64,000 nt of DNA, taken from contig JBDKKJ010000002.1 in the NCBI GenBank assembly GCA_039796155.1, positions 31,365 to 95,364 on the forward strand. Direction: 5' to 3'. The stretch comes from Candidatus Parcubacteria bacterium. Its GTDB lineage: Bacteria; Patescibacteriota; Minisyncoccia; Phycocordibacterales; UBA6065. How positions within the stretch are numbered: position 1 is the stretch's first letter; the number at the start of each line of letters is the position of its first letter. Below are positions 1-64,000 of the stretch, piece by piece. The position numbers were made by a program, and so were the translations under genes. The notes below the pieces were generated by a model. That model was not told the origin of the DNA. It did not search any database and worked only from the letters and a program-made list of their open reading frames with translations.

Positions 1-1
1 A

Positions 2-559
2 TATGAGTATGAATCATGCTATCACCCTCTTGAACTTGTAGAAGTAGAGGTTATTGGAGTAATACCAAGGAGCGGTACTGGAACAATAGGTACTGTTGAC
101 CCTATAGCAACAGGAGGTGGAACAAATACGGGGGGCACAGCGACTGTACAAAAGACCCTTGACCTTGTGGTTTCATCAACGAATTCTCCTACTCTTACTT
201 CATCAGTTCCGTTTGCGTATGACCTACAGGTCGTAGCAAATCACTCAACTTCAAGCCTTTCTGTCACACACACCTTCAAGAAAAGTGGCCAGAGAATTCT
301 CACGGGCAACATCTTTTCAAGCCTTAGTGTTACAACTCGACGCGGTTCTGGTTCATCGGCGGTTAACTCTGTCCCAGCAAGTTCACAGAGTCTGACGGTC
401 AACAGCATATCAGTGAGCGCTACCGAAAAATTCACTTTTAGTTTTGCTGGTCAGAAAAAACCAGGTATCCCAACGGGTACCTATATAATCGAAAGCGTAC
501 TCTCTGACAGGTTTGGAAATATACTCCAGACCAAGACGACGGACTTCGTAGTACAATAA
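2..559 (+). CDS. Thr/Ser-rich extracellular/surface protein, C-terminal part (5' end outside window)
   Basis: Frame 2 is open from nt 2 with no stop before the listed ORF 167..559; Ser/Thr-rich low-complexity sequence; lies upstream of T4SS-like genes. Confidence 0.35.
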   Translation, partial: YEYESCYHPLELVEVEVIGVIPRSGTGTIGTVDPIATGGGTNTGGTATVQKTLDLVVSSTNSPTLTSSVPFAYDLQVVANHSTSSLSVTHTFKKSGQRILTGNIFSSLSVTTRRGSGSSAVNSVPASSQSLTVNSISVSATEKFTFSFAGQKKPGIPTGTYIIESVLSDRFGNILQTKTTDFVVQ

Positions 560-565
560 ACCCAA

Positions 566-2944
566 ATGCGACGATTCTTCCTTAAACATAAAGCAGTAAT
601 CTCGACACTCTGTATTGTTGCAGTGCTCTTGATTGCGCCCCATTTTGCGCACGCTCTTGTAAATCCTTTTAGTTCTGTAGACATCATCACGTCTTTTGTC
701 ACTGGAGGTGTTGGGCTTCTCCTTGAAGTGCTCATACTTCCTTTGGCATCTGGAATGCTAGCGCTTGGAGGACTTCTTCTTGATGTGGCGATTAACTTTA
801 GCCTCCATACCGCATATATCTTTAGTCTTTCACCAGCAATTAATCTTGGTTGGACTATTGTACGAGACCTCTGCAACATCTTCTTTATATTCGTACTTAT
901 ATATATCAGCCTTGGAACAATTGTCCGCGGTACAAGTTTTGGAACAAAAGATTTACTTACAAAAGTAATTATTGCTGCTCTTGTGATCAATTTTAGTCTT
1001 TTTATTACGAAAGCAGTTGTTGACGTAAGCAACGTGTTCGGACTTTGGCTTTACGGTGGAATCAAAAACTCCCTTGTAGCAAACTCATTAGATGCAAGTA
1101 AGCCGGCGAGTTTGAGCGATCTAATTAGTACACGTTTAGGGGTAATACAGTTCCTTAGACTCGGAACAAACGCAACTGAGAACGCTAGTGCGGCCAAGAC
1201 AGTATCTGAGGGACTTACAAGTCCAAGTCAAAGCTTTGTTGCACGAATATTACGTCTCGCAGTTATCCTTATTGCCACATATATATTCTTTTATTGTGCG
1301 ATTATATTCATCGCACGAAGTGTTACGCTTCTTTTCCTTATGGTATTTTCGCCAATAGGATTTATGGGTGATGTGTTGCCGCAGTTGAAAGAATACGCAA
1401 ACGACTGGAGAAAAGAACTTACGAGCGCAGCCATGTTTCCTGTTGCGTTCTTACTAATGCTTTACATCGCACTACAGTTTATTAATAGCCTAGGAGTTCT
1501 TGTTAAAGATCAAATAACAGATCAGTCAGTTATCGGAGGAGTAAGTATTTCAATATACTTCCAGTATTTTATTGTAATCATGCTTCTTAAGGCCTGCCTT
1601 GAAGTTGCAAAAGACAACGAAGGAAAAATGGGGAAGGCGATGGGCGGATTGGCGGATGGTCTTGGAAAGTTGGCTGTGAGGGCCGGAGTGGCAGCTGCTT
1701 CTGGCGGTTCGGCACTTGCAATTCGAGCCGGCCTTGCGGCAGCGACCGCAAAAACAGGAGAGGGTTGGAAAGCAGCAAAAGATACCCTACCACCATCACC
1801 GCGATTTATTGAAAGCTTCAAAAAAGATGGGTTTGCAGCCGCGGGCAAAGATATATTTGACAGCACAGTAAAAGCGGCAAAGTCTGGTACTTGGGATGTG
1901 CGTAATGCAAAAATACCCGGTATAGGTAAAGCAACTCTTGGTAGTACTCTTGGTAACCTCGTGGGCGTAGAATTAAATGCCCAGACTGCAAAGGAACTCA
2001 AAGAAACTCGTGGAGAGTGGGCTGAGGAGCGAAAAGTTGAAGAAAAAAATCAGGAAATTCTTGCACAGATTCGAGACATCGAAGATGCAAAGGCATCATA
2101 TGAACGATCAAGAAAGACAACTGTCGATAAAAAATTGCTTGACGACAAAGTTAAGGACGCAAAGGGTAAAATGTCTGACGCGTCTTCAAGTCTATCAAAC
2201 AAGCAACTTGAAAAACTTGGAAAAAGTACGCTTTCCAACGAACACTTTATTCAGTCTATTTCGCAAAACCAGGCAGAGCATCTTGCTGAAAAAACTGAAG
2301 CATCAGATGATGATAAGGCAGAAGTTTGGAAATATAGACTTTCAGACGTTAGTGAAGCACTTAAACCTGGAGGTACTGGTGATGTTAGCAAGGCAATAAA
2401 AAATCATTCAGATAAAGAACTTGAGAATTTGCCACCAGAGGCTCTTAAAGACCTTAAATTTGTTAGCGCTTCAAACATGAATTATGAGAAGTTTAATAAT
2501 CTCATGAAGAGCACAAAGATAAGTAACGCAACGAAGGCGGAAATGAAAAAGCTACGATATCAAGCGTTCTACGAGGCGATAAAATCAAGAAAATACGACG
2601 ATGTTGAGAAGGAACTTAAAGATTTGGAGGCTCCTGAAATCGCAAAGATGGACTGGATCAAGAAAGAAGATGACGGTACGGAATTCAGAGCGCTTGCGAA
2701 CCCTGAGGTACTTTACCGTCTAGACACAAAAACACTTGGTAAGATGTATGAGGAACTCAGCACAAGCCAACTTGCTGATGTCAGACTAGCGATAGAAGCG
2801 GTCGTTACTCGCACTCCAAAACCAGGAAATTCTGACAAGTTTACCCACACTGCTAGCGCTTCAATTACGAACACGGCAATGCGTAAACGTCTTGAAAAAA
2901 CCTCTGAATGGCTACTTACAAATAACATAGGTAAAGAATTCTAA
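566..2944 (+). CDS. TrbL/VirB6-like polytopic membrane protein with long charged coiled-coil C-terminal tail
   Basis: N-terminal signal/TM plus at least 6 hydrophobic helices in the first ~330 aa, followed by ~450 aa of K/E/D-rich low-complexity tail; adjacent to VirB3/VirB4 homologues. Confidence 0.5.
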   Translation: MRRFFLKHKAVISTLCIVAVLLIAPHFAHALVNPFSSVDIITSFVTGGVGLLLEVLILPLASGMLALGGLLLDVAINFSLHTAYIFSLSPAINLGWTIVRDLCNIFFIFVLIYISLGTIVRGTSFGTKDLLTKVIIAALVINFSLFITKAVVDVSNVFGLWLYGGIKNSLVANSLDASKPASLSDLISTRLGVIQFLRLGTNATENASAAKTVSEGLTSPSQSFVARILRLAVILIATYIFFYCAIIFIARSVTLLFLMVFSPIGFMGDVLPQLKEYANDWRKELTSAAMFPVAFLLMLYIALQFINSLGVLVKDQITDQSVIGGVSISIYFQYFIVIMLLKACLEVAKDNEGKMGKAMGGLADGLGKLAVRAGVAAASGGSALAIRAGLAAATAKTGEGWKAAKDTLPPSPRFIESFKKDGFAAAGKDIFDSTVKAAKSGTWDVRNAKIPGIGKATLGSTLGNLVGVELNAQTAKELKETRGEWAEERKVEEKNQEILAQIRDIEDAKASYERSRKTTVDKKLLDDKVKDAKGKMSDASSSLSNKQLEKLGKSTLSNEHFIQSISQNQAEHLAEKTEASDDDKAEVWKYRLSDVSEALKPGGTGDVSKAIKNHSDKELENLPPEALKDLKFVSASNMNYEKFNNLMKSTKISNATKAEMKKLRYQAFYEAIKSRKYDDVEKELKDLEAPEIAKMDWIKKEDDGTEFRALANPEVLYRLDTKTLGKMYEELSTSQLADVRLAIEAVVTRTPKPGNSDKFTHTASASITNTAMRKRLEKTSEWLLTNNIGKEF

Positions 2945-2948
2945 ATTT

Positions 2949-3581
2949 ATGGACTTTTCAAAAGATCAAAAAAAGGAGGCCTATAAAAATCTCAACGAGA
3001 GACAAAAAGAGTTTGTTTCTTCTGAGAGTGTTAGTCAGACCCTTCAAGCGATAGGGGAAAGACAAGGATTTCTTCTTGATAAAACAGGAATTCTAAGTGA
3101 CGTAGTCTTTGCTGCACTTCTGGGGCTGGTAAAGATTACTGAAATAAACTCTGTGATCGAAAGCAAGCTTGGGATTTCTGGACAGAAACAACAGGATCTA
3201 CTTAATGATATAAATGAAAAGATATTTTTGCCATTTAGACAGGTTCTCGTAGAAGGTACTACCCCCACTGAAGAAAAAATTGAGCGCGTAAGCACTAGCA
3301 CCGAACCCAATCGCGAAGACATCCTCGCTGAAATTGAAAACCCAACACCAACCGTTCACCCTATATCTATAGCCGATCACACCATTGCAGGACCGGCACA
3401 ACCTCTTGAAATCACCCCTCCTGCAACTGAAACAAAAGAGGCTGTTGCTCAAGCCTTTATTGGAAGCAAACTCACTGAAACAGTAAACCTACCTTCACAA
3501 AAAGCAGTCGTAACCCTCAAGGCGCCTGAAGTAAAGCCTAAAAACTACGGCCCAGACCCTTATAGAGAGTCGATTATGTAA
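2949..3581 (+). CDS. hypothetical protein within T4SS-like cluster
   Basis: 210-aa ORF tightly packed (5 bp gap) after the VirB6-like gene; no recognisable motif. Confidence 0.4.
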   Translation: MDFSKDQKKEAYKNLNERQKEFVSSESVSQTLQAIGERQGFLLDKTGILSDVVFAALLGLVKITEINSVIESKLGISGQKQQDLLNDINEKIFLPFRQVLVEGTTPTEEKIERVSTSTEPNREDILAEIENPTPTVHPISIADHTIAGPAQPLEITPPATETKEAVAQAFIGSKLTETVNLPSQKAVVTLKAPEVKPKNYGPDPYRESIM

Positions 3582-3623
3582 GAAAACACAGACCTCACTG
3601 TATTACAATGAGGTCTGTGTTTT

Positions 3624-4076
3624 TTGAGGTATAATAATTCTATGAGATTTCAAGTTCCTCAATTCATCGAAGTCGAAGACAAAATATTCGGTCCACTCAC
3701 TCTCAAACAATTCATATATCTCCTTGGTGGGGCAGGACTTTCCTTTATTCTTTACAGTTTTATAGGTAACCTCTATATCAGTATCTTTTTTATACTTCCC
3801 GTAATTGGCTTTAGTCTGACATTGGCGTTCTACAAAATAAATAACAAGCCATTTATTAATGTCGTCGAGGCAGCCTTCAATTATTACGTTGGAAACAAGC
3901 TCTATATTTGGAAACACGTTGAAAAACCGATCATAGCCAAAGAACAGGCCGTAGAATCTGCACCAGACTTCTATGTACCAAAGCTTTCTGACTCAAAACT
4001 AAAAGATCTTACCTGGTCACTGGACATTAAGCAGAGTCAAAATCCTGCACAACGAGCAGGCAAACAAACGTTCTAG
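3624..4076 (+). CDS. VirB3/PrgI-like small membrane protein
   Basis: 150 aa with two adjacent TM helices (QFIYLLGGAGLSFILYSF...) directly upstream of VirB4, as in Gram-positive-type T4SS. Confidence 0.4.
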   Translation: MRYNNSMRFQVPQFIEVEDKIFGPLTLKQFIYLLGGAGLSFILYSFIGNLYISIFFILPVIGFSLTLAFYKINNKPFINVVEAAFNYYVGNKLYIWKHVEKPIIAKEQAVESAPDFYVPKLSDSKLKDLTWSLDIKQSQNPAQRAGKQTF

Positions 4077-4097
4077 TATACTTATCTTATAAATCCC

Positions 4098-4733
4098 ATG
4101 GCAGTCAACGCAAAAACAACACAAGAGTTCGTTCCCATCAAAGAAATCCGACAAGGAATGATTATCCTTAAGGATGATTCTATGCGCGCTATTGTCATGG
4201 CTTCTTCTCTCAACTTTGCACTCAAGTCTGCAGATGAGCAGCAGTCGATTATCATGCAGTTTCAGAACTTCCTCAACTCTCTCGATTTTACAGTACAAAT
4301 ATTTATTCAATCACGAAAACTCGACATCAGGCCGTATATAGCCCTCTTGGAAGGGAGACTCAAGGAACAAATGAGTGATCTTCTTAAAATCCAGACCCGT
4401 GAATACATTGCCTTCATAAAAAACTTTACTGAAAACTCAAACATTATGACAAAGTCATTCTTTGTTGTGGTTCCATACTCACCGGCAGCACTTACCGCCG
4501 GGGGAGTGACAGATGTCTTTAGTAAAAAGAAAACCTCAGCAGAAAGTGCTGAGAAGAAGATTGCTGACTTTGAAGAACACCGAAGCCAGCTCGAACAGCG
4601 CGTGAGCGTTGTTACACAAGGACTTGTCCGCTGTGGTATTCGTACCGTTGAATTAGGAACAGAAGAGATTGTTGAACTCTTCTACAAGATCTTCAATCCC
4701 GGAGATACTGAAAAGCCAATACCGCTAACATAA
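4098..4733 (+). CDS. VirB4-family ATPase, N-terminal domain fragment (separate ORF)
   Basis: Start 'EFVPIKEIRQGMIILKDDSMRAIVMASSLNFALKSADEQ' matches the conserved N-terminus of conjugative VirB4/TraE/PrgJ ATPases; stop TAA at 4731-4733 lies 4 nt before the ATG of the ATPase-domain ORF in a different frame. Confidence 0.55.
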   Translation: MAVNAKTTQEFVPIKEIRQGMIILKDDSMRAIVMASSLNFALKSADEQQSIIMQFQNFLNSLDFTVQIFIQSRKLDIRPYIALLEGRLKEQMSDLLKIQTREYIAFIKNFTENSNIMTKSFFVVVPYSPAALTAGGVTDVFSKKKTSAESAEKKIADFEEHRSQLEQRVSVVTQGLVRCGIRTVELGTEEIVELFYKIFNPGDTEKPIPLT

Positions 4734-4737
4734 AACT

Positions 4738-6543
4738 ATGGGAATATTTGATTTTTTAAAAAAGAAGCAGAATCGGGTAAACATTGCACCAATCCTCCCA
4801 CAGGAAATCTATGAGGCTGGTGTTTTGGAACTCAAAGACGTTATTGCCCCGTCTGCTTTAAAGGTAAGTCCTCGTGAACTCTCGCTCGGAGACAAAATTG
4901 TCCGTTCTTTCTTTGTTATTTCATATCCACGATTCCTTGGAGAGAGCTGGTTTGCACCAATCATCAACCTCGATAAAGTTTTTAACATTTCTATATTCGT
5001 ACATCCGGTAGAAACAGCAAAAGTTCTCCGTCAGTTTCAGAAAAAAGTAGCTGAAGTACAAAGCCAGATCTCGATCAGAGAGCAGAAGGGACTTGTACGT
5101 GATCCAATGCTTGATACCGCATACCAAGACCTTGAAAACCTCCGCGACCAGCTTCAGCAAGCACAGGAAAAGCTTTTTGATGTGGGTGTCTATATCTCGA
5201 TATACGGAGAAAACGAGGCAGAGCTTGATAAAACAGAGTCTGAAATCAAATCAATCCTCGAATCAAAGCTCGTGTATGTAAAGCCAGCACTCTTCCAACA
5301 AGAGCAGGGCTATAAGAGTAACCTTCCAACAGCAACCGATGAATTGATGGTTCATTCAAAGCTGAATTCATCTCCACTTTCATCGCTCTTTCCATTTATT
5401 TCATTCGACCTCACGTCTGACAAGGGAATTCTGTACGGTATAAACCGACACAACTCATCACTGGTTTTGTTCGATCGTTTCTCTCTTGAAAACTACAACT
5501 CTATTACCTTTGCAAAATCTGGTGCTGGAAAATCATATACAGTGAAGCTTGAAATTCTTCGAACACTTATGTTCGATACCGACGTGATTGTTATTGACCC
5601 TGAAAGGGAATATGAAAACCTCGCCGAGGCAACGGGCGGTAAATACTTTAATATTTCTCTCAACTCTGAACACCATATCAACCCTTTTGACCTGCCAATT
5701 CCTCGTGAAGACGAATCTGGTGCTGATGTACTCCGTTCAAACATCATAAACCTCGTAGGTCTGTTCCGTATTATGATGGGGGGCCTCACTCCTGAGGAGG
5801 ATGCCATTGTTGACCGTGCTATTTCAGAGACCTATGCCCTCAAAGACATTACTCCTGACTCTGATTTCCGTGGAACTGAGCCACCACTCCTGTCTGATTT
5901 CGAACTCGTGCTTGCTGGTATGGAAGGTGGGGAATCCCTCGTCCAAAGACTGACAAAATACACCAAAGGTACCTGGTCTGGCTTTATCAACCGTCCTACC
6001 AACGTAGATATCGGTGCAAAATTCATTGTATTTTCACTGCGTGACATGGAAGAAGAGCTCAAGCCGGTGGCTATGTATATCGTCATGCGCTATATCCAGA
6101 CAGCGGTGATGAAAAACCTCAAAAAGCGCCTCCTGGTCATCGATGAGGCGTGGTGGATGATGAAATCTGAGGATACCGCATCATTCCTCCTGGGTTTGGC
6201 TAAACGAGGCCGTAAACACTACCTCGGTATTGCAACAATCACTCAGGATGTGGATGACTTCCTCAAATCACCCTATGGTCTCCCCATTATTACCAACTCA
6301 TCTATACAGGTTCTCCTTAAACAGTCACCGTCATCTATAGACAAGCTTCAGCAAGTATTCAATCTTACTGATGAAGAAAAATATCTCTTGCTCGAATCTG
6401 ATGTAGGGGAGGGTATATTCTTTGTAGGGCTCAAACATGTGGCTATAAAAATCATTGCTTCATATACCGAAGACCAAATCATCACCTCAGACCCATCGCA
6501 AATCCTGGCAATAAAAGAAGCAAAGAGAAATAATCAGCAGTAA
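4738..6543 (+). CDS. virB4: VirB4/TrbE-family type IV secretion ATPase (ATPase domain)
   Basis: Walker A 'FAKSGAGKSYT', Walker B 'LLVIDEAWWMM', 601 aa; conserved VirB4 C-terminal architecture. Confidence 0.75.
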   Translation: MGIFDFLKKKQNRVNIAPILPQEIYEAGVLELKDVIAPSALKVSPRELSLGDKIVRSFFVISYPRFLGESWFAPIINLDKVFNISIFVHPVETAKVLRQFQKKVAEVQSQISIREQKGLVRDPMLDTAYQDLENLRDQLQQAQEKLFDVGVYISIYGENEAELDKTESEIKSILESKLVYVKPALFQQEQGYKSNLPTATDELMVHSKLNSSPLSSLFPFISFDLTSDKGILYGINRHNSSLVLFDRFSLENYNSITFAKSGAGKSYTVKLEILRTLMFDTDVIVIDPEREYENLAEATGGKYFNISLNSEHHINPFDLPIPREDESGADVLRSNIINLVGLFRIMMGGLTPEEDAIVDRAISETYALKDITPDSDFRGTEPPLLSDFELVLAGMEGGESLVQRLTKYTKGTWSGFINRPTNVDIGAKFIVFSLRDMEEELKPVAMYIVMRYIQTAVMKNLKKRLLVIDEAWWMMKSEDTASFLLGLAKRGRKHYLGIATITQDVDDFLKSPYGLPIITNSSIQVLLKQSPSSIDKLQQVFNLTDEEKYLLLESDVGEGIFFVGLKHVAIKIIASYTEDQIITSDPSQILAIKEAKRNNQQ

Positions 6544-6573
6544 AACAAAAGCCACCTCTACACAGGTGGCTTT

Positions 6574-7593
6574 GTGCTCTTGTGGTACAATAATTACATG
6601 TTTCGCGCGTTAAAAAGCACATTATTCTCTCTCTTTATATTTTCTTCTTTCTTTCTCTCTGTACATGCCCAGAGCGTGCCTGGTATCAGTGATCCTGTAA
6701 CATTCCGAATGGTTCCTGAGTATCCAAACCCAAATCAAAGAGTGACACTCACCGCCCAAAGCTTTAATACAGACCTTAATAAGGCAATTTTTAAATGGTT
6801 TGTTAACGATAGGGTGTACAAAGAGGGTGTTGGCATTAAAGAAATAGACATAAACAGTGGTAACGCAGGATCTTTTACAGCAGTACGTGTTCAGATTAAA
6901 ACTCCAGATTTTGGAACTATTGAAAATGCATTCTCGTTTAGACCAGCTGAGGTTACGTTGTTATATGAGGCAGATACGTACACTCCTCCGTTTTATAAAG
7001 TAAAAGCACTCCACTCTTTTAATGGTGCTTTTAAAGTAACGGCCATTCCTGAATTTTTTGATGTGAGTGGCAAAAGAATAAATCCAAAAGATCTTATTTA
7101 TACCTGGAAGAAAAACGGCGAGGTAGTAGGAGCGGCTTCAGGTTTTGGAAAGGATTCGTATATCGCTTCTCAAACAAGCTACCTTCGCGATGGGGAAGAG
7201 GTAAGTGTTGAGGTGTCCTCACCACGTGAAAGCCTTGCAGGTTCAGCTTTTATAACCATAAAGCCGAGTGTGCCGGAAATCATATTCTATGAAAACAGTC
7301 CACTCTATGGGGTTGTATACGAGAAGGCTCTTCAGAGTACTTATAGACTTATAGACGAAGAATTTACTCTTCGCGCAGAACCGTTGAGCATGTCTACAGA
7401 CAATCCACTTTCAGGACTCCTTTCACTTACTTGGGACATGAACGGATCAACCGTCTCAAATTTTAGTAATAAAAATGAGATTACTCTTCGTAAAACAGGT
7501 ACAACTGGTGGGCGATCAAGTGTGAGTCTTGTGGTTCAAAACAAACGAAAGGTACTTCAGGGAGCGGAGGCGAGCATAATGATACTTCAATGA
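6574..7593 (+). CDS. secreted protein with tandem beta-rich repeat domains
   Basis: Cleavable signal peptide (…FFLSVHA/QS); internally repeated ~90-aa segments; within T4SS-like cluster. Confidence 0.45.
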   Translation: MLLWYNNYMFRALKSTLFSLFIFSSFFLSVHAQSVPGISDPVTFRMVPEYPNPNQRVTLTAQSFNTDLNKAIFKWFVNDRVYKEGVGIKEIDINSGNAGSFTAVRVQIKTPDFGTIENAFSFRPAEVTLLYEADTYTPPFYKVKALHSFNGAFKVTAIPEFFDVSGKRINPKDLIYTWKKNGEVVGAASGFGKDSYIASQTSYLRDGEEVSVEVSSPRESLAGSAFITIKPSVPEIIFYENSPLYGVVYEKALQSTYRLIDEEFTLRAEPLSMSTDNPLSGLLSLTWDMNGSTVSNFSNKNEITLRKTGTTGGRSSVSLVVQNKRKVLQGAEASIMILQ

Positions 7594-8753
7594 TTAAAAG
7601 AAACTCACAAACCATAATAAAGAAAATATCAGTAGGAGTAGTTTTTTCTGTCTTTATTTTCCTTAATATTTCTTTTACACAAATTGCATTAGCACAGACT
7701 GATCCTCAAAAAGACCCTCGACAGTATGTTGCGCTTACAACCATCCCTGGTTTTACCATCGGTTGTAAACCATCAGCAGATGGTAGTACAACGGCCTGTC
7801 CCTCAATAAACCCAGTTGATAAAATAGTAAATATTTACGGTGTAGCCATTGGTATAGCAGCCATTCTTGCGGTTGTTAGGATTATCATAGCAGGACTCAA
7901 ATACGCAACCACAGAAGCAATAGACGGTAAGTCAGATGCTAAAGACACTTGGCAGGGGGCCTTCTACGGCCTTGGTCTGCTCCTTGTTTCATTTCTTCTG
8001 CTTCGTACTATTAATATTGATTTAGTGAACGTAAATCTGCACCTTGGCACACCATTTGTTGACAACACTGAAGGCGCTAGAGTTGCATCAAGACTCCTCA
8101 CTTCAGCCGCAAGAAAGATAGAAGAGAATGCAGAAAAAATTACTACCGCAATTTCAACACAAAGAGCTGTAATAGAGACTGCTGAACAAAATCTTGAAGC
8201 AGCTAAAACCTCTGGTGACCCAGAAAAGATTGCTGTGGCGCAGAATACCTTGAACACAGCACAAGCAACAGCGGTAACAGTTGCCAAGTCGGTAATTAAA
8301 GACACAAATAGCCTTGTGGATTCGTCAATTACGGCCGCTGAATCATTTATACCTACAGGTGTAGAGAAGTCTTTAAAGGGTGAGTTTTCAACAAAAGTTA
8401 ATCAAATAGATACCGCACTGGATAACGCTATTGCAACTTTAGAGAAACAAAAAAGCGCGGCAACAACCGACACAGAGAAACGAGTAATTGATATAGCGAT
8501 CAAGAATGTGGCTGATAAAAAAATAATGACAGATGTTGGATTAGACGCCGCATGGAGAACCTCAAGTAACATAAAATACGCTTCGACTCAGACTGATTCA
8601 TTGGCTGCATTTCAGCAATCTCTCATTAATCAAAGAAACTCTACGCTTGCTAGAGTTAGCGACAAAAACTCTGTGGACGCAATCAACTTCCAGAGAAATA
8701 TGAACACCCTTATTTTAAAGATTGGAAACGTTATTAACTCTCCGACAAAATAA
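7590..8753 (+). CDS. secreted/membrane protein with VirB2-like two-helix hydrophobic core plus coiled-coil tail (putative pilin-like)
   Basis: Signal peptide, then two hydrophobic helices separated by a short polar loop (IVNIYGVAIGIAAILAVVRIIIAGL / FYGLGLLLVSFLLL), then ~230 aa helical tail; overlaps previous gene by 4 nt. Confidence 0.35.
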   Translation: MIKRNSQTIIKKISVGVVFSVFIFLNISFTQIALAQTDPQKDPRQYVALTTIPGFTIGCKPSADGSTTACPSINPVDKIVNIYGVAIGIAAILAVVRIIIAGLKYATTEAIDGKSDAKDTWQGAFYGLGLLLVSFLLLRTINIDLVNVNLHLGTPFVDNTEGARVASRLLTSAARKIEENAEKITTAISTQRAVIETAEQNLEAAKTSGDPEKIAVAQNTLNTAQATAVTVAKSVIKDTNSLVDSSITAAESFIPTGVEKSLKGEFSTKVNQIDTALDNAIATLEKQKSAATTDTEKRVIDIAIKNVADKKIMTDVGLDAAWRTSSNIKYASTQTDSLAAFQQSLINQRNSTLARVSDKNSVDAINFQRNMNTLILKIGNVINSPTK

Positions 8754-8754
8754 G

Positions 8755-9987
8755 ATGTCAAAAAAATCCTTCATATTTTTAATACTCATCATTCTAATCA
8801 TTTTTGGTTTGATTGGTTGGTATTTATACACAACAAAGACAGGTCCACAGGGTACAACTCCAGGTACCACGAATAATGATGATCTTTTTCCTTTTGGTCC
8901 CGGTGGAACAAATAATCAAAACAATGGAACCTCAACATCTGGTGGGGGAGATGGGTTTGTGGATCTCTCAGTAAACGGAGAAGTACGTCTTCCACGACTT
9001 CGCCAGATATCTTTTGTTCCTACAGCAGGTGCAACAGCTTCTTCAACCGCATCTTCAACAATTATTCGTTACATGGAGCGTGCAACGGGACATATTTATG
9101 AAACAGATAGTGAAAATCCAAAGGTGACAAAAATCTCTACTATAACTATTCCAAAAGTGCACGAAGCTCTCTTCACCGCAGACTCAACAAAACTTCTTGT
9201 GCGTTACCTTAACGATTCAACAGGTGCAGTGAGAACTTTCTACGCAAAGATAGCAACAACCACACGCCCAGAACAAGCTATAGAAGGTCTCTTTCTTACA
9301 GATGACATTAAAGATGTAACGGTTTTTGGTAACAAAATCTTCTATCTTTTATGGAGCGATACAAATGAACAGGGGATAGTGTCTGATATGGATGGAAGTT
9401 ACAAAACAGTGGTATTTAATTCGTCATTCGGTGAGTGGACCGCAAACTGGACTTCACAAAATATTATTAACCTATCTTCAAAGCCAAGCAGCGCCGCTCG
9501 TGGTGCTTCGTACATTCTTAACCCGGGAACAGGTAACTATACAAAAATGGTTGGAGACCTTAACGGTCTTGAAACCGTGGCAAATAATGACGGTTCTCTC
9601 ATACTTGTTTCGAACAGCACGACAAATTACTACAGCGCCTCGATTCTTGAAACCAAAACAGGAAAGACCCAAAGACTTGGTCTTTCAACACTCGCTGGAA
9701 AATGTGTATGGAGTAAGAAAGATATAACCACTATTTACTGCGCCGTACCTAAAGAAGCTAACCGAGGATCATATCCTGACGATTGGTATAAAGGTAAAAT
9801 GTCATTCGACGACAGTCTTTGGAAAATAAATGCGGTCAGTGGTGAAACAACCGAAATTCTTACCCCGGAACTCAGCACAGGAACCTCAATGGATATAATG
9901 AAGCTTAGTCTCGACCAGAAGGAGAATGTGATCCTCTTTACGAACAAGAAGGATATGACGACATGGAGATACAATCTCGTAGAATAA
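8755..9987 (+). CDS. membrane-anchored protein with Gly/Thr/Asn-rich linker and beta-rich ectodomain
   Basis: N-terminal TM (FIFLILIILIIFGLIGWYLY) then low-complexity GT/N-rich stretch; ATG at 8755 (MSKKS) preferred over 8722 to avoid overlap. Confidence 0.45.
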   Translation: MSKKSFIFLILIILIIFGLIGWYLYTTKTGPQGTTPGTTNNDDLFPFGPGGTNNQNNGTSTSGGGDGFVDLSVNGEVRLPRLRQISFVPTAGATASSTASSTIIRYMERATGHIYETDSENPKVTKISTITIPKVHEALFTADSTKLLVRYLNDSTGAVRTFYAKIATTTRPEQAIEGLFLTDDIKDVTVFGNKIFYLLWSDTNEQGIVSDMDGSYKTVVFNSSFGEWTANWTSQNIINLSSKPSSAARGASYILNPGTGNYTKMVGDLNGLETVANNDGSLILVSNSTTNYYSASILETKTGKTQRLGLSTLAGKCVWSKKDITTIYCAVPKEANRGSYPDDWYKGKMSFDDSLWKINAVSGETTEILTPELSTGTSMDIMKLSLDQKENVILFTNKKDMTTWRYNLVE

Positions 9988-10028
9988 AGACTTCTCTCGC
10001 AAGCTTTGCTTGCCCGTCCTCAACAAAA

Positions 10029-10060
10029 AATCCGTCAAAGAGAGCCTTGACGGATTTTTT
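10029..10060. terminator. bidirectional rho-independent terminator
   Basis: Hairpin atccgtcaa…ttgacggat followed by T6, between convergent genes. Confidence 0.6.
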
Positions 10061-10097
10061 GTTTGCGGGGGCGCGCTCAGTCTTGCGAAAGATGTCC

Positions 10098-10838
10098 TTA
10101 ATTACGAGCCTTTAACTCTGTCTCTCGTGCCATCTGCTTTCGTATATAGAGCTCCTGTCCAATCGTAAAGAGGTTTGAGGTAATCCAGTAGAGCGCGAGT
10201 GCTGAAGCAATGTTGTATGAAATGAAGAAGATCATGACAGGGAAGATATACTTCATTTGTATCTGCATATTTCGCGCCAAATCGTCCTGGAAGCTTCCAC
10301 CTTCGGTCTTTTTTGCAGTTATAGGCACTGAGAACTTTATTTGATAATACTGCGACGCTGCGGCGAGTACAGCAAGAATCACACTCTTTTGAGTTACATC
10401 AACAAGACCCAAGAAAATAGTGTTTATATGAGCCGGAACCCCTACAAATGAATAGAGGATATCTGTATGTATTGTAGAAAATCCCGCTGAGTAGAATATT
10501 TTATAAAGAGCAAAAATAATAGGGAGCTGAATAAGAAGAAGAAAAATGCTCGAGAAAGGGTTTACCTGCTTCTCTTTATACAACTTCATCGTCGCAACAG
10601 CTTGCTGTTGTTTATCGTCCTTATACTTCTCTTTAATAGCCTTAAGTTCAGGTTCAACAAGCTTCATCATAGCCTGTGTGCGAACAGCCTTCTTTGAAAC
10701 AGGGAAGAGTACGAGCTTTACAAGCACTGTAAAGAGGATGATAAGGAAACCAGCATCAAGAAACGGCAAACTGTCAGCCAATAGAATAAGGCCGTTATAA
10801 AGAGGATCGTAAATAAATGTTGTGTATAGATAACCCAT
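10098..10838 (-). CDS. yidC: membrane protein insertase YidC (short form)
   Basis: 246 aa, 5 TM; conserved YidC/Oxa1 core; canonical position downstream of rnpA. Confidence 0.8.
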   Translation of the reverse strand: MGYLYTTFIYDPLYNGLILLADSLPFLDAGFLIILFTVLVKLVLFPVSKKAVRTQAMMKLVEPELKAIKEKYKDDKQQQAVATMKLYKEKQVNPFSSIFLLLIQLPIIFALYKIFYSAGFSTIHTDILYSFVGVPAHINTIFLGLVDVTQKSVILAVLAAASQYYQIKFSVPITAKKTEGGSFQDDLARNMQIQMKYIFPVMIFFISYNIASALALYWITSNLFTIGQELYIRKQMARETELKARN

Positions 10839-10878
10839 ATATATGTATTAGAGACTCAATAGTAGCTTACTTAGTAGT

Positions 10879-11208
10879 CTAGCTCAACAACCCAGCCTTT
10901 TTAAAAACAATCTCGACTTCTTTTGAAATATCAGTAAACGGTGCTTTTATGAATTCCTTTTTTGGCATAAGCATGGCGTAAACCGGAAAAGAGAGGTTTC
11001 CTTTAACCCTCTCAAGAGCTGAATAAGCTCTACGTCGAATCCTGTTTCTGTCTACAGCAAGCGGGACAACCTTCTTTGAAACAGCCACAGCGAACTTAGA
11101 TTTTGAGGCAGGGGTATAGCGCATAGAAAAAAGCGTCCCAAAGACGCTTTTTCCTTGAGAAAGTGCTTCTATATCGCTAACTGTAAGCCTTTCTACCTTT
11201 TTGAGCAT
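10879..11208 (-). CDS. rnpA: ribonuclease P protein component
   Basis: 109-aa basic protein between rpmH and yidC; RnpA-like sequence. Confidence 0.7.
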   Translation of the reverse strand: MLKKVERLTVSDIEALSQGKSVFGTLFSMRYTPASKSKFAVAVSKKVVPLAVDRNRIRRRAYSALERVKGNLSFPVYAMLMPKKEFIKAPFTDISKEVEIVFKKAGLLS

Positions 11209-11209
11209 T

Positions 11210-11347
11210 TTAAACTTTGAGCAACTTCTTACGACCCTTATGGCGTCGGCGGGTGATAACCGCTCTTCCTGTAGGGGTAGATTTTCGTGCGAGGAATCCG
11301 TGTGCTCGTGCTCGCTTTCTGTTTTTTGTTTTGTATACGATTGCCAT
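11210..11347 (-). CDS. rpmH: 50S ribosomal protein L34
   Basis: Manual translation of minus strand: [45 protein letters not shown] (45 aa), classic L34; not in ORF track because <60 aa. Confidence 0.85.
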
Positions 11348-11462
11348 AAAATCAGTTATTAACAACTTGTTCACATATTATTAACACATTTAGGCCTTGG
11401 TTTCAAGTACTACTATTCCCATAAGCCATTATACTTACGTTACTTCGGAAAATAATACTTAT

Positions 11463-12809
11463 ATGGATAATAAAAAAATATGGGAGAGTGTGCTTGGAAG
11501 CATCGAACTTCAGGTATCAAAAGCTAACTTTACGATGTGGTTTAAAGACACCTATATCCATAAACAGGATGATGGGGTGGTGTATGTTTCTGTGCCGAGT
11601 GTTTTTGCTAAAGAATGGCTTTCAAGTAAGTTTCATAAAACAATCCTCAAGTTCTTGAGAGATGAAGGTAGTGATATCCGATCTCTTGAATACGTCATAT
11701 CAAAGTCTTCTGAACGAAAAGAGGTTCAAGAAGAGCCTCGAAAACACGTAACACCCGCACATGAGCTTCCATTACAGGAATTCTATGTAAGCAAGGATGA
11801 TAACCTTAACCCTAAGTACACGTTTGATACCTTTGTTGTTGGTCCATTTAACGAACTCGCTCATGCAGCAGCTCAAGCAGTTATAAAGAACCCAGGAGTC
11901 GCATATAACCCGCTTTACCTTTACGGAGGAACGGGGCGTGGAAAAACTCACCTTATGCAGGCAGTAGGGAATCACATAAAAGCCAACAACCCTGCAAAAA
12001 AGGTATTCTATGTTACCTCTGAACGCTTTGCGGTTGACTACATGAACTCAATTCAGCTTGGTAAAGCTAATCAGTTTAAGGAAAAGTATCGTAAGTATGA
12101 TGTTTTGATCATGGATGACGTTCAATTCTTCTCAAGCAAGGAAAAATCACAGGAAGAATTCTTCCATCTCTTCAACACCCTTAAAGAAAACAACAGACAA
12201 CTCATTTGTTCTTCAGACCAACACCCGAATCACATGCCGGATATAGAAGACCGTATAAAATCACGCTTTGGCGCGGGAATGATTGTTGATGTATCTGCAC
12301 CTGACTACGAATCACGCTTTATAATTCTTAAAACAAAGCTCGAACGCCAGAATATTACGCTTCCACAAGAGCTTTTGGAGTTTCTTGCACAGTCAGTGGA
12401 AGGAAATATTCGAGAACTTGAGGGAATTGTGAACTCAATTGCTATGCAGACGCAGGTTCGAGGTAGGGAACTTAATATTATTGAGATTAAAAATCTCATA
12501 AAGAACAGTGCAAAGCCAAAGAAAACAATTTCTATTAAAGAAGTAGTTAAAATTGTGTCTGATTTCTACAACATTGAGGAAAATCACATATACGAGAAAA
12601 CTCGTAAGAAAGAAGTGGTGAAGCCACGTCAGGTAATTATGTATATTCTTCGCGAGGATATGAATATTTCATATCCGTCTATTGGTGAGAAGCTTGGAGG
12701 CCGTGATCACACGACAGTTATTCATTCTTGTGAAAAAATCAAAGAAGATATAAAGTCGAATCAAACACTACTTCAGGAGGTTAATCATATTCGTTCTTTA
12801 ATCACCTAA
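11463..12809 (+). CDS. dnaA: chromosomal replication initiator protein DnaA
   Basis: N-terminus MDNKKIWESVLGSIELQ… (ATG 11463 preferred over 11397), Walker A GGTGRGKTHL, C-terminal DNA-binding domain. Confidence 0.9.
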   Translation: MDNKKIWESVLGSIELQVSKANFTMWFKDTYIHKQDDGVVYVSVPSVFAKEWLSSKFHKTILKFLRDEGSDIRSLEYVISKSSERKEVQEEPRKHVTPAHELPLQEFYVSKDDNLNPKYTFDTFVVGPFNELAHAAAQAVIKNPGVAYNPLYLYGGTGRGKTHLMQAVGNHIKANNPAKKVFYVTSERFAVDYMNSIQLGKANQFKEKYRKYDVLIMDDVQFFSSKEKSQEEFFHLFNTLKENNRQLICSSDQHPNHMPDIEDRIKSRFGAGMIVDVSAPDYESRFIILKTKLERQNITLPQELLEFLAQSVEGNIRELEGIVNSIAMQTQVRGRELNIIEIKNLIKNSAKPKKTISIKEVVKIVSDFYNIEENHIYEKTRKKEVVKPRQVIMYILREDMNISYPSIGEKLGGRDHTTVIHSCEKIKEDIKSNQTLLQEVNHIRSLIT

Positions 12810-13037
12810 CAGCCTGTGAATGGGGTGGGGATAGTAAGTGAGAAACTGGGGATAAAAAGAGGGTTTTAAAGAAAAGATAAAAAGTTATATTTCTGGGCAG
12901 GTGGATATCCCCAGAATAAAACAAAATAAAATCTAGAATATGTATATAACTAGCCTTATAAAAAGTTATACACATATACACAGTGATAATAGTAATAATA
13001 GTCTTCTTAATAGAATATAAGAATATATACTGGGGAT
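12810..13037. promoter_or_regulatory. candidate oriC: AT-rich dnaA-dnaN intergenic region with DnaA-box-like 9-mers
   Basis: ~75% AT; near-consensus DnaA boxes (tggggataa 12846, ggtggatat ~12917, ttatacaca 12984, tggggatat 13030) in the classic dnaA-dnaN position. Confidence 0.5.
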
Positions 13038-14138
13038 ATGAAAATAGAATGCATTAAAGAGAAACTAATAGAAGGAATTGCAAAGGCAGACCGCCTTACA
13101 GGTAAGAATCTTTCTTTACCTATTCTTTCTTGTATCAATCTTTCTGCAAAAGGTAATTCTTTGATTATACGAGCAACAAACCTTGATTGTGGTATAGAGA
13201 TCAAGATTGCAGCTAAGGTAGACGTAGAAGGCGAAATAGCCCTTCATGGAGGGGTTATGAGTTCACTCCTTGCCGGTCTTCCAAAGGAAAAAAACATTAC
13301 CCTTGAATCAAAGGAGGGAAATGTTGTTATTTCTACATCTGCCAACACAACACTCATTAAAACATTTCCACCGGATGATTTTCCAACTATTCCAAAGCTT
13401 GAAACACAAAGAACAGTTGATATAAGCCCAAAACTTCTTGTTAAAGGTTTTAAATCGGTGTTCTATAGCGCTTCACAATCAACAGTAAAGCCAGAGCTTT
13501 CAAGTGTGTATGTGTTTAAAGAAGACTCAGACCTTGTGTTCGTGTCAACAGACTCATTCAGACTTGCTGAGAAAAGGATAAAAATTAAGGACACTCTCGA
13601 TTTCCCGTCAGTTATAATCCCAGCCAAGAATGTTGCTGATATTATTCGAACTCTTGAAAACACCACTGATGATGTAAAGGTTTTATTTGATAAAAACCAA
13701 ATTGCTTTTGAGGCAAAGGATATTTACCTCATGTCTCGCGTAATTGACGCTACGTTCCCAGACTACAAACAAATCATTCCAAAAACATTCATCACAGAGG
13801 TGGTTGTATTAAAGCAGGATTTTGTTGATTCTCTTAAAACCTCACATGTTTTCTCTGATAAGTTTAATCAGGTTAATGTAAAAGCGCTTCCTTCGAAGAA
13901 ATCATTTACCATTTCTACAAAAAATAGTGATGTTGGTGAATATACCAACGCTATTGATTCAAGTGTGACAGGGCAGGATGTTGAAATAAATTTTAATCAC
14001 AAATACATTGCAGACAGCTTCCAATCTATTGATTCTGATAGTATTTCTATTTCAATCAGTGGAGCAAACAAACCTCTTGTTATGAAAGGTGTATCTGATA
14101 AATCATTCACATACCTTGTGATGCCAATGAATCGTTAA
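13038..14138 (+). CDS. dnaN: DNA polymerase III beta sliding clamp
   Basis: 366 aa, DnaN three-domain pattern; immediately follows dnaA/oriC. Confidence 0.85.
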   Translation: MKIECIKEKLIEGIAKADRLTGKNLSLPILSCINLSAKGNSLIIRATNLDCGIEIKIAAKVDVEGEIALHGGVMSSLLAGLPKEKNITLESKEGNVVISTSANTTLIKTFPPDDFPTIPKLETQRTVDISPKLLVKGFKSVFYSASQSTVKPELSSVYVFKEDSDLVFVSTDSFRLAEKRIKIKDTLDFPSVIIPAKNVADIIRTLENTTDDVKVLFDKNQIAFEAKDIYLMSRVIDATFPDYKQIIPKTFITEVVVLKQDFVDSLKTSHVFSDKFNQVNVKALPSKKSFTISTKNSDVGEYTNAIDSSVTGQDVEINFNHKYIADSFQSIDSDSISISISGANKPLVMKGVSDKSFTYLVMPMNR

Positions 14139-14149
14139 TACAAGCTCTT

Positions 14150-14401
14150 GTGTTTAACATTTCTGATTATTTTAAGAAGTTTACCAAGATTGAGAAGGAG
14201 GGTTTAGTTGAAAGTGACGCTATTTTATCGGCACTTAATGAATCATGTGGGACGGGGACTGTGCGGTTTGAGATAAAAAAAGACATTCTTTATATTAAAG
14301 GATCACCGGTTCTTAAATCGGCACTGTATACCAAAAAGTCTCAAATACTGGCTTCAATAAAGAAAAAATTACCTCAAAGCAGAATTGTGGATATTAGGTA
14401 A
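14150..14401 (+). CDS. small hypothetical protein (possibly DUF721-like) downstream of dnaN
   Basis: 83 aa; position analogous to the small dnaN-associated genes of other bacteria; weak pattern similarity only. Confidence 0.3.
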   Translation: MFNISDYFKKFTKIEKEGLVESDAILSALNESCGTGTVRFEIKKDILYIKGSPVLKSALYTKKSQILASIKKKLPQSRIVDIR

Positions 14402-14403
14402 AT

Positions 14404-14432
14404 AAAAAACCGAGCACATGCTCGGTTTTTTA
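14404..14432. terminator. bidirectional rho-independent terminator
   Basis: Hairpin ccgagcacatgctcgg plus T6, between convergent genes. Confidence 0.65.
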
Positions 14433-14435
14433 TTC

Positions 14436-16985
14436 TTAATTATCAAGCGCTACAGAGAAGGTTCCCGTCACTTCGCTTTTGTTAAAGACTGAATCGTACG
14501 CCGTGATTCTGATTTGGTTACTTTCCTGAATTCCTGAAATATCTTTAGGGTTAAATCTAAACATAAATGGTTGAGACTCAATTATCCCAACAAAGACATC
14601 ATTAACATAAAGGGTTGCTTTTGCGAGAGGGTATCGACCAGCAGAAGAAAGAGGAATAGCAATTGTATCGTTCAGTGTATATTTTGCATCATTCACACTT
14701 TGAATATTCACCTTAAATATATTTACCGCAGTGTGAACATCATCTGTTTGTTTTGGTATAACAGATTCATCCTGGTCGACATACTTGTTTTCCTCCGCCC
14801 ATTTACGCACAGGAGCCTCCCAGCGCTCGAATTGAGGGTCGTCTTGAGGGTTTGTTGGTTGTGCACCCAACGGATCAGCCTTGTTCAACCAGTAGAGTAT
14901 TGAGTGAACAGAAGTTATGGCAACATCTTTGCGTGTTTCTGGTGGTGTGAGGTCGGTGGCAAGCTTTTTTGAAATAGTATCAATAGTGTATGTTTTTCCT
15001 CCTTGCCAAATACCTTTCATAACAGGTTTGAGAGTGGTTGGATCTGCTGGATTTGGTGGGGTGAATCGTTCATCGCTTACAGAAGCCAATCCTTGTTTCA
15101 TAAACGAACTCCACATTGGTGCAACAATCTGACCTGCAACCTTTTTAACCATGGGGCTGTTATCGTTGTTTCCAGCCCATACACCTACAACAAGGTTTGG
15201 GGTATATCCCACGGTCCATGCATCACGTGAATCGTTTGTGGTACCTGTTTTAGCCGCTACATCACGTGTAGGGAAGTGGAGAACAGAGTTTGGACCATAC
15301 CCTGGTGTTCGTGCCACATTGTCACTAAGGATGCTTGAAATAGTTCGTGCTGTTTCTGCGGGTAGAACCTGATTTTGTCTTTGTGAAGGAATAGAAATTT
15401 CAGTACCTTTCGAATCAAAAATCTGAAGAACTGGTCGGCTAGCAACTCGAACCCCGTCGTTAGCAAAAATTCCATATGCGCTGGTCATTTCAAGAAGAGA
15501 GACTTCGCCACCTCCGAGCACGAGGGTTAGACCGTATTGATCTGCATTAGTGAGGCTGGTAATACCCATGTTTTTAGCCAACGTAATAGAATTTTTGATA
15601 CCCGCAAGGTAAAGAGTTTTAATAGCAGGAATGTTGATTGATTGAGCAAGGGCGTCACGGAGAGTTATTGGCCCACGGAAATTATCGTCGTAGTTGCCAG
15701 GCATGTAACATTGCTTTGGATCGCCTTCTGGATCGAGTGGTTTTCCTTCGAGATCACAGGTTGTTGAGAACGAGGTTTGGAGATCAAACAAAACCGTCTC
15801 GGGTGTGTAACCTTTATTAAAGGCTTCTGCATAGATAATAGGCTTCATTGTTGAGCCCGGTTGGCGGTTTGCTGCAACCGCAACATTAAATTGACCATCA
15901 ATTATTTTGTCGAAGTAATCACGAGAACCAACCATCGAAAGAATGTCTCCGTTGTGTGGGTTTATTGCTATGAGGGCTGCGTTTGTAGCGTTAAAATCCG
16001 TTGTATTTTTAAGAGCGGTGGTTTTTACAAGGTCTTCTGCTTTTTCCTGAAGGTTGGCATCGAGCGTGGTGATAACTTTGTAACCCCCATCATCAAGCGA
16101 CCCTTTGCCGAGTATGTTTTCAAGATAGTCTTTAACAAAGAAAACAAAATGAGGTGCTTTTATACCAAACCGTCCTTGGGGTTGGAAGACAACCTTCTCT
16201 TTGAGAGCGTTTTTGTATTCAGTGGTGTTGATCGCGGCTGTATCAAGCATTTTTTTCAGCACGAGATTTTTTCGAGCTTCAAGTTTTTCTTTATTTTTTC
16301 CGTATGGTGAATAGAAGGTGCTTGCCTGGGGAATGGCGGCCAGGTATGCGGCTTCGGCAAGTGTTATGTCTTTAGCCGTCTTGCTAAAGAATTGCTTTGA
16401 AGCTTCTTCTACACCGTACACGTTGCCTCCATAAGGGTTTTCGTTGAGATAGCTTGTGAGAATGGTGTCTTTTGGTAGTGCGCTGTCGAGTTTTACGGCA
16501 AGAACCCACTCCTTTAATTTTCGAGAAATAGTTTTGTCTCCCGTCAAAAGTGTGTTCTTTACCACCTGTTGGGTGATAGTTGAACCTCCTTGGCTGTATC
16601 CACCACTTACAACATTTGCCAATACCGCACGCATGATTGAGGAAATTTTAATTCCTTTGTGGATATAGAAATCTTCGTCTTCGATTGCCACTGTTGCCTT
16701 CTTGATAAAAGGGGAGATATCGGCAGAGATAAGAATGGTTCGTTTTATGCTGTCGTGGAGGTCGTAGAGAAGCACTTTTCCGGTTCGATCAAAGATTTTT
16801 GTTGATTCAGAAACTTTTCGCTGTTCAAACGATGACAGGTCGGGGAGGCGGAATGATGAAATCCAGAGTGTACCAGCGCCGAAGCAGAGAAAAAAGATGG
16901 ATAGAATGACAACAGCGATGTCTTTTTTGGTGTGCGCTTTTATATGATGCTTTATTTTTTTAAAAATACTTTTTTTCTTAGACAT
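14436..16985 (-). CDS. class A penicillin-binding protein 1A (transglycosylase/transpeptidase)
   Basis: N-terminal TM anchor, GT51 motifs (EDxxFxxHxG, GGSTITQQ), transpeptidase domain, 849 aa. Confidence 0.85.
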   Translation of the reverse strand: MSKKKSIFKKIKHHIKAHTKKDIAVVILSIFFLCFGAGTLWISSFRLPDLSSFEQRKVSESTKIFDRTGKVLLYDLHDSIKRTILISADISPFIKKATVAIEDEDFYIHKGIKISSIMRAVLANVVSGGYSQGGSTITQQVVKNTLLTGDKTISRKLKEWVLAVKLDSALPKDTILTSYLNENPYGGNVYGVEEASKQFFSKTAKDITLAEAAYLAAIPQASTFYSPYGKNKEKLEARKNLVLKKMLDTAAINTTEYKNALKEKVVFQPQGRFGIKAPHFVFFVKDYLENILGKGSLDDGGYKVITTLDANLQEKAEDLVKTTALKNTTDFNATNAALIAINPHNGDILSMVGSRDYFDKIIDGQFNVAVAANRQPGSTMKPIIYAEAFNKGYTPETVLFDLQTSFSTTCDLEGKPLDPEGDPKQCYMPGNYDDNFRGPITLRDALAQSINIPAIKTLYLAGIKNSITLAKNMGITSLTNADQYGLTLVLGGGEVSLLEMTSAYGIFANDGVRVASRPVLQIFDSKGTEISIPSQRQNQVLPAETARTISSILSDNVARTPGYGPNSVLHFPTRDVAAKTGTTNDSRDAWTVGYTPNLVVGVWAGNNDNSPMVKKVAGQIVAPMWSSFMKQGLASVSDERFTPPNPADPTTLKPVMKGIWQGGKTYTIDTISKKLATDLTPPETRKDVAITSVHSILYWLNKADPLGAQPTNPQDDPQFERWEAPVRKWAEENKYVDQDESVIPKQTDDVHTAVNIFKVNIQSVNDAKYTLNDTIAIPLSSAGRYPLAKATLYVNDVFVGIIESQPFMFRFNPKDISGIQESNQIRITAYDSVFNKSEVTGTFSVALDN

Positions 16986-17053
16986 GGGCTTACGATATCA
17001 CTGAATGAAAAGCCTCACAAGACAACAAAATACCGCCATGTTAAAGTAAATCC

Positions 17054-18280
17054 ATGAAATTTTTTACGGCTCAAACAAAGGTTAATACAAACCCACAGGA
17101 CATAGAAAACTTCCTCGGAAGAGGTGTTGAAAATGTGTTTCCCTCAAAGGATGCTTTTGCTAAAGCGCTTGCTTCAGGAAAACGTCTTTCAATATATCTT
17201 GGTATTGATCCAACGGGTCCTACGCTCCATATGGGCCATGCTATACCACTCATGAAGCTTTCCACTCTTCAGGCCATGGGACATCAAATCATTCTTCTGA
17301 TGGGTGATTTCACTGCAATGATAGGGGATCCTACTGATAAGGCAGCTACTCGAAAGCGCCTTACACGAGATGAGATACTTTTAAACCTTACGCACTACAA
17401 GGAACAGGCTGAAACATTTCTTTCTTTTAAAGGAAGCAATGCAGCAAAAATAAAGTTCAACAGCACATGGCTTGGCAAGATGAGTTTTGCTGATGTTGTT
17501 GATTTAGCTTCACACACGACTGTTCAGCAAATGCTTGAACGAGACATGTTTGATAATCGCATGAAGGAAAATAAGCCAATATACCTTCATGAATTTCTAT
17601 ATCCTTTGATGCAAGGTTACGATTCTGTGGCTATGGATGTGGATGCAGAGATTGGTGGTAATGATCAAACCTTTAACATGCTTGCAGGACGTAATCTCAT
17701 GCGAACCCTCAAGAACAAAGAGAAATTTGTGCTTGCTACAAAGCTCCTCGTCGATCCAACAGGTAAAAAGATGGGTAAGTCAGAGGGGAACATGATTACT
17801 CTTGCTGACACAGCAAAAGATATGTTTGGAAAGATTATGAGTTGGCCGGACTCTTTGATTGTTCCAAGCTTCGAACTCTGTACCAAGGTTACTGCTGAAG
17901 AGATTGAAAAGGAAAAAGCGTATCTTGCGTCAGGTGCAAATCCTCGTGATGCAAAGGTGCGTCTCGCACTTGCAGTGGTTGAACTTTATTACGGAAAGAG
18001 TGAGGCGGAAAAATCTCGAGATTCTTTTGCATCAGCATTTTCTGCAGGAACAATGCCGACGGACGCTTTGGAGGTAAAGGTTGAAAAAGGTGCCTCGCTT
18101 TCTCAGATTTTGATTGATAATAAAATCGTGGCTTCAAAGACTGAATTTAGAAAACTTGTGGGTGAAAAGGCTGTGAAGGATGTGGCTACGGGAAAGGTGG
18201 TTGAAGCACACGACGCTCTTGTGGAAGGAAATATGGATATAAAAGTAGGGAAGATGAGGTTCCTAAAGATTCGAGTGTAA
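17054..18280 (+). CDS. tyrS: tyrosyl-tRNA synthetase
   Basis: HIGH-class motif 'TLHMGH', 'IGDPT', 'KMGKS', C-terminal S4-like domain; 408 aa. Confidence 0.85.
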   Translation: MKFFTAQTKVNTNPQDIENFLGRGVENVFPSKDAFAKALASGKRLSIYLGIDPTGPTLHMGHAIPLMKLSTLQAMGHQIILLMGDFTAMIGDPTDKAATRKRLTRDEILLNLTHYKEQAETFLSFKGSNAAKIKFNSTWLGKMSFADVVDLASHTTVQQMLERDMFDNRMKENKPIYLHEFLYPLMQGYDSVAMDVDAEIGGNDQTFNMLAGRNLMRTLKNKEKFVLATKLLVDPTGKKMGKSEGNMITLADTAKDMFGKIMSWPDSLIVPSFELCTKVTAEEIEKEKAYLASGANPRDAKVRLALAVVELYYGKSEAEKSRDSFASAFSAGTMPTDALEVKVEKGASLSQILIDNKIVASKTEFRKLVGEKAVKDVATGKVVEAHDALVEGNMDIKVGKMRFLKIRV

Positions 18281-18284
18281 GTAA

Positions 18285-18314
18285 AACAAAAACCGCACAT
18301 GTGCGGTTTTTGTT
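18285..18314. terminator. rho-independent terminator
   Basis: Hairpin aaccgcacatgtgcggtt plus T-run after tyrS. Confidence 0.6.
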
Positions 18315-18542
18315 TTACCAACTCTCTTCTTCGTCTGTCATGAAGTCTTTGAGCGGATCATCCTCGTCTTCTTCGTTCTCAAGCGAATCATCAACATCAG
18401 CATCGTCTGTTGCTTCATCGTCATCACTTGCGACCTTCTTGGGGCTTGGATCATCACTTTCCTCTGTCTCTTCCTTCTCCTCTTCTTTAACGGCGGTCTT
18501 TGGTGCTATGACCTCGTCTTTTTCTGTTTTCTTTCGTGGCAT
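18315..18542 (-). CDS. highly acidic small protein (hypothetical)
   Basis: 75-aa ORF, D/E-rich C-terminal half; co-directional with ruvC; coding status uncertain. Confidence 0.3.
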   Translation of the reverse strand: MPRKKTEKDEVIAPKTAVKEEEKEETEESDDPSPKKVASDDDEATDDADVDDSLENEEDEDDPLKDFMTDEEESW

Positions 18543-18622
18543 ATAACTTTTTGGTTTCTAAGTGCCTCTATTTGTAACAGATATGAATTTTTTTGCAAAT
18601 TTTTGCCTCTGTGGAAAAGTCC

Positions 18623-19102
18623 TTAGGAGAATCTTTCGGTCGCAAAGCAGGTAAGCCCTACAGCAATAGCATCGTATTCATCGTCATGTTTTATCTCTTT
18701 TGTGAGCTTTATAAGGCGTGGAATCATCGAAATAATTTGATCTTTATCGCTTTTTCCATAGCCGGTAACAGCTACTTTAATCTGCCCTGGTCCGTATTCG
18801 TATACGGGGAGATTGTGAGTCGCTGCTTGATATAAAATCACTCCGCGTGCCTCAGCGACGGTTATGGCCGTCTTTTGATTGTTACTAAAGAAAAGATTTT
18901 CGAGAGCAAGTGCGCTCGGGTTGTGTTCTTCGATTATCTTTTTAATCTCATTTCCTATGAGACCGAGACGTTCGTGATGGGGCAGGTTTTTGGATGTTCT
19001 AAAACAATCTGAATACACTAAAACTTCCTTCGAACGAAGTTCTTTTTCTATTACTGCTATACCGAGTCGTTCGTATCCCGGGTCAATTGAGATGATTCTC
19101 AT
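18623..19102 (-). CDS. ruvC: Holliday junction resolvase RuvC
   Basis: MRIISIDPGYERLGIAV… N-terminus, 159 aa. Confidence 0.8.
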   Translation of the reverse strand: MRIISIDPGYERLGIAVIEKELRSKEVLVYSDCFRTSKNLPHHERLGLIGNEIKKIIEEHNPSALALENLFFSNNQKTAITVAEARGVILYQAATHNLPVYEYGPGQIKVAVTGYGKSDKDQIISMIPRLIKLTKEIKHDDEYDAIAVGLTCFATERFS

Positions 19103-19111
19103 CTCTCTATT

Positions 19112-19639
19112 CTACTCTACGTTTGTATAGACTTCCTGTACCTCTTCACTTGCATCGAGTGCATCAATAAGTTTCTCAAGGAGTACAAGGTCTTCATCGG
19201 AGAGCTCAACAGTCATGGTCGGTTTCCAGGCTGTGCCTTCACGGGTGAAAGCCCACGCAGCACTACCAATAGCCGCAAGCTCATAGCCATTTGCGGTGAG
19301 AATGTGTTTTACCTCCTGTGCCGCTTTGTTTTTATTCGTTGTAAGGGCTTCGATAATAAGCGCGCATCCACCAGGGCCATATGCTTCATAGAGGATTGAT
19401 TCAAGGGAAGTCCCTGGTTCACCACCTTTTTTGATGGCACGCTCAATAACTTCGTTGGTTACGTCCTCTGCTTTAGCACGATCAATAATTGCACGCAGGC
19501 TTGGTGCGTTTTTATCACTTTTTACTTTCTGTGCCTCAGCTGAAATCAATTTTGAGTAGCGAGAATAAAGTTTAGACTTTGCTCCATCTGTTTTCGCTTT
19601 CTTTCGTTTAATTTGTGACCATTTATTATGTCCTGACAT
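19112..19639 (-). CDS. yebC: YebC/PmpR family DNA-binding transcriptional regulator
   Basis: MSGHNKWSQIKRKKA… signature N-terminus (internal ATG preferred over 19669). Confidence 0.8.
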   Translation of the reverse strand: MSGHNKWSQIKRKKAKTDGAKSKLYSRYSKLISAEAQKVKSDKNAPSLRAIIDRAKAEDVTNEVIERAIKKGGEPGTSLESILYEAYGPGGCALIIEALTTNKNKAAQEVKHILTANGYELAAIGSAAWAFTREGTAWKPTMTVELSDEDLVLLEKLIDALDASEEVQEVYTNVE

Positions 19640-19691
19640 GATTTTGATACAAATATTTACTACCAACAAGAACTATTGGGTTCCAATAAAT

Positions 19692-20390
19692 TTACCATTT
19701 TCCAAGACCCGTTTTGACATTAAAAGCATCTTCAAACCGTTTGTTTGCATCTTGAGGTATATAGTAGTTTTCACACTGGTTACTCACTGTGATTGTGTTT
19801 GCTATATTATTTTTTGACAGTATGTGTGCTAAATCACTTATCTTGTTAAACGGGATAAGTAGCGTTAAGGTGCTGTCGGAGGTTTTCAGTGATAGCCAGG
19901 TTTCAAGGAAACATTGAGACGATCTCCGTGTACCACTTTTTCTCAGGATAAAAAACCCGACTGTTTCCGAGCTTACAACCTTTCTGTATTCTATCTTTTT
20001 GAGTATTTCACCCGACAGCAAGTCAACCTGAACGATTCCTGACTCAGTGAAGATAGCTCGGTTAGAGAATAAACCAAATATTATGAAGATAAAAGAAAAT
20101 ATCAAAAGAAAAGCCTTTTTTACCCATAGTTTAGAGGGCGTGAGAGTATTTTTGTGACTGTCTTTACCAGTCAATCCAGCAAATAGCCATCCGACGAAAA
20201 CAGACAGAAGAAATATTCCAACGGGCAAAATAACTATATTTGATTTCGTCAGCGAAAAGATCAAAATAGACTCATCTATAATTATTTGCATGACGTAATT
20301 ACCTAAAATAGGCAGTGTGTTTCCGAGCACAATTACCGAACAGACCACTCCAACAAAAAAGAACCAAAACTTTTTAGATGTTATTTTCAT
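19692..20390 (-). CDS. membrane protein, hypothetical
   Basis: 232 aa with 4 TM segments in N-terminal half. Confidence 0.4.
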   Translation of the reverse strand: MKITSKKFWFFFVGVVCSVIVLGNTLPILGNYVMQIIIDESILIFSLTKSNIVILPVGIFLLSVFVGWLFAGLTGKDSHKNTLTPSKLWVKKAFLLIFSFIFIIFGLFSNRAIFTESGIVQVDLLSGEILKKIEYRKVVSSETVGFFILRKSGTRRSSQCFLETWLSLKTSDSTLTLLIPFNKISDLAHILSKNNIANTITVSNQCENYYIPQDANKRFEDAFNVKTGLGKW

Positions 20391-20442
20391 AAAATAATTT
20401 TACCACGGCAAATCCCAATCTTTTGGTCGACGGTTTTATGGC

Positions 20443-21471
20443 TTAAAGTTTAATATTAAGATGACCGAACGCCTTCTCTGTTGCTTTGCGTCCGCGCGGT
20501 GTTCGTTCAAGAAGTCCAAGTTGAAGGAGGTATGGTTCATGAACTTCTTCTATAGTCGCTTCCTCTTCTGAAAGGGAGGCAGCAAGGGTGTTGAGTCCCA
20601 CAGGCCCACCACCAAACTTTTCTATAAGTGTTTTAAGAAGGTCGCGGTCGCTTTGGGTGAGCCCAAGCTGGTCGATACCGAGCATAGTGAGCGCACGATC
20701 AACGATAGCAGGAGAGACAGGTACTTTTTCAACCTGAGCGAGGTCGCGAACACGCTTGAGGAGGAAGTTGGCAGTTCGTGGGGTAAAACGGCTTCGTTCA
20801 GCAATTTTTCCTGATGATTGTGGGTCTATTTCGATGTTGAGAAGCTTTGCTGAACGGTGAATGATTGATTGGATCTCCGGAGCTGTATAAAATTCGAGTT
20901 TAAAGGTGCCTCCTGAGAAGCGAGAACGGAGCGGAGCAGAGAGCATTGCCACACGAGTGGTGGCAGCAATGAGTGTAAATGGTGGAAGTTCAAGCTGAAT
21001 TGTTCGAGCGCTCGGTCCTTTACCAATAATAATGTCGAGAGAACCTGATTCCATTGCAGGATAGAGAACTTCTTCGATTGCTTTGTTGAGGCGATGGATT
21101 TCATCAATGAAAAGCATGTCGCCTGGAGCGAGGTTAGTGAGGATTGATGCAAGGTCACCAATTTTCTCGATTGCAGGACCTGAAGTTGCCTTGAGTTGCG
21201 ATGCTGTTTCTTTAGCAATCAGATGAGCGAGCGTGGTTTTTCCGAGACCTGGTGGGCCATAAAAAAGGATATGCTCGGGCGGATGGTTTCTTTCTTTAGC
21301 CGCAGTGAGGAGAACCTTGAGGTTTTCTTTAATGGTTTTCTGACCAACATAGTCATCCCACTGGGAAGGGCGGAGTGTGGTGTCGAGGAAAAGTTCATCA
21401 TTAGTAAAAGACCCTTTATTAGAGCCATTTTTACCGCTATTTACCTGTGGTTCTGCAGAGGTACTTGACAT
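20443..21471 (-). CDS. ruvB: Holliday junction branch migration ATPase RuvB
   Basis: Walker A GPPGLGKTTLA, RuvB sensor and winged-helix regions, 342 aa. Confidence 0.9.
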   Translation of the reverse strand: MSSTSAEPQVNSGKNGSNKGSFTNDELFLDTTLRPSQWDDYVGQKTIKENLKVLLTAAKERNHPPEHILFYGPPGLGKTTLAHLIAKETASQLKATSGPAIEKIGDLASILTNLAPGDMLFIDEIHRLNKAIEEVLYPAMESGSLDIIIGKGPSARTIQLELPPFTLIAATTRVAMLSAPLRSRFSGGTFKLEFYTAPEIQSIIHRSAKLLNIEIDPQSSGKIAERSRFTPRTANFLLKRVRDLAQVEKVPVSPAIVDRALTMLGIDQLGLTQSDRDLLKTLIEKFGGGPVGLNTLAASLSEEEATIEEVHEPYLLQLGLLERTPRGRKATEKAFGHLNIKL

Positions 21472-21532
21472 TTCTGTTGCTTTATGCTAACATACTCTAT
21501 GTAAAGCTGAATCGAAATACGTTACTCCAGCC

Positions 21533-21730
21533 TATAAATCTCTAAGCAATTAAACCTCACGGTTTACTAGCTGATACTCTCGGGACGTTCTGGTTACACT
21601 CCGGTGTTCCTACTGGGTCTATCCTAAGAACTCTGCTTAACTTTGGATGCACATCTTTAAGTATTGCTTAGAGATTTATATTCTGGAATCTATTTGAGGG
21701 AAACCTGCACACTGTGCGGGTTTTCTTTTG
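21533..21730 (+). ncRNA. candidate structured small RNA (or MITE-like element): 18-bp perfect inverted repeat pair plus intrinsic terminator
   Basis: tataaatctctaagcaat (21533-21550) and its exact reverse complement (21663-21680) enclose 112 nt; plus-strand hairpin cctgcacactgtgcggg with a long T-run at ~21703-21735; no ORF; all flanking genes are on the minus strand. Confidence 0.3.
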
Positions 21731-21856
21731 CTCTTTTCTTCCTTCATACTACTCCTCTTATATCCTCGTGCAATAGCATTTTTTCAAGAGAGCACAGGCT
21801 TGGCAGGGGACGCAAATCAGTGTCTTAATCACTGAAAGTACTTGCGTAAAAAGAGG

Positions 21857-22243
21857 CTATGCGGCGAAACCGTGATGTTCACCTGGTTTATTTCCACCTC
21901 GCTGGATTTTTGAAACTTCTGCTTGGAATTCCATGATTTCGTGCTGGTGTTCGGTGTGTTTACGTACCAATTCAGCATGTTCTGTTTCGGTTTTCTTGAG
22001 TTCTGCATCGTGTCGGGGACCTTCTGACTTGAGCTCGCTCATTGCACGCTTTAAGGCAACAATTTCAAGCTCTTTTTGTTTGATTTCATTTTCTTTTTCC
22101 TTGAGTTCGAGTTTTGCCTTTTCAGCTATCTGATGAAGTTCGCGAATTTTTGCATCTTGCTCGTGAAGTTTTGAGTCTTCGCTCATTACTTCGCGTTTGA
22201 GAGTATTGAGTGCACCGAGAACGTCTCCTGTTTTGTTTATCAT
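21857..22243 (-). CDS. coiled-coil protein, hypothetical
   Basis: 128 aa, heptad-rich K/E sequence, immediately downstream of pilB-like gene. Confidence 0.4.
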   Translation of the reverse strand: MINKTGDVLGALNTLKREVMSEDSKLHEQDAKIRELHQIAEKAKLELKEKENEIKQKELEIVALKRAMSELKSEGPRHDAELKKTETEHAELVRKHTEHQHEIMEFQAEVSKIQRGGNKPGEHHGFAA

Positions 22244-22252
22244 GTTTTTATT

Positions 22253-23926
22253 TTAATCGAGGTCTATTACGCGTCCAAGTTCATCTATGGTTGTAATACC
22301 ATTGAGTACTTTTAGTATACCGTCTTGAGTCATTGTGAGAATGCCTTGGGCTGCGGCAATCTTGGCGACGTCCTTTTCATTGGTAGAGAACTCAATCGCT
22401 TTGTCTATTTCTTCGGTAGTGAGAATACCTTCGTAAATGCCGAGGCGGCCTTTATAGCCGGTCATATTACAAGCCGCACAGCCCACTGGTTTGTAAACAG
22501 TATCTCGTTTTGTGGGCATTTCGGCAGGATCTACAATTGTGGCAAGAACCTTGTCAACAATCTCTTTATCTTTACCTGCGAGAGCTTCTTCCTTTTTACA
22601 TGCAGCACAAAGTTTTCGAACAAGACGCTGTGCGAGAGTGATATTGATAGCAGATGACATCACACGAGGGTTTACTCCAAGGTCAACCAAGCGGGGGAAT
22701 GAACCAGCGGCAGAATTGGTGTGAAGTGTTGAGAACACAAGGTGACCTGTAAGTGCAGAGTCGATGGCAATCTGTGCGGTTTCATTGTCTCGGATTTCTC
22801 CCACCATGATGATGTCGGGATCCTGACGAAGTGCCGAGCGGAGTCCAAGAGCGAATGTGTAGCCTTTATCAACGTTGGTCTGCGTCTGAGTAATGCCAGG
22901 GAGGTGGTATTCAATAGGGTCTTCAATGGTAATAATCTTCACATCAGGGGTGTGAATCTTTCGAAGAAACGCATACAGGGTGGTTGTTTTTCCAGATCCT
23001 GTCGGTCCTGTGGTGAGGATCATGCCGTTTGGCTTTGTCACCTGTTCAAGAAGAATACCAAGAAGCTTCTTTGGAATACCAAGGTCTTCGAGGGGCACTT
23101 GAATTGATTTTGGATTAAGAAGTCGGAGCACGATTGATTCACTGTATGCACCGGGGAGCATAGAGGTACGAATTTCGATTTCATCTTCGCCGACTTTTAC
23201 GCTAAAGCGGCCGTCCTGTGCTTCTGACTTTACGTTAAGCTTGAGACCTGAAAGGAGCTTGATACGAGAGAGAATGAGGTTATATGTTTCAAGATCAAAA
23301 GACATAATATCGGTAAGTACTCCGTCGAGGCGGAAGCGAAGGCGAGTATACGCTTCTTCTGGTTCGATGTGGACGTCTGACGCCTTGGTTGCGAGAGCGC
23401 CAGAAAGCACAATTTCAAGAATTTTAGAAATACGAAAACCCTTTTTAAGTTTAAGAATCTCTGTCATCGAAGCCTTTACGTCTTCAACAGTATGGATTTT
23501 ACCAATAAATTCTTGGATATCTTCGTTTGAAACATCGAGAGCGCCAGCTTTAGTAACAGTAGAGAAGGTAAGGTCAGAATAGCGACTCCATGCTTTTTCA
23601 AGACTTGTAAGAGATGCTACAGCGATGGTAATCTCATAACCTTTATTTTTTATAATATCGAGAGCAGCAATAGTTTTTTCATTTACAGGTGAAACCACGG
23701 CAATTTTTGCGCGTTTGCCGATAAGTGAGAAAGGGGCAAGAAGATTGGCACGTGCGTCCGCCTCAGGGATAAGTCGAAGAGCATCCATGTTAATAGGCAC
23801 GGGTCCGAGGTCTACATATTCAAGCTCATGACGTGAGGCGAGGATTTGCGCTACATCCTCCTGTTCCCGGCGTTTGAATTCGTCGAGTTTCTTGTCCTGT
23901 TTTTCTTCATCAAAAGTGACTGTCAT
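22253..23926 (-). CDS. type II/IV secretion system ATPase, PilB/GspE family
   Basis: Walker A TGPTGSGKTTTL, Asp box, His box, tetracysteine CxxC…CxxC, N-terminal GspE_N-like domain; 557 aa. Confidence 0.8.
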   Translation of the reverse strand: MTVTFDEEKQDKKLDEFKRREQEDVAQILASRHELEYVDLGPVPINMDALRLIPEADARANLLAPFSLIGKRAKIAVVSPVNEKTIAALDIIKNKGYEITIAVASLTSLEKAWSRYSDLTFSTVTKAGALDVSNEDIQEFIGKIHTVEDVKASMTEILKLKKGFRISKILEIVLSGALATKASDVHIEPEEAYTRLRFRLDGVLTDIMSFDLETYNLILSRIKLLSGLKLNVKSEAQDGRFSVKVGEDEIEIRTSMLPGAYSESIVLRLLNPKSIQVPLEDLGIPKKLLGILLEQVTKPNGMILTTGPTGSGKTTTLYAFLRKIHTPDVKIITIEDPIEYHLPGITQTQTNVDKGYTFALGLRSALRQDPDIIMVGEIRDNETAQIAIDSALTGHLVFSTLHTNSAAGSFPRLVDLGVNPRVMSSAINITLAQRLVRKLCAACKKEEALAGKDKEIVDKVLATIVDPAEMPTKRDTVYKPVGCAACNMTGYKGRLGIYEGILTTEEIDKAIEFSTNEKDVAKIAAAQGILTMTQDGILKVLNGITTIDELGRVIDLD

Positions 23927-23977
23927 GGGAATATTTTAGCACGAGCGGGGCTGTACAACACGTGCTATTCTATTTTC

Positions 23978-24403
23978 ATGATTTCAAAGAGTGTAGAAGA
24001 AACGGGGAAAATTGCTCGGGATATTGTTAAAAAACTGAAGCCACAGGCTACGGCGACGGTTTTCGCTCTGTCGGGAAACCTTGGATCAGGGAAGACTACG
24101 TTTACTAAAGCTTTTGCTGAGGCTATCGGTATTTCATCGAGTGAGATTACGAGTCCAACCTTTGTCATACTAAAAAACTACGACATTTCTTTTTGCGGTT
24201 TCAAGAAGTTTACTCACATAGATGCATATCGACTCGAAAAAGCTGAAGAGATTGTACGGCTGGGTTGGGAGGCTTTGGTTTTTGATCCGACAAACCTCAT
24301 CTTAGTTGAGTGGCCTGAACATATTTCAGCAGTGTTACCTAAGGATTCGCACACCATCACTTTTAGTGTTGTAGATGAAAATACCCGTGAAATAGGCTTA
24401 TAA
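23978..24403 (+). CDS. tsaE: tRNA threonylcarbamoyladenosine biosynthesis protein TsaE
   Basis: P-loop ALSGNLGSGKTTFTKAF; ATG 23978 avoids overlap with pilB. Confidence 0.7.
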   Translation: MISKSVEETGKIARDIVKKLKPQATATVFALSGNLGSGKTTFTKAFAEAIGISSSEITSPTFVILKNYDISFCGFKKFTHIDAYRLEKAEEIVRLGWEALVFDPTNLILVEWPEHISAVLPKDSHTITFSVVDENTREIGL

Positions 24404-24410
24404 TAGACGT

Positions 24411-26789
24411 ATGTCTAAACGCCTTATCCTCCTCGACTCACACGCAATTCTTCACCGCGCTTATCACGGCATGCCTGACTTTGCGACATCTGGTGGTGTT
24501 CCTACGGGGGCTCTCTACGGCCTTTGTACTATGATTTTTAGCGCGGTTGATATGTTAAAGCCCGACTACATTGTTGCTGCATATGATTTACCAAAACCAA
24601 CGCATCGCCACGAAGCATATAAAGACTACAAAGCAGGTCGTGCAAAAACTGATAATGAATTGGTAAGTCAGATTATAAAGTCTCGCGACATTTATCGTGT
24701 GCTCGGTATTCCTATGTATGACAAAGAAGGATTTGAAGCTGACGACATACTTGGAACTATTGTTGAAAAGACGTTGGAGGATAAAGATATTGAAGTGATC
24801 ATTGCGTCAGGGGATATGGATACACTTCAACTCGTCTCAGGAAAGAAGGTCCAGGTCTTTACGCTAAAGAAAGGAATCAAAGATACTGTTATATATGATG
24901 AAGATGCTGTTCAGGCCCGATTTGGCTTCGGTCCTGAGCTTTTACCTGATTACAAAGGGCTTCGAGGTGATCCATCAGATAACATCAAGGGAATTAAAGG
25001 TATTGGTGAGAAGACGGCCACAATTTTGATAACAAAATTTGGTGGTATAAAAGGTATATATAAAGCCCTTAAAAAGGATAAGGAACAGTTTATAGATGCA
25101 GGAATCACTCCACGTATTATTGAGTTGCTTGAGACCTGTAAAGACGACGCTGAATTTTCAAAAGTGCTGGCAACGATTCGTCGTGATGCGCCAATTGAAT
25201 GGAAAATCCCAGAAAAAACATGGAAGGACGGTGTTGATATAGAGAAAGCCTCCGCACTTTTTGCTGAACTAGAATTCAGAACAATGACTTCACGTCTGAA
25301 AAATGTTCTCGGGCATCAGATTTCTGCAGAACAAGAAGATGGACTTGAAAAAGTAGAGGAGAAAGCACCAGAAATAACTGAAGCAGAAATCGGAACCATA
25401 AAATTTCGTGAAGCGTGTTTAATGTTGTGGCTCGTGAACTCAACTCTGACAGATCCGAAACCTGAAGATCTATTGTCGTTTACCAAGTCACATTCCCTTG
25501 ATCAGGCGTACGACATTTTGAAAGCCGAGCTAGCAAAGAGGGGGCTTACAAAAGTATTCGAGGATATTGAGAAGCCCCTTATTCCCGTTGTTGATCGTAT
25601 GAAAGAGGTGGGTGTAAAAATTGATGGCACATATCTCAAAAAGTTAGGAGAGGAATACCACAAAGAACTAGCAAAACTTGAAAAAAGCATATGGCGCATG
25701 GCTGATATGGAATTTAATATTGCGTCGCCAAAACAGCTTGGTGAAGTGTTGTTTGTGAAGCTTGGTTTGAAGTCTAAGAAGAAGACTGCGGGCGGGGCGC
25801 TCTCGACCAAAGAATCAGAATTGGAAAAGCTTGCGGAAGAGCATCCGATCATTGGGGAGATATTAAAGTATCGTGAGCTCGCAAAGTTACTTGGTACATA
25901 CATCGATACCATTCCAACAATGCTTGATAGCGACTCTCGAATACACCCAACATCAATTCAGTCGGGTGCAGTGACGGGACGCATGGCGACCAAAGATCCT
26001 TCGATTCAAAATATTCCTAATCGTTCGGAACTGGGCCGAAAAATCCGCAACGCCTTCATTGCTCCGAAGGGTTGGAAGCTTCTTGCTTTTGATTATTCTC
26101 AGATCGAACTTCGAATCGCTGCTTTTCTTTCAAAGGATGACAAATTTATTGATATCTTTCGTCGTGGGGAGGATGTTCACTCGGCCGTTGCCGCCCAGGT
26201 ATTCGGTGTTTCTGTAGAACAGGTAACAAAGGCTATGCGAAGCCAAGCAAAGACAATTAACTTCGGTGTGATGTACGGAATGGGTGTGACTGCACTTCAG
26301 AAAAACATGGGTGTCGATCGAAAAGCTGCTCAGAAATTTTATAATGACTACTTTGAAAAGTTCCATGGCTTGGCCGGCTATTTGGATTCTGTGAAAGCGG
26401 CGGCGGAGAGGGACGGTTACACAGAGACGTACTTTGGCCGCCGCCGCTACTTCGAAGGTCTCAAATCAAAACTGCCATTTATCCGTGCTGCTGCAGAGCG
26501 CATGGCAATCAACGCTCCAATCCAAGGAACTGAGGCAGACATCGTTAAGATCGCCATGATTCGCATTGTAGACTACATTCGTACAAAAAAGCTTGATGAT
26601 AAAGTTCATATTCTCATGCAGGTACATGACGAAATTGTGCTTGAAGCCAAAGAAGATACTGCAGAAAAAATCGTTGCAGACATAAAGAAAATAATGGAAG
26701 ACATTATTTTACCTAAAGATATACACGGTATTACGATTACAACTGAAGCCAAGATAGGGGACAACTGGGGAGAGATGGAAAAGATATAA
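24411..26789 (+). CDS. polA: DNA polymerase I
   Basis: 5'-nuclease N-terminus (LILLDSHAILHRAYHG), polymerase motifs A (DYSQIELR) and C (QVHDE), 792 aa. Confidence 0.9.
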   Translation: MSKRLILLDSHAILHRAYHGMPDFATSGGVPTGALYGLCTMIFSAVDMLKPDYIVAAYDLPKPTHRHEAYKDYKAGRAKTDNELVSQIIKSRDIYRVLGIPMYDKEGFEADDILGTIVEKTLEDKDIEVIIASGDMDTLQLVSGKKVQVFTLKKGIKDTVIYDEDAVQARFGFGPELLPDYKGLRGDPSDNIKGIKGIGEKTATILITKFGGIKGIYKALKKDKEQFIDAGITPRIIELLETCKDDAEFSKVLATIRRDAPIEWKIPEKTWKDGVDIEKASALFAELEFRTMTSRLKNVLGHQISAEQEDGLEKVEEKAPEITEAEIGTIKFREACLMLWLVNSTLTDPKPEDLLSFTKSHSLDQAYDILKAELAKRGLTKVFEDIEKPLIPVVDRMKEVGVKIDGTYLKKLGEEYHKELAKLEKSIWRMADMEFNIASPKQLGEVLFVKLGLKSKKKTAGGALSTKESELEKLAEEHPIIGEILKYRELAKLLGTYIDTIPTMLDSDSRIHPTSIQSGAVTGRMATKDPSIQNIPNRSELGRKIRNAFIAPKGWKLLAFDYSQIELRIAAFLSKDDKFIDIFRRGEDVHSAVAAQVFGVSVEQVTKAMRSQAKTINFGVMYGMGVTALQKNMGVDRKAAQKFYNDYFEKFHGLAGYLDSVKAAAERDGYTETYFGRRRYFEGLKSKLPFIRAAAERMAINAPIQGTEADIVKIAMIRIVDYIRTKKLDDKVHILMQVHDEIVLEAKEDTAEKIVADIKKIMEDIILPKDIHGITITTEAKIGDNWGEMEKI

Positions 26790-26797
26790 TATAAAGT

Positions 26798-27514
26798 ATG
26801 CTTTACGTCATTTACGGAACAGATATTGAAAAAGCGCGCGAAAAGTCACATGCGCTTTTTAATGCGCTCCGTGAAAAGAAACCAGATGCATCCGCGGGCA
26901 CGCTTACCGCCGACAGTGTCACTCCTGAAAAAATCGAAGAGCTCACACAGACACAGGGTCTTTTTGAGAATAAACAAATTCTCTTTATGGATCGTACGCT
27001 TGAGAATAAAGATGCGCGCGAAGTCATGCTTGATAAAATTGATGCTATTGCCGAGTCACCAAACATCTTTATTTTCTTTGAGGGTAAGCTTACTAAAGAA
27101 GTTTTAAAGAAACTCGAGAAGCATGCCGAAAAAGTAACTGAATATGAATCAGAGACCGAAAAACCAAAAGAGGTGGGGAGTTTCTTTGCCCTTGCTGATG
27201 CATTAGGCGCACGAGACAAGAAACGTCTATGGATGTTGTATCGAGACGCGATTGATAAAGAAGCGGTTCCTGAAGAAATTCATGGAATACTTTTCTGGCA
27301 GGCAAAGGCACTTGCTCTCGCACAAAAGACATCTACTGCGGGTGAAGCGGGTCTCAATCCGTTTGTATACAGCAAAGCAAAACGATATGTCTCTAACTTT
27401 AAAGAAGGGGAGATAGATACCATGGTATCGAGATTGGTCCACATGTATCACAAAGCGCACCGAGGCCAGGTTGATTTTGAGATTGAACTTGAAAAATTCG
27501 CTCTCGACCTCTAA
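26798..27514 (+). CDS. hypothetical protein, possibly DNA polymerase III delta subunit-like
   Basis: 238 aa; N-terminal MLYVIYGTD… and overall helical pattern reminiscent of HolA; weak. Confidence 0.3.
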   Translation: MLYVIYGTDIEKAREKSHALFNALREKKPDASAGTLTADSVTPEKIEELTQTQGLFENKQILFMDRTLENKDAREVMLDKIDAIAESPNIFIFFEGKLTKEVLKKLEKHAEKVTEYESETEKPKEVGSFFALADALGARDKKRLWMLYRDAIDKEAVPEEIHGILFWQAKALALAQKTSTAGEAGLNPFVYSKAKRYVSNFKEGEIDTMVSRLVHMYHKAHRGQVDFEIELEKFALDL

Positions 27515-27582
27515 ATCATTGAGATTTGAGGGTTTTGTGGTATTATCGGTTTCATTCCGCGGGTGCTTAAAATTCAATACAT

Positions 27583-27655
27583 CCGCCCATAGCTCAGTCG
27601 GTAGAGCAGCTCCCTTTTAAGGAGAAGGTCGTTGGTTCGATTCCAACTGGGCGGA
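27583..27655 (+). tRNA. tRNA-Lys (anticodon TTT)
   Basis: Manual cloverleaf: acceptor ccgccca/tgggcgg, D-arm tagctcagtcggtagagc, anticodon loop cTTTTaa, T-arm gttggttcgattccaac; CCA not encoded. Confidence 0.85.
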
Positions 27656-27739
27656 CACTCATGCGATAGGTTCGGAGTCCGAGAGGGTCTATGCAACTTT
27701 TTGTAGTTTCTTTATTCGCTAATCTGATATTATTTTTGT

Positions 27740-29179
27740 ATGGACGAAAGCAACAAGGAAAAATTAGCAGTCTTACTCAACACTGAAGAGTGGCAAGTTT
27801 TCGAGTGTAAGGGTGCGGCAATAAAGCCTGCAAAGCTCATGGAGACCGTTATTGCTTTTGCTAATACCAACGGCGGCACAATTGTCATCGGTCTAGAAGA
27901 TCCCAAGAAAGCAACAGGTGAAAAAAGATTATTAGGAATAAGTAAATATGCCGACAATGTATCGAGCTTTTTGGCTCTTCTTGCAAAAGATATAGAGCCA
28001 CCACTTATAGATTTTTCTCACGAAGAATTTGAGATAACAAATGTAGAGGGTAAGGCAGACAAGCTTATTCTCTTTAGGATAGATAAAAGCGATGATGTGC
28101 ATTCGCTAAAGAATGGAGATACCTATGTAAGAAAGGGTAATCAGAATCAGAAAATCGGCGCTTCTGAAATAATTCGGCTAAAGTACGAAAAGGGCTCGAT
28201 CAAGTTCGAATCTGAGATGTCTAATTTGGATCAATTTGATGATGTTGATACTGATTTACTAAAAAAGTTTAAAGATGATACCGACGGTAAAGGTAGTGAT
28301 TGGCAATTCTTTAAAGACAACGGCCTCGCTATAAAGAAGCGCAACAAGTTCTTTTTAACCAAAGGCGGAGGACTGCTCTTCGGAAAGAATCCATCTGTTC
28401 TTCTTGGTAGTAAATCGAGCATAAAAATATCAAGATTCTTTGGTACGAAACAATCATTCACCGGTACGCCGAATTTGGTTCATAAACCACTTACTCTCGA
28501 AGGTCCTCTTTTGCTACAAATAACTGCCGCTGTTGATTATTTCAGGCAAGTGGTTAGGACGTCTCCTCCAAAACTCAGTGGTTCAACATTCAAGCCAAGT
28601 CTGCTTATTCCTGAGTCGGCATTCCAAGAGGCCGTAACCAATGCCGTGATACATAGAAATTATTCTATACAGAATGATATTCAGGTTAGATTTTTTGATG
28701 ACCATATTGAGATCGAAAGCCCGGGAACATATCCTGGACACGTTACTCCTGCGAACATAAGGCGAGAACGATTCGCCCGTAATCCGATAATTCAGAGAAC
28801 TCTAAATCGGTTTGGTGATGCTCCGAACTTGGATATCGGAGAGGGAGTGGACCGTATGTTCAAGGTTATGAAGCAAAAGAACTTGTATGAGCCGCTTTAT
28901 CAGCCAGCAACTCTGTTTCCAAATTCCGTGATGGTGGTCTTGTTTAATCTTCAAAAAATGGAGGCTTGGGATACGGTAAGCAATTATCTCGATAAGAATT
29001 TAAAGATTACTAACGAGCAGTCGAGAAATATCACAGGTATCACTGATACAGTAAAGATGTCACGTCTTTTCAAACAGTGGGTTGAAAATGGTCTTTTAAA
29101 AAAGGCAGAAGGAAGATCCAAAAGGGATATGTATTATTACAAGGCGGGGCAGGAGCTTTCTGCGGTTCTATTTTCATAG
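27740..29179 (+). CDS. AlbA_2 (Schlafen-like) DNA-binding domain / HATPase_c_4-like putative regulator
   Basis: N-terminus …WQVFECKGAAIKPAKLMETVIAFANTNGGTIVIGLED… resembles the 'divergent AAA/AlbA_2' domain; C-terminal half resembles the ATPase-like domain that accompanies it. Confidence 0.45.
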   Translation: MDESNKEKLAVLLNTEEWQVFECKGAAIKPAKLMETVIAFANTNGGTIVIGLEDPKKATGEKRLLGISKYADNVSSFLALLAKDIEPPLIDFSHEEFEITNVEGKADKLILFRIDKSDDVHSLKNGDTYVRKGNQNQKIGASEIIRLKYEKGSIKFESEMSNLDQFDDVDTDLLKKFKDDTDGKGSDWQFFKDNGLAIKKRNKFFLTKGGGLLFGKNPSVLLGSKSSIKISRFFGTKQSFTGTPNLVHKPLTLEGPLLLQITAAVDYFRQVVRTSPPKLSGSTFKPSLLIPESAFQEAVTNAVIHRNYSIQNDIQVRFFDDHIEIESPGTYPGHVTPANIRRERFARNPIIQRTLNRFGDAPNLDIGEGVDRMFKVMKQKNLYEPLYQPATLFPNSVMVVLFNLQKMEAWDTVSNYLDKNLKITNEQSRNITGITDTVKMSRLFKQWVENGLLKKAEGRSKRDMYYYKAGQELSAVLFS

Positions 29180-29229
29180 GCCTTGATAATAAAACCTTAA
29201 TACCTATAAAGGCCTAAAAATAAGGCTAT

Positions 29230-30579
29230 TTAGGAATCTTCATTTTCACAGGCCTTTTCAGCTAATTTGATTTGTTTATTCGCGAGTAGGATTTTACTCC
29301 TCAAACATCCTAACAGTTCTCGTTTTTCCACCATCGTTCCTTCCCGTAAAACATATTTTGCATAATTTCGTATATCGATATCTTCGACTTTGATCACTTT
29401 AGTTTTCACGCCAAGCATCGCTGATTGAAACCTCTTGTTTCGTTCGATTTCCGTTTTGATTTTCTCTTTCATACCTATCTCATTGAGGTCGATTGTATCG
29501 GCCACAGACGTTAGTTGTTCTATAAGAGCCTCTTCCGATATATAGCCACCTTTGCACGCTTTATCATTGTACTTGGTGCAACCGTAGTAGACGTATCGAT
29601 GTATGTTGCCGTTCTTCTGTTTCTTGAACTTCTCGTCGGCCGTGATGCCTGAGCCGCAGAGCCCACAGCTCATGAGCTTGGTGAAGGCGAATTCCTTGCT
29701 CTCTACCCGTATGACATGCTGACTTATAGCTCCCTGTACCTTGTCGAAAAGATCCTTTGATATGAGCGGCTCATGCTTGCCTTGATACCAGTTACCGCTT
29801 CCTCGTGGATATTCGAATGTACCGTAATAGAAATGGTTGCGGAGGATCAGATATACATTGGAGAGGGTGAGGGGTTTGTCATATCGCGATTTGAAATGCA
29901 TGTCGTCTTTGAGCCATGAATAGATTTTACGGCCGCTATACCCCTCATATGCCACCTTATGGAATATCTGCTGGATTATTGCCCCTCTCTTCGGATCAAT
30001 CTTAATCTGGCAACATTCATCCTTGTTCTTTGAATTGATATAGCCTGTGGGCGCTACGCAGGGCCAGAGGCCCATCTCGACTCTGGCTCGGAGGCCTCTC
30101 TTCACATTGATGCGACGGTTATCATTTTCAAGTTTTGCTTGTGAGCCGAGAATCATGAGGAGGAACTTTTCATTCGGGTTATTAGTGAATCTCTGCCCAT
30201 ACGTTCTGATTTCTATGAGCTTACCCGCATCCATGAGATCGACGATTCGACCAAGGTCGCCTGCGTTTCTCGATATACGATCCGGTGCCCATGTGAGTAT
30301 TCCGTTGAACTTTCCCGTTTTTATTTCCTCCACGATCTCATTGAATACCGGCCTCTGCCCAGTTTCCTTGGCTGAATGTGACTCCTTTTTTATCTCCGTT
30401 ATGTCGAGCTTCTCGCTATCAGCAAGGCGAAGCATCTCCTTGATCTGCGAGTCGATGGAAAGTACCTGCTGTTCCTCTGATTCCGTCGATTTCCTCGCGT
30501 ACAGGCAGTATTTCATCTTTATAGGAACTACTATTTTGGCCGGGGTCCCTAAAGGCGCTTGTATCGTATTGTTGTTCAT
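29230..30579 (-). CDS. large serine recombinase (resolvase/integrase family)
   Basis: N-terminal catalytic domain (YARKSTESEEQQ…SIDSQ…WAPDRISRN), recombinase domain, C-terminal Cys-rich zinc ribbon and coiled-coil; 449 aa (true start may be the internal ATG at ~30516). Confidence 0.8.
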   Translation of the reverse strand: MNNNTIQAPLGTPAKIVVPIKMKYCLYARKSTESEEQQVLSIDSQIKEMLRLADSEKLDITEIKKESHSAKETGQRPVFNEIVEEIKTGKFNGILTWAPDRISRNAGDLGRIVDLMDAGKLIEIRTYGQRFTNNPNEKFLLMILGSQAKLENDNRRINVKRGLRARVEMGLWPCVAPTGYINSKNKDECCQIKIDPKRGAIIQQIFHKVAYEGYSGRKIYSWLKDDMHFKSRYDKPLTLSNVYLILRNHFYYGTFEYPRGSGNWYQGKHEPLISKDLFDKVQGAISQHVIRVESKEFAFTKLMSCGLCGSGITADEKFKKQKNGNIHRYVYYGCTKYNDKACKGGYISEEALIEQLTSVADTIDLNEIGMKEKIKTEIERNKRFQSAMLGVKTKVIKVEDIDIRNYAKYVLREGTMVEKRELLGCLRSKILLANKQIKLAEKACENEDS

Positions 30580-30668
30580 ACATACAAGGGATGACGCAGA
30601 CCCGTTAGGGAGTCAAGGAGGGAAGTGTTGGTAATAAGCCTTGTTTAAAGCCATTTTTAAAATATTGT

Positions 30669-30697
30669 CTTGACAAGTAGCTCTACAATGTATATAA
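30669..30697 (+). promoter_or_regulatory. consensus sigma70-type promoter upstream of the DGR target gene
   Basis: TTGACA (30669-30674), 17-nt spacer, TATAAT (30692-30697). Confidence 0.45.
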
Positions 30698-30729
30698 TAT
30701 AATAGTAAGTTCTTTGATATTACTTGCAT

Positions 30730-30780
30730 GTAGTCATAGCCAAAAGGCCTTATTTCATGAGGCTTCCTGGCTATGACTAC
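30730..30780. repeat. 12-bp perfect inverted repeat in the 5' leader of the DGR target gene
   Basis: gtagtcatagcc (30730-30741) / ggctatgactac (30769-30780) with 27-nt spacer. Confidence 0.6.
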
Positions 30781-30854
30781 CACTACGGTGATCAAGCTCA
30801 ACCAATCGAGCATGCTTCTTAACGAAGCTCGCTCAAAACAGGGAAAGTAATACC

Positions 30855-31511
30855 ATGAATAACATATTCACAATGAGTCAGGGCGCCGGCCAAAAACTTG
30901 AATTCGCGTTCGAACGCAACGACGGAAACACGTCGGACTTGGACTGGCTGTCGACGGGTGAAAACCTCAAGTCGGTCATCCTGCTCGCGCGAGGCGAGGC
31001 GGAATTAACCGTTAAGGCCAAACCTGTCCCAACTCCTGAATCTAAGGTTGCGAGCGACACCATCATCCGTGTCGACCGCTCGGTCAAGCCAACCTATCCC
31101 GACTGGGTGAAGGAAGTCCTTCATCCTGATCTGGAAAAGTCCGGCCCGACCGAATATAGCATCGCCACAATCGACCAATGGCTCCACGAAGGCCAGAAGA
31201 ATGGCAAATGGACCACGGGCAACGTGATCTATGCAAACCTGAAGGACAACGATGAGGTAGCCCTCAAAACCTGTCTCGGACTGCGCGACCTTGAAGAAAT
31301 CCAAAAGAAAGGCATCGCCTTTTTCCGGAAATACTTCAAGGGCAAAGCAGTATTTGGATGGGCTGGTGCTGTGCGGAACCGTCGCGACGACCTGAGTGCC
31401 CCGTATCTCTGCGAGCGCGGTGACGAGGTTGTCCTCGGCTGGAGCTGGGCTGACGGCAGTTGGAGCGGCAACGTTCCAGCTCTCCGCCACGCAAGTAGTC
31501 CTCAAGCCTAA
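30855..31511 (+). CDS. DGR target protein with C-terminal variable region (C-type-lectin-like VR)
   Basis: 218 aa; last ~42 codons (VRNRRDDLSAPYLCERGDEVVLGWSWADGSWSGNVPALRHA) correspond to the VR matched by the downstream TR; markedly GC-rich relative to surroundings. Confidence 0.7.
   Translation: MNNIFTMSQGAGQKLEFAFERNDGNTSDLDWLSTGENLKSVILLARGEAELTVKAKPVPTPESKVASDTIIRVDRSVKPTYPDWVKEVLHPDLEKSGPTEYSIATIDQWLHEGQKNGKWTTGNVIYANLKDNDEVALKTCLGLRDLEEIQKKGIAFFRKYFKGKAVFGWAGAVRNRRDDLSAPYLCERGDEVVLGWSWADGSWSGNVPALRHASSPQA
31370..31494 (+). repeat. DGR variable region (VR)
   Basis: 125-bp near-repeat of 31892-32016; 18 mismatches, every one at a position where the TR has adenine. Confidence 0.8.
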
Positions 31512-31544
31512 GACACTGAGATTTAGCTCTTTGTACTTAGTTCT

Positions 31545-31585
31545 TAGCCCGGCGTCGCGCAAGCGATGTCCGGGCTAATTTTTTA
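31545..31585 (+). terminator. GC-rich hairpin with GCAA tetraloop plus T-run immediately downstream of VR (terminator / DGR-associated hairpin)
   Basis: tagcccggcgtcgc-GCAA-gcgatgtccgggcta followed by ttttttatt. Confidence 0.55.
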
Positions 31586-31891
31586 TTAAAATAATGAACG
31601 AAGTGAATATATTTTCATTATCCCCTTTGGGGATTTTTTATATATCGATATATAATAATTTCGGTAGTAGGCGAATCTGCCGGCGGTTACGGCTTCTGGC
31701 GGCCGAATCCAGTATCCATGCGCTGAGAGCGAAGGAGATTAAGATTTCTTTCGGAGGGCGCATGCAGACACTTCAAAAAATGAAGCTACTTGGTGCAGAA
31801 TGCTATGGCATTATGATGCCGAATACGATTCAACCCTGAGATCGGCGTGGGCCTTCAAGGGGTGGTGGCATGGAAAGCATTGTGCACGTAG

Positions 31892-32016
31892 TGTGCGGAA
31901 CCGTAACGACAACCTGAATGCCCCGTATCTCTACGAGAACGGTGACAAGGTTGTCCTCAACTGGAACTGGACTGACAACAATTGGAACGGCAACAATCCA
32001 GCTCTCCGCCACGCAA
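31892..32016 (+). repeat. DGR template repeat (TR)
   Basis: Adenine-rich (AAC codons) copy of VR; non-coding template; ORF-track entries overlapping it (31800..32114, 31918..32355) are shadow ORFs. Confidence 0.8.
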
Positions 32017-32021
32017 CTCGC

Positions 32022-32384
32022 TCATTTCTCTCTGGCTTTGGCTGGGGAGTTTTGTTTGACAAGTTGCCCACTCCATCCTCCGAGGTTTCGGCCAATCTCA
32101 TCAAGTTTCACTGAGAGCTCAATATACTTCTTGTCGTCGAGAGACTTAACTTCCCAAAGAATCATGAGTAAGACATTAAGTGCGTCGAGCTTGCGTATGG
32201 CCAGACGAACGTATGGATATTTTTCCTGGGACGATAGGAAACTGGCGGCGGCGATAGCCTCGATCGCTTCAATAAACAAAGAATCTATGCGATATCCAAA
32301 TGAGTATCTGTCTTGTTTCGGTATATCATTACAAAATCCATGCCACAACAAATAAGTCTCTTTGATTTTCCGCATGACGGGCAA
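32022..32384 (-). CDS. avd: Avd-like accessory variability determinant (four-helix-bundle family), encoded antisense to TR-RT
   Basis: 120 aa; …DRYSFGYRIDSLFIEAIEAIAAAS… and C-terminal EIGRNLGGWSGQLVKQ resemble Bordetella phage bAvd (…EVGRILGSWIARVNRK) from memory; basic C-terminus. Confidence 0.5.
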   Translation of the reverse strand: MPVMRKIKETYLLWHGFCNDIPKQDRYSFGYRIDSLFIEAIEAIAAASFLSSQEKYPYVRLAIRKLDALNVLLMILWEVKSLDDKKYIELSVKLDEIGRNLGGWSGQLVKQNSPAKAREK

Positions 32385-33417
32385 GATTCCGTTGGGGGGG
32401 GGTTCGCCTCAGGGTTCCGGCCACATCAAATGTATTCATACCTACAAGGATATCATTTCTCTTGAAAATCTACTTGAAGCATGGAAAGAATTTAGAAATG
32501 GCAAGCGCAAAAGGAGAGATGTTTTAGAATTCGAGAGGGACCTCATGCAAAACATCATTTCGCTTCATGATGACTTGGTCGCAAAATCTTATAGACACGC
32601 TCATTACAAAGCATTTAAAATAAACGATCCGAAGCCGAGAGATATCCATAAAGCCACGGTGCGTGACAGGTTGTTACATCATGCAATCTATAGGAAACTC
32701 TATCCATTTTTTGATAAAACATTTATTACCGATTCATATTCATGCAGGATGGGTAAGGGGACGCATAAAGCTCTCGACAGATTTAGAAATTTTGCAGGGA
32801 AAGTATCAAAAAATCATACACGTACAGCTTGGGTTCTCAAATGTGATATACGCAAGTTTTTCGCATCAATAGATCAAAAAATCCTGGTATCGATTCTTGA
32901 AAATTATATATCTGACAAGGATATTATTAATCTTTTTTCGCACATCATCAGTAGTTTCCATTCCACAGTGAAAAACGTTGGCCTTCCTCTTGGAAATCTT
33001 ACATCGCAGCTCCTAGTGAATATATACATGAACAGGTTCGATCGGTTCATGAAACACAAATTAAAAACAAAATATTATATCCGTTACGCTGATGATTTTG
33101 TTATCTTGTCTTGCGACAGGATGTATCTCAAAGGATTGATTTCGCTCATCTCGAATTTTTTGAAAGATAGCTTAAAATTGAGGTTACATCCTGATAAAGT
33201 GTTCATAAAGACGTCTGCTTCCGGTGTTGATTTTCTAGGGTGGGTACATTTTTCCAATCATCGAATATTAAGAACAAGTGCAAGGAAAAGAATGATGAGG
33301 AATATCAGGAAGAACTGTGGAAAATCTGAGTCCGTGCAGTCATATCTTGGACTCATACAACACGGCAATTCCTATAAACTTACAAAGGAAATAAGCAGCT
33401 TGACTGTCTTTTTATAG
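32362..33417 (+). CDS. DGR-type reverse transcriptase
   Basis: RT motifs including YADD (YIRYADDFVILS) and the DGR-diagnostic 'LPLGNLTSQLLVNIYMN' (SQ in place of group-II-intron QGxxxSP); 351 aa; directly downstream of TR. Confidence 0.85.
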   Translation: MIFRMTGKIPLGGGSPQGSGHIKCIHTYKDIISLENLLEAWKEFRNGKRKRRDVLEFERDLMQNIISLHDDLVAKSYRHAHYKAFKINDPKPRDIHKATVRDRLLHHAIYRKLYPFFDKTFITDSYSCRMGKGTHKALDRFRNFAGKVSKNHTRTAWVLKCDIRKFFASIDQKILVSILENYISDKDIINLFSHIISSFHSTVKNVGLPLGNLTSQLLVNIYMNRFDRFMKHKLKTKYYIRYADDFVILSCDRMYLKGLISLISNFLKDSLKLRLHPDKVFIKTSASGVDFLGWVHFSNHRILRTSARKRMMRNIRKNCGKSESVQSYLGLIQHGNSYKLTKEISSLTVFL

Positions 33418-33672
33418 TGTCCACTCTGTCCACTTTCCCTGTAAATGAGACACTGTCAAAATATGGCATAGGAGTGTCTCATTTGTCTCATTCACACGAA
33501 TATTAGCCCTATTACGGCACAAATGTGACAGTCATAAGACACGTATAAAAGTGTCGGATTTGTCGGATTTTGACCCGACCGACTTGCTTCATCGCCCAGA
33601 GCCGAGCATAATCCAAAGTATCCTTATGAAGTCTCACTTTACAATTTCCGAGACCGATTCGGGGGACAGATA

Positions 33673-33702
33673 CAAAAACCACAGAGAGATCTGTGGTTTT
33701 TG
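33673..33702. terminator. bidirectional terminator between RT and BI-1 genes
   Basis: Hairpin ccacagagagatctgtgg flanked by A-run and T-run. Confidence 0.55.
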
Positions 33703-33719
33703 ATTTCTAGGATGTTTTT

Positions 33720-34409
33720 CTATCTTCTTTTACCAAAAATTCTCAGTAGTTTAAGGAATAGGTTTATAAAATCAAGGTAAAGGCTAAGGGCCCCCATAAT
33801 TGATTCTTTTTTATCCTGATCAGAAGCCGCGTTGCCTATAACATTATAATTTTTAATTTTCTGAACATCGTATGCAATAAGCGCGGTGAAAATAAGTATT
33901 CCAACGTATGTAATAACCCAATCGAGCCGCGGATTATTGAGAAACATATTAGCGATAGAGGCGAGTATAATTCCCCAAAGTCCCATAAGTGCAATGTTGC
34001 CGGTTGAAGTTAGATCTCTTTTTGTAACGTACCCATAAAGACTCATACCACCAAACATTCCCGCAGTAATCAAAAATGTTGTACCGATAGATGAGAGGGT
34101 GTAGACGAGGAATATGACCGAGAACGTAATCCCGTTTAAGATTGCATAGAGAACAAAAACGATCGCGGCCTGTGTGCTGGTTATGTGAGTAATTGCCTTT
34201 GAGAGATAGATCACGGCACCAAGTTCCAAGAGAATCAGGATGAAAAAAGTGATTTGGTTACCAATGAATATATTCACTAAAGACTGATTGCTAAAGACAA
34301 TAAACGAGGTAATAGCTGTAACTGAGAGACCAGCAAACATCCAGAGATAGACTCTGTTTATAAAGCTTACGGTTTCGAGTTTAGCCGATTCAACAGTAAC
34401 TTCATTCAT
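33720..34409 (-). CDS. Bax inhibitor-1/YccA family membrane protein
   Basis: 7 TM, conserved C-terminal …LDWVITYVGILIFTALIAYDVQKI… motif; 229 aa. Confidence 0.7.
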   Translation of the reverse strand: MNEVTVESAKLETVSFINRVYLWMFAGLSVTAITSFIVFSNQSLVNIFIGNQITFFILILLELGAVIYLSKAITHITSTQAAIVFVLYAILNGITFSVIFLVYTLSSIGTTFLITAGMFGGMSLYGYVTKRDLTSTGNIALMGLWGIILASIANMFLNNPRLDWVITYVGILIFTALIAYDVQKIKNYNVIGNAASDQDKKESIMGALSLYLDFINLFLKLLRIFGKRR

Positions 34410-34488
34410 TGTTGTGGTGTGAATTGATTAATACTCTAAGTATATATCACTCCTAGCAACCTGATTATGGTTGTTGTAAGGTACGTAT

Positions 34489-34965
34489 ATGGCACGACAA
34501 ACCTATTTACTCCTCCACGATATCCGTTCCGTCTACAATGTCGGCGCTATTTTTCGTACTGCTGATGCTGTGGGTGTAACAAAAATATATCTCACTGGGT
34601 ATACACCAACCCCTGTTGATCGTTTCAATCAACCGCGTCCAGATTTTGCTAAATGCGCTCTCGGTTCTGAAAAAACTGTTGCTTGGGAATATGCGAAATC
34701 ACCAACAGCACTCATCACTCGGCTCAAAAAAGAGGGGATTCAGGTAATTGCTGTAGAGCAAAGCAAAACATCTATTGATTATAAAAAAGTAAAACCAGCA
34801 CAGAAAACTCTGGTGGTACTAGGTAATGAGGTGACAGGTGTTTCAAAATCTATACTTAAAAAATCAGATATCATCGCAGAAATACCTATGCGGGGCATGA
34901 AGGAATCGCTCAATGTGTCGGTGTCTGCGGGAATAGTACTCTTTAGACTTTTTGATAAAGCCTAG
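34489..34965 (+). CDS. SpoU/TrmH family RNA 2'-O-methyltransferase
   Basis: …LLHDIRSVYNVGAIFRTADAVGV… and C-terminal SPOUT knot motifs; 158 aa. Confidence 0.7.
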   Translation: MARQTYLLLHDIRSVYNVGAIFRTADAVGVTKIYLTGYTPTPVDRFNQPRPDFAKCALGSEKTVAWEYAKSPTALITRLKKEGIQVIAVEQSKTSIDYKKVKPAQKTLVVLGNEVTGVSKSILKKSDIIAEIPMRGMKESLNVSVSAGIVLFRLFDKA

Positions 34966-35927
34966 TAGCTCAGAGCGTCGATAGTGTTTCCTTTGTTATC
35001 AAGGAGGCGAATAATCTCGGCGCTATTTTTCCAAATTCCTGTCGACTGATCAAGGAAGAGTCTCCATTCGTCTTTGTAAAAATCAGCATCAGTTTTATGG
35101 GCGATAGCACACGTGTTGTAGTTGAGTTTTTCACTTACGAAAACTTTACACGCACTTGAAATATCTGAAGGAAACTTTCCTTGATAGATGCGGCAACGGG
35201 GAAGGGTCTGTACAAATGCCACACAAGCACTTTCACCAGCGAGTGTTGTGTTTGCGATTTCTTCGCTCGGGCTTGGACATTCCTTTCTGAGTGCTGGTGT
35301 ATATGTCTGGAATTGACCAAGGTAACCGGTACACATATTTACACGGAATGAAGTTCCAACAGGTGACCTACCTGAAGTTACAATTGCGCGTGCGTTAGGC
35401 GTAAGGGATACAGGGGTTTTAAGGGCGGTTACGCCAAGGGTAAGAAACTCAACCGCTTTTGGAAGGGGTGTGTCTGCTTTTGTGGCTGTTCCACGGAGCG
35501 TTGTGCTTGCGAGCGATACTGATCCTTTGGCATACTCGTTAGCAATAATACGAATATATTCTTCACCAGGATCACTGTTTCGCACACCGGCAAGTCCATC
35601 AAAAGATAATTTTTTTGCGAGGATTGAACTAATTTCAACCTTCTCGGAATTTTTTGCAGGAGCAAAAAATCCTTCGATTGTTGATGTGGTGCCTTTTAGA
35701 AAAATAGTGGGCGCTTCAGGAAGATCAAGTTTGGTTTTTCCGTTACCATCAGAACCAGCGTATGCATTTCCATATGCTTGTCCACTGTTGAGTGGAGCGG
35801 GGGGTTTAAGAAAAACGCCGTCGTGAGCAATTTGTCGCTCTGCACCACCGGTAAAGAACCAGATAAAAGCCAGGCCAACGAGACCCCATATAAACCAACC
35901 GAACTCATCATGTAGTGCTTTAAACAT
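34962..35927 (-). CDS. membrane-anchored hypothetical protein
   Basis: N-terminal TM (FIWGLVGLAFIWFF) then 280-aa ectodomain with 6 Cys. Confidence 0.4.
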   Translation of the reverse strand: MFKALHDEFGWFIWGLVGLAFIWFFTGGAERQIAHDGVFLKPPAPLNSGQAYGNAYAGSDGNGKTKLDLPEAPTIFLKGTTSTIEGFFAPAKNSEKVEISSILAKKLSFDGLAGVRNSDPGEEYIRIIANEYAKGSVSLASTTLRGTATKADTPLPKAVEFLTLGVTALKTPVSLTPNARAIVTSGRSPVGTSFRVNMCTGYLGQFQTYTPALRKECPSPSEEIANTTLAGESACVAFVQTLPRCRIYQGKFPSDISSACKVFVSEKLNYNTCAIAHKTDADFYKDEWRLFLDQSTGIWKNSAEIIRLLDNKGNTIDALSY

Positions 35928-35970
35928 AGGTACTGTTAAGTATTGAGCAGACTGGCCAAAGTATCAAGCT

Positions 35971-36909
35971 CTACTTCTTTATAGGCTTCTGATGCGTACC
36001 GCAGAAGTGCGCGCTTCTTCCGCCCATTTTAAGGCGAATAATCTTTCCTTTGCAGCCTGGTTTTGAACATTTCTCACCAGTTTTTCTGTAGGCATTATGC
36101 TTGTTCTGGAACTCTCCACGTTCACCTTTGATGTTTCGGTAGTCAGACATGGAATCACCGCCGAAATCAATTCCTTTGTTGAGGACATCCTTTGTTACTT
36201 TCAACAAGGCAGGCCATTTTGGTTCGGGAATGTTTTTAACTTTCTCTAAAGGATGAATTCCAGTGAGCCACAGTATTTCATCAGAATAAATATTTCCAAT
36301 TCCGGAAACAATTTCTGGATTCATAAGAACAAGTTTAATGGGACCGTTGGGCTTTTTGAGGACAGCTTCTTTAAATTCTTTTACACCAAAAGAATCTTCG
36401 AGCGGTTCTGGACCATGTGAAGAAAGGTGAGGGGAGGTGTGGAGCTCTGTGCTTTTAATGAGTGTTACTTTTGCGAATTTACGCATATCTGACATCACCA
36501 TATGGGTTTCGTTCGTAAATGCGAGTACGAAATGAACGAATCGATTAAAAGAATCGTTGAGTGCTTTGTTTGTCGGATCAGCAGGTCTCCATGTTTCTCC
36601 CTGAGCATCTTTGTGCGGGAGTTTTTTATATGCGCCATGCATAACATGTCCCGTCATCTTCATGTGAATGAGAATCGTCTTTCCGTTTGAGAGATGGATC
36701 AAGACGTTTTTTCCACGACGTGAAGCGTTTACGATTTTTGCGCCAGTAACTTCTTTTTTAAAGTACGTAAAATAAACAGTGTCTTTGATATTATCCGCAC
36801 CTTTATGCGAAGCACTGTTATAACCACTCCACGCATCAGAAATAGTGAGTCCTTTAAGATATTCATTTATACCGTTAACGGTAGTCTGTACTTCAGGTAG
36901 TTCGGGCAT
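35971..36909 (-). CDS. mutM: formamidopyrimidine-DNA glycosylase (Fpg/Nei family)
   Basis: N-terminal MPELPEV, H2TH region, C-terminal zinc finger CSKPGCKGKI…CGTHQ. Confidence 0.8.
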   Translation of the reverse strand: MPELPEVQTTVNGINEYLKGLTISDAWSGYNSASHKGADNIKDTVYFTYFKKEVTGAKIVNASRRGKNVLIHLSNGKTILIHMKMTGHVMHGAYKKLPHKDAQGETWRPADPTNKALNDSFNRFVHFVLAFTNETHMVMSDMRKFAKVTLIKSTELHTSPHLSSHGPEPLEDSFGVKEFKEAVLKKPNGPIKLVLMNPEIVSGIGNIYSDEILWLTGIHPLEKVKNIPEPKWPALLKVTKDVLNKGIDFGGDSMSDYRNIKGERGEFQNKHNAYRKTGEKCSKPGCKGKIIRLKMGGRSAHFCGTHQKPIKK

Positions 36910-36918
36910 GCCGAAAGA

Positions 36919-38190
36919 CTACGCTTGATTTTGCAATTTGAGAAGTTCCTCACGTGCCACCTCAGCGTCACTCCACGGTATTTTGCTGTTGTTTGGACCC
37001 ATAATAAAAGGGTCGGTACCTTTACCTGTAATCAATACAGAGTCACCTGTCTGGGCAAGGGAGAGGGCGGTAGCAATAGCTTCACGGCGATCCATGATGA
37101 CACGCGGAGTCTTCTTTGTGAGAGCACCGGCCATGTCGGTCACAATCTGCTCCGGGTCATCGTCGTACGGATCTTCGTTGGTGAGAATAATTTCATCGCA
37201 TTCGTTTTCTGCAATGAGTGCCATCTCATCGCGCTTCCAAATGTCACGACCACCACCTGTATTTCCTAGGACGCAGATACGGCGGGTTCCTTTGAACACG
37301 TTGTAGAGTTTCTGTAGTGAGTCAGGTGTGTGCGCATAATCAACAACGACAGTAAAGTTCTGACCGGCCTCAATTTTTTGTACACGTCCACGAATCATTT
37401 CTATTTTCTCAATAGCGTTTCGAGCTACTTCAACAGTCACACCCTGTGATTTGGTATAGGTAATAGCGGCGAGTTCATTGTAGATATTGAACTCTCCTGA
37501 AAGAGGAGATTTGATGAGCACACCACCAACGGTCATAGCGAAACCTTCTTTGAAAAGATTGAATGGTTTTGCATCCGCGAGTGTATAAGTGAGCTTTTCA
37601 GTAAAGTTCGGAGCGAGGAATTTTGCAGACTCTACATCATCAGCGTTTGCAACAATGATGCGACGAGCTTTCTTTGAGCCGGCTATAGCGCGGGCGATAC
37701 CTAGCTTTGCCTCAAGATAATTTTCATACGAACCATGCGCCTCAATGTGTTCAGGTGCCATATTGGTAAAGATGAGAGCGTCAAAATCTATGAACTTGTG
37801 GCGTTTCATGAGAGCTCCTTGTGAGGTTGCCTCCATAACCACGTAATCACATTTTGCTTTGACCGCATCACGTAAAAACTTTTGCATAAAGAAACGACCA
37901 GGCATCGACATTTTATAAAGATTGTCTTTAGAGACGGTGTCGACTTTAAATCGAATGGTGTTTGAGAGAGCGGTGCGGTAGCCAGCTTCTTCCAAAATTG
38001 CATTAGTGATTTCACTGACTGATGTTTTTCCTTTAGTACCCGTGACAGCGACTATCTTTATAGAGCGAGAAGGGAATCGATATACAAGAGCGCCCAACAA
38101 AGCCATACCAAAGTGGTATGCAGGCTGAGCAAAGCTAAAAAGAGAAGCAGGAATTATCTTTCGGATGTGGTAGAGGATGGTATCAATCAT
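36919..38190 (-). CDS. Mur ligase family protein (MurE/MurT-like)
   Basis: ATP-binding loop AVTGTKGKTS, Mur ligase central and C-terminal domain pattern; 423 aa; exact specificity undetermined. Confidence 0.6.
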   Translation of the reverse strand: MIDTILYHIRKIIPASLFSFAQPAYHFGMALLGALVYRFPSRSIKIVAVTGTKGKTSVSEITNAILEEAGYRTALSNTIRFKVDTVSKDNLYKMSMPGRFFMQKFLRDAVKAKCDYVVMEATSQGALMKRHKFIDFDALIFTNMAPEHIEAHGSYENYLEAKLGIARAIAGSKKARRIIVANADDVESAKFLAPNFTEKLTYTLADAKPFNLFKEGFAMTVGGVLIKSPLSGEFNIYNELAAITYTKSQGVTVEVARNAIEKIEMIRGRVQKIEAGQNFTVVVDYAHTPDSLQKLYNVFKGTRRICVLGNTGGGRDIWKRDEMALIAENECDEIILTNEDPYDDDPEQIVTDMAGALTKKTPRVIMDRREAIATALSLAQTGDSVLITGKGTDPFIMGPNNSKIPWSDAEVAREELLKLQNQA

Positions 38191-38191
38191 A

Positions 38192-38761
38192 TTATTTTCC
38201 TAACATTTTAAGAGCCTTCTTTACACGTTCACCGGTATCAGTAATAGAAGGGTCAATTTCTTTGAGTGCTTCACGAGCGTCATTGTGTTTATACCCCAAA
38301 GCCTTGAGCGCTTCAAGTGCATCAACTTCGTCACGGAGTGAAATACCCGAATCAGCCTCTGCCTCAAATTTACCTTTGAGTTCATGAACAATCTTTTCTG
38401 CCATCTTCTTTCCGATGCCAGAGACTTTAGTGAGGTGCGACGTGTCGCCGGTCGAAACTGCTTTACGAATATTTGAAACAGAAGATACGTTTAAAATTCC
38501 AAGAGCGGTCTTTGGACCAACGCCAGAAACTGACGATATAAGGAGTTCAAAGAAGTAGAGATCTTCTTTAATAGGGAAGCCGTAAAGTGTTTGTGAGTCT
38601 TCACGTACAGCAAGGTGAGTCCAGAGCGACGCTTCTTTACCTTCCTTTAATCCTTCAATAGTAGGAATAGTGCCGAAGACTTTATAGCCAACACCTGAAA
38701 CGTCTATAACAACGGAACGTTCCTCTTTATCTATAATAGTGCCCCGTAGGTGTGTAATCAT
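38192..38761 (-). CDS. ruvA: Holliday junction DNA helicase RuvA
   Basis: MITHLRGTIIDKEERSVVIDVSGVGYKV… OB-fold N-terminus, HhH motifs; internal ATG preferred over 38788. Confidence 0.8.
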   Translation of the reverse strand: MITHLRGTIIDKEERSVVIDVSGVGYKVFGTIPTIEGLKEGKEASLWTHLAVREDSQTLYGFPIKEDLYFFELLISSVSGVGPKTALGILNVSSVSNIRKAVSTGDTSHLTKVSGIGKKMAEKIVHELKGKFEAEADSGISLRDEVDALEALKALGYKHNDAREALKEIDPSITDTGERVKKALKMLGK

Positions 38762-38851
38762 GGCTTTATCATAGAACACAATAGCCAAACGCCCAAGGTA
38801 CGGCTTAAAACTTGCAAAGTTCTCGTCTTCCTGTTAATGTAATCGCCACAT

Positions 38852-39115
38852 ATGCCAATCACATCAAGCGCAAAAAAAGCTCTCCGAGCATCAAAGCACA
38901 AGCGAGTATTTAATATTCGACACCGCGATGCAGTTTCTGAAGTAACCAAGCAGGTTAAGAAACTCGCAAAGGAAGGTAAGAAGGCAGAAGCAATGAAGCT
39001 CCTCCCTCAGGCTTACAGCGAGATCGACAAGTCTGCAAAGACTGGTTTCATCAAAGCAAACACTGCTTCACGAACAAAGTCTCGACTCTCAGCTCTCGTA
39101 AAGAAGGTAAAATAA
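38852..39115 (+). CDS. rpsT: 30S ribosomal protein S20
   Basis: 87-aa basic helical protein MPITSSAKKALRASKHKR…. Confidence 0.85.
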   Translation: MPITSSAKKALRASKHKRVFNIRHRDAVSEVTKQVKKLAKEGKKAEAMKLLPQAYSEIDKSAKTGFIKANTASRTKSRLSALVKKVK

Positions 39116-39143
39116 CAAAAAATCCCCGAAAGGGGATTTTTTG
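39116..39143. terminator. bidirectional rho-independent terminator
   Basis: Hairpin aatccccgaaaggggatt plus T-run. Confidence 0.65.
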
Positions 39144-39149
39144 TTGAGA

Positions 39150-39491
39150 CTACTTGGAGAAGAAAGTCACGTAAAGATATATGCCTCCAATGAAGATGCC
39201 GATAACAATGAGTGGGAACCAGGTATAAATAGTAGAAACGAGAGGAGATACATTTTTGTGATTCACGTGAGGCGTGGAAGGTATTCCGCTAATAATTTCT
39301 TTTGCTTTATCCACTTGATCTTCTTCCACAAATACAGAGTAACCAACATTTGGTCCTCGTAAGACGGGATGACTTCCAGGGATACTATTATTTCCGGGAG
39401 CTATTGAAGCACCTATACCAGCACTTTCGAGCAAACCCTTTATAACGCTCGCGTCCATTTCGCTTGACGTCGAGGTGATTTTCATTTTCAT
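39150..39491 (-). CDS. small protein with C-terminal TM anchor (hypothetical)
   Basis: 113 aa; soluble N-domain then TM (PLIVIGIFIGGIYLYVTFF). Confidence 0.35.
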   Translation of the reverse strand: MKMKITSTSSEMDASVIKGLLESAGIGASIAPGNNSIPGSHPVLRGPNVGYSVFVEEDQVDKAKEIISGIPSTPHVNHKNVSPLVSTIYTWFPLIVIGIFIGGIYLYVTFFSK

Positions 39492-39492
39492 A

Positions 39493-39567
39493 TGGTGCTC
39501 CTGATAGGAATCGAACCTATATTTCTCCCTTCGCAGGGGAGTGTCCTATCCATTGAACGACAAGAGC
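39493..39567 (-). tRNA. tRNA-Arg (anticodon read as GCG)
   Basis: Manual cloverleaf on minus strand: acceptor gctcttg/caggagc, anticodon stem ctccc/gggag with loop cuGCGaa, T-arm ataggttcgattcctat, encoded CCA. Confidence 0.7.
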
Positions 39568-39618
39568 ATTGCCCTAACTTACACGAAAAACCCCAAAAAT
39601 AAAAGCTTTTAGTCGAAA

Positions 39619-40128
39619 CTAAAACCCGAGTCTCTCAAGGATTGTGTGTAGTGCTCCTTGATCAAATGTGTCCTCTCTAAGATGTTCAGCAAGAAATACC
39701 TGCAGGTCTTCAGAACTCTGTCCTGCGAGTGGAATGGTAACGAGAGGCATGACAACTTTTTTTGACTTAAGAAAGAGGCGGGCTCCTTGAGGGTTTTCAG
39801 TATCAATACCAAATGCATCGAGAGAGTTAAAAGGGTAGAGCATCTTGTCGACACGTATACCCTTGTCTGTAATTTCTACTTTTAACGTATTTGGTTTTCG
39901 TAGGGTAAAGAGGGTGAGGCTAAAGACGCCAATCGCAAGAACGATTGCAAAGAGGAAATTACCAAAAATCATAGAGGTAATGACGAGAGCACCTGTTATA
40001 ATACCAACGGTCCAGTACCAATCAGAGGTCTTTGGAGCGTGAATGTATTCAGGTGTCTGCCATGAAAAAGTTTTCATGGACATCAGTATACCATTAGCTT
40101 TTTGCGAAAGCCTTTGATGTTTTTCCAA
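39619..40128 (-). CDS. membrane protein, hypothetical
   Basis: 169 aa, two TM segments near N-terminus. Confidence 0.4.
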   Translation of the reverse strand: MEKHQRLSQKANGILMSMKTFSWQTPEYIHAPKTSDWYWTVGIITGALVITSMIFGNFLFAIVLAIGVFSLTLFTLRKPNTLKVEITDKGIRVDKMLYPFNSLDAFGIDTENPQGARLFLKSKKVVMPLVTIPLAGQSSEDLQVFLAEHLREDTFDQGALHTILERLGF

Positions 40129-40151
40129 CTTTAGTGTACTTTATAACCCAC

Positions 40152-40238
40152 GGATGGGTGCCAGAGTGGTCTAATGGAACAGTCTTGAAAACTGTCGCCT
40201 TCGAAAGGGGGCCGTGAGTTCGAATCTCACCCCATCCG
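40152..40238 (+). tRNA. tRNA-Ser (anticodon TGA)
   Basis: Acceptor ggatggg/cccatcc, anticodon loop cuUGAaa, long variable arm, T-arm gtgagttcgaatctcac; 87 nt. Confidence 0.8.
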
Positions 40239-40242
40239 CACA

Positions 40243-40644
40243 ATGCGTCTTCTTGGAATTGATTACGGTAAAAAAAGAGTGGGAGTAGCTCTCACCGATG
40301 ATAAAGGCCTCATGGCATTTCCAAAGGCTGTTTTGCCGAACGATAATTTTCTCATTAGTGAGCTTCGAGATATGGTTAAGAACCAAGGTGTTTCTTGTAT
40401 TGTAATTGGCGAGTCCAAAGACTTTAAAATGATTGATAATCCAATCATGTCGCAGATAAAGCTGTTTAAAGATCAGCTCGAGCTCGCGACAAAGGTAGAG
40501 GTGCTCTATGAACCAGAAATGCTGTCATCGCATCAAGCGACACATTTCCAAGGAAAGAACGCTATGATAGATGCATCAGCTGCCGCCATTATTCTTCAGA
40601 GCTATATAGACCGTACAATGGAGTCACAGGGTAATCGAACATAA
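40243..40644 (+). CDS. ruvX: putative pre-16S rRNA nuclease / Holliday junction resolvase-like YqgF (RuvX)
   Basis: MRLLGIDYGKKRVGVALTD… signature. Confidence 0.8.
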   Translation: MRLLGIDYGKKRVGVALTDDKGLMAFPKAVLPNDNFLISELRDMVKNQGVSCIVIGESKDFKMIDNPIMSQIKLFKDQLELATKVEVLYEPEMLSSHQATHFQGKNAMIDASAAAIILQSYIDRTMESQGNRT

Positions 40645-40649
40645 AATTT

Positions 40650-41063
40650 ATGATTTCATACGATGATTTTTCAAAGGTAGAGATAAAAGCAGGAAAGATT
40701 CTTTCTGCAGAAAAAATTCCTGAGACTGACAAGCTTTTAAAGCTCTCGGTGGATTTTGGCGTAATTGAAGTTCCTGTAGTGCCGGCGCCGGTAATCGTCC
40801 CTGGCGCAGAAGTCACTGCGGTTGCCCCGGCGCCGGCCGAACCACGACGTGATATTCGCCAAATTGTTTCAGGTATCTCAATGTACTTTCCTGAGCCTGC
40901 AACTTTGATAGGGAAGACATGTATGTTTGTTACCAACCTTGAACCACGAAAGATAAAAGGCTACGAATCAAATGGAATGCTTTTTGCGCTTTCTACTAAA
41001 GACGGAAAGTTTTCACTTCTTGAACCAAACAAAGACATTCCAGAGGGAACAAGAGCGTATTAG
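40650..41063 (+). CDS. tRNA-binding protein (EMAP/Myf domain, CsaA/Trbp111-like) with Pro/Ala/Val-rich insertion
   Basis: …KVEIKAGKILSAEKIPETDKLLKLSVDFG… and …KGYESNGMLFA… OB-fold tRNA-binding motifs interrupted by VPVVPAPVIVPGAEVTAVAPAPAEP. Confidence 0.65.
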   Translation: MISYDDFSKVEIKAGKILSAEKIPETDKLLKLSVDFGVIEVPVVPAPVIVPGAEVTAVAPAPAEPRRDIRQIVSGISMYFPEPATLIGKTCMFVTNLEPRKIKGYESNGMLFALSTKDGKFSLLEPNKDIPEGTRAY

Positions 41064-41159
41064 GCGCGCGACAAAAGCGGCTTGCTTTTTCCTAATAATC
41101 ATGTACTATATGCCTACCAAGCCCCTCGGGGCTGCTTTTATTAAGAAAAATTCCAATAT

Positions 41160-41345
41160 ATGAAATTAGGAGAATATCTAAAGGAAACACGGAACGAAAT
41201 GAAGCACATGAACTGGCCTTCAAAGAGCCAGGCTATGAATTACACATTCCTAGTAATCGGTCTCTCAGTTGTTACCGCTCTTGTCCTCGCTCTCGCTGAC
41301 TACGTTTTTTCTCTCGGTATCGAAAAGTTCATTCTTAATAACTAA
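41160..41345 (+). CDS. secE: preprotein translocase subunit SecE
   Basis: 61 aa, single C-terminal TM; upstream of nusG. Confidence 0.75.
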   Translation: MKLGEYLKETRNEMKHMNWPSKSQAMNYTFLVIGLSVVTALVLALADYVFSLGIEKFILNN

Positions 41346-41362
41346 CCTCTACTTTATTTACT

Positions 41363-41908
41363 ATGTCTAAACAGCAAACAGGCGGAGAGCGACACTGGTA
41401 CGCGATCCACACATACGCAGGATACGAAAATGCAGTTGCTCGAAATCTTCGACAGCGCATCGACTCTCTCAACATGCAGGACAAAATCTTTAATGTTCTC
41501 GTCCCTACAGAAACAAAGATAAAGGTGAAGGGAGGTAAGCGTGTTGAAGAAGAAGAAAAGATCTTCCCTGGATATATTCTTGTAGAGATGGTTGTGAGTG
41601 ATGAATCATGGTTCGTGGTTCGAAACACTCCTCGTGTTACAGGATTCGTTGGTTCAGGTGTTCACCCAGTTCCTCTCAATCAGAAAGAAATTGATCAGCT
41701 CATGGGACGAATGGATCAGACTACTGTTAAGCACACTATTGATCTCGCTCTCGATGATGCAGTCAAGATTGCAGACGGCCCATTCAAGGACATGGAAGGT
41801 AAAGTTTCAGAAGTTGATAGCGAGAGAGGTAAGGTAAAGGTGTTGGTAGCAATGTTCGGTCGCGAAACTCCTGTCGAACTCGATTTCTTGCAAGTTAAGA
41901 AGCTTTAA
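41363..41908 (+). CDS. nusG: transcription termination/antitermination protein NusG
   Basis: NGN domain (HWYAIHTYAGYEN) and KOW motif; 181 aa. Confidence 0.85.
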   Translation: MSKQQTGGERHWYAIHTYAGYENAVARNLRQRIDSLNMQDKIFNVLVPTETKIKVKGGKRVEEEEKIFPGYILVEMVVSDESWFVVRNTPRVTGFVGSGVHPVPLNQKEIDQLMGRMDQTTVKHTIDLALDDAVKIADGPFKDMEGKVSEVDSERGKVKVLVAMFGRETPVELDFLQVKKL

Positions 41909-41925
41909 TATAATCTACAAATACT

Positions 41926-42348
41926 ATGGCAAAGAAAGTAACAAAAATGCTCAAGCTTCAGATTCCAGGCGGTAAAGCCGTTCCTGGACAGGCTTTGGGA
42001 CCAGCACTCGGTTCTGCAGGTATTAACATTGGTGAATTCGTAAAGCGTTTCAACAGTGAAACAGCAACTCGAGTGGGTGAGATTGTTCCAACAATCATCG
42101 AAGTGTTCGATGATCGAAGCTACAAGATGACCTACAAGACCGAACCAGCATCAAAGATGATTCTCAAGGTTTTAGGTAAAGAATTAGGTTCAGGTAAGCC
42201 AAATACCGTAAAGGTAGGTACTCTTACAAAAGCTCAGGTAAAGACAATCGCAGAAAAGAAACTTCCTGACTTGAACACAACAGAGATTACCGCAGCAATG
42301 AAAATGATAGAGGGGACTGCCCGAAACATGGGAGTTGAGGTAAAATAA
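41926..42348 (+). CDS. rplK: 50S ribosomal protein L11
   Basis: …KLQIPGGKAVPGQALGPALGSAGIN… signature; 140 aa. Confidence 0.9.
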   Translation: MAKKVTKMLKLQIPGGKAVPGQALGPALGSAGINIGEFVKRFNSETATRVGEIVPTIIEVFDDRSYKMTYKTEPASKMILKVLGKELGSGKPNTVKVGTLTKAQVKTIAEKKLPDLNTTEITAAMKMIEGTARNMGVEVK

Positions 42349-42354
42349 ACAACA

Positions 42355-42384
42355 GAGCAAAACCCGCACGTGTGCGGGTTTTGC
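42355..42384 (+). terminator. rho-independent terminator after rplK
   Basis: Hairpin aacccgcacgtgtgcgggtt plus T-run. Confidence 0.65.
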
Positions 42385-42449
42385 ATTTGTAGTCATTTCA
42401 AGTAGTATCGAACCATAATTCCTCAACCACAACCTACGCTCCTCCAACG

Positions 42450-42926
42450 ATGAGTAATGAAAAGTATTGTGTTCACTTTGGTTATAAACTGATCAACGCT
42501 ACGCTGGCGTTTTTAAAGAAAATGGCTGAACTGAAAATGTTTCTCAAAAGCCAATTGCCTGAATGCGAGTTTCTGGAAATCTTGGAAGTTGTAGACGTCA
42601 CCGCAGGTGACGTCTACAAGAAAAACATAAGTGAAAACGTAGCGATCTGTGATCTCTTTATCGTATTTATCGACGAAGAGTCTACGGGTGCGGGTATTGA
42701 GTTTGGCGCTGCTCTCTACGGCTACGGTAAACCAGTCTTGGTTCTCGCCACTGAAGGCTTGAAAGTGTCTTGGTTGTGCCTCGGCGCAGAAGAGCACCAT
42801 TCAGAGCAGATCATGGTTTCGCGAGTTGTCAGTCCCATAAGTGTGGTGATAGCTATTCGCGAAGCAATCAAAGCCTTTAAGCTTGATACCGAAAATCCTG
42901 CAAGATTTCAAGGCCGTTATACCTAG
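42450..42926 (+). CDS. hypothetical protein (weak resemblance to nucleoside 2-deoxyribosyltransferase-like fold)
   Basis: 158 aa; …DLFIVFIDEESTGAGIEFGAALYGYGKPVLVLA… pattern only. Confidence 0.3.
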   Translation: MSNEKYCVHFGYKLINATLAFLKKMAELKMFLKSQLPECEFLEILEVVDVTAGDVYKKNISENVAICDLFIVFIDEESTGAGIEFGAALYGYGKPVLVLATEGLKVSWLCLGAEEHHSEQIMVSRVVSPISVVIAIREAIKAFKLDTENPARFQGRYT

Positions 42927-43009
42927 GGCTGATCAGAACCTCGCTCCGCGCTTTGCGCGGGGCTTTTTTATGCCGTGGACATCTTTTCTTAAAGGAATAT
43001 ACTTTCGAT

Positions 43010-43540
43010 ATGCCAAAACACATTCCAAAAAAAGAAACTGTTCCGCACCTTGCGAACCCGCACATCCGCCCGTCGTGGGATGAATACTTTACCAAAATCT
43101 CAGAAGTGGTGGGGGAACGAGCGACCTGTGATCGTGGACGTTCTGGGTGTGTGATTGTTAAAGATAAAAGAATCCTTGTAACAGGATACGTTGGTGCTCC
43201 GGCTGGTGTAAAACACTGTGATGAAATGGGTCATGAAATGCATACGGTTGTTCAAGAAGATGGCACACAGTCGAAGCACTGCATCCGTACAACTCACGCT
43301 GAACAAAACGCTATAGCCAACGCAGCTCGAGAGGGTGTACCGGTAAACGGAGCAACTCTGTATTGCCATATGACACCGTGCTATACCTGTGCAAAGATTC
43401 TCATCAATTCAGGTATTACCCGAGTGGTTTCAGCAAAGGACTACCACGCATCAAAGCGCAGTAAAGAAGTTTTCAAAGAAGCTGGTGTGGCTCTCGATAT
43501 ATTAAATTCTGAAGTAGAGACGTATAAGAATATGAAATAA
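43010..43540 (+). CDS. dCMP deaminase (CMP/dCMP deaminase zinc-binding family)
   Basis: HAEQNAI…PCYTCAK zinc-binding motifs; internal ATG (MPKHIPKK) preferred over 42953. Confidence 0.75.
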   Translation: MPKHIPKKETVPHLANPHIRPSWDEYFTKISEVVGERATCDRGRSGCVIVKDKRILVTGYVGAPAGVKHCDEMGHEMHTVVQEDGTQSKHCIRTTHAEQNAIANAAREGVPVNGATLYCHMTPCYTCAKILINSGITRVVSAKDYHASKRSKEVFKEAGVALDILNSEVETYKNMK

Positions 43541-43553
43541 AAAAGCCACCTCT

Positions 43554-44042
43554 TTAAGAAGGGGTGGCGGGTTGAAGTGTGAGTGCGAGTTCGTCTTGCA
43601 CTTCGCGCGGAGTGACGTCGGCGAGGGCGGCTTCAATCGCAGGCTTCATATCGTCGAAGTCGTTAAACGGCATGATGTTGGCGCCAACTTTTTTGAGGCA
43701 GTCAGACGCGTAACGGCTGACCCTGACGCCTTGTTTTGCGAAAGCGACGACCGCTTTACCCGAGCGCTCGACACGATTGACCACTTCACCACCACGGCCA
43801 TCTGAGCCTTCGTTGGTGAGATAGAGTGCGATCATGAGATCGGACCCCAAAACTTTTTCGGTGTCGAATTCGTAGATATCGGCGACGGGCTCCGGTGTCC
43901 AAGTTTCCGTGTTGAAAGCCCAACGGAGAAGGGTAATGTCGAATGTTGTTTCGAGCCAGGAGAGAAATCTCCTGACGGCATCTTTTTCCTCGTCCGTGCG
44001 GACGTGACTAAGCGAGAGTGCAACGTAGACGGTTGGTTTCAT
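43554..44042 (-). CDS. GC-rich hypothetical protein (probable horizontally acquired gene)
   Basis: 162-aa ORF with conspicuously higher GC (~55% by eye) than flanking ~40% genes. Confidence 0.4.
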   Translation of the reverse strand: MKPTVYVALSLSHVRTDEEKDAVRRFLSWLETTFDITLLRWAFNTETWTPEPVADIYEFDTEKVLGSDLMIALYLTNEGSDGRGGEVVNRVERSGKAVVAFAKQGVRVSRYASDCLKKVGANIMPFNDFDDMKPAIEAALADVTPREVQDELALTLQPATPS

Positions 44043-44147
44043 CTTTGAATCCTCTTTGTTTGGTTTACTGTTTCTATAAAAATGTATATGAGTTCGTGGG
44101 GTGAGTCAATAAAAAATCTCGAGTATGACTCGAGATTTTTTATATGT

Positions 44148-45437
44148 CTAATTCTTTTTTACTATATCCTGCGCTCCTCGTTTGATATTCCATGTACCAG
44201 GGCTTGTATCATGGTGCATTGCGATACCAGGAACTGATTTTTTAATAGCATCACCCATACGCTGTGCTTCGATGCGAAGTGTCGGGTGAACAGTGTCTGA
44301 TGACCTCAATTCTGCGATATACACCGCTGAAGGGAGGGAACACGACATCTTTACAGTTACGGTATAACCCATGGCTGTATAGTACTGTTTTACTTCTTTA
44401 GGGGCCTTTAGCTTTGCGATGCGGGCCTTCTGAGCTTTAAGTACAGCAAGAGCTTCTTTTTTAAGCTCAGGTGTGAGCTGTTCGAGGTACCAAGGGTGGA
44501 AACCATGCTTGGTTGTGAGAAGTGGCATTTCCTGAATAGCACTGCGCTGTCGCTGAAGGTCACGGTACGAGCCAAAGTCGAGAGGGAATGAGAACACCAT
44601 GTCACCGTACTGGCGGAATCGCTGATGGAGTTCTGCTTTTGGTGGGCGGCTCGAAAGAAGTTTTTTGTGTTTCTTGAGTCCCGCGATGTCGAGTCGACCT
44701 TTGTAGGTAAATTTCTTTATTGAAGCATCATCAAAGTATGCAAACTCTTTGATTGATTTCTCAACGTAAGCTTCTTCAACAGGATATTCCTTGTGAAGAA
44801 AGCTTGATGAATATTTTGCCTGAAGTGATTTCATAATTTCACCTGCGGTGTCGCGTGCTTCAGCGAGAGGGTGGTGGCGCATTTCTTTGAGATGGTCAGC
44901 AGCCTGACGGAGGTTTGTGTGCCAGCTTGCGAATGTGGTTGCTCCTGCTGGGAGGAATCCGCGAGCAATATCAAAAGCGCGAGCTTTGATGGCTTTTTCG
45001 TATACCTTTTCATTGTCCCCGTCTTTCATAGGGAAGCGAACCTTGAGGCTTGGTACAAGCGCGTCAAGAATGTGTGTATAAAATCGCATCCATTCATCCT
45101 GAATTGTTTTACCTTCAGTAGATCTGAGGGGATTGAGCACTTCTTGCTTTGACATATCGAGGTAGCGAGTAGAAGCTTCCTGTCCGTTGTAGAGCGCCCA
45201 GTCTTGAACTGCTTTAGCAACGAGCATACTGACGTTTTCCACAAAGATAGAAGTGGTTCCACAATCTCCGATAGATTTGTGACCGTAGCCGACATAGTAC
45301 GAAGCCATAAATTTTTCTGCTCCGGATTTTCGGACAACTTCGAGGTGCTCTGTTACTGACTTTGGACTTCGTGAATAAAGGGCCTGAAGCATTGCATTTG
45401 CCTCAGGAGCTATGTCGTCAACGATTATGATTTTCAT
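44148..45437 (-). CDS. ThyX-like (flavin-dependent thymidylate synthase family) protein, divergent
   Basis: 429 aa; segment VAKAVQDWALYNGQEASTRYL aligns by eye to ThyX '…[20 protein letters not shown]' but with DWA replacing RHR; sits in a dCMP deaminase-glyA-tmk-dut cluster. Confidence 0.35.
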   Translation of the reverse strand: MKIIIVDDIAPEANAMLQALYSRSPKSVTEHLEVVRKSGAEKFMASYYVGYGHKSIGDCGTTSIFVENVSMLVAKAVQDWALYNGQEASTRYLDMSKQEVLNPLRSTEGKTIQDEWMRFYTHILDALVPSLKVRFPMKDGDNEKVYEKAIKARAFDIARGFLPAGATTFASWHTNLRQAADHLKEMRHHPLAEARDTAGEIMKSLQAKYSSSFLHKEYPVEEAYVEKSIKEFAYFDDASIKKFTYKGRLDIAGLKKHKKLLSSRPPKAELHQRFRQYGDMVFSFPLDFGSYRDLQRQRSAIQEMPLLTTKHGFHPWYLEQLTPELKKEALAVLKAQKARIAKLKAPKEVKQYYTAMGYTVTVKMSCSLPSAVYIAELRSSDTVHPTLRIEAQRMGDAIKKSVPGIAMHHDTSPGTWNIKRGAQDIVKKN

Positions 45438-45571
45438 AAAGTTATTGTATATCGCGGTGGGAAAAGAAAAAAGCAGTTTACTTTTTTAAGACACGCTATC
45501 GGCATATAGACAATAATGCTCTAAAAAAGACCGCATGCTATAGTTTTTTAGACCAATTAATCTCTATACCC

Positions 45572-46747
45572 ATGAAAGACAAACAGATCGAAAAATTGAT
45601 TAAAGCAGAGAAGGCCCGACAGAAGAGTGTGGTGAACCTTATTGCCTCTGAAAACTATGTTTCTCAAGATGTCCTCGATGCTCTCGGTTCAGAACTTACC
45701 AACAAGTATGCAGAAGGATATTCAGGTAAACGATACTATGGTGGAAATGTTGTTATTGATAAAGTAGAAGATCTCGCGGGGGAACGAGCACTCAAACTTT
45801 TTGGTCTCAAACCAACCGAGTGGCATGTAAACACTCAGGCTCTTTCTGGCTCACCAGCAAACTTCGCTGTCTATGTGGGTCTTTTGGAAAAAGGCGACAA
45901 GGTGATGGGTATGTCGCTTGATCATGGTGGACACCTTACTCACGGACACAAAGTGTCTGCTACAGGAAAGTTTTTCACACAGGTTCCATTCGGAGTTTCA
46001 AAAGATACTGAAGTTTTGGATTACGATAATCTCCTTGATATCGCTCTTCGCGAAAAGCCAAAAATGATTATTGCCGGATTCACAGCATATCCTCGAGTAA
46101 TTGATTGGAAAAAGTTTAAAGAAATTGCTGAGGCGTGTGGGGCATACCTCATGGTTGATATGTCGCACATTTCTGGGCTCGTTGCGGGTGGGGTATATCC
46201 ATCACCGTTTCCATATGCTGATATTGTGACCACAACAACTCACAAAACTCTCCGAGGTCCTCGAGGCGCTCTCATTTTTTCTCGCATTGATGCTCGCGAA
46301 TTGTATAAAAAGATTGATAAAGCGGTATTTCCTGGTCTTCAGGGTGGTCCACACATGAATCAGACAGCGGCTATTGCTGTAGCTCTTAAAGAAGCAGTGA
46401 CTCCTGCCTTTAAAAAATATGCAAAACAGATTGTAAAAAATGCTGCTGCTCTCGCTCACGAACTTTCAAAACTCGGTTGGAGAATCATTTCAGGAGGTAC
46501 CGATAGTCACCTCATCCTTGTTGATGTGTGGATGGATGGCAAAGGTATGGGTGGTAAAGAAGCTAATGACAAACTTGAAGCAGCAGGAATCATTGTGAAT
46601 AAGAATGGAATTCCGTACGACACTCGTTCTCCAATTGATCCATCAGGAATCAGACTTGGTACAGCGGGGGAGACAACACGCGGACGTAAAGAAAAGGATA
46701 TGGTGGCACTCGCACGCAAGATTGATAAGGTGCTTCGCAAAAAATAA
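45572..46747 (+). CDS. glyA: serine hydroxymethyltransferase
   Basis: …LIASENYVSQDVLDALGSELTNKYAEGYSGKRYYGG… and PLP-lysine region TTTTHKTLRGPRG. Confidence 0.85.
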   Translation: MKDKQIEKLIKAEKARQKSVVNLIASENYVSQDVLDALGSELTNKYAEGYSGKRYYGGNVVIDKVEDLAGERALKLFGLKPTEWHVNTQALSGSPANFAVYVGLLEKGDKVMGMSLDHGGHLTHGHKVSATGKFFTQVPFGVSKDTEVLDYDNLLDIALREKPKMIIAGFTAYPRVIDWKKFKEIAEACGAYLMVDMSHISGLVAGGVYPSPFPYADIVTTTTHKTLRGPRGALIFSRIDARELYKKIDKAVFPGLQGGPHMNQTAAIAVALKEAVTPAFKKYAKQIVKNAAALAHELSKLGWRIISGGTDSHLILVDVWMDGKGMGGKEANDKLEAAGIIVNKNGIPYDTRSPIDPSGIRLGTAGETTRGRKEKDMVALARKIDKVLRKK

Positions 46748-46774
46748 TTACGGGATATACTCAGTACGGATATT

Positions 46775-47488
46775 ATGAAAACACTTCTCCAAACAATCTT
46801 CGCGTTATTCTCTAAGAAGAGGAAGAAAGGTGTTTTGATAGTCGTTGATGGTGGTGATGGTTCTGGTAAAGCAACACAAACAAAGCTTCTGCTCGAGAGG
46901 ATTGCTCGTATGCGCAAAGCACAGACGACTGATTTTCCAAGGTATAACACAAACCACCTTGGAGGACTTATTCGTGAATGTCTTGATGGCAAGCGAGGCA
47001 ACTTCATTGCTCTCGATTCACGAATCGCTTCTGTGCTCTATGCAGCCGATCGTTTTGAAACACTTCCGATGATTCGAAAGTGGCTCGAAGAGGGCAATGT
47101 TGTGATACTCGATCGTTATGTGAGCGCTAACCAGATTCATCAGGGTGGCAAGATTCAGGATCCGGAAGCTCGCCAAGAATTTCTCTCATGGCTCGACAAG
47201 CTTGAGTTTGAAATTTTTGGTCTGCCTCGTCCTGACATCATTGTGTATCTTCACGTGCCGGTAGAAATTTCGGTTGAATTAGCACGAGCGCGTGCGGCCG
47301 AAAAGGGTCAGGCGCCTGACAGTGCCGAAAAAGATACACGACATCAGCTCGAATCTCAGCAGAGTGCTCTCGCCATTGTGAAGGGAGCAAATAACTGGGT
47401 AAAAGTTGAGTGCGCACCAGAAGGAAAGCTTCTTTCTCGGGAAGCTATTCACGAAAATATATTCAACGCTATTAAACATTTGATCTAG
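46775..47488 (+). CDS. tmk: thymidylate kinase
   Basis: P-loop VVDGGDGSGKATQ, DRY motif (LDRY), lid region; 237 aa. Confidence 0.8.
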   Translation: MKTLLQTIFALFSKKRKKGVLIVVDGGDGSGKATQTKLLLERIARMRKAQTTDFPRYNTNHLGGLIRECLDGKRGNFIALDSRIASVLYAADRFETLPMIRKWLEEGNVVILDRYVSANQIHQGGKIQDPEARQEFLSWLDKLEFEIFGLPRPDIIVYLHVPVEISVELARARAAEKGQAPDSAEKDTRHQLESQQSALAIVKGANNWVKVECAPEGKLLSREAIHENIFNAIKHLI

Positions 47489-47493
47489 ATTTG

Positions 47494-47522
47494 CCCGCGA
47501 CCTTCAGTCGCGGGCTTTTTTG
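47494..47522 (+). terminator. rho-independent terminator
   Basis: Hairpin gcccgcgaccttcagtcgcgggc plus T6. Confidence 0.6.
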
Positions 47523-47565
47523 TTCGTTCCCTTGTGGATTGAGGCGGTTTCTATATACTGGATAT

Positions 47566-48000
47566 ATGAGAAAGACACTCAAGGTAGTAAGGATTTCTGA
47601 CAAGGTTCCGGCGCCAAGTTTTGGAATAAAAGGTGATGCCGGCTTTGACCTTTTTGTGAGTGAGCGGCTCACTATCGAATCTATGGGCAGAGCTTCTATT
47701 AACACCGGCTACAAAATGGAAATTCCAAAAGGTTGCACGGGTATTATTTACGAAAAAAGCGGGCTTTCTTTCAAACACGGAATTATTACTTATGGAAATG
47801 TTATTGATTCAGGATACCGCGGGGAAGTGCACGTTGGAGTTTTTAATCTCAGCAAAGAGCCTTATACGTTTGAACCGGGTCACAAAGTGGCTCAGATGAT
47901 TATCCACTCATATGAAGATGTGAAGTTTAAGGAGGTAAAGGAAGAAGATTTATCGAAGTCAGATCGGGGAGACAGAGGTTTTGGAAGCACTGGAAAGTAA
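47566..48000 (+). CDS. dut: dUTP diphosphatase
   Basis: GDAGFDL, IDSGYRGE, C-terminal RGDRGFGSTG motifs; start at MRKTLKV preferred (ORF-track start 47491 would run through the terminator). Confidence 0.85.
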   Translation: MRKTLKVVRISDKVPAPSFGIKGDAGFDLFVSERLTIESMGRASINTGYKMEIPKGCTGIIYEKSGLSFKHGIITYGNVIDSGYRGEVHVGVFNLSKEPYTFEPGHKVAQMIIHSYEDVKFKEVKEEDLSKSDRGDRGFGSTGK

Positions 48001-48020
48001 TTTTCAAACGTATACACATT

Positions 48021-49742
48021 ATGGACGTTCAAATAAAAATAAAGTCGGCGATACAAGTAGCGCTCAAGTCGCTTGGTATTACCGCGCCTGAAATAACGCT
48101 CGAACATCCGGCTGATGCGGTAAATGGTGACTTTGCAACAAACGTTGCCCTTGCTCTCGCAAAACAGACCAAATCAAATCCACGTGAACTGGCCGAGAAA
48201 ATCGTAACCACATTACGCGACACACGAATCGAATCAGTGGATAAAATAGAAATGGCGGGTCCGGGCTTTATTAATTTTTATCTTTCAAAAAGATTTTTTA
48301 CTGCCGAGGTAGAAGCGATCCTCAAAAGAGGGGAGCTCTATGGAAACTCAAACGAGTGGCGTGGCCGAAAGATGTTGGTTGAATACACTGACCCAAATCC
48401 TTTTAAGGAATTTCACATTGGACACCTCATGTCGAATGCTATAGGTGAATCAATCGCACGACTTATCAGCTCACAAGGCGCAAAGGTCCGTCGTATGTGC
48501 TATCAAGGTGACTTTGGAATGCATGTAGCAAAAACCATGTGGGCTCTTCTTAAAAACGAGGCAGAAATGCCAGGTAAGCGCGCACCTTTGGCTGAGAGGG
48601 TCGCCTTTCTAGGTAGGTCGTATGTTGAAGGCTCAAAAACCTACGAAGAAGATCCTGTTGCAAAGACAGAAATAGAAGCTCTCAACAAAAAGATTTTTGA
48701 GGCAAAAGATAGAAGGCTTATGAAGCTCTATAAACTTGGACGAAAGTGGAGCCTTCTTAACTTTGAAGAAATCTATAAGAAGCTCGGTACAAAGTTTGAT
48801 TATTACTACCTTGAAAGCGAAGTAGCTCATGACGGTGTTGCCTTAGTAAATGAATTTCTTGAAAAAGGGATATTCGAAAAATCAGAAGGAGCTGTTGTGT
48901 TTAAAGGTGAAAAGTTTGATTCAAAACTTCACACTCGTGTGTTTATAAACTCACAGGGTATCCCAACCTACGAAGCAAAAGAACTTGGACTCAATACCAA
49001 GAAGTGGAAGAAGGTGCGTGCAGATAAATCAATTATTGTTACTGCAAATGAGCAGGCTGATTATTTCCGTGTAGTTTTGAAGGCGCTTGAACTCATTGAA
49101 CCAGAAGCGCGAAAGGCCACAGAGCACGTATCACACGGTATGCTTCGTTTTGCTGATGGAAAAATGTCATCACGAACAGGAAATGTGATTACGGGAGAGT
49201 CACTTATAAAGAGTATTGAGGCTATGGTAATGGAAAAGCTCAATGAACGCGAAATGGATGACAAGCAAAAAGCGAAGACTGCTGAAATTATTGCTGTTGC
49301 TGCAATCAAATACTCAATCCTCAAACAGGTCACTTCATCAGATATTATTTACGACGTCGATAAATCAATTTCATTTGAAGGTGATTCTGGTCCATATCTT
49401 TTGTACACAGCAGTACGTGCGCAATCTATTCTTGAAAAGGCAAAGAAGGAAAAAATAAAACCTGTTGTTACAAATAAAGATGAAGGAACAAGTCCACTTA
49501 CACGACACCTCTCACGATTCGGGGAAGTGGTCACACGATCAGCGTACGAGAAGGCGCCTCATTATGTTGCTACATATTTGATTGAACTCTCTTCTATGTT
49601 TAATGCCTGGTATGCCAACACTCAGATTGTGAACAAAGAAGATGCTGAATCAGCACAAAAGGTGGCTACAACACAGGCGGTTCGAATCGTTCTCGAGAAT
49701 GGATTGAAACTTCTAGGAATGAAAGTGCCGGAGAAAATGTAA
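48021..49742 (+). CDS. argS: arginyl-tRNA synthetase
   Basis: N-terminal add-1 domain, 'FHIGHL' HIGH motif, DALR anticodon-binding C-terminus; 573 aa. Confidence 0.85.
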   Translation: MDVQIKIKSAIQVALKSLGITAPEITLEHPADAVNGDFATNVALALAKQTKSNPRELAEKIVTTLRDTRIESVDKIEMAGPGFINFYLSKRFFTAEVEAILKRGELYGNSNEWRGRKMLVEYTDPNPFKEFHIGHLMSNAIGESIARLISSQGAKVRRMCYQGDFGMHVAKTMWALLKNEAEMPGKRAPLAERVAFLGRSYVEGSKTYEEDPVAKTEIEALNKKIFEAKDRRLMKLYKLGRKWSLLNFEEIYKKLGTKFDYYYLESEVAHDGVALVNEFLEKGIFEKSEGAVVFKGEKFDSKLHTRVFINSQGIPTYEAKELGLNTKKWKKVRADKSIIVTANEQADYFRVVLKALELIEPEARKATEHVSHGMLRFADGKMSSRTGNVITGESLIKSIEAMVMEKLNEREMDDKQKAKTAEIIAVAAIKYSILKQVTSSDIIYDVDKSISFEGDSGPYLLYTAVRAQSILEKAKKEKIKPVVTNKDEGTSPLTRHLSRFGEVVTRSAYEKAPHYVATYLIELSSMFNAWYANTQIVNKEDAESAQKVATTQAVRIVLENGLKLLGMKVPEKM

Positions 49743-49748
49743 AGACAA

Positions 49749-49784
49749 AAAGCCGGGCGGCCTGCGGCCGCCCGGCTTTTGTTT
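49749..49784 (+). terminator. rho-independent terminator
   Basis: Long GC hairpin agccgggcggcctgcggccgcccggct plus T-run. Confidence 0.65.
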
Positions 49785-49821
49785 GACTTTTATGGTGATA
49801 TAGAGAGAATGAGTATGAAAC

Positions 49822-50388
49822 ATGACCTCTCAACAAGCATTGCTTCAACCCGTCTACGGAGAGCTTTTGCTCAACGTGGGCGACCTCATCGAACGCGCCC
49901 TTGCTATAAAGCGAGCGGCCCAAAAAAAGAAATTTCAATCCTTTAATCCATCTACTGACAATTTTCAATTCTTGCTACAACAATCAGGTGTTCGTGATGT
50001 AGGTCGCTATCAGCAACGTTGGACTCCAAAAACTGATTTTGAAAAGCACGGCGGATACAGTGCATATAGTCATTATCAGCTCAAGGGTATGAAAGGGCAC
50101 AAGCCCCTTACAACACTAGGCGTTCTCGGTCAGCTTAATGTTCGCCCGAACATGCATGCAACGACACGGGAACTAATGGGTTTGTTTTTGAATCACCACG
50201 CGGAAATGGTGATGTTCTTGAAACGAAAACATCGTTTGATAGCGTTAGGAAATGACATGTTCCATCAGTATGGAGCAGCGATTCTAATTCTCAAGAGGCG
50301 TAAATTTTTATTACAGGATCTTTCGTGTAGACTCACAGTTGCCTGGTTGCCATCTGATATTTTTGTGACTCGCATTGATCCCTCATAG
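49822..50388 (+). CDS. hypothetical protein
   Basis: 188-aa ORF, no recognised motif; His-rich. Confidence 0.35.
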   Translation: MTSQQALLQPVYGELLLNVGDLIERALAIKRAAQKKKFQSFNPSTDNFQFLLQQSGVRDVGRYQQRWTPKTDFEKHGGYSAYSHYQLKGMKGHKPLTTLGVLGQLNVRPNMHATTRELMGLFLNHHAEMVMFLKRKHRLIALGNDMFHQYGAAILILKRRKFLLQDLSCRLTVAWLPSDIFVTRIDPS

Positions 50389-50450
50389 GAGGGGTCTTTT
50401 TTTTGTAAGTTCCTTTCAAAAATCTCTAAAAATTGCTAATCTAAGCCTCT

Positions 50451-53400
50451 ATGGCAGATATTGATAAACCAAAGCCCGTAACAGCTCCAAAGACCAAACT
50501 CGTCGACATCGAAGAGAAGGTTTTGGCGTTCTGGTCTAAAGAAGATATTTTTTCAAAGTCACTCGAGAAGAAGGGTAAAGAATTTGTATTTTATGATGGA
50601 CCTCCGTTTGCAAACGGTCAGCCTCACTACGGCCACATGCTTACAAGCTTTATTAAAGACACAATCCCTCGCTACAAAACTATGCAGGGTTACCATGTCG
50701 CACGACGATGGGGTTGGGATTGTCACGGTCTTCCTGTAGAAAACCTTATTGAAAAAGAACTCGGTCTCAAATCTAAAAAAGATATTCTAGATTACGGTCT
50801 CGAGAAGTTTAATAAAGCAGCAGGGGACAGTGTGCTTCGTTATGCAGACGATTGGCGAAAACAAATTCCGCGTATCGGTCGTTGGGTTGATATGGAGAAT
50901 GATTACCGAACCATGGATGCAGGTTACACCCAGTCTGTTTGGTGGGTATTCAAAAACCTCTATGACAAAGGCCTCGTGTACGAAGGTTTCAAATCAATGC
51001 AGATTTGCCCTCGTTGCGAAACAACACTTTCAAACTTTGAAGTAAATCAGGGATATAAAGACATCACTGATATTTCGGTGTACGTAAAACTTGAACTGGC
51101 TAAAGAACCAGGTACATATTTTATTGCCTGGACGACGACTCCGTGGACTCTTCCTGGAAACGTAGCTCTTGCTGTGGGTGCAGATATTGATTATGCACGT
51201 GTTACCTCAGAAGGTATGACATACATTGTTGCTCGTGATCGAGTGGCAGATGTTTTTGCTGGAAAGAATCATGACCTTACAACGGTTGTAAAAGGTTCAA
51301 CGCTTGTTGGTACAGAGTACAAACCAATTTTCTCATACTACAACACCAACGCTACAAAGAATGTTGAAAACGGTTTCAAGGTTTACGCTGCGGAATTTGT
51401 TACTACCACCGATGGATCGGGAATAGTGCATATTGCACCTGCGTTTGGTGAAGATGACATGAAGCTCGGACAGAAAGAAAATCTTCCGTTTGTTCAGCAT
51501 GTAGGCATGGATGGTCGTTTCAAATCTGAAGTACGAGACTTTGTGGGACTTGAGGTAAAGCCAAAAGGTGCAGCAACCGGAGATCACCAGAAGACCGACA
51601 TTGAAGTAATAAAATGGTTGGCGCACAACGGTTTTCTTTTTGAAAAGAAGAAAATAATCCACTCATATCCTCATTGCTGGAGATGTGATACACCTCTTCT
51701 TAATTACGCTGCGTCTTCGTGGTTTGTTAAGGTTACAGATTTTAAAGACAAACTCGTTGCTGCAAATAAGAAAGTTTCTTGGACACCGAATGATATTCGA
51801 GATGGGCGCTTTGGTAAGTGGCTTGAAAATGCACGCGACTGGGCAATATCTCGTTCACGATTCTGGGGTGCACCGATTCCTGCGTGGAAGGGGATAAATT
51901 CAGGTACGCTCTATCCTGTAGGAACTCTCGACGAACTTTCAGATCTCATAAAGAAATCAGGTAACTCATATACACTGCTCCGTCACGGAGAAGCAGAGTG
52001 TAATGTGCTTGGTGTTTCAAACTCTGAAGTGCTCGATAAATATCACCTTACAGAAAAAGGACGTAGCGAAGTTGCTGCTCAAGCACAAAAGATTGCGAAA
52101 ATGGGAATCGATGTAATTATCGCTTCTGATTTCATGCGTACTAAAGAAACCGCACGAATCGTTGCTGAAGCCTGCGGTATGGATTCAAACGAAATTGTCT
52201 ACGATGTTCGACTTCGTGAGTACAGTGTTGGCCCCGACAGAGAAGGAAAGCTTTGGCGAGACACCGAATCACATGTCCGCTCACAGGGATTTTTCCCTGG
52301 AATGGAAAGACCAGCTGATTTAAAGAAGCGTGTTTTTGAGGCTCTCTATGACATCGACAAAAAGTATTCAGGTAAACGAATATTGATCATAAGTCATGGT
52401 TCACCGCTCAACAACTTACTCCATGGTATTGATGCAACTGCCGGAGAAGACAAGGTCTTTCATGACGAGCGACGTTATTTCCAGACAACTGCAGAAATGC
52501 ATCCACTCGAGTTTGTCCGACTGCCTCACAATGATAGTTTCGATCTCGATCTTCACCGACCATTTATAGATCGAGTGGAGTGTGTTGGGCCAGATGGGGA
52601 ACAGCTCGTTCGCGTTGCTGAAGTTTTTGACTGCTGGTTCGAGTCAGGTGCTATGCCATACGGTGAGGCGTATTATCACGGCTCACGACAGAGCCATTTT
52701 GATCCAAAGGGAAGTCTCTTTAAAAAGAAGATCGGTTTTCCCGCTGACTTTATAGCAGAAGGTCTTGATCAGACACGTGGGTGGTTCTACTCAATGCTTG
52801 TGCTTGGTGTTGGACTCTTTAATACAAGCCCGTACAAGAACGTTATTGTTAACGGAATTATTTTGGCTGAGAATGGTGAAAAAATGTCGAAGCGTCTTAA
52901 AAACTATCCAGACCCAATGGAAGTTATCGGCAAATATGGTTCAGACTCACTCCGTTACTACTTGTTATCTTCACCGGTTGTTGCCGCTCAAGATCTCTGC
53001 TTTGTAGAGAAGGGTGTTGATGATATTTCAAAGAAACTTCTCCAGCGACTTGATAACGTGCTTTCGTTCTATGAATTGTACGCGGATGAAAATGCGTCTC
53101 AGATACCTGTTACCAACACGTCTTCAAATGTTCTTGATCGATGGATTGTTGCACGTCTCGTCGAGACTCAGGTAGCAATGACCGAAGGACTCGATAAGTA
53201 TCAGATAGATAAAGCTGCACGACCGCTCATGACTTTTGTTGATGATCTTTCAACATGGTACACACGCCGTTCTCGAGATCGATTTAAATCAGATGATGCT
53301 TCAGACAAAGCGGCCGCCCTCGCTACAACACGGTATGTTCTGAGAGAATTCGCTAAAATATCAGCACCTATTCTTCCGTTCTACGCTGAATATTTGTTCG

Positions 53401-53957
53401 GTAGGGTAAAGGCACATGCAGAAAGCCAGAGTGTTCATTTAGAATCTTGGCCAGAGTACAAGAACCATGATGCAGAGGTGATTTCAAACATGTCTGAAGT
53501 TCGACGATTGGTAACACTTGGTCTTGAACAGCGTGCAAAGGCGAATCTTAAAGTACGTCAGCCTCTTGCAGCACTTTCAGTAAAGGTAAAAACCCTTACG
53601 CCTGAATTCTTGGATCTTATTAAAGACGAAGTGAACGTAAAAGAAGTTGTTGTGGATGAAAAAATAGAGAGCGACGTTCTTCTTGATACGAAAGTTTCAG
53701 AATCGCTTCGAAAGGAAGGTGTTGCTCGTGACCTCATCCGTGCAATTCAGGAATTAAGAAAGACAGAGGGTCTCACCGTGGGGGACAAGGTTGTGCTCAT
53801 CCTTGATTCAGATGAAAAGGCAAAAGAACTTGTTCATGCATTCCTTCATGATATTAAAAAGGTGACACTCGTTACTGGTGTTGAATACACGCACCTTCCA
53901 CATGCAAATGAGCTTGTGGTTGAAGAATACAGATTCAAGATTGGATTTAAGAGGTAA
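50451..53957 (+). CDS. ileS: isoleucyl-tRNA synthetase with an inserted histidine-phosphatase (PGAM-like) domain
   Basis: Class I motifs PHYGH and KMSKRLKN, WDCHGLPVE, CP1 editing region, type-2-like anticodon-binding C-terminus; ~200-aa insertion between '…RFWGAPIPAW' and '…FDCWFESGAMP' containing LLRHGEAECN…RTKETA…ISHGSP. Confidence 0.85.
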   Translation: MADIDKPKPVTAPKTKLVDIEEKVLAFWSKEDIFSKSLEKKGKEFVFYDGPPFANGQPHYGHMLTSFIKDTIPRYKTMQGYHVARRWGWDCHGLPVENLIEKELGLKSKKDILDYGLEKFNKAAGDSVLRYADDWRKQIPRIGRWVDMENDYRTMDAGYTQSVWWVFKNLYDKGLVYEGFKSMQICPRCETTLSNFEVNQGYKDITDISVYVKLELAKEPGTYFIAWTTTPWTLPGNVALAVGADIDYARVTSEGMTYIVARDRVADVFAGKNHDLTTVVKGSTLVGTEYKPIFSYYNTNATKNVENGFKVYAAEFVTTTDGSGIVHIAPAFGEDDMKLGQKENLPFVQHVGMDGRFKSEVRDFVGLEVKPKGAATGDHQKTDIEVIKWLAHNGFLFEKKKIIHSYPHCWRCDTPLLNYAASSWFVKVTDFKDKLVAANKKVSWTPNDIRDGRFGKWLENARDWAISRSRFWGAPIPAWKGINSGTLYPVGTLDELSDLIKKSGNSYTLLRHGEAECNVLGVSNSEVLDKYHLTEKGRSEVAAQAQKIAKMGIDVIIASDFMRTKETARIVAEACGMDSNEIVYDVRLREYSVGPDREGKLWRDTESHVRSQGFFPGMERPADLKKRVFEALYDIDKKYSGKRILIISHGSPLNNLLHGIDATAGEDKVFHDERRYFQTTAEMHPLEFVRLPHNDSFDLDLHRPFIDRVECVGPDGEQLVRVAEVFDCWFESGAMPYGEAYYHGSRQSHFDPKGSLFKKKIGFPADFIAEGLDQTRGWFYSMLVLGVGLFNTSPYKNVIVNGIILAENGEKMSKRLKNYPDPMEVIGKYGSDSLRYYLLSSPVVAAQDLCFVEKGVDDISKKLLQRLDNVLSFYELYADENASQIPVTNTSSNVLDRWIVARLVETQVAMTEGLDKYQIDKAARPLMTFVDDLSTWYTRRSRDRFKSDDASDKAAALATTRYVLREFAKISAPILPFYAEYLFGRVKAHAESQSVHLESWPEYKNHDAEVISNMSEVRRLVTLGLEQRAKANLKVRQPLAALSVKVKTLTPEFLDLIKDEVNVKEVVVDEKIESDVLLDTKVSESLRKEGVARDLIRAIQELRKTEGLTVGDKVVLILDSDEKAKELVHAFLHDIKKVTLVTGVEYTHLPHANELVVEEYRFKIGFKR

Positions 53958-53980
53958 TCATATACCCAAGAGGTATAATA

Positions 53981-54012
53981 AAAAAACCGCGGACAAGAGT
54001 CCGCGGTTTGCG
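53981..54012. terminator. bidirectional terminator between ileS and gmk
   Basis: Hairpin aaccgcggacaagagtccgcggtt flanked by A-run/T-run. Confidence 0.55.
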
Positions 54013-54016
54013 TTGG

Positions 54017-54616
54017 TTATCGAACTGTTTCCATATCGATTAACCAACGTTGAACAAGGTGTGTCAGAAGAGCTATATTGTCATCGAACTCACCATCGAG
54101 ATTTTGCAGCGTTTTGTTGAAGTTCAGTTTGCGCGCACGCTTAATCTCGCTGAGCGAGCGCCTGGTCCTGCGACCAAGCTCCTCGTCGGCCATACCGCCC
54201 GGCCTGTTGATTGCTCGCGCCACAAGATCTTCTAATGGTGCTGTAACAAAAATACTGCGCAGGGCTTGTTTTATCCGATCATCTTCACTTCGTAACAAGC
54301 TTTCGTAGCCCTGGATATCAATTGTGAGGATGAGGTGATCGCCCTTTTTAAGGGCATCGTTGATGGTCGCAAGGCGTGTGCCGTAGAAGTGTTCATTGAT
54401 GGTTGCTGTCTCAATGAACTCTCCTGATTTTTCAAGTTCAACAAACTTCTCTCGAGTGGTGAAGAAATAATCGACACCATCGACCTCGCCAGGACGGGGA
54501 GATCTTGTTGTCATAGTGACACTTTTTTTGAACTTGAGTGATTGGGTGAGTCCGTTGGCTATAGTGGTTTTACCCGCCGCAAAAGGACCGACAATAACGA
54601 GGAGGAATGGGTTCAT
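54017..54616 (-). CDS. gmk: guanylate kinase
   Basis: P-loop GPFAAGKTT and TTRSPRPGEVDGVDYFF motif; internal ATG (MNPFLLV) preferred. Confidence 0.8.
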   Translation of the reverse strand: MNPFLLVIVGPFAAGKTTIANGLTQSLKFKKSVTMTTRSPRPGEVDGVDYFFTTREKFVELEKSGEFIETATINEHFYGTRLATINDALKKGDHLILTIDIQGYESLLRSEDDRIKQALRSIFVTAPLEDLVARAINRPGGMADEELGRRTRRSLSEIKRARKLNFNKTLQNLDGEFDDNIALLTHLVQRWLIDMETVR

Positions 54617-54724
54617 AATTAGAGTGATCTGCAATTCTGACGTTTGCTGACGAAGACCGTGTTAGGCACAGTTCTACCTGAAATATAGGACATTTGCAAG
54701 TTGAATCTTTGTTACAATTAACAG

Positions 54725-55288
54725 ATGTCATATGCGGTTTATACAACTCGAGGTTTTATTCTTGGGAGCGCGCCCTCTGGTGAGGCTTCAAAGATCTATC
54801 ATATATATACCGAGGACTTTGGTCTCATTTTTGCTAAAGCACAGAGTGTTCGACTTTTAACCTCAAAACTACGCTTCAATCTTGAAGAGTATTCTTTTGC
54901 AACATTCTCATTGGTACGTGGAAAAGAGATTTGGCGACTAACTGGGGCGACTGAAAAGCTCAATAATGCTCGATTTAATAGGGTGTATGCTCGAGTGCTC
55001 AATTTGATGCGCCGACTTGTTCAGGGAGAAGAAAAAAATCCTGGCTTATTTAGTACGCTAGTTTTTATGATGCAGGGAATGGAGAGCGAAGCACCTGAGG
55101 ATATGATTGCATTCGAGTCTCTTGTTCTCATTCACGTCCTCTCAACTCTTGGGTATATCGATCCAAAAGTTCTTGTTGGTATTGGTCGCGATACAAAACC
55201 ATCACTTTCTGATTTGGAGGCAGTTAAGGCAAAGAAGAGGGAGGTAATAGCTGAAATCAATAAGGCACTTAAAGAAAGCCAGCTCTAA
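54725..55288 (+). CDS. RecO-like DNA repair protein (short form)
   Basis: N-terminal OB-fold pattern AVYTTRGFILGSAPSGEASKIYHIYTEDFGLIFAKAQSVR… resembles RecO; 187 aa, lacks zinc finger. Confidence 0.4.
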   Translation: MSYAVYTTRGFILGSAPSGEASKIYHIYTEDFGLIFAKAQSVRLLTSKLRFNLEEYSFATFSLVRGKEIWRLTGATEKLNNARFNRVYARVLNLMRRLVQGEEKNPGLFSTLVFMMQGMESEAPEDMIAFESLVLIHVLSTLGYIDPKVLVGIGRDTKPSLSDLEAVKAKKREVIAEINKALKESQL

Positions 55289-55324
55289 CGTGGGATTTCT
55301 ACGTCTCAATGGTATAATTCCACC

Positions 55325-57244
55325 ATGTTTGAAAGTGAGAAAAGAAGTCCTTTGGACCGCCTTAAAAAAGGCCTATATTCAAGAAATGATTCTTTTGGAG
55401 ATGCTCCACGTCACGATATTCACCCACAAAAGAGTGTGGTTCCTGAGTCGTGGGTAGCACCAGAATCAACCGAACCTGTCTCGGCACCGTATACGATACA
55501 TAAAACACGAAAGGCGTATCACATTGTATTTATTGCCTCATTCTTTTTCTTTCTTGTTGCTGCGGCCGTTGCGGGGTACACATTTTTTGGAGGAAAAAAC
55601 TTTGTCTCGGCTGACAATGTAGATATTTTGGTGGAAGGTCCAGCTTCTATTGGTGGAGGTGAACCTCTTTCTTTAAATATATCTGTGGTAAATAAAAACT
55701 CGACTGATATTCAGTTGGTTGATTTGATTGTTGAGTATCCCGCAGGATCAAAAGATGTTACTGACCCTGCAAAAGACATATCAAAATTCAGACTTTCTTT
55801 AGGTGACATCAAATCGCAATCTCTAGTTCAGAAAACACTTTCATCTCTCATGTATGGCGAGGAAGGGGACAAGCGTGAAATACGTTTTGCTGCTGAATAT
55901 CGCACTGCAAACTCAAATGCAATTTTTGTTAAAGAGAAATCATATATTATAAGCATTTCTTCTTCGCCGGTTACTGTTTCGATAGATGCAAGGGGTAAAA
56001 TACTTGGCGGTCAGGCATCAGATATCAAGGTCACCGTGTCTTCAAACACCACGTCAGTGATAAAGAATCTTTTACTCTCACTCGAATATCCTTTTGGATT
56101 TACTGTTCTCTCGGCTTCACCTGCCGCTACGTTTGGTGACGGTATTTGGCGTATTGGGGATTTGGCTCCTGGAGCAAAGAAGGTTATTACCCTCAAGGCG
56201 TCTGCCGAAGGCCAGGATGAAGAATCAAAGACAGTTAAAGCGCATGTTGGTATTCAGAGTGATACAGACGAGCGTGAAATAGCTACAAATATTATTTCTC
56301 GTAATCACACATTTACCATCGAGCGCCCATTCCTTGGACTCGATCTTACCCTCGATGGAAACAGAGGAGACGCGACGACAGAGGCGGGAAGAACAGTACG
56401 TGCAGAGATTATATGGACCAATAACAGCCTTACAAAAATAACTAACGCACGTATCGAAGCGAAACTTTCCGGAAATGTTTTGGATAAAAATTCTGTGAGT
56501 GTTGATGGTGGATACTATGACTCTCTTACAAATACTGTTATCTGGGAAGCAGGTAGAACATCAGGATTTGATTCACTTGCACCGAGTGGTACAGGCCGAG
56601 TTGGTTTTAACGTTCGATCAATGAATGCGTCATCGGGTAGTATTCCGCAAAACCCTTCTATTACTGTTTCTGTTTCAGGAAAGGGTGACAGACTTGATGA
56701 AAACGGTGTGCCGTCAGAAATTACCTCAGGTGTTTCTCGTTCAATTAAGCTCGTTTCAAATATGGCCCTCTCTGCTCGAGTGCTTCGAGGACAAGGACCA
56801 ATCTCAAATACGGGTCCGATACCACCAAGGGTTGATGAGGTAACCTCATATACAGTCATATGGACAGTAACCAATACTTCGAATAGTATCACTGGAGCAC
56901 GTGTTACGGCCGCTTTGCCACCCCAGGTATCATGGACAAATGTTGTATCTCCAGCGGATTCCGGGCTCACATATGATTCGAATGGAGGAAATATTACGTG
57001 GGTGGTCGGTGCAGTGCCTCGAAATGCGACTGTGGGAAGCGGAGCTCGACAGGTTTCTTTCCAGGTTGCTATTCGACCAAGCGCAAACCAAAAGGGTACA
57101 GCACCAGAAGTTATAGGTACAGCAACACTTATCGGAACCGATACCTTTACAGGTGCAACACTTCGAAACTCTACGTCAGCACTTTCGACACGAACATCAA
57201 CAGATTCACTTTATAAAAATGGCGACGACTTAGTGACTCAGTAA
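55325..57244 (+). CDS. large membrane-anchored surface protein with repeated beta-rich domains
   Basis: ~60-aa cytoplasmic N-terminus, one TM (IVFIASFFFFLVAAAVAGYTFF), ~570-aa ectodomain with internally repeated segments. Confidence 0.45.
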   Translation: MFESEKRSPLDRLKKGLYSRNDSFGDAPRHDIHPQKSVVPESWVAPESTEPVSAPYTIHKTRKAYHIVFIASFFFFLVAAAVAGYTFFGGKNFVSADNVDILVEGPASIGGGEPLSLNISVVNKNSTDIQLVDLIVEYPAGSKDVTDPAKDISKFRLSLGDIKSQSLVQKTLSSLMYGEEGDKREIRFAAEYRTANSNAIFVKEKSYIISISSSPVTVSIDARGKILGGQASDIKVTVSSNTTSVIKNLLLSLEYPFGFTVLSASPAATFGDGIWRIGDLAPGAKKVITLKASAEGQDEESKTVKAHVGIQSDTDEREIATNIISRNHTFTIERPFLGLDLTLDGNRGDATTEAGRTVRAEIIWTNNSLTKITNARIEAKLSGNVLDKNSVSVDGGYYDSLTNTVIWEAGRTSGFDSLAPSGTGRVGFNVRSMNASSGSIPQNPSITVSVSGKGDRLDENGVPSEITSGVSRSIKLVSNMALSARVLRGQGPISNTGPIPPRVDEVTSYTVIWTVTNTSNSITGARVTAALPPQVSWTNVVSPADSGLTYDSNGGNITWVVGAVPRNATVGSGARQVSFQVAIRPSANQKGTAPEVIGTATLIGTDTFTGATLRNSTSALSTRTSTDSLYKNGDDLVTQ

Positions 57245-57262
57245 AACTTTAATAACAATACA

Positions 57263-58660
57263 ATGAAGAAAGAAGAAAAAAATCAGGTAATGGAAAACAT
57301 CATCTCTCTTGCAAAGAGAAGGGGATTCATATTCCAAGGTTCTGAAATATACGGCGGTCTTGCGGGTACTTGGGACTACGCTCCTTTCGGCGTTGCACTT
57401 AAGAACAATATAAAGAAGATTTGGTGGAAGCGATTCGTTGATGATCGTGATGACATGTACGGTATGGATGCTGCTATTTTGATGAACCAGAATGTCTGGA
57501 AAGCATCAGGACACGTGGGTGGATTTGCTGATCCGTTGGTTGAAGACAAGAAAACAAAGAAGCGCTTCCGTGCAGACCATCTTCTCGAAGAGGCGGGTGT
57601 AGATCCAAAGGGTATGACGCTTGATATGATGTCGGCCGCTCTCAAAGAAAAGAAAATCAAAAGTCCTGATGGTAACGACCTTTCAGATGTAAAGCAATTC
57701 AACATGATGTTTAAAACTCATGTGGGTGCCATGGAGGATGAGACTGCTGTTTCATACCTCCGTCCAGAAACAGCACAGGGTATGTTTGTGAACTTTAAAA
57801 ACATCATGGATACCTTCCACCCTCGTTTGCCATTCGGTATGGCTCAGATTGGAAAGGCGTTTCGAAATGAAATTGCTCCTCGCGACTTTATCTTCCGTAC
57901 TCGTGAATTCGAACAGATGGAAATAGAGTATTTTGTCGACCCTCGAAACGAAAAGGCGGTAAATGAAATGATTGATGCGTTGTATGCAGAACAGTTGGCA
58001 TTGCTTGCTGACATTGGACTCGACGCAGCAAAGATTCATAAAATCGAGATTGATCCAGCGGACCGTGCTCACTATTCAAAGCGTTCAATCGATACCGAGT
58101 TTGATTTTCCTTTTGGGCAGAAAGAGCTCCTTGGTCTTGCGTATCGAACTGATTACGATTTGAAAGCACATACGAATGCGAGTGGTACCGATCTCTCGTA
58201 CTTTGATGAGGAATCAAAAGAACGTTTTATTCCGCACTGCATTGAACCTACGTTCGGACTCGACCGACTTGTATTGGCTGTGTTATCACAGGCATATACC
58301 GAGGATGAATTGGGTGGGGAAAAACGCGTGTATTTGAAACTTGCTTCAGCTGTTGCTCCTATTAAAATCGCAGTGTTTCCACTTCTTAAAAATAAAGAAG
58401 CGCTCACGGGTAAAGCTCAGGAATTGTATAAAGTTCTCCGTAAAGAATTTGGTGCTGTTGAATATGATGAGACGGGCTCAATCGGGAAGCGCTACCGCCG
58501 ACAGGATGAAATTGGTACACCGTACTGTGTGACAGTTGATTTTGAAACTATTGAAAAGGACGGTAGTCCTGTGACTGTTCGTGATCGAGATGCAGGGGCG
58601 CAGGAAAAGATTGCTCTCAAAGACCTCGTCTCATACCTCGAGCAGAAGTTGGGTAAGTAA
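57263..58660 (+). CDS. glyQS: glycyl-tRNA synthetase (dimeric alpha2 type)
   Basis: …FQGSEIYGGLAGTWDYAPFG…, class II motifs, C-terminal anticodon-binding domain; 465 aa. Confidence 0.85.
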   Translation: MKKEEKNQVMENIISLAKRRGFIFQGSEIYGGLAGTWDYAPFGVALKNNIKKIWWKRFVDDRDDMYGMDAAILMNQNVWKASGHVGGFADPLVEDKKTKKRFRADHLLEEAGVDPKGMTLDMMSAALKEKKIKSPDGNDLSDVKQFNMMFKTHVGAMEDETAVSYLRPETAQGMFVNFKNIMDTFHPRLPFGMAQIGKAFRNEIAPRDFIFRTREFEQMEIEYFVDPRNEKAVNEMIDALYAEQLALLADIGLDAAKIHKIEIDPADRAHYSKRSIDTEFDFPFGQKELLGLAYRTDYDLKAHTNASGTDLSYFDEESKERFIPHCIEPTFGLDRLVLAVLSQAYTEDELGGEKRVYLKLASAVAPIKIAVFPLLKNKEALTGKAQELYKVLRKEFGAVEYDETGSIGKRYRRQDEIGTPYCVTVDFETIEKDGSPVTVRDRDAGAQEKIALKDLVSYLEQKLGK

Positions 58661-58675
58661 TATCTAAGAATTAAT

Positions 58676-59941
58676 ATGCATCCTACAAAAACCACTCTTC
58701 CAAACGGTGTGCGCATTGTGACTATTCCGATGCAGGGGAATCCAACGGTGACGGTCATGATAAACGTTGCAACAGGAGCCTTTTACGAAACTGCGGAACA
58801 GTCGGGGCTTTCGCATTTTCTTGAACATGTCTGTTTCAAAGGTACAGTAAAGCGACCGTCACCTCGAGATATTACAACTGAGCTCGATTCTATTGGTGCT
58901 GTATACAATGCGTTTACCTCACGTCAGGTAACAGGGTATTGGGCAAAAGCAGATGTGCGACACTTCCTGAAAATTGCAGACGTGTGTGCTGACATCTTTA
59001 AAAATTCTGTTTTTCCTGAAGCTGAAATTAAAAAAGAGAAAGGCGTGGTGATGGGTGAAATCGACATGTATGCAGATGATCCTCAAGAGAAAATTTCTGA
59101 GGCCCTCATAAAACATATGTACAAGGGAGAGCCAGCAGAACGAGATGTGTTGGGAACAAAAGAAACTGTCGGAGCAATCACTCGCGACGCTATCGTTGCA
59201 TATCAAAAGTCTCAGTACACGGGCCCAAACACAGTTATTACTATCGCCGGAGGAATAGGTGAAAAAGAAATGATTGCCTGGGCAACTGAAACTTTTTCTG
59301 ACCTTTCAAATATACCTGCGCAACCAGAGTTTCTTACACACGACAGGGAACAAGCTGGGCCCGAGACGGTCTTTATTGATAAAGACACTGATCAGGCGCA
59401 TATTATTTTGTCGTGGAGAACTTTCCCGCACGAGAGTAACGATCGTTATGTGGCACGAGTTATCACAAACATTTTGCGTGGTGGTATGAGTTCACGCCTC
59501 TTTATAAAACTTCGCGAGGAGATGGGTTCTGGGTACTACATCGGTGCCGGCCATCATACATACAAGAGCTTTGGTTCTTTTGCTATATCTACTGGGACGA
59601 CATCAGAACGTGTTGTTGAAATCATCGATGCAATTCTCAAAGAGACTGAAAAACTTAAAAATGAACTCGTATCAGACACCGAATTTTCAAAGATTAAAGA
59701 ATTCATGCGAGCTCACAGAATAATGGGTCTTGAAACATCTGATGATGTGGCTGATTTCTATGCAGATCAAGAAGTTATAAACGGCACCATGCTGGAGCCC
59801 TCAGATTTTGAAAAAATATACGAGGCAATTTCACTAGAAGATATTATGCGTGTTGCCCGAATTATTTTTGACTCTAAAAAGCTCACCGTTGCTGTTATTG
59901 GAAAGGGGATAGATAAAGAAGGGATAAAAAAAGTTTTGTAG
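58676..59941 (+). CDS. M16 family zinc peptidase (insulinase-like)
   Basis: Inverted zinc-binding motif HFLEH…E; 421 aa. Confidence 0.75.
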   Translation: MHPTKTTLPNGVRIVTIPMQGNPTVTVMINVATGAFYETAEQSGLSHFLEHVCFKGTVKRPSPRDITTELDSIGAVYNAFTSRQVTGYWAKADVRHFLKIADVCADIFKNSVFPEAEIKKEKGVVMGEIDMYADDPQEKISEALIKHMYKGEPAERDVLGTKETVGAITRDAIVAYQKSQYTGPNTVITIAGGIGEKEMIAWATETFSDLSNIPAQPEFLTHDREQAGPETVFIDKDTDQAHIILSWRTFPHESNDRYVARVITNILRGGMSSRLFIKLREEMGSGYYIGAGHHTYKSFGSFAISTGTTSERVVEIIDAILKETEKLKNELVSDTEFSKIKEFMRAHRIMGLETSDDVADFYADQEVINGTMLEPSDFEKIYEAISLEDIMRVARIIFDSKKLTVAVIGKGIDKEGIKKVL

Positions 59942-59954
59942 TATCATTAGCGTT

Positions 59955-61055
59955 ATGAAAGACACTCGAATAGAAATAACCACAGGTACTATAGTTAAGG
60001 CCATTCTTTTGGTTATATTGGCCATTGTGGTTTTTACGCTGAAGGACCTTGTTCTTGTAGTCCTTACGGCAGTGGTTATTGCATCTTCTGTTGAGCCTTT
60101 TATTCAATGGTTTATGAAGCATGGTATATACCGTGTCTTTTCTGCGCTCATTGTTTATATAATCATAGCTGGTGTTTTGGTAGGTTCTTTCTACACTGTT
60201 GTTCCACAACTTTTGCAGGATTCATCTGAATTTTTGAGTAAGGTTCCTCAATATCTCGAATCTTCTTCACTGTGGAACCCTCTCGATGAAGAAACGACCG
60301 ATCGATCAAAGACCGTCGCAACAAACATGGTGCAGGGGATTGCAGAGTCTCGGCAGGCATTGAGCACAGTTAACAACACTTCTTCTATTCAGGGTGTGGT
60401 CACCAGCATTAATGAAGCGATAAATTCTGTGTCAGCTGGGTTTGTTCATTCCGCTAGTTCGATTTTTGGAGGTATTCTTTCATTTATTTTGATCGCGGTG
60501 CTTTCTTTCTACCTTGCAGTACAAGAAGATGGGGTTGAGAAGTTTTTGCGTATAGTTATTCCTGACAAAAATGAGAGCTATGTAATTAACCTCTGGAAGA
60601 GAACACAGGTAAAGATAGGGCTCTGGATGCAGGGGCAAATTGTGCTGGCGCTACTCGTGGGTATTTTGGTATACCTTGTGCTCATGGTTGTGGGCGTCCG
60701 CAATGCACTTCTCTTTGCGGTGCTTGCGGCGGTGATGGAAACCATTCCGTTGTTTGGACCAATTATTGCAGCGGTGCCTGCGGTGGCGGTCTCATACAAC
60801 GACATGGGCGCTTCGTCAGCATTAATTGTAGGTATCTTGTATCTCGTCATCCATCAGTTTGAAAATCACTTGATTTATCCTCTTGTGGTAAAGAAGATTG
60901 TGGGTGTTCCACCAATACTTGTTATCCTGTCGCTCTTGGTCGGATTTAAGCTCGCTGGATTCCTTGGAATCATTCTTTCTGTACCTGTGTCGGCGATGCT
61001 TGTTGAATTTCTCGATGACCTCCAAAAGGATAAGAAGGCGGCAAAGCCTCTCTAA
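59955..61055 (+). CDS. AI-2E family transporter (UPF0118/PerM-like)
   Basis: 8 predicted TM helices with the characteristic long periplasmic loop; 366 aa. Confidence 0.7.
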   Translation: MKDTRIEITTGTIVKAILLVILAIVVFTLKDLVLVVLTAVVIASSVEPFIQWFMKHGIYRVFSALIVYIIIAGVLVGSFYTVVPQLLQDSSEFLSKVPQYLESSSLWNPLDEETTDRSKTVATNMVQGIAESRQALSTVNNTSSIQGVVTSINEAINSVSAGFVHSASSIFGGILSFILIAVLSFYLAVQEDGVEKFLRIVIPDKNESYVINLWKRTQVKIGLWMQGQIVLALLVGILVYLVLMVVGVRNALLFAVLAAVMETIPLFGPIIAAVPAVAVSYNDMGASSALIVGILYLVIHQFENHLIYPLVVKKIVGVPPILVILSLLVGFKLAGFLGIILSVPVSAMLVEFLDDLQKDKKAAKPL

Positions 61056-61101
61056 ACTTTGTTAGACTTTTCACCTGTAAACCTATAGTCTTAATCTATC
61101 T

Positions 61102-62562
61102 ATGAAAAAGCCTTTTTATATCACCACTACACTTCCGTACGTGAATGCAGAACCTCATGTTGGTTTTGCTATGGAAATCATTCGTGCGGATGTCATAGCT
61201 CGCTACAAGACGATTTCAGGCTTTGATGTCTTCTTTAACACTGGTACTGACGAACATGGCCAGAAGCTTTTTGAAGCAGCTGAGAAAGAAGGGATACCAG
61301 TAAAGACATATGTTGATAAGCATGCTGCACGGTTCCGTGAGCTTTTGCCAAAGCTCGGTATCAGTTCAGGCATTCACTTTATCCGAACGACTGATGCACA
61401 TCACGAAAAAGCTGCTCAGGAATTCTGGATGCGAGTCTACAACAATGGTTTTATATACAAAAAAAACTACAAGACAAAATACTGTGTTGGTTGTGAGGAA
61501 AATAAAACAGATTCAGAGCTTGTGAATGGACGTTGTGCGATTCATCAGAATCGCGACCTTGAGATTCGTGACGAAGAAAACTATTTCTTTAAATTTTCTG
61601 AGTTTGGCGACAAATTGATTGCGCTTTATGACGCACGAAAGTTCCAAGTCGTACCGGAGTTTCGCCTTAATGAAATGCGAGAGTTTATAAAGAGAGGGCT
61701 TGAAGACTTTAGTATTTCACGACTCAAAACAAAGATGGCGTGGGGTGTACCTGTTCCAAACGACGCAGATCACGTCATGTATGTGTGGTTTGATGCGCTC
61801 GTAAGCTATATTTCAACGTTGGGTTGGCCAGAGAAGTCTGTTGATTTTGAAAAGTTCTGGAAGAACGGAACACCGGTGCAGTACTGTGGTAAAGACAATA
61901 CGCGATTCCAGTCTGTGATGTGGCAAGCAATGCTTTTAGCAGCTGAACTTCCTTCGACGAATACGGTGGTGGTGAATGGTTTCGTAACAGGGGATGGAGG
62001 TGTAAAAATGTCGAAGTCACTCGGCAATGTAATCAATCCTTTTGATGTTGTTACTGAATATGATGCGGTGACCAACGGTCGCGGTGATGAGGTTCTACGC
62101 TATTTCGTATGTCGCGAGATCGGATCTTTTGAAGATTCTCCGTTTACTATGGAACGGTTCAAGGGTGCGTATAACACGGCGCTTGCTAATGGGTTGGGGA
62201 ATCTTGTTTCTCGTGTCATGAAGATGGCGACAACCAATCTTGAGGCGCCAGTACAGATTTCAGATGACGTACTTTCTCCCGAATTTAAAAAAGCTCTTGA
62301 TGGATTTGATATTCAGGCGGCGGTAAACGTTATTTGGAAACACATTACTGATGCTGATCAGATGATTCAGGAGAAGGCTCCTTTTAAACTCGTAAAGACA
62401 GATAAAGCTGCCGCGCAGGAGATTATTAGTGATCTTGTACGTCGTGTGCATGCGATTGCTGTAATGCTTGAAGTGGTGATGCCGCAGACTGCAAAAACTG
62501 TTCAAAAGCTTGTTACTGAACACAAAATGCCTGATGCGCCGCTTTTCATGCGAAAGGATTAG
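61102..62562 (+). CDS. metG: methionyl-tRNA synthetase (short form)
   Basis: …PYVNAEPHVGFAME… HIGH-type motif, zinc knuckle CVGCE…CAIH, KMSKSLGN; 486 aa. Confidence 0.85.
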   Translation: MKKPFYITTTLPYVNAEPHVGFAMEIIRADVIARYKTISGFDVFFNTGTDEHGQKLFEAAEKEGIPVKTYVDKHAARFRELLPKLGISSGIHFIRTTDAHHEKAAQEFWMRVYNNGFIYKKNYKTKYCVGCEENKTDSELVNGRCAIHQNRDLEIRDEENYFFKFSEFGDKLIALYDARKFQVVPEFRLNEMREFIKRGLEDFSISRLKTKMAWGVPVPNDADHVMYVWFDALVSYISTLGWPEKSVDFEKFWKNGTPVQYCGKDNTRFQSVMWQAMLLAAELPSTNTVVVNGFVTGDGGVKMSKSLGNVINPFDVVTEYDAVTNGRGDEVLRYFVCREIGSFEDSPFTMERFKGAYNTALANGLGNLVSRVMKMATTNLEAPVQISDDVLSPEFKKALDGFDIQAAVNVIWKHITDADQMIQEKAPFKLVKTDKAAAQEIISDLVRRVHAIAVMLEVVMPQTAKTVQKLVTEHKMPDAPLFMRKD

Positions 62563-62569
62563 TAAAGAT

Positions 62570-62600
62570 AAAAGCCGCGCCTTACGGCGCGGCTTTTATT
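62570..62600 (+). terminator. rho-independent terminator after metG
   Basis: Hairpin aaagccgcgccttacggcgcggcttt plus T-run. Confidence 0.65.
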
Positions 62601-62602
62601 TC

Positions 62603-62697
62603 CCAGTTTCATCACCGAGCCAATCTTAATAAATTTCAGGTGACTATTCAAGTGTCGTGTATGGACATGACGGGGATCGAACCCGAACTCCCCAGGT
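62603..62697. other. 95-nt hairpin element: 14-bp perfect inverted repeat enclosing a tRNA T-arm-like motif (unresolved ncRNA or tRNA-derived remnant)
   Basis: ccagtttcatcacc (62603-62616) / ggtgatgaaactgg (62684-62697); interior contains tggacatgacggggatcgaacccg (reverse complement of a GGTTCGATCCCC T-arm plus CCA-like end) but no canonical cloverleaf could be assembled. Confidence 0.3.
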
Positions 62698-62839
62698 GAT
62701 GAAACTGGAGGTCTGAGCCATCAGCATGCCCATGACGTAAGACAATCAATCTTCGTCTAGAATGATGATATAAAAGCAGAGTTAAAATCTTTATAAAAAG
62801 TTACTGGCTTTTTTGCACTACTCCACGTATTCTTTTTAC

Positions 62840-63733
62840 ATGCAAGAAAAACCTCTCTACATAGACATACACGCTCATACGAACTTTACAGCCTTTGATG
62901 CTGATAGGGCAGAGGTGATTAAACGCGCTCTCGATGCTTCTGTGTGGATGATAAATATTGGAACTCAGCAGGCTACTTCAAAAAAAGCGGTGGAGATGAC
63001 ACATGAATTTCCCGTGGGTGTGTATGCGATTGTCGGACTTCATCCTGTGCATGTAAATCCGTCGTTTCATGATGTTGAAGAATTGGGAGAGGGAGGAAAG
63101 GTGTTTACGTCACGAGGGGAAAACTTTGATATTGAATTTTATCGCAAGCTTATTGCCGATGATCGTGCAAAAGGTAAAAGTAAGATTGTGGGCATTGGAG
63201 AGTGCGGTTTGGACTTTTACCGTATGCCAACCGAACTCGAACGTACAAGGCAAATAGAAGCTTTCAGGGGTCAGATAGAGCTGGCTTTAGAATGCGATTT
63301 ACCGCTCATGCTTCACGTTAGACAGGCTTATAGCGAGGTGCTCGACATACTTACCGAATACCGTGAAAAGCTCAGCCAAGGCCATTTTAAAGGCTGGGGG
63401 CCAGAACGATTGCGGGGAGATTGTCACTTCTTTGCAGGTAGTGTCGATGACGCACGAGCGTTTCTCGCTCTTGGTTTTCATTTGTCATTTACCGGCGTCG
63501 CAACATTTGCCAAGCAGTATACCGAGCTCATCAACGCGACGCCGGTCGAACGCATCATGTCTGAAACCGATTGTCCCTATGTCGCACCGGTGCCAGAACG
63601 AGGTAAAAGAAACGAACCTTCCTTTGTAATTCATATCGCACACAAGATTGCTGACATCAAAGGTGGTCACATTGATGATGTAAAACGACAACTCGTACAA
63701 AACGCCTTTAACCTTTTTAAATTGACAGTCTAG
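62840..63733 (+). CDS. tatD: TatD family metal-dependent hydrolase
   Basis: IDIHAHTNF…GECGLDFYR…HVRQA… TatD motifs; start at MQEKPLYIDIHAH preferred. Confidence 0.8.
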   Translation: MQEKPLYIDIHAHTNFTAFDADRAEVIKRALDASVWMINIGTQQATSKKAVEMTHEFPVGVYAIVGLHPVHVNPSFHDVEELGEGGKVFTSRGENFDIEFYRKLIADDRAKGKSKIVGIGECGLDFYRMPTELERTRQIEAFRGQIELALECDLPLMLHVRQAYSEVLDILTEYREKLSQGHFKGWGPERLRGDCHFFAGSVDDARAFLALGFHLSFTGVATFAKQYTELINATPVERIMSETDCPYVAPVPERGKRNEPSFVIHIAHKIADIKGGHIDDVKRQLVQNAFNLFKLTV

Positions 63734-64000
63734 AATGGGGGAGTAGTATCAGTTCTGAGAAGCCGTGAATTTCTTCACGACTACAGTTAACCCTTGATCC
63801 AGAACTATTCGGATGAATGACCAAGAGTCAAACACTGACCAATGGAAACGGTTCAAGAACCGACCCGAGGACAAGGCCCCTCTTTGGCTCCTTATTCTCC
63901 TGGGTATCCTCCTTGTTGGAGGGGAGGTGGGTGTGTTTGGTTTTACCCACGGTTGGTTCCGCTGATACCGTATTCGCGCCCGCCTTCTAGGCGGGCGCTT

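Follow-up and report, generated by a model that had tools for sequence, protein, structure and literature searches.

The backward-facing avd gene between TR and RT at 32022-32384 is the standard layout of CPR DGRs and an ordinary finding; less has been described of what surrounds avd in this cassette, namely a set of conserved RNA elements and a hypervariable G tract. The cassette lies in a stretch of 64,000 nt from a Candidatus Parcubacteria bacterium, which was analysed as a whole and is called the window here. It is a typical CPR-type DGR of architecture B3, with the order target/VR - TR - (avd) - RT, and it is currently active; we consider it likely that it is expressed from three transcription units. 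As stated, the orientation of avd is one further example of the commonest CPR DGR layout and changes nothing. The question that reaches beyond the Bordetella model is how a DGR functions when a gene on the opposite strand occupies the TR-RT spacer.

Layout and activity of the cassette

The cassette has the following components:

30855-31511, plus strand: DGR target gene of 218 aa with the VR at its 3' end (open reading frame; no Pfam or NCBIfam match)
31359-31494, plus strand: VR, inside the target ORF, 83% identical to TR
31545-31585, plus strand: putative terminator of the target gene, a GC-rich hairpin followed by a T run (read from the sequence; counterpart in relatives)
31881-32016, plus strand: TR of 136 nt, from repeat comparison with the VR
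32022-32384, minus strand: avd, 120 aa from the TTG start at 32384; alternative ATG at 32375
32392-33417, plus strand: DGR RT, probable start TTG at 32392, fused to the G run; alternative ATG at 32374

By these coordinates avd fills the TR-RT gap and is encoded antisense to its two neighbours. Wu et al. (NAR 2018, PMC5758913) catalogue this arrangement, TR-(avd)-RT with a reverse-strand avd, as architecture B3 and report it for 90% of their CPR set. They also note that a cassette with parts on both strands requires no fewer than two transcription units. The window falls into this host group, its relatives being Patescibacteria MAGs. Comparison of their cassettes revealed the B3 layout in 141 of 145 related loci with sufficient upstream sequence, genome and metagenome loci taken together; an RT adjacent and divergent to avd was present in 75/78 genome loci and 66/67 metagenome loci. 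Relative to all fetched loci (80 from genomes, 80 from metagenomes) these numbers are 75/80 and 66/80, the remainder nearly all lacking upstream sequence. The suggestion of an unusual DGR architecture, one of two possibilities raised in an earlier note on this DNA, finds no support in view of the B3 entry in that catalogue and of the related loci.

Alignment of the repeats showed that 20 of 23 TR/VR mismatches fall at TR adenines. In a near-identical contig (L082) the VR differs from that of the window at 20 positions, all 20 at TR adenines, and the flanks show ~12 differences in ~1500 nt. Since the VR differences are confined to TR adenines and the flanks are nearly identical, the two sequences point to ongoing mutagenic retrohoming. 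A VR with adenine-specific mismatches lies 450-520 nt upstream of TR in 71/77 loci. At the 3' end of both repeats the GC-rich CCAGCTCTCCGCCACGCAA is the same and the sequences diverge after it, which marks a putative IMH/IMH*.

The hairpin and T run at 31545-31585 were not picked up by a terminator pattern scan. Three plus-strand ORFs (31594-31839, 31800-32114 and 31918-32355) were rejected as genes, as they overlap the non-coding RNA, TR or antisense avd and have no family matches; 31918-32355, the one of the three that was checked in relatives, is closed there.

Start codons of avd and RT

Two further features lie at the divergent junction of the genes:

32394-32402, no strand assigned: G9 homopolymer at the avd/RT divergent junction
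32447-32455, minus strand: putative avd promoter, extended -10-like (TG at 32455-54, TATCCT at 32452-47), within the RT codons K-D-I

The RT shows a match to RVT_1 (E=9.7e-25), and its translation contains LGNLTSQ and YADD, the motifs of a DGR-type RT. The mechanical ORF (32362-33417, plus strand, TTG start, 351 aa) overlaps the avd ORF head-to-head by 23 nt, as the earlier note had described for starts at 32384 and 32362. These ORF boundaries are correct as drawn; the RT start at 32362, however, finds no support in the comparison, in which the relatives indicate a start at or after the G tract. In 119/140 relatives an in-frame RT ATG follows the tract ~40 nt further on (median +42). In the window and in three further loci (L083, L124 and L151) the only RT start is a GTG or TTG fused to the G run. 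Where the window has the TTG at 32384, 72/140 relatives likewise have a start codon. JGI calls place the RT start at ATG 32374 and the Avd start at ATG 32375, with a 2-nt overlap in CATG. The probable starts of the RT are TTG 32392 and, as the alternative, ATG 32374, from either of which translation would pass through G9. The true avd/RT overlap as judged from the aligned starts is 0-11 nt and not 23. The head-to-head overlap would then mostly reflect start-codon choice, and it arises in the window because the start that RT normally has beyond the junction tract appears to have been lost in this lineage. Gene callers are currently inconsistent for the RT and avd start codons, and the comparative data would help their annotation.

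The other possibility raised earlier, a later non-ATG start of RT together with an internal divergent promoter of avd, is favoured by this start analysis and by a -10 motif in the RT 5' codons. The pattern TGnTAnnnT occurs at the avd-promoter position in 126/140 loci, and the first Ile codon of the RT K-D-I is ATC in 89% of loci, against an ATC usage of 31% overall. The -10 of the window (TATCCT) is weaker than those of the relatives. From this conservation we infer that the extended -10 serves as avd promoter. A leaderless avd mRNA was also considered; it would begin at an ATG that lies 7 nt past the -10 and is read on the other strand as the RT His codon. The idea is not supported: this upstream ATG on the avd strand is present in 121/148 loci and is in frame and open in 22/121, about the chance expectation, a result that is neutral on phase variation.

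The junction tract

The G9 homopolymer is the only run of G or C of 7 or more in the 64-kb window, and it lies inside the sole open RT start frame. At the same junction position, poly-G of 7-13 was found in 48/76 genome loci and poly-G of at least 7 in 52/70 metagenome loci, where the tracts were found by a protein-guided scan; no metagenome contig matched the exact junction pattern of the window when the G run was allowed to vary in length. Most other loci carry (GT)n, (TTGG)n, (ATTG)n, (TTCG)n, (TGAC)n or (CTGG)n at the junction. The 972 kb of fetched loci contain 102 G/C runs of 8 or more, approximately the number of junction tracts. Within three groups of loci with identical or near-identical (at least 95%) flanks the run length differs by one G.

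This concentration of simple-sequence tracts at one position in most loci, and the one-G differences, are what would be expected if the tract were a programmed phase-variation switch in which slippage turns RT or Avd ON or OFF. In the window, slippage would move the RT out of the frame set by its TTG/ATG start. In relatives, it would instead act on the 5'-UTR/promoter region that both genes share, or on the frame of those Avd ORFs that have an N-terminal extension. The overlap of the starts would then be part of a bidirectional switch and no accident. Such a switch fits four loci, the window among them, in which the only usable RT start lies upstream of the run and in frame, and also extended Avd ORFs that read the tract as PPP. 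On the other hand, the counts come from assembled sequences, in which one-base homopolymer differences can be assembly errors; the window and the near-identical L082 are both G9; the tract falls within neither ORF in the majority of loci; and a sequence so rich in G and T may have a structural role or belong to a UTR instead. Weighing these points, we regard a programmed switch as possible but rather unlikely. Literature searches for DGRs combined with phase variation or SSRs returned nothing on point, and Paul et al. 2017 might describe the tract. A hypermutable junction tract could switch diversification on and off in populations.

Conserved RNA elements on both sides of TR

Comparison of related loci revealed a structured leader 5' of TR and a short element 3' of it:

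31651-31656, plus strand: TATAAT, -10 hexamer of the putative TR-RNA promoter (conserved in position and form)
31662-31887, plus strand: structured 5' leader of the DGR RNA (RNAalifold and pair counts)
31663-64/31709-10, 31670-72/31702-04 and 31679-88/31691-700: leader helices
31719-24/31757-62, 31730-40/31743-53 and 31771-74/31782-85: leader helices
31793-804/31876-87 (long-range), 31807-11/31816-20 and 31833-36/31860-63: leader helices
32028-32049, plus strand: putative Avd-binding stem-loop, terminator-like, 12 nt after TR, with a 9-bp stem and a UUUG tetraloop
32050-32058, plus strand: near-invariant U tract, TTTTGTTTG in the window, consensus GAGTTTTGTTTT

The leader is ~225 nt long and covaries. 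RNAalifold on 53 sequences predicted 60 pairs, 42 of them with compensatory changes, and left the TR body unpaired. In pair counts 97.3% of cells were paired and 44 of 62 pairs had double changes; none of 500 shuffles scored as high, and slid controls reached 37-55%. The -10 hexamer is kept in position and form across the 66 loci where the leader motif was located, and relatives show an extended -10 (TGnTAnnnT) 6 nt before GGTAGTAGG. We infer from this that TATAAT at 31651-31656 is the promoter of the TR RNA. A pairing of the unpaired leader GAGAG with CUCUC after TR was considered and set aside; the alignment variants show no obvious covariation.

Rfam 15 detected only tRNAs in the whole window at gathering score, and a permissive scan (E<=10) of 31500-32500 gave chance-level matches, none of them to the RT-associated RNA motifs RT-1 to RT-19 (Weinberg 2017). 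The one structured DGR RNA that a literature search brought up was the RT-10 motif of BPP-1; Paul et al. 2017 might describe the leader. The leader, which Rfam lacks, is a testable candidate for how a DGR functions with a gene-filled spacer.

Within the TR-RT spacer, nucleotide-level constraint is limited to the first ~45 nt after TR, which hold the covarying 9-bp hairpin and UUUUGUUU. The stem-loop has a folding energy of -14.9 kcal/mol (z = -3.6); 95.5% of cells are paired, 6 of 9 pairs show double changes and none of 500 shuffles scored as high. It overlaps Avd codons 110-117 in the disordered tail, and it is retained where the avd stop codon falls in the loop, so that the ORF does not reach the 5' arm. 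In Avd codons 106-109 the third positions show 86-100% conservation, compared with 30-60% elsewhere in avd, and codons 115-117, like 106-109, are invariant at the nucleotide level. The U-tract motif was found in 77/80 genome loci and 76/80 metagenome loci. A terminator scan matched 32028-32049 followed by TTTTGTTTGA, a GC-rich hairpin plus U tract. Stem-loop and U tract most likely double as an intrinsic terminator as judged from this pattern, although the U tract could be an RNP contact instead. The conserved C-terminal tail of Avd (KQNSPxKxGEK) would, as a part of the explanation that we consider likely as a whole, be a by-product of the avd ORF reading into an RNA element of the opposite strand. 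This minimal 3' element, which has nucleotides in common with the Avd tail, is a concrete, testable candidate.

The same comparison bears on the claim that the spacer RNA would be the antisense of avd coding sequence. The claim holds for the first ~45 nt after TR, where hairpin and U tract lie over the codons of the Avd tail; in the remaining avd there is no nucleotide-level or structural constraint. Beyond the 3' element, RNAalifold found 0 conserved pairs in antisense avd; applied to the leader in the same way, it gave 51 pairs, 39 of them compensatory. The concern over an antisense priming spacer RNA largely dissolves, because the constraint covers only ~45 nt, the rest is unstructured, and a structured leader with a putative promoter lies 5' of TR.

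The alternative that follows from the earlier note is that TR and RT form one long transcript as in BPP-1, with antisense avd as the functional spacer, doubly constrained throughout. The 140-nt Sp of BPP-1 (TR to brt) does carry a priming site, the Thumb Ring and a bRT-binding stem-loop, the junction has no clear RT promoter or ribosome-binding site, and the RT ORF of the window is open upstream to 32362. Double constraint is difficult to reconcile with the free synonymous positions of avd codons 1-105 (identity 0.3-0.6) and with the lack of a conserved pair on either strand of the antisense-avd segment. In addition, the near-invariant hairpin and U tract follow directly after TR, the TR RNA has a conserved putative promoter of its own, and the spacer functions could reside in its large structured domain at the 5' side. 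We therefore judge a functional co-transcript to be improbable.

The avd gene and its protein

The minus-strand ORF 32022-32384 is a genuine, protein-coding avd gene. Profile searches detected Pfam bAvd PF22296 (E=5.4e-8) over profile positions 15-104 of 107 and NCBIfam DivGenRetAVD, NF033474 (E=1.2e-14) over positions 1-102 of 104; the scores of 33.7 and 54.5 bits are below the respective curated cut-offs of 40 and 80. A total of 422 homologs were found, with 61-99% identity among the best 120 of the 422; among the matches listed, almost all Avd homologs carry a precomputed PF22296 annotation. The AlphaFold model (mean pLDDT 86) showed a four-helix bundle (helices 2-15, 20-45, 49-75 and 81-97) followed by a disordered tail (residues 103-117). 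Foldseek with this model retrieved 2gsc and the BPP-1 Avd (4dwl and the Avd chains of 8ub7/8ubb) with TM 0.71-0.79 and probability 1.00; a PDB search with the Avd family sequence profile gave no match, so the likeness came from fold comparison. The plus-strand shadow ORF across avd contains stops in 80/80 relatives. In avd codons 1-105 the third positions are free (identity 0.3-0.6), like in any gene; they coincide with those of the plus-strand shadow ORF and alone do not single out the avd frame. The profile, fold and homology data confirm the earlier reading of this ORF as an Avd-like gene antisense to TR and RT and show it to be conserved at the protein level, and it is the only Avd-like sequence in the window. 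The opposite reading, a chance or shadow ORF in a DGR without Avd (architecture A), could appeal to Pfam and NCBIfam scores below the curated thresholds and has next to no chance of being right in view of full-length profile matches, hundreds of homologs with ~60-99% protein identity, the codon-position pattern, a confident four-helix model resembling 4dwl and the closed antisense frames of the relatives, which together refute it.

Proposed transcription units

Three transcription units can be proposed from the conservation of these motifs, in a group whose promoters and terminators are uncharacterised. The first would be a ~400-nt non-coding DGR RNA, transcribed from its own -10 promoter (~31651) and composed of the ~225-nt structured leader, TR and, 12 nt after TR, the 9-bp stem-loop with its U tract. 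With a terminator at this place, the template RNA would mostly not run antisense through avd. In the second unit, avd would be transcribed leftward from the extended -10 promoter within the first ~27 RT codons, and in the third, RT would be transcribed rightward from the avd/RT junction. Neither a convincing RT promoter nor a Shine-Dalgarno sequence was found at the junction, and against a separate unit for RT it can be said that RT could be translated from read-through of the TR RNA. The promoter sites were chosen by comparative conservation and not by a generic sigma-70 scan, which highlighted 31586-31613 and sites inside RT and not the conserved promoter sites. Promoters nested in each other's coding regions are testable candidates.

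More tentatively, and with somewhat more doubt than confidence, the RNA of B3/CPR cassettes may be permuted, i.e. an autonomous ~400-nt template with a 5' scaffold, combined with an RT and Avd gated by a slippage-prone junction tract. The protein-binding and priming scaffold would be the ~225-nt covarying domain 5' of TR, closed by the 12-bp long-range helix that abuts TR. At the 3' end a single element, on which the avd tail is overprinted, would act both as Avd-binding stem-loop and as terminator. As a separate part of this proposal, the slippage-prone G tract or microsatellite at the avd/RT junction would gate the machinery, and the mutator itself would be phase-variable. The candidates named here would be relevant to reconstituting or engineering compact CPR DGRs.

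Comparison with known systems

SSR contingency loci between divergent genes include the (TA)n promoter of hifA/hifB in Haemophilus influenzae, and poly-G tracts occur in Neisseria and Campylobacter genes. These loci likewise have a hypermutable tract between, or at the 5' ends of, divergent genes; in the window the G run lies inside the probable RT ORF. A difference is that the type of tract varies among relatives, and the likeness is one of sequence.

The B3 cassette as presented in the accessible part of Wu et al. 2018 (PMC5758913) has the identical order, orientation and host group (Patescibacteria/CPR), with no architectural difference; that part of the paper contains no description of the structured leader, the overlap of stem-loop and avd tail, or the junction repeat tract.

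Handa et al. 2024 (bioRxiv 10.1101/2023.10.23.563531) predicted stem-loops just 3' of TR in 207 of 278 Avd-containing DGRs, CPR included, most commonly with 9 bp and a tetraloop for the predicted Avd-binding stem-loop. The stem-loop at 32028-32049 matches in place (just 3' of TR), 9-bp stem and tetraloop, and by this analogy it is probably an Avd-binding site. Unlike the stem-loops of Handa et al., it is followed by the near-invariant UUUUGUUUU tract, has the look of a terminator and is embedded in the 3' end of an avd on the opposite strand.

The DGR of the Bordetella phage BPP-1 shares with the window an RT with [LIV]GxxxSQ and YxDD, a four-helix-bundle Avd (TM 0.71-0.77 to 4dwl), an adenine-specific TR to VR transfer and a stem-loop directly 3' of TR. 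Its order is mtd-avd-TR-brt (architecture B1), with avd upstream of TR on the same strand, and its 140-nt Sp between TR and brt holds the primer site, the cPRT Stop, the Thumb Ring and bRT-binding elements. In the window, by contrast, ~45 nt are conserved after TR, followed by avd on the opposite strand, and TR is preceded by the structured domain of ~225 nt.

Composition of the DGR cassette

The window contains a complete diversity-generating retroelement (DGR) with the following parts:

30855-31511, + strand: target ORF with the variable repeat (VR) within its 3' end (ORF table)
31359-31494, + strand: VR, a 136-nt direct repeat with the template repeat (TR), inside the 3' end of the target gene
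31881-32016, + strand: TR, a 136-nt direct repeat with 83% identity to VR
32022-32384, - strand: avd ORF, TTG start, 120 aa, with an in-frame ATG at 32375
32362-33417, + strand: RT ORF as listed, TTG start (ORF table)

The ORF table and the repeat search agree on the geometry of TR, opposite-strand avd-like ORF and RT described in the earlier note. TR adenines account for 20 of the 23 TR/VR mismatches. A Pfam scan matched the RT to RVT_1 (E=1e-24), and its translation contains LGNLTSQ and YADD, read by eye from the sequence; motifs of this type are a hallmark of DGR RTs. Comparison with the nearly identical contig L082, which stems from a second JGI sample, revealed about 12 differences in about 1500 nt of cassette outside VR and 20 differing positions within VR, all 20 opposite TR adenines. 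We take these VR differences as direct evidence of DGR activity in nature, and their confinement to TR adenines indicates that RT, Avd and template RNA are all expressed from the present arrangement.

Identity of the minus-strand ORF

The minus-strand ORF 32022-32384 is Avd. It matched the whole of the Pfam bAvd profile with E=5e-8 and 33.7 bits (cut-off 40) and the whole of the NCBIfam DivGenRetAVD profile with E=1e-14 and 54.5 bits (cut-off 80); both scores fall short of their cut-offs. Among 5.8 billion proteins searched, 422 homologs were detected. Identity is 61-99% for the best 120; almost all of these carry the PF22296 annotation, and the named ones among them are 'four helix bundle protein' of Patescibacteria. 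An AlphaFold model, built from an alignment of 31 homologs, has helices at residues 2-15, 20-45, 49-75 and 81-97 (mean pLDDT 86) and an unstructured tail at residues 103-117. Foldseek aligned this model with 2gsc, Bordetella phage Avd (4dwl) and the Avd chains of the DGR RNP structures 8ub7, 8ubb and 8ube (TM 0.71-0.79). A PDB search with a sequence-only profile of the family gave no match, and the family is thus distant from bAvd in sequence.

The Avd-like call of the earlier note is therefore borne out by profiles, model, structural matches and homologs. The note had also considered that the ORF might lack a four-helix bundle while a plus-strand Avd lay elsewhere, or might not be conserved as a protein; neither is the case, as the bundle is predicted, no further Avd-like sequence was found within the 64-kb window, and in a codon alignment of 81 genes the amino acids of codons 1-105 are conserved with third positions only 30-60% conserved. 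Since these third positions are also those of the plus-strand shadow ORF, they do not alone single out the avd frame; the frames antisense to avd carry stops in 80/80 relatives.

Architecture and distribution

The suggestion of an unusual DGR architecture did not hold. Wu et al. 2018 (PMC5758913) designate 'TR-(avd)-RT', with parentheses for the reverse strand, as architecture B3. The close relatives of the window cassette are all CPR/Patescibacteria MAGs. In the genome loci retrieved through the Avd alignment (80 in all), RT lies immediately upstream of avd and divergent from it in 75, and upstream sequence is missing in 2 of the other 5; the same layout was found in 66 of the 67 metagenome loci with enough sequence (80 examined). 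A VR with adenine-specific mismatches precedes TR by 450-520 nt on the RT strand in 71/77 genome loci, where TR homology stops a fixed 32 nt before a conserved motif. B3 is the norm in CPR DGRs and the layout of the window is already known; judged from these alignments, the cassette is a rigid, widespread module of which the window carries an ordinary member.

A stem-loop overlapped by the 3' end of avd

The codon alignment revealed two islands of near-invariant avd third positions, at codons 106-109 (86-100%) and 115-117 (77-97%). On the RT/TR strand their consensus reads CGCAACTCTCT-TCA-TTTCTCTCC-loop-GGGAGAG-TTTTGTTTT and corresponds to:

32028-32049, RT/TR strand: stem-loop with 9-bp stem and UUUG loop, followed by TTTTGTTTG

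This element was flagged as terminator-like in a pattern scan and has a folding energy of -14.9 kcal/mol (z = -3.6). Across relatives 95.5% of cells are paired in the helix and 6/9 pairs show compensatory double changes (0/500 shuffles as high; slid controls 37-65%). Roughly one relative in four has the avd stop codon inside the loop, and the 5' arm, then outside the ORF, is still conserved, which shows that the constraint acts on the nucleic acid. The disordered but conserved Avd tail KQNSPxKxGEK is best read as the avd ORF running into this RNA element.

The earlier note had proposed that the spacer RNA is antisense to avd. This stands for the conserved stem-loop and U tract, which overlap the avd 3' end, but the remainder (codons 1-105) shows no constraint at the nucleotide level. 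RNAalifold found zero conserved pairs over these codons on either strand, and 51 pairs in the region 5' of TR by the same procedure. With synonymous sites free and no conserved pairs, antisense-avd RNA past the stem-loop has no detectable function in these alignments.

Three plus-strand ORFs of 81-145 aa (31594-31839, 31800-32114 and 31918-32355) were rejected as genes: they have no family matches and overlap the leader, TR and antisense avd, and 31918-32355, the only one of the three tested, is closed in relatives. They are likely spurious automated gene calls.

A structured leader 5' of TR

Relatives share an extended -10 element (TGnTAnnnT) between the hairpin-plus-T-run of the target gene and TR, 6 nt before an invariant GGTAGTAGG. 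In the window we find:

31651-31656, + strand: perfect -10 TATAAT, putative promoter of the leader RNA (comparative conservation)
31662-31887, + strand: leader domain, about 225 nt, highly conserved and covarying, immediately 5' of TR

RNAalifold on 53 sequences predicted 60 leader pairs, 42 with compensatory changes, and left the TR body unpaired. Direct counting on the named structure gave 97.3% of cells paired, 44/62 pairs changed on both sides and 489 compensatory cells (0/500 shuffles as high; slid controls 37-55% paired). Pairing of 31793-31804 with 31876-31887 in a long-range helix of 12 bp closes the leader exactly at the TR start. No Rfam 15 family covers the leader, the RT-associated motifs of Weinberg et al. 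2017 included. In DGRs of this class the leader probably belongs to the template RNA.

The linker after TR (32017-32027; consensus AACTCTCTTCA) carries a second copy of the CTCTC in the stem-loop 5' arm; its complement, a conserved GAGAG left unpaired, lies in a leader internal loop (31725-31729). This complementarity could provide an alternative or long-range, cPRT-Stop-like pairing, although the aligned variants of the two segments showed no clear covariation.

Starts, candidate promoters and a repeat tract at the avd/RT junction

Aligned rightward, the junction consists of the avd N-terminus, a ATTTTGCCnGTTTT segment, a simple-sequence tract and the RT start. ATTTTGCCnGTTTT, read on the avd strand, is conserved, and its variable base is the third position of an avd-frame Pro codon, which identifies the segment as avd coding. 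The position of its TTG (32384) is occupied by a start codon in 72/140 loci. An in-frame RT ATG follows the tract in 119/140 relatives (median 42 nt beyond avd codon 1), and another 16/140 have only GTG, TTG or CTG there. The window has TCC at the canonical RT start position and TCG where the relative L002 has TTG. With the canonical start lost, the usable RT starts are only TTG 32392, fused to a G run, or ATG 32374. Three relatives (L083, L124, L151) independently have a [G/T]TG joined to a G run in the RT frame.

The 23-nt head-to-head overlap of the earlier note holds for the ORFs as listed but depends on the choice of start: it is 2 nt, in CATG, in the JGI gene calls, and TTG 32392 (RT) and TTG 32384 (avd) lie 7 nt apart without overlap. 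Whichever starts are used, the promoter and 5' UTR of each gene must lie within the other.

TG 32455-54 and TATCCT 32452-47, - strand: candidate avd extended -10 (comparative conservation)

This avd-strand TGnTAnnnT lies within RT codons (N/D)-x-I-I in 126/140 loci, and ATC encodes the first Ile in 89% of loci versus 31% ATC usage overall. This synonymous bias supports the element, a good candidate for the avd promoter. An equally convincing RT promoter was sought at the junction and not found. On the start alignment and the conserved -10, the better supported of the earlier note's alternatives is that RT starts later, at a non-ATG codon, and that an internal divergent promoter drives avd.

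The reverse complement of a conserved RT His codon gives an avd-strand ATG (32437-32439, -). In 71 loci it lies 7 nt after the inferred -10, where it would begin a leaderless mRNA; only 22/121 loci have it open and in the avd reading frame. In the window it is out of the avd frame, into which a G8 tract would bring it.

32394-32402, avd/RT junction: G9 run, the sole G/C run of at least 7 in the 64-kb window

Poly-G occurs at the same place in 48/76 genome loci (7-13 G) and 52/70 metagenome loci (at least 7 G); most remaining loci have (GT)5-16, (TTGG)7-11, (ATTG)7, (TTCG)9, (TGAC)13, (CTGG)10 or (ACTG)7. Single-G length differences occur within three groups of loci whose flanks are identical or near-identical (>=95%) (L028 vs L017/L025/L100; L118 vs L120; L128 vs L139); between assemblies, a homopolymer difference of this kind can be an artefact. 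G9 is shared by the window and L082 and lies inside the only open RT start frame of the window; where gene callers extend Avd upstream, the tract is read as PPP. As a lead, it could be a contingency tract gating RT or Avd expression by phase variation.

Flanking features

27583-27655, + strand: tRNA gene, beside the recombinase
27740-29179, + strand: AlbA_2/HATPase_c_4 protein, beside the recombinase
29230-30579, - strand: large serine recombinase (Resolvase/Recombinase/Zn_ribbon_recom; JGI Pfam marks), directly upstream of the target gene
30670-30698, + strand: perfect sigma-70 consensus TTGACA-17-TATAAT, about 160 nt upstream of the target gene start
30730-30780: inverted repeat after the sigma-70 site, 24-nt arms, 3-nt loop, 83% complementary

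The recombinase and its two neighbours are also present in L082, and the DGR may lie on or beside an integrated element. The variable protein gene may have its promoter, together with an operator or a hairpin of its 5' UTR, in the region 30670-30780. Short CT..AG/CTTAG-like repeats recur in a conserved pattern over the 50 nt or so after VR (31495-31545 and homologous loci), and relatives have small hairpins just after VR, e.g. GGGAC-TTCA-GTCCC in the related locus L021. BPP-1 has a target-site hairpin/cruciform downstream of its IMH, to which these hairpins could be equivalent.

Comparison with known systems

Neither Rfam nor the literature searched (Paul et al. 2017 lay outside its scope) yielded the leader, the terminator-like stem-loop that the avd tail overprints, the candidate nested promoters or the microsatellite at the junction, and it is these features that merit follow-up. 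In BPP-1 the 5' end of Sp, the TR-RT spacer, folds into a stem of 11 bp capped by a tetraloop, and all five Avd protomers grip it; stem-loops just 3' of TR are predicted in 207/278 Avd-containing DGRs, CPR included, most often with 9 bp and a tetraloop (Handa et al., bioRxiv 10.1101/2023.10.23.563531). The window stem-loop resembles this Avd-binding element in its tetraloop and its position directly 3' of TR; its stem has the modal 9 bp, versus 11 bp in BPP-1. The DGR RNA of this class would be a self-contained transcript of about 400 nt comprising leader, TR, stem-loop and U tract. Primer, cPRT Stop, Thumb Ring and bRT-binding are all located 3' of the Avd-binding stem-loop in BPP-1, whereas the window cassette has its structured RNA domain 5' of TR rather than in a 3' spacer; this 5' domain may supply the corresponding functions.

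Follow-up and report, generated by a model that had tools for sequence, protein, structure and literature searches.

A histidine-phosphatase domain nested in the catalytic core of a patescibacterial isoleucyl-tRNA synthetase

Why would an isoleucyl-tRNA synthetase (IleRS) carry a phosphatase within its catalytic core, and what might such a domain do there? The question is raised by ileS::HP, a gene encoding a type-2 IleRS with a nested histidine-phosphatase domain (positions 50451–53957; 1168 aa plus stop) in the 64-kb window analysed here, which is the whole stretch of 64,000 nucleotides; all features below lie on its forward strand. In related bacteria the same phosphatase is a separate, ileS-coupled gene. 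The window gene is a single 1168-aa open reading frame without interruption, and its product is identical to NCBI MEN9621661.1.

The synthetase itself appears whole. Despite the insert, the protein scores above the NCBIfam equivalog cutoff for ileS (TIGR00392; 859.6 bits versus 621.4), and the Pfam tRNA-synt_1 match, split by the insert, covers aa 24–502 and then resumes. The class I catalytic site carries the HIGH signature as HYGH (aa 59–62; 50625–50636), with H59 and G61 invariant in alignment A1. The CP1 editing domain follows (aa ~203–402; 51057–51656; 340 bits with our own CP1 HMM), its motifs WTTTPWT (aa 227–233) and GSGIVHIAP (aa 322–330) intact and D336 invariant, and leads into the CP core/CP2 return and CP2–CP3 linker (aa 403–481; 51657–51893), terminating in SRSRFWGAPIPAW. 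Beyond the insert come the second half of the Rossmann fold (FDCWFESG, DQTRGWF and the KMSKR loop) with the stem-contact fold (52617–53036), and then the anticodon-binding helical domain and type-2 C-terminal domains (53037–53954), matched by Anticodon_1 (aa 896–1040) and DUF5915 (aa 1076–1165) in Pfam. In the KMSKR loop (aa 811–815; 52881–52895), K811 and K814 are invariant and S813 is at least 90% conserved; both HIGH and KMSKS motifs are conserved across 64 aligned sequences.

Fold comparison agrees. The closest Foldseek matches are IleRS2 8C8V and yeast IleRS 8WND (TM 0.70–0.73 on the query), and solved IleRS structures match at E 1e-73 to 1e-55 with TM up to 0.86 on the target. The protein shares its fold and domain order (Rossmann fold, CP core, CP1 editing, CP2, CP3, stem-contact fold, anticodon-binding domain, type-2 C-terminal domains) with 8C8V from Priestia megaterium, yeast 8WND and Thermus thermophilus 1ILE. 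Unlike the window protein, with its ~185 nested residues, none of the solved IleRS structures has a domain inside CP3. At the level of motifs, profiles and folds, ileS::HP encodes a complete type-2 IleRS, and its orthology and conserved synteny with the ileS of relatives suggest that the product charges tRNA-Ile with isoleucine. No second ileS was found within the 64-kb window. The mupirocin-resistance synthetases MupA and MupB (NF000257 and NF000258) were considered and rejected, as the scores (674 and 711 bits; cutoff 1900) reflect generic type-2 similarity only.

The insert is a histidine-phosphatase (His_Phos_1) domain of aa 506–690 (51966–52520), with its first strand at 506–511 and its last at 683–686. 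Pfam places PF00300 at aa 508–660 (E 1.6e-24; 87.1 bits versus a cutoff of 21.7), a match that stops at profile position 158 of 194, and the domain has the alpha/beta fold of superfamily branch 1. The initial annotation had recognized a full catalytic signature here, and every part of it is present: LLRHGEAECN (aa 509–518), RTKETA (aa 563–568) and ISHGSP (aa 647–652). The RHG motif, comprising R511, the nucleophile H512 and G513 (51981–51989), is 100/100/99% conserved in 121 sequences and aligns to the RHG of PhoE. R563, the second phosphate-binding arginine (52137–52139), E590 of the motif LRE, the predicted proton donor (52218–52220), and H649, the second catalytic histidine (52395–52397), are invariant in the same set, as are R511, H512, N518, E619 and R627, in a domain whose column identity averages only 58%. 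Proteins with several copies retain the R, H, R, E, H catalytic set in each full-length copy; copy 1 of protein P0241 is alignable only from R563 onward, and its RHG region was left unscored. The least conserved part is the cap (aa 591–618; 0.36 versus ~0.6). With a median pI of ~6, the domain is slightly acidic and therefore no general RNA binder.

By these features the insert is a complete histidine phosphatase of the PhoE/PspA type that lacks none of the catalytic residues. PhoE, a broad-specificity phosphatase of Bacillus stearothermophilus (1EBB/1H2E), and PspA of Hydrogenobacter (4IJ5) have the same aligned catalytic residues and, as members of branch 1, are of the same size class, with a cap and without the C-terminal tail of dPGM. 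The nested domain differs from them in its modest identity (24–28%), in reaching no equivalog cutoff, in its variable cap, and in being always synthetase-nested, never free-standing, in the window lineage. Named functions were rejected in turn: cofactor-dependent phosphoglycerate mutase (dPGM; NF038349, TIGR01258 and GpmB NF002901), whose equivalog models take in the mutase-specific substrate residues and the C-terminal tail (dPGM_arch 70 bits against 225, GpmB 60.7 against 261 and PRK01295 24.6 against 316, all below cutoff); CobC alpha-ribazole phosphatase (TIGR03162; 49.2 against 162.9); PspA phosphoserine phosphatase (NF045917; 29.3 against 350); and SixA phosphohistidine phosphatase (TIGR00249), whose equivalog cutoff the domain does not reach and whose minimal cap-less fold it does not have. 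From the invariant catalytic residues and the purifying selection described below, we infer phosphomonoesterase activity through a phospho-histidine intermediate.

Where exactly does the domain sit? The initial annotation had located it between RFWGAPIP and FDCWFESGAMP; both motifs are present and flank the insert (aa 470–477 and 726–736), and the site itself can be drawn more narrowly. The domain is inserted into the loop of CP3 (a subdomain defined in PMC7191050), within the stretch that forms a zinc knuckle in relatives. The N-terminal piece of CP3, a hairpin and helix ending in VGTLDELSDLIKKSGNSY (aa 482–505; 51894–51965), precedes the domain, and the C-terminal piece, a conserved connector running from RLPHNDSFDLDLHRPFID to LVRV (aa 691–722; 52521–52616), follows it. 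The connector residues N505, F688, P692, H693, D700 and R703 are at least 90% conserved and H702 and P704 invariant; DLHRPxID is common to the window protein and to IleRS without an insert. In Minisyncoccus archaeiphilus IleRS, the CP3 loop is 11 residues long, versus the ~185-aa phosphatase here. The zinc knuckle was described for T. thermophilus IleRS (PMC7191050) and is retained in relatives; its cysteines are absent from the window protein. Many phosphatase-bearing members of the family retain them, and because these have both cysteines and domain, the domain is no zinc-knuckle replacement. The insert comes directly after the CP2–CP3 linker, which in yeast IleRS contributes to the pocket for the tRNA CCA end and reveromycin (PMC7955072). 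Given this, the linker lengths around the insert, which are constant across the family, and the conserved connectors, the phosphatase is predicted to be mounted in a fixed geometry beside the catalytic cleft.

An architecture this odd, in a metagenome-type genome, could a priori reflect an assembly chimera, a frameshifted fusion, or a functionless intein or mobile insertion. However, a homologue search for the same insertion found the nested phosphatase in all 120 of the closest homologues (53–89% identity), which come from independent NCBI, JGI, ENA and Logan assemblies on contigs of up to 657 kb, and because the architecture recurs in every one of them, chance is excluded. The CP3-nested phosphatase also occurs, in-frame, in ~57 species genomes of Patescibacteria (CPR). 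The assembly error that the initial annotation had allowed for finds no frameshift to rest on, and GC content runs at 0.41–0.46 throughout the insert and flanks without a break. With the reading frame intact and tRNA-synt_1 split around His_Phos_1, this is a nested insertion and not a terminal fusion, as had been proposed. Nor is it an intein, again as first thought: no Hint, intein or homing-endonuclease family matches at E up to 0.01, and the phosphatase fold accounts for the whole insert. Between the window protein and its closest relative, a comparison in which synonymous sites are saturated, the phosphatase has a dN of 0.105, which lies between the values of the IleRS N-terminal core (0.074) and C-terminal part (0.124). 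In dN the phosphatase is thus comparable to the essential IleRS body, and selection on it is purifying. An artefact or selfish element is, on this evidence, vanishingly improbable.

Across much of the Patescibacteria the nested architecture is the rule, and it varies in copy number and position. Among the best 150 cluster representatives matching the insert, 134 are IleRS. Tandem phosphatase pairs are found in Peregrinibacteria and Peribacteria. One protein has four copies, and a copy at a second site, ~60–80 residues past KMSKS and after the KMSKS/stem-contact region, is found in Gracilibacteria and in two 1419-aa proteins. Some phosphatase-bearing patescibacterial IleRS (P0216 and L063) have a GNAT domain at a third site. 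An additional enzymatic domain on IleRS has a precedent in NF040702 ('isoleucine--tRNA ligase, N-acetyltransferase domain-containing'), which is of a different lineage and has a different added domain. The window protein does not belong to that family (319 bits against 1999, with no acetyltransferase Pfam match), and P0216 scores 218 against the same cutoff.

A sister lineage, which includes the cultured M. archaeiphilus, supplies an independent comparison. Its IleRS lacks the insert, and at 11 of 11 loci a related stand-alone phosphatase gene (~195 aa) lies directly upstream of ileS, between argS and ileS. At four of these loci the two genes overlap stop to start, by ATGA in three and by 8 nt in one. 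In the stand-alone proteins the position of the proton donor E590 is Asp. The embedded and stand-alone families score 112–147 bits against one another, versus 77–95 bits for PhoE and PspA. Gene order is common to both lineages: in the window, argS (arginyl-tRNA synthetase; 48021–49742) lies upstream of ileS::HP and recO (54725–55288) downstream, in an argS-(HP)-ileS-recO-DUF11 synteny whose HP slot is vacant where the phosphatase is nested. Because fusion, operon linkage and repeated insertion coincide, the phosphatase and IleRS appear to form a dedicated partnership. The pairing in Patescibacteria is old and under selection, and the two very probably work together. The initial suggestion of a phosphatase coupled to aminoacylation gains strong and independent support from the translationally coupled gene upstream of the insert-less ileS.

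Comparable arrangements exist elsewhere. Hydrolytic editing modules of synthetases include CP1 of IleRS, ValRS and LeuRS, the INS domain of ProRS versus free YbaK/ProX, and the AlaRS editing domain versus AlaX. The phosphatase resembles them in being either nested in a connective peptide or free-standing and encoded nearby, in both forms presumably working on something bound by the synthetase, but its fold is unrelated, and they hydrolyse aminoacyl esters, whereas phosphomonoester hydrolysis through phospho-histidine is predicted here. Phosphatases of the same branch are also joined to RNA, DNA or nucleotide enzymes, as in the bifunctional RNase H/acid phosphatase of the Rv2228c type (NF005567) and in Nudix-HP MutT1 (3FJY, 9CXX), although those are end-to-end fusions with other partners, whereas the phosphatase here is nested. 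NF005567 is among the best NCBIfam matches (52 bits for the embedded and 65 for the stand-alone domain), far below its cutoff of 326.

What, then, does the domain do? It is likely to be an active phosphomonoesterase whose job is tied to IleRS and not to unrelated metabolism. By analogy with the editing modules, we tentatively suggest that it could be a proximity-targeted third hydrolytic site of IleRS, acting on a blocking 2'/3'-phosphate at the acceptor end of tRNA-Ile. IleRS would capture tRNA-Ile via the anticodon, and the flexible acceptor end would sample the phosphatase pocket on CP3, beside the CP2–CP3 linker that lines the CCA pocket. H512 would attack the phosphate that prevents aminoacylation, be it a 2'/3'-phosphate at the terminus or the outer one of a pyrophosphate, with R511, R563 and H649 binding the phosphate and E590 protonating the leaving group; the phospho-histidine would then be hydrolysed, leaving a repaired, chargeable CCA-OH end. 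Tethering to IleRS, and not the phosphatase pocket, would confer specificity, in keeping with the poorly conserved cap. To our knowledge, no member of the histidine-phosphatase family acts as an RNA 3'-end phosphatase. The substrate class exists, because toxSAS toxins add pyrophosphate to the 3'-CCA ends of tRNAs, selectively for particular tRNAs, and block aminoacylation (PMC11559606; bioRxiv 10.1101/2021.04.30.441581). No toxSAS or HipA-like kinase toxin gene was found within the 64-kb window. These two points speak against acceptor-end repair, as does the mild acidity of the domain, and the idea gives no reason why IleRS alone among synthetases carries it.

Exact geometry is probably not always essential, because copy number varies, two insertion sites are used and a free-standing form exists. 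These features fit a diffusible substrate equally, and so bring in a small-molecule phosphatase co-localised with IleRS, its linkage serving only to co-express the two or to clear product locally in a reduced genome. It could act on something that the synthetase reaction yields, as main or side product (AMP, an NDP-type terminal phosphate, possibly PPi), or on an unrelated metabolite, for example a sugar phosphate or phosphoserine. The tolerance of one to four copies suggests weak geometric constraint, the complete two-helix cap is typical of such enzymes, and fusions of histidine phosphatases to Nudix nucleotide hydrolases (3FJY, 9CXX) are among the fold matches. Yet the domain falls below every characterised equivalog cutoff (dPGM_arch, GpmB, CobC and PspA, as above), and the pocket-forming cap is its least conserved part, an uncommon property in a specific metabolic enzyme. 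Three independent linkages to ileS and conserved, fixed connectors would be unexpected for an unrelated one, and the association with IleRS only is left without an account, so that we consider this explanation somewhat unlikely. A non-catalytic role, whether as a sensor that binds a phospho-metabolite and adjusts IleRS to the state of glycolysis, or as a stand-in, structural or tRNA-binding, for the lost CP3 zinc knuckle, would suit the loss of the cysteines in the window protein, where the domain may stabilise CP3, and the rigid mount implied by the connectors; histidine-phosphatase domains of uncertain catalysis also occur in tau55 of the tRNA-gene transcription factor TFIIIC (2YN0 and 6YJ6, both fold matches). 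But all chemistry residues are invariant across large divergence and kept in full-length extra copies, including E590 although binding alone needs no proton donor, and the free-standing form can have no structural role in CP3. Such a role is improbable.

The phosphatase might instead act on IleRS itself, clearing an inhibitory phosphate, for example on the KMSKS serine, and so resisting or resetting shutdown by a kinase. KMSKS-loop lysine acetylation regulates other synthetases, and GNAT domains co-occur in some phosphatase-bearing IleRS. There is precedent for phosphorylation: HipA modifies S239 of KLSKR in GltX and HipT S197 of KMSKS in TrpS, by a route of reversal that the source describes as unknown (PMC6581861). 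The KMSKR loop with its conserved S813, the second insertion site close behind it and the presence of protein phosphatases (SixA, PGAM5, Sts) in the superfamily are all consistent with self-directed action. However, no IleRS-targeting kinase is known and none was found in the 64-kb window, up to four active-type tandem copies are hard to reconcile with a one-site reaction in cis, and a mark always reversed by a tethered phosphatase would be useless unless the phosphatase were itself regulated. We regard self-directed action as unlikely.

Acceptor-end repair and self-directed action share a broader idea, possible though doubtful, that the phosphatase, built-in or operon-encoded, reverses a phosphorylation block on isoleucine charging, be it a toxSAS-like phosphate or pyrophosphate on the CCA end or a HipA-like phosphate on the KMSKS loop. 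If so, IleRS would be without precedent among synthetases in having a third hydrolytic site, for 'repair/immunity', and its phosphatase would be the first eraser dedicated to undoing phosphorylation attacks on aminoacylation. Cultured M. archaeiphilus carries the two-gene version.

Finally, the architecture had first been thought unusual and perhaps unreported. The distribution above speaks against rarity; the second part stands, as a full-text literature search found no paper describing a phosphatase-bearing IleRS. The architecture is therefore widespread in databases yet undescribed in the literature found. Public databases list its proteins, their Pfam domain already computed, under names that include 'class I tRNA ligase family protein', 'isoleucyl-tRNA synthetase' and 'hypothetical protein'.

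The gene at 50451-53957 (+) is a single unbroken reading frame of 1168 codons, in which GC stays at 0.41-0.46 throughout, with no compositional break. Its product (NCBI MEN9621661.1, deposited as a 'hypothetical protein' of Candidatus Parcubacteria bacterium) is unambiguously assigned by NCBIfam to the isoleucyl-tRNA synthetases (IleRS), scoring 859.6 bits against TIGR00392 (ileS; cutoff 621.4). Pfam finds the class I synthetase catalytic domain in two pieces, an anticodon-binding domain and DUF5915, the C-terminal region of type-2 IleRS, together with a histidine phosphatase domain (His_Phos_1, PF00300) at residues 508-660 (E 1.6e-24; 87 bits, gathering score 21.7). The HIGH (HYGH, residues 59-62) and KMSKR (811-815) motifs are present and the editing-site motifs are all intact. 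The initial annotation had read this gene as an IleRS with an embedded histidine phosphatase; every motif it quoted occurs in the frame, the unbroken ORF and the PF00300 and TIGR00392 matches bear the reading out, and the nested phosphatase is confirmed as an observation, with the accompanying interpretation supported and extended.

PF00300 is also found in all 120 of the best homologues (53-89% identity, 1123-1235 aa), which were drawn from NCBI, JGI, ENA and Logan assemblies, on contigs of up to 657 kb, and come from Candidatus Paceibacterota, Parcubacteria, Taylorbacteria or Patescibacteria; UniRef A0A2M8LD99 is a Taylorbacteria homologue. Searched alone against 1.84 billion cluster representatives, the insert gave 453 matches at E <= 1e-10; IleRS sequence flanks it on one or both sides in 134 of the best 150, and no other synthetase carries the phosphatase domain among those 150. 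When one genome for each GTDB species was scanned with an alignment that included the flanks (A2), the domain was placed at the same IleRS position in about 57 genomes, and insert-less IleRS and upstream stand-alone phosphatase genes were recovered as well. Recurrence of the architecture in independent homologues and species genomes, together with the even GC and the Pfam content, rules out an assembly chimera, a frameshift or an intein and leaves any artefact of this sort a negligible probability; the in-frame domain insertion originally proposed fits the single ORF, the split Pfam match and the same layout in relatives. A candidate secondary loss of the domain, at locus L058 of the scan, was rejected, as a masked run of N lies there and the domain is present.

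Saccharimonadales-type IleRS has neither the insert nor a neighbouring phosphatase gene. Many TPA metagenome assemblies titled 'uncultured Candidatus Saccharibacteria bacterium' have phosphatase-bearing IleRS (loci L001-L060); these records group with Paceibacteria in the IleRS tree, and those labelled Saccharimonadales are without the domain. The 'Saccharibacteria' labels of the TPA series, like the 'Spirochaetia' label of an 8-kb contig (L004), look unreliable.

The phosphatase is nested in the CP3 subdomain, which follows the CP2-CP3 linker and in T. thermophilus IleRS bears a zinc motif (PMC7191050). Across CP3, the insert-less IleRS of Minisyncoccus archaeiphilus reads ...WGAPIPIWECSECKK..IGSIAELEEKRIAGEKVSDLHRPFIDDVKLVCPDCGK...VFDCWFESG, and the phosphatase stands in place of the short loop that joins the CP3 helix to DLHRPxID. 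Both CP3 cysteine pairs are kept around the domain in several family members and are lost in the window protein. Junction lengths are constant, and conservation is at least 90% at N505, F688, P692, H693 and D700, which together point to a rigid mount of the phosphatase; in yeast IleRS, the linker just ahead of CP3 helps to form the pocket for the tRNA CCA end (PMC7955072). An AlphaFold2 model of the full-length protein has a mean pLDDT of 84.6 (above 90 in the insert) and a pTM of 0.73, and the isolated phosphatase domain is predicted to fold on its own (pLDDT 92.3). The best solved structural neighbours of the full-length model, IleRS2 of P. megaterium, yeast IleRS and T. thermophilus IleRS, have nothing inserted in CP3, whereas the window IleRS carries the phosphatase there. 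Both partners are ordinary in themselves: the host is a type-2 IleRS, the guest a branch-1 histidine phosphatase like PhoE and PspA.

From its sequence, the domain looks catalytically competent. Across 121 aligned sequences, N518, E590, E619 and R627 are invariant, as are R511, H512, R563 and H649, so that the catalytic signature claimed earlier is intact; G513 is 99% conserved, column identity over the whole domain averages 58%, and the invariant residues line up with the PhoE and PspA catalytic residues. Nonsynonymous divergence (dN) from the closest relative, L001, comes to 0.105 for the domain, compared with 0.074 for the N-terminal core and 0.124 for the C-terminal part; regions were compared by dN only, since synonymous sites are saturated even at this distance (pS 0.79-0.87) and dN/dS is unusable. 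The insert is thus as strongly constrained as the surrounding essential enzyme. Its least conserved part (0.36 versus about 0.6) is the cap, residues 591-618, which in relatives gives the substrate pocket its shape. The NCBIfam equivalog cutoffs of dPGM, GpmB, CobC, SixA and PspA are not reached; identities as phosphoglycerate mutase, SixA, CobC or PspA were rejected, the curated cutoffs being missed by wide margins, and by these profiles the domain is assignable to the histidine phosphatase superfamily only.

The same partnership exists in trans. Five species genomes, including the complete genome of the cultured M. archaeiphilus PMX.108, encode an insert-less IleRS of 940-990 aa, and in all five the gene for a related histidine phosphatase of ~195 aa lies directly upstream of ileS. 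Its stop codon overlaps the ileS start in four of them (ATGA in three, 8 nt in the fourth), as is typical of translationally coupled genes. Clustered at 90%, this stand-alone family numbers at least 224 members, each ~185-220 aa long; six further members (42-52% identity to the M. archaeiphilus protein) all sit directly upstream of an insert-less ileS, with argS upstream in each and recO downstream in four, giving the order argS - phosphatase - ileS - recO. The synteny in the window is the same: argS (48021..49742, +), ileS with its nested domain, gmk on the opposite strand, recO (54725..55288, +) and a DUF11 protein. In many nested-domain genomes argS abuts ileS, and the slot of the separate phosphatase gene is therefore empty. 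In profile scores, the embedded and stand-alone families match each other at 112-147 bits, as against 77-95 bits with PhoE or PspA, suggesting that they are closer to each other than to either. The only separated case, in a Nealsonbacteria MAG (PWHM01000020.1; L078:6141-6792), has ~650 nt between the stand-alone phosphatase gene and ileS, a spacer of repeated palindromic units of types GATTCCCGATCGGGGTCGGGAATGAC and TTCCCGCGAAAGCGGGAATC that look like REP-type elements.

The argS-ileS spacer of the window (49743-50450) is unusually long, at ~700 nt. A strong terminator follows argS (49748-49780; 15-bp stem, 11 G-C pairs), and a hairpin with T8 at 50377-50396, ~55 nt ahead of the ileS start, could be an attenuator; an Rfam search at gathering thresholds of the region upstream of ileS returned no regulatory RNA, only sub-threshold noise. 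The spacer also contains an ORF of 188 aa (49822-50388), in the place of the stand-alone gene of the sister lineage, with no Pfam match and no conservation in relatives. We rejected this ORF as a relic of a stand-alone phosphatase, as neither phosphatase HMM matches it in any frame and it is unconserved.

Copy number and position vary further. Two tandem phosphatase domains occupy CP3 in Peregrinibacteria and Peribacteria, one protein has four, and a second site, between the KMSKS/stem-contact region and the anticodon-binding domain, is filled in a Gracilibacteria IleRS of 1805 aa and two 1419-aa proteins. The R, H, R, E, H set is kept in every full-length copy; copy 1 of one representative (P0241) aligns only from R563 on, its RHG region lying outside the scoring. 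At a third site, after DCWFESGSMP, a GNAT acetyltransferase domain is found in two architectures. The 1805-aa IleRS ORF (L063:2050-7464, MAG JALWQU010000225.1) has GNAT at residues 812-912, ~250 further residues without assignment between DCWFESG and DQTRGWF, a phosphatase after KMSKS, an expanded editing region and a weak MuF_C-like match (308-365). An IleRS fragment (P0216) carries both a CP3 phosphatase and a GNAT domain; inside its editing-domain region, residues 326-472 match a REP-associated tyrosine transposase (NF047646, 81 bits, cutoff 80; Pfam Y1_Tnp), a stretch that could be a genuine nested insertion or a chimeric assembly. In the Peregrinibacteria and Peribacteria tandem pairs (L052, L054, P0242 and P0259) the second copy is far more divergent than the first, and in a neighbour-joining tree it falls near PspA, apart from other IleRS-associated domains, which hints that it was acquired separately or diverged fast once duplicated. 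Neighbour-joining trees, which carry no support values, suggest that the phosphatase-IleRS association is old in Patescibacteria; they nest the stand-alone clade among embedded domains, which makes gene fission as likely as fusion, and we claim neither direction.

These data show that an intact phosphatase module has been selected to stay with IleRS. Its occurrence in at least four arrangements (in CP3, in tandem, at the second site and as a coupled upstream gene) is a classic signature of functional partnership, and we infer that the domain is probably an active phosphomonoesterase with a role tied to IleRS. To our knowledge, the textbook aminoacylation cycle has no phosphorylated intermediate; a phosphatase partnership kept in this way would imply that isoleucine charging here involves a phosphoester that needs removal. 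We tentatively propose that the phosphatase acts as a proximity-targeted third hydrolytic site of IleRS, and that it may free the acceptor end of tRNA-Ile bound to IleRS from a 2'/3'-phosphate or pyrophosphate that blocks it. This idea is favoured by the fixed mount beside the CCA pocket, by the variable cap, suggestive of specificity through tethering, by the parallel with editing modules, which are likewise both nested and free-standing, and by the existence of toxins that tRNA-specifically (pyro)phosphorylate CCA ends (PMC11559606; bioRxiv 10.1101/2021.04.30.441581).

Against action on the tRNA end stand the mildly acidic character of the domain, the variation in copy number and insertion site, and the absence of a toxin gene nearby in the 64-kb window. 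The nearest folds, moreover, are small-molecule enzymes; a small-molecule or product-removal phosphatase is nevertheless somewhat unlikely in our judgement, and has to be set beside the constant, conserved junctions. Dephosphorylation in cis of IleRS itself, for example at the KMSKS serine, which is the target of the HipA/HipT kinases in GltX and TrpS (PMC6581861), we regard as improbable. A non-catalytic sensor or structural role would suit a rigidly mounted domain, but with the catalytic residues kept in every full-length copy it seems very unlikely.

Precedents exist for parts of this arrangement: ileS_w_GNAT (NCBIfam), which the window protein does not match, for an extra enzymatic domain in IleRS; RNase H and Nudix enzymes for fused histidine phosphatase domains; and synthetase editing domains, in cis and in trans, for nested or free-standing hydrolytic modules. 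What is new is the combination of IleRS and phosphatase and its recurrence in cis and in trans. The architecture had been called unusual and perhaps unreported: it is in fact common in Patescibacteria, and we found no paper describing it, although literature coverage is incomplete and 'unreported' here means 'not found'. The main text of a 2026 preprint annotating 96,219 IleRS architectures mentions neither a phosphatase nor Patescibacteria.

Aminoacyl-tRNA synthetases are among the best-studied enzymes, and new biology has come repeatedly from their accessory domains for editing, tRNA binding and signalling. Synthetase specialists would be surprised by a phosphatase conserved as a partner of IleRS, apparently catalytically intact and retained over a very large radiation of ultra-small, host-dependent bacteria. 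Should its substrate be a blocked tRNA end or the phosphorylated synthetase, the partnership would represent a new level of quality control in translation or of toxin resistance; a metabolite as substrate would make it a new case of translation-metabolism coupling in reduced genomes. The two-gene version in a cultured organism makes the question directly testable. There are also consequences for annotation: the 120 homologues go under the names 'class I tRNA ligase family protein', 'hypothetical protein' or 'isoleucyl-tRNA synthetase', and the domain could be mis-scored as phosphoglycerate mutase in CPR metabolic reconstructions.

The window has other features of interest. It covers the chromosomal origin region, as indicated by yidC, dnaA (11397-12809) and dnaN (13038-14138), just before which lies a type IV secretion-like cluster (566-9987) with a TrbL/VirB6-like protein of 792 aa, a PrgI-family protein, a VirB4/TraC/TraG-type ATPase and several unannotated ORFs. 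Beside tRNA-Lys(ttt) is a possible integrated island (27583-30579), with genes for a Schlafen/AlbA_2 + HATPase_c_4 protein (27740-29179) and, on the minus strand, for a large serine recombinase (29230-30579). A diversity-generating retroelement (30855-33417) follows immediately downstream of this island. Its variable repeat (31359-31494) lies at the 3' end of an ORF of 218 aa that has no annotation (30855-31511), and next come the template repeat (31881-32016) and an RVT_1 reverse transcriptase (32362-33417); the 136-nt repeats are 83% identical, with mismatches nearly all at adenines of the template copy.
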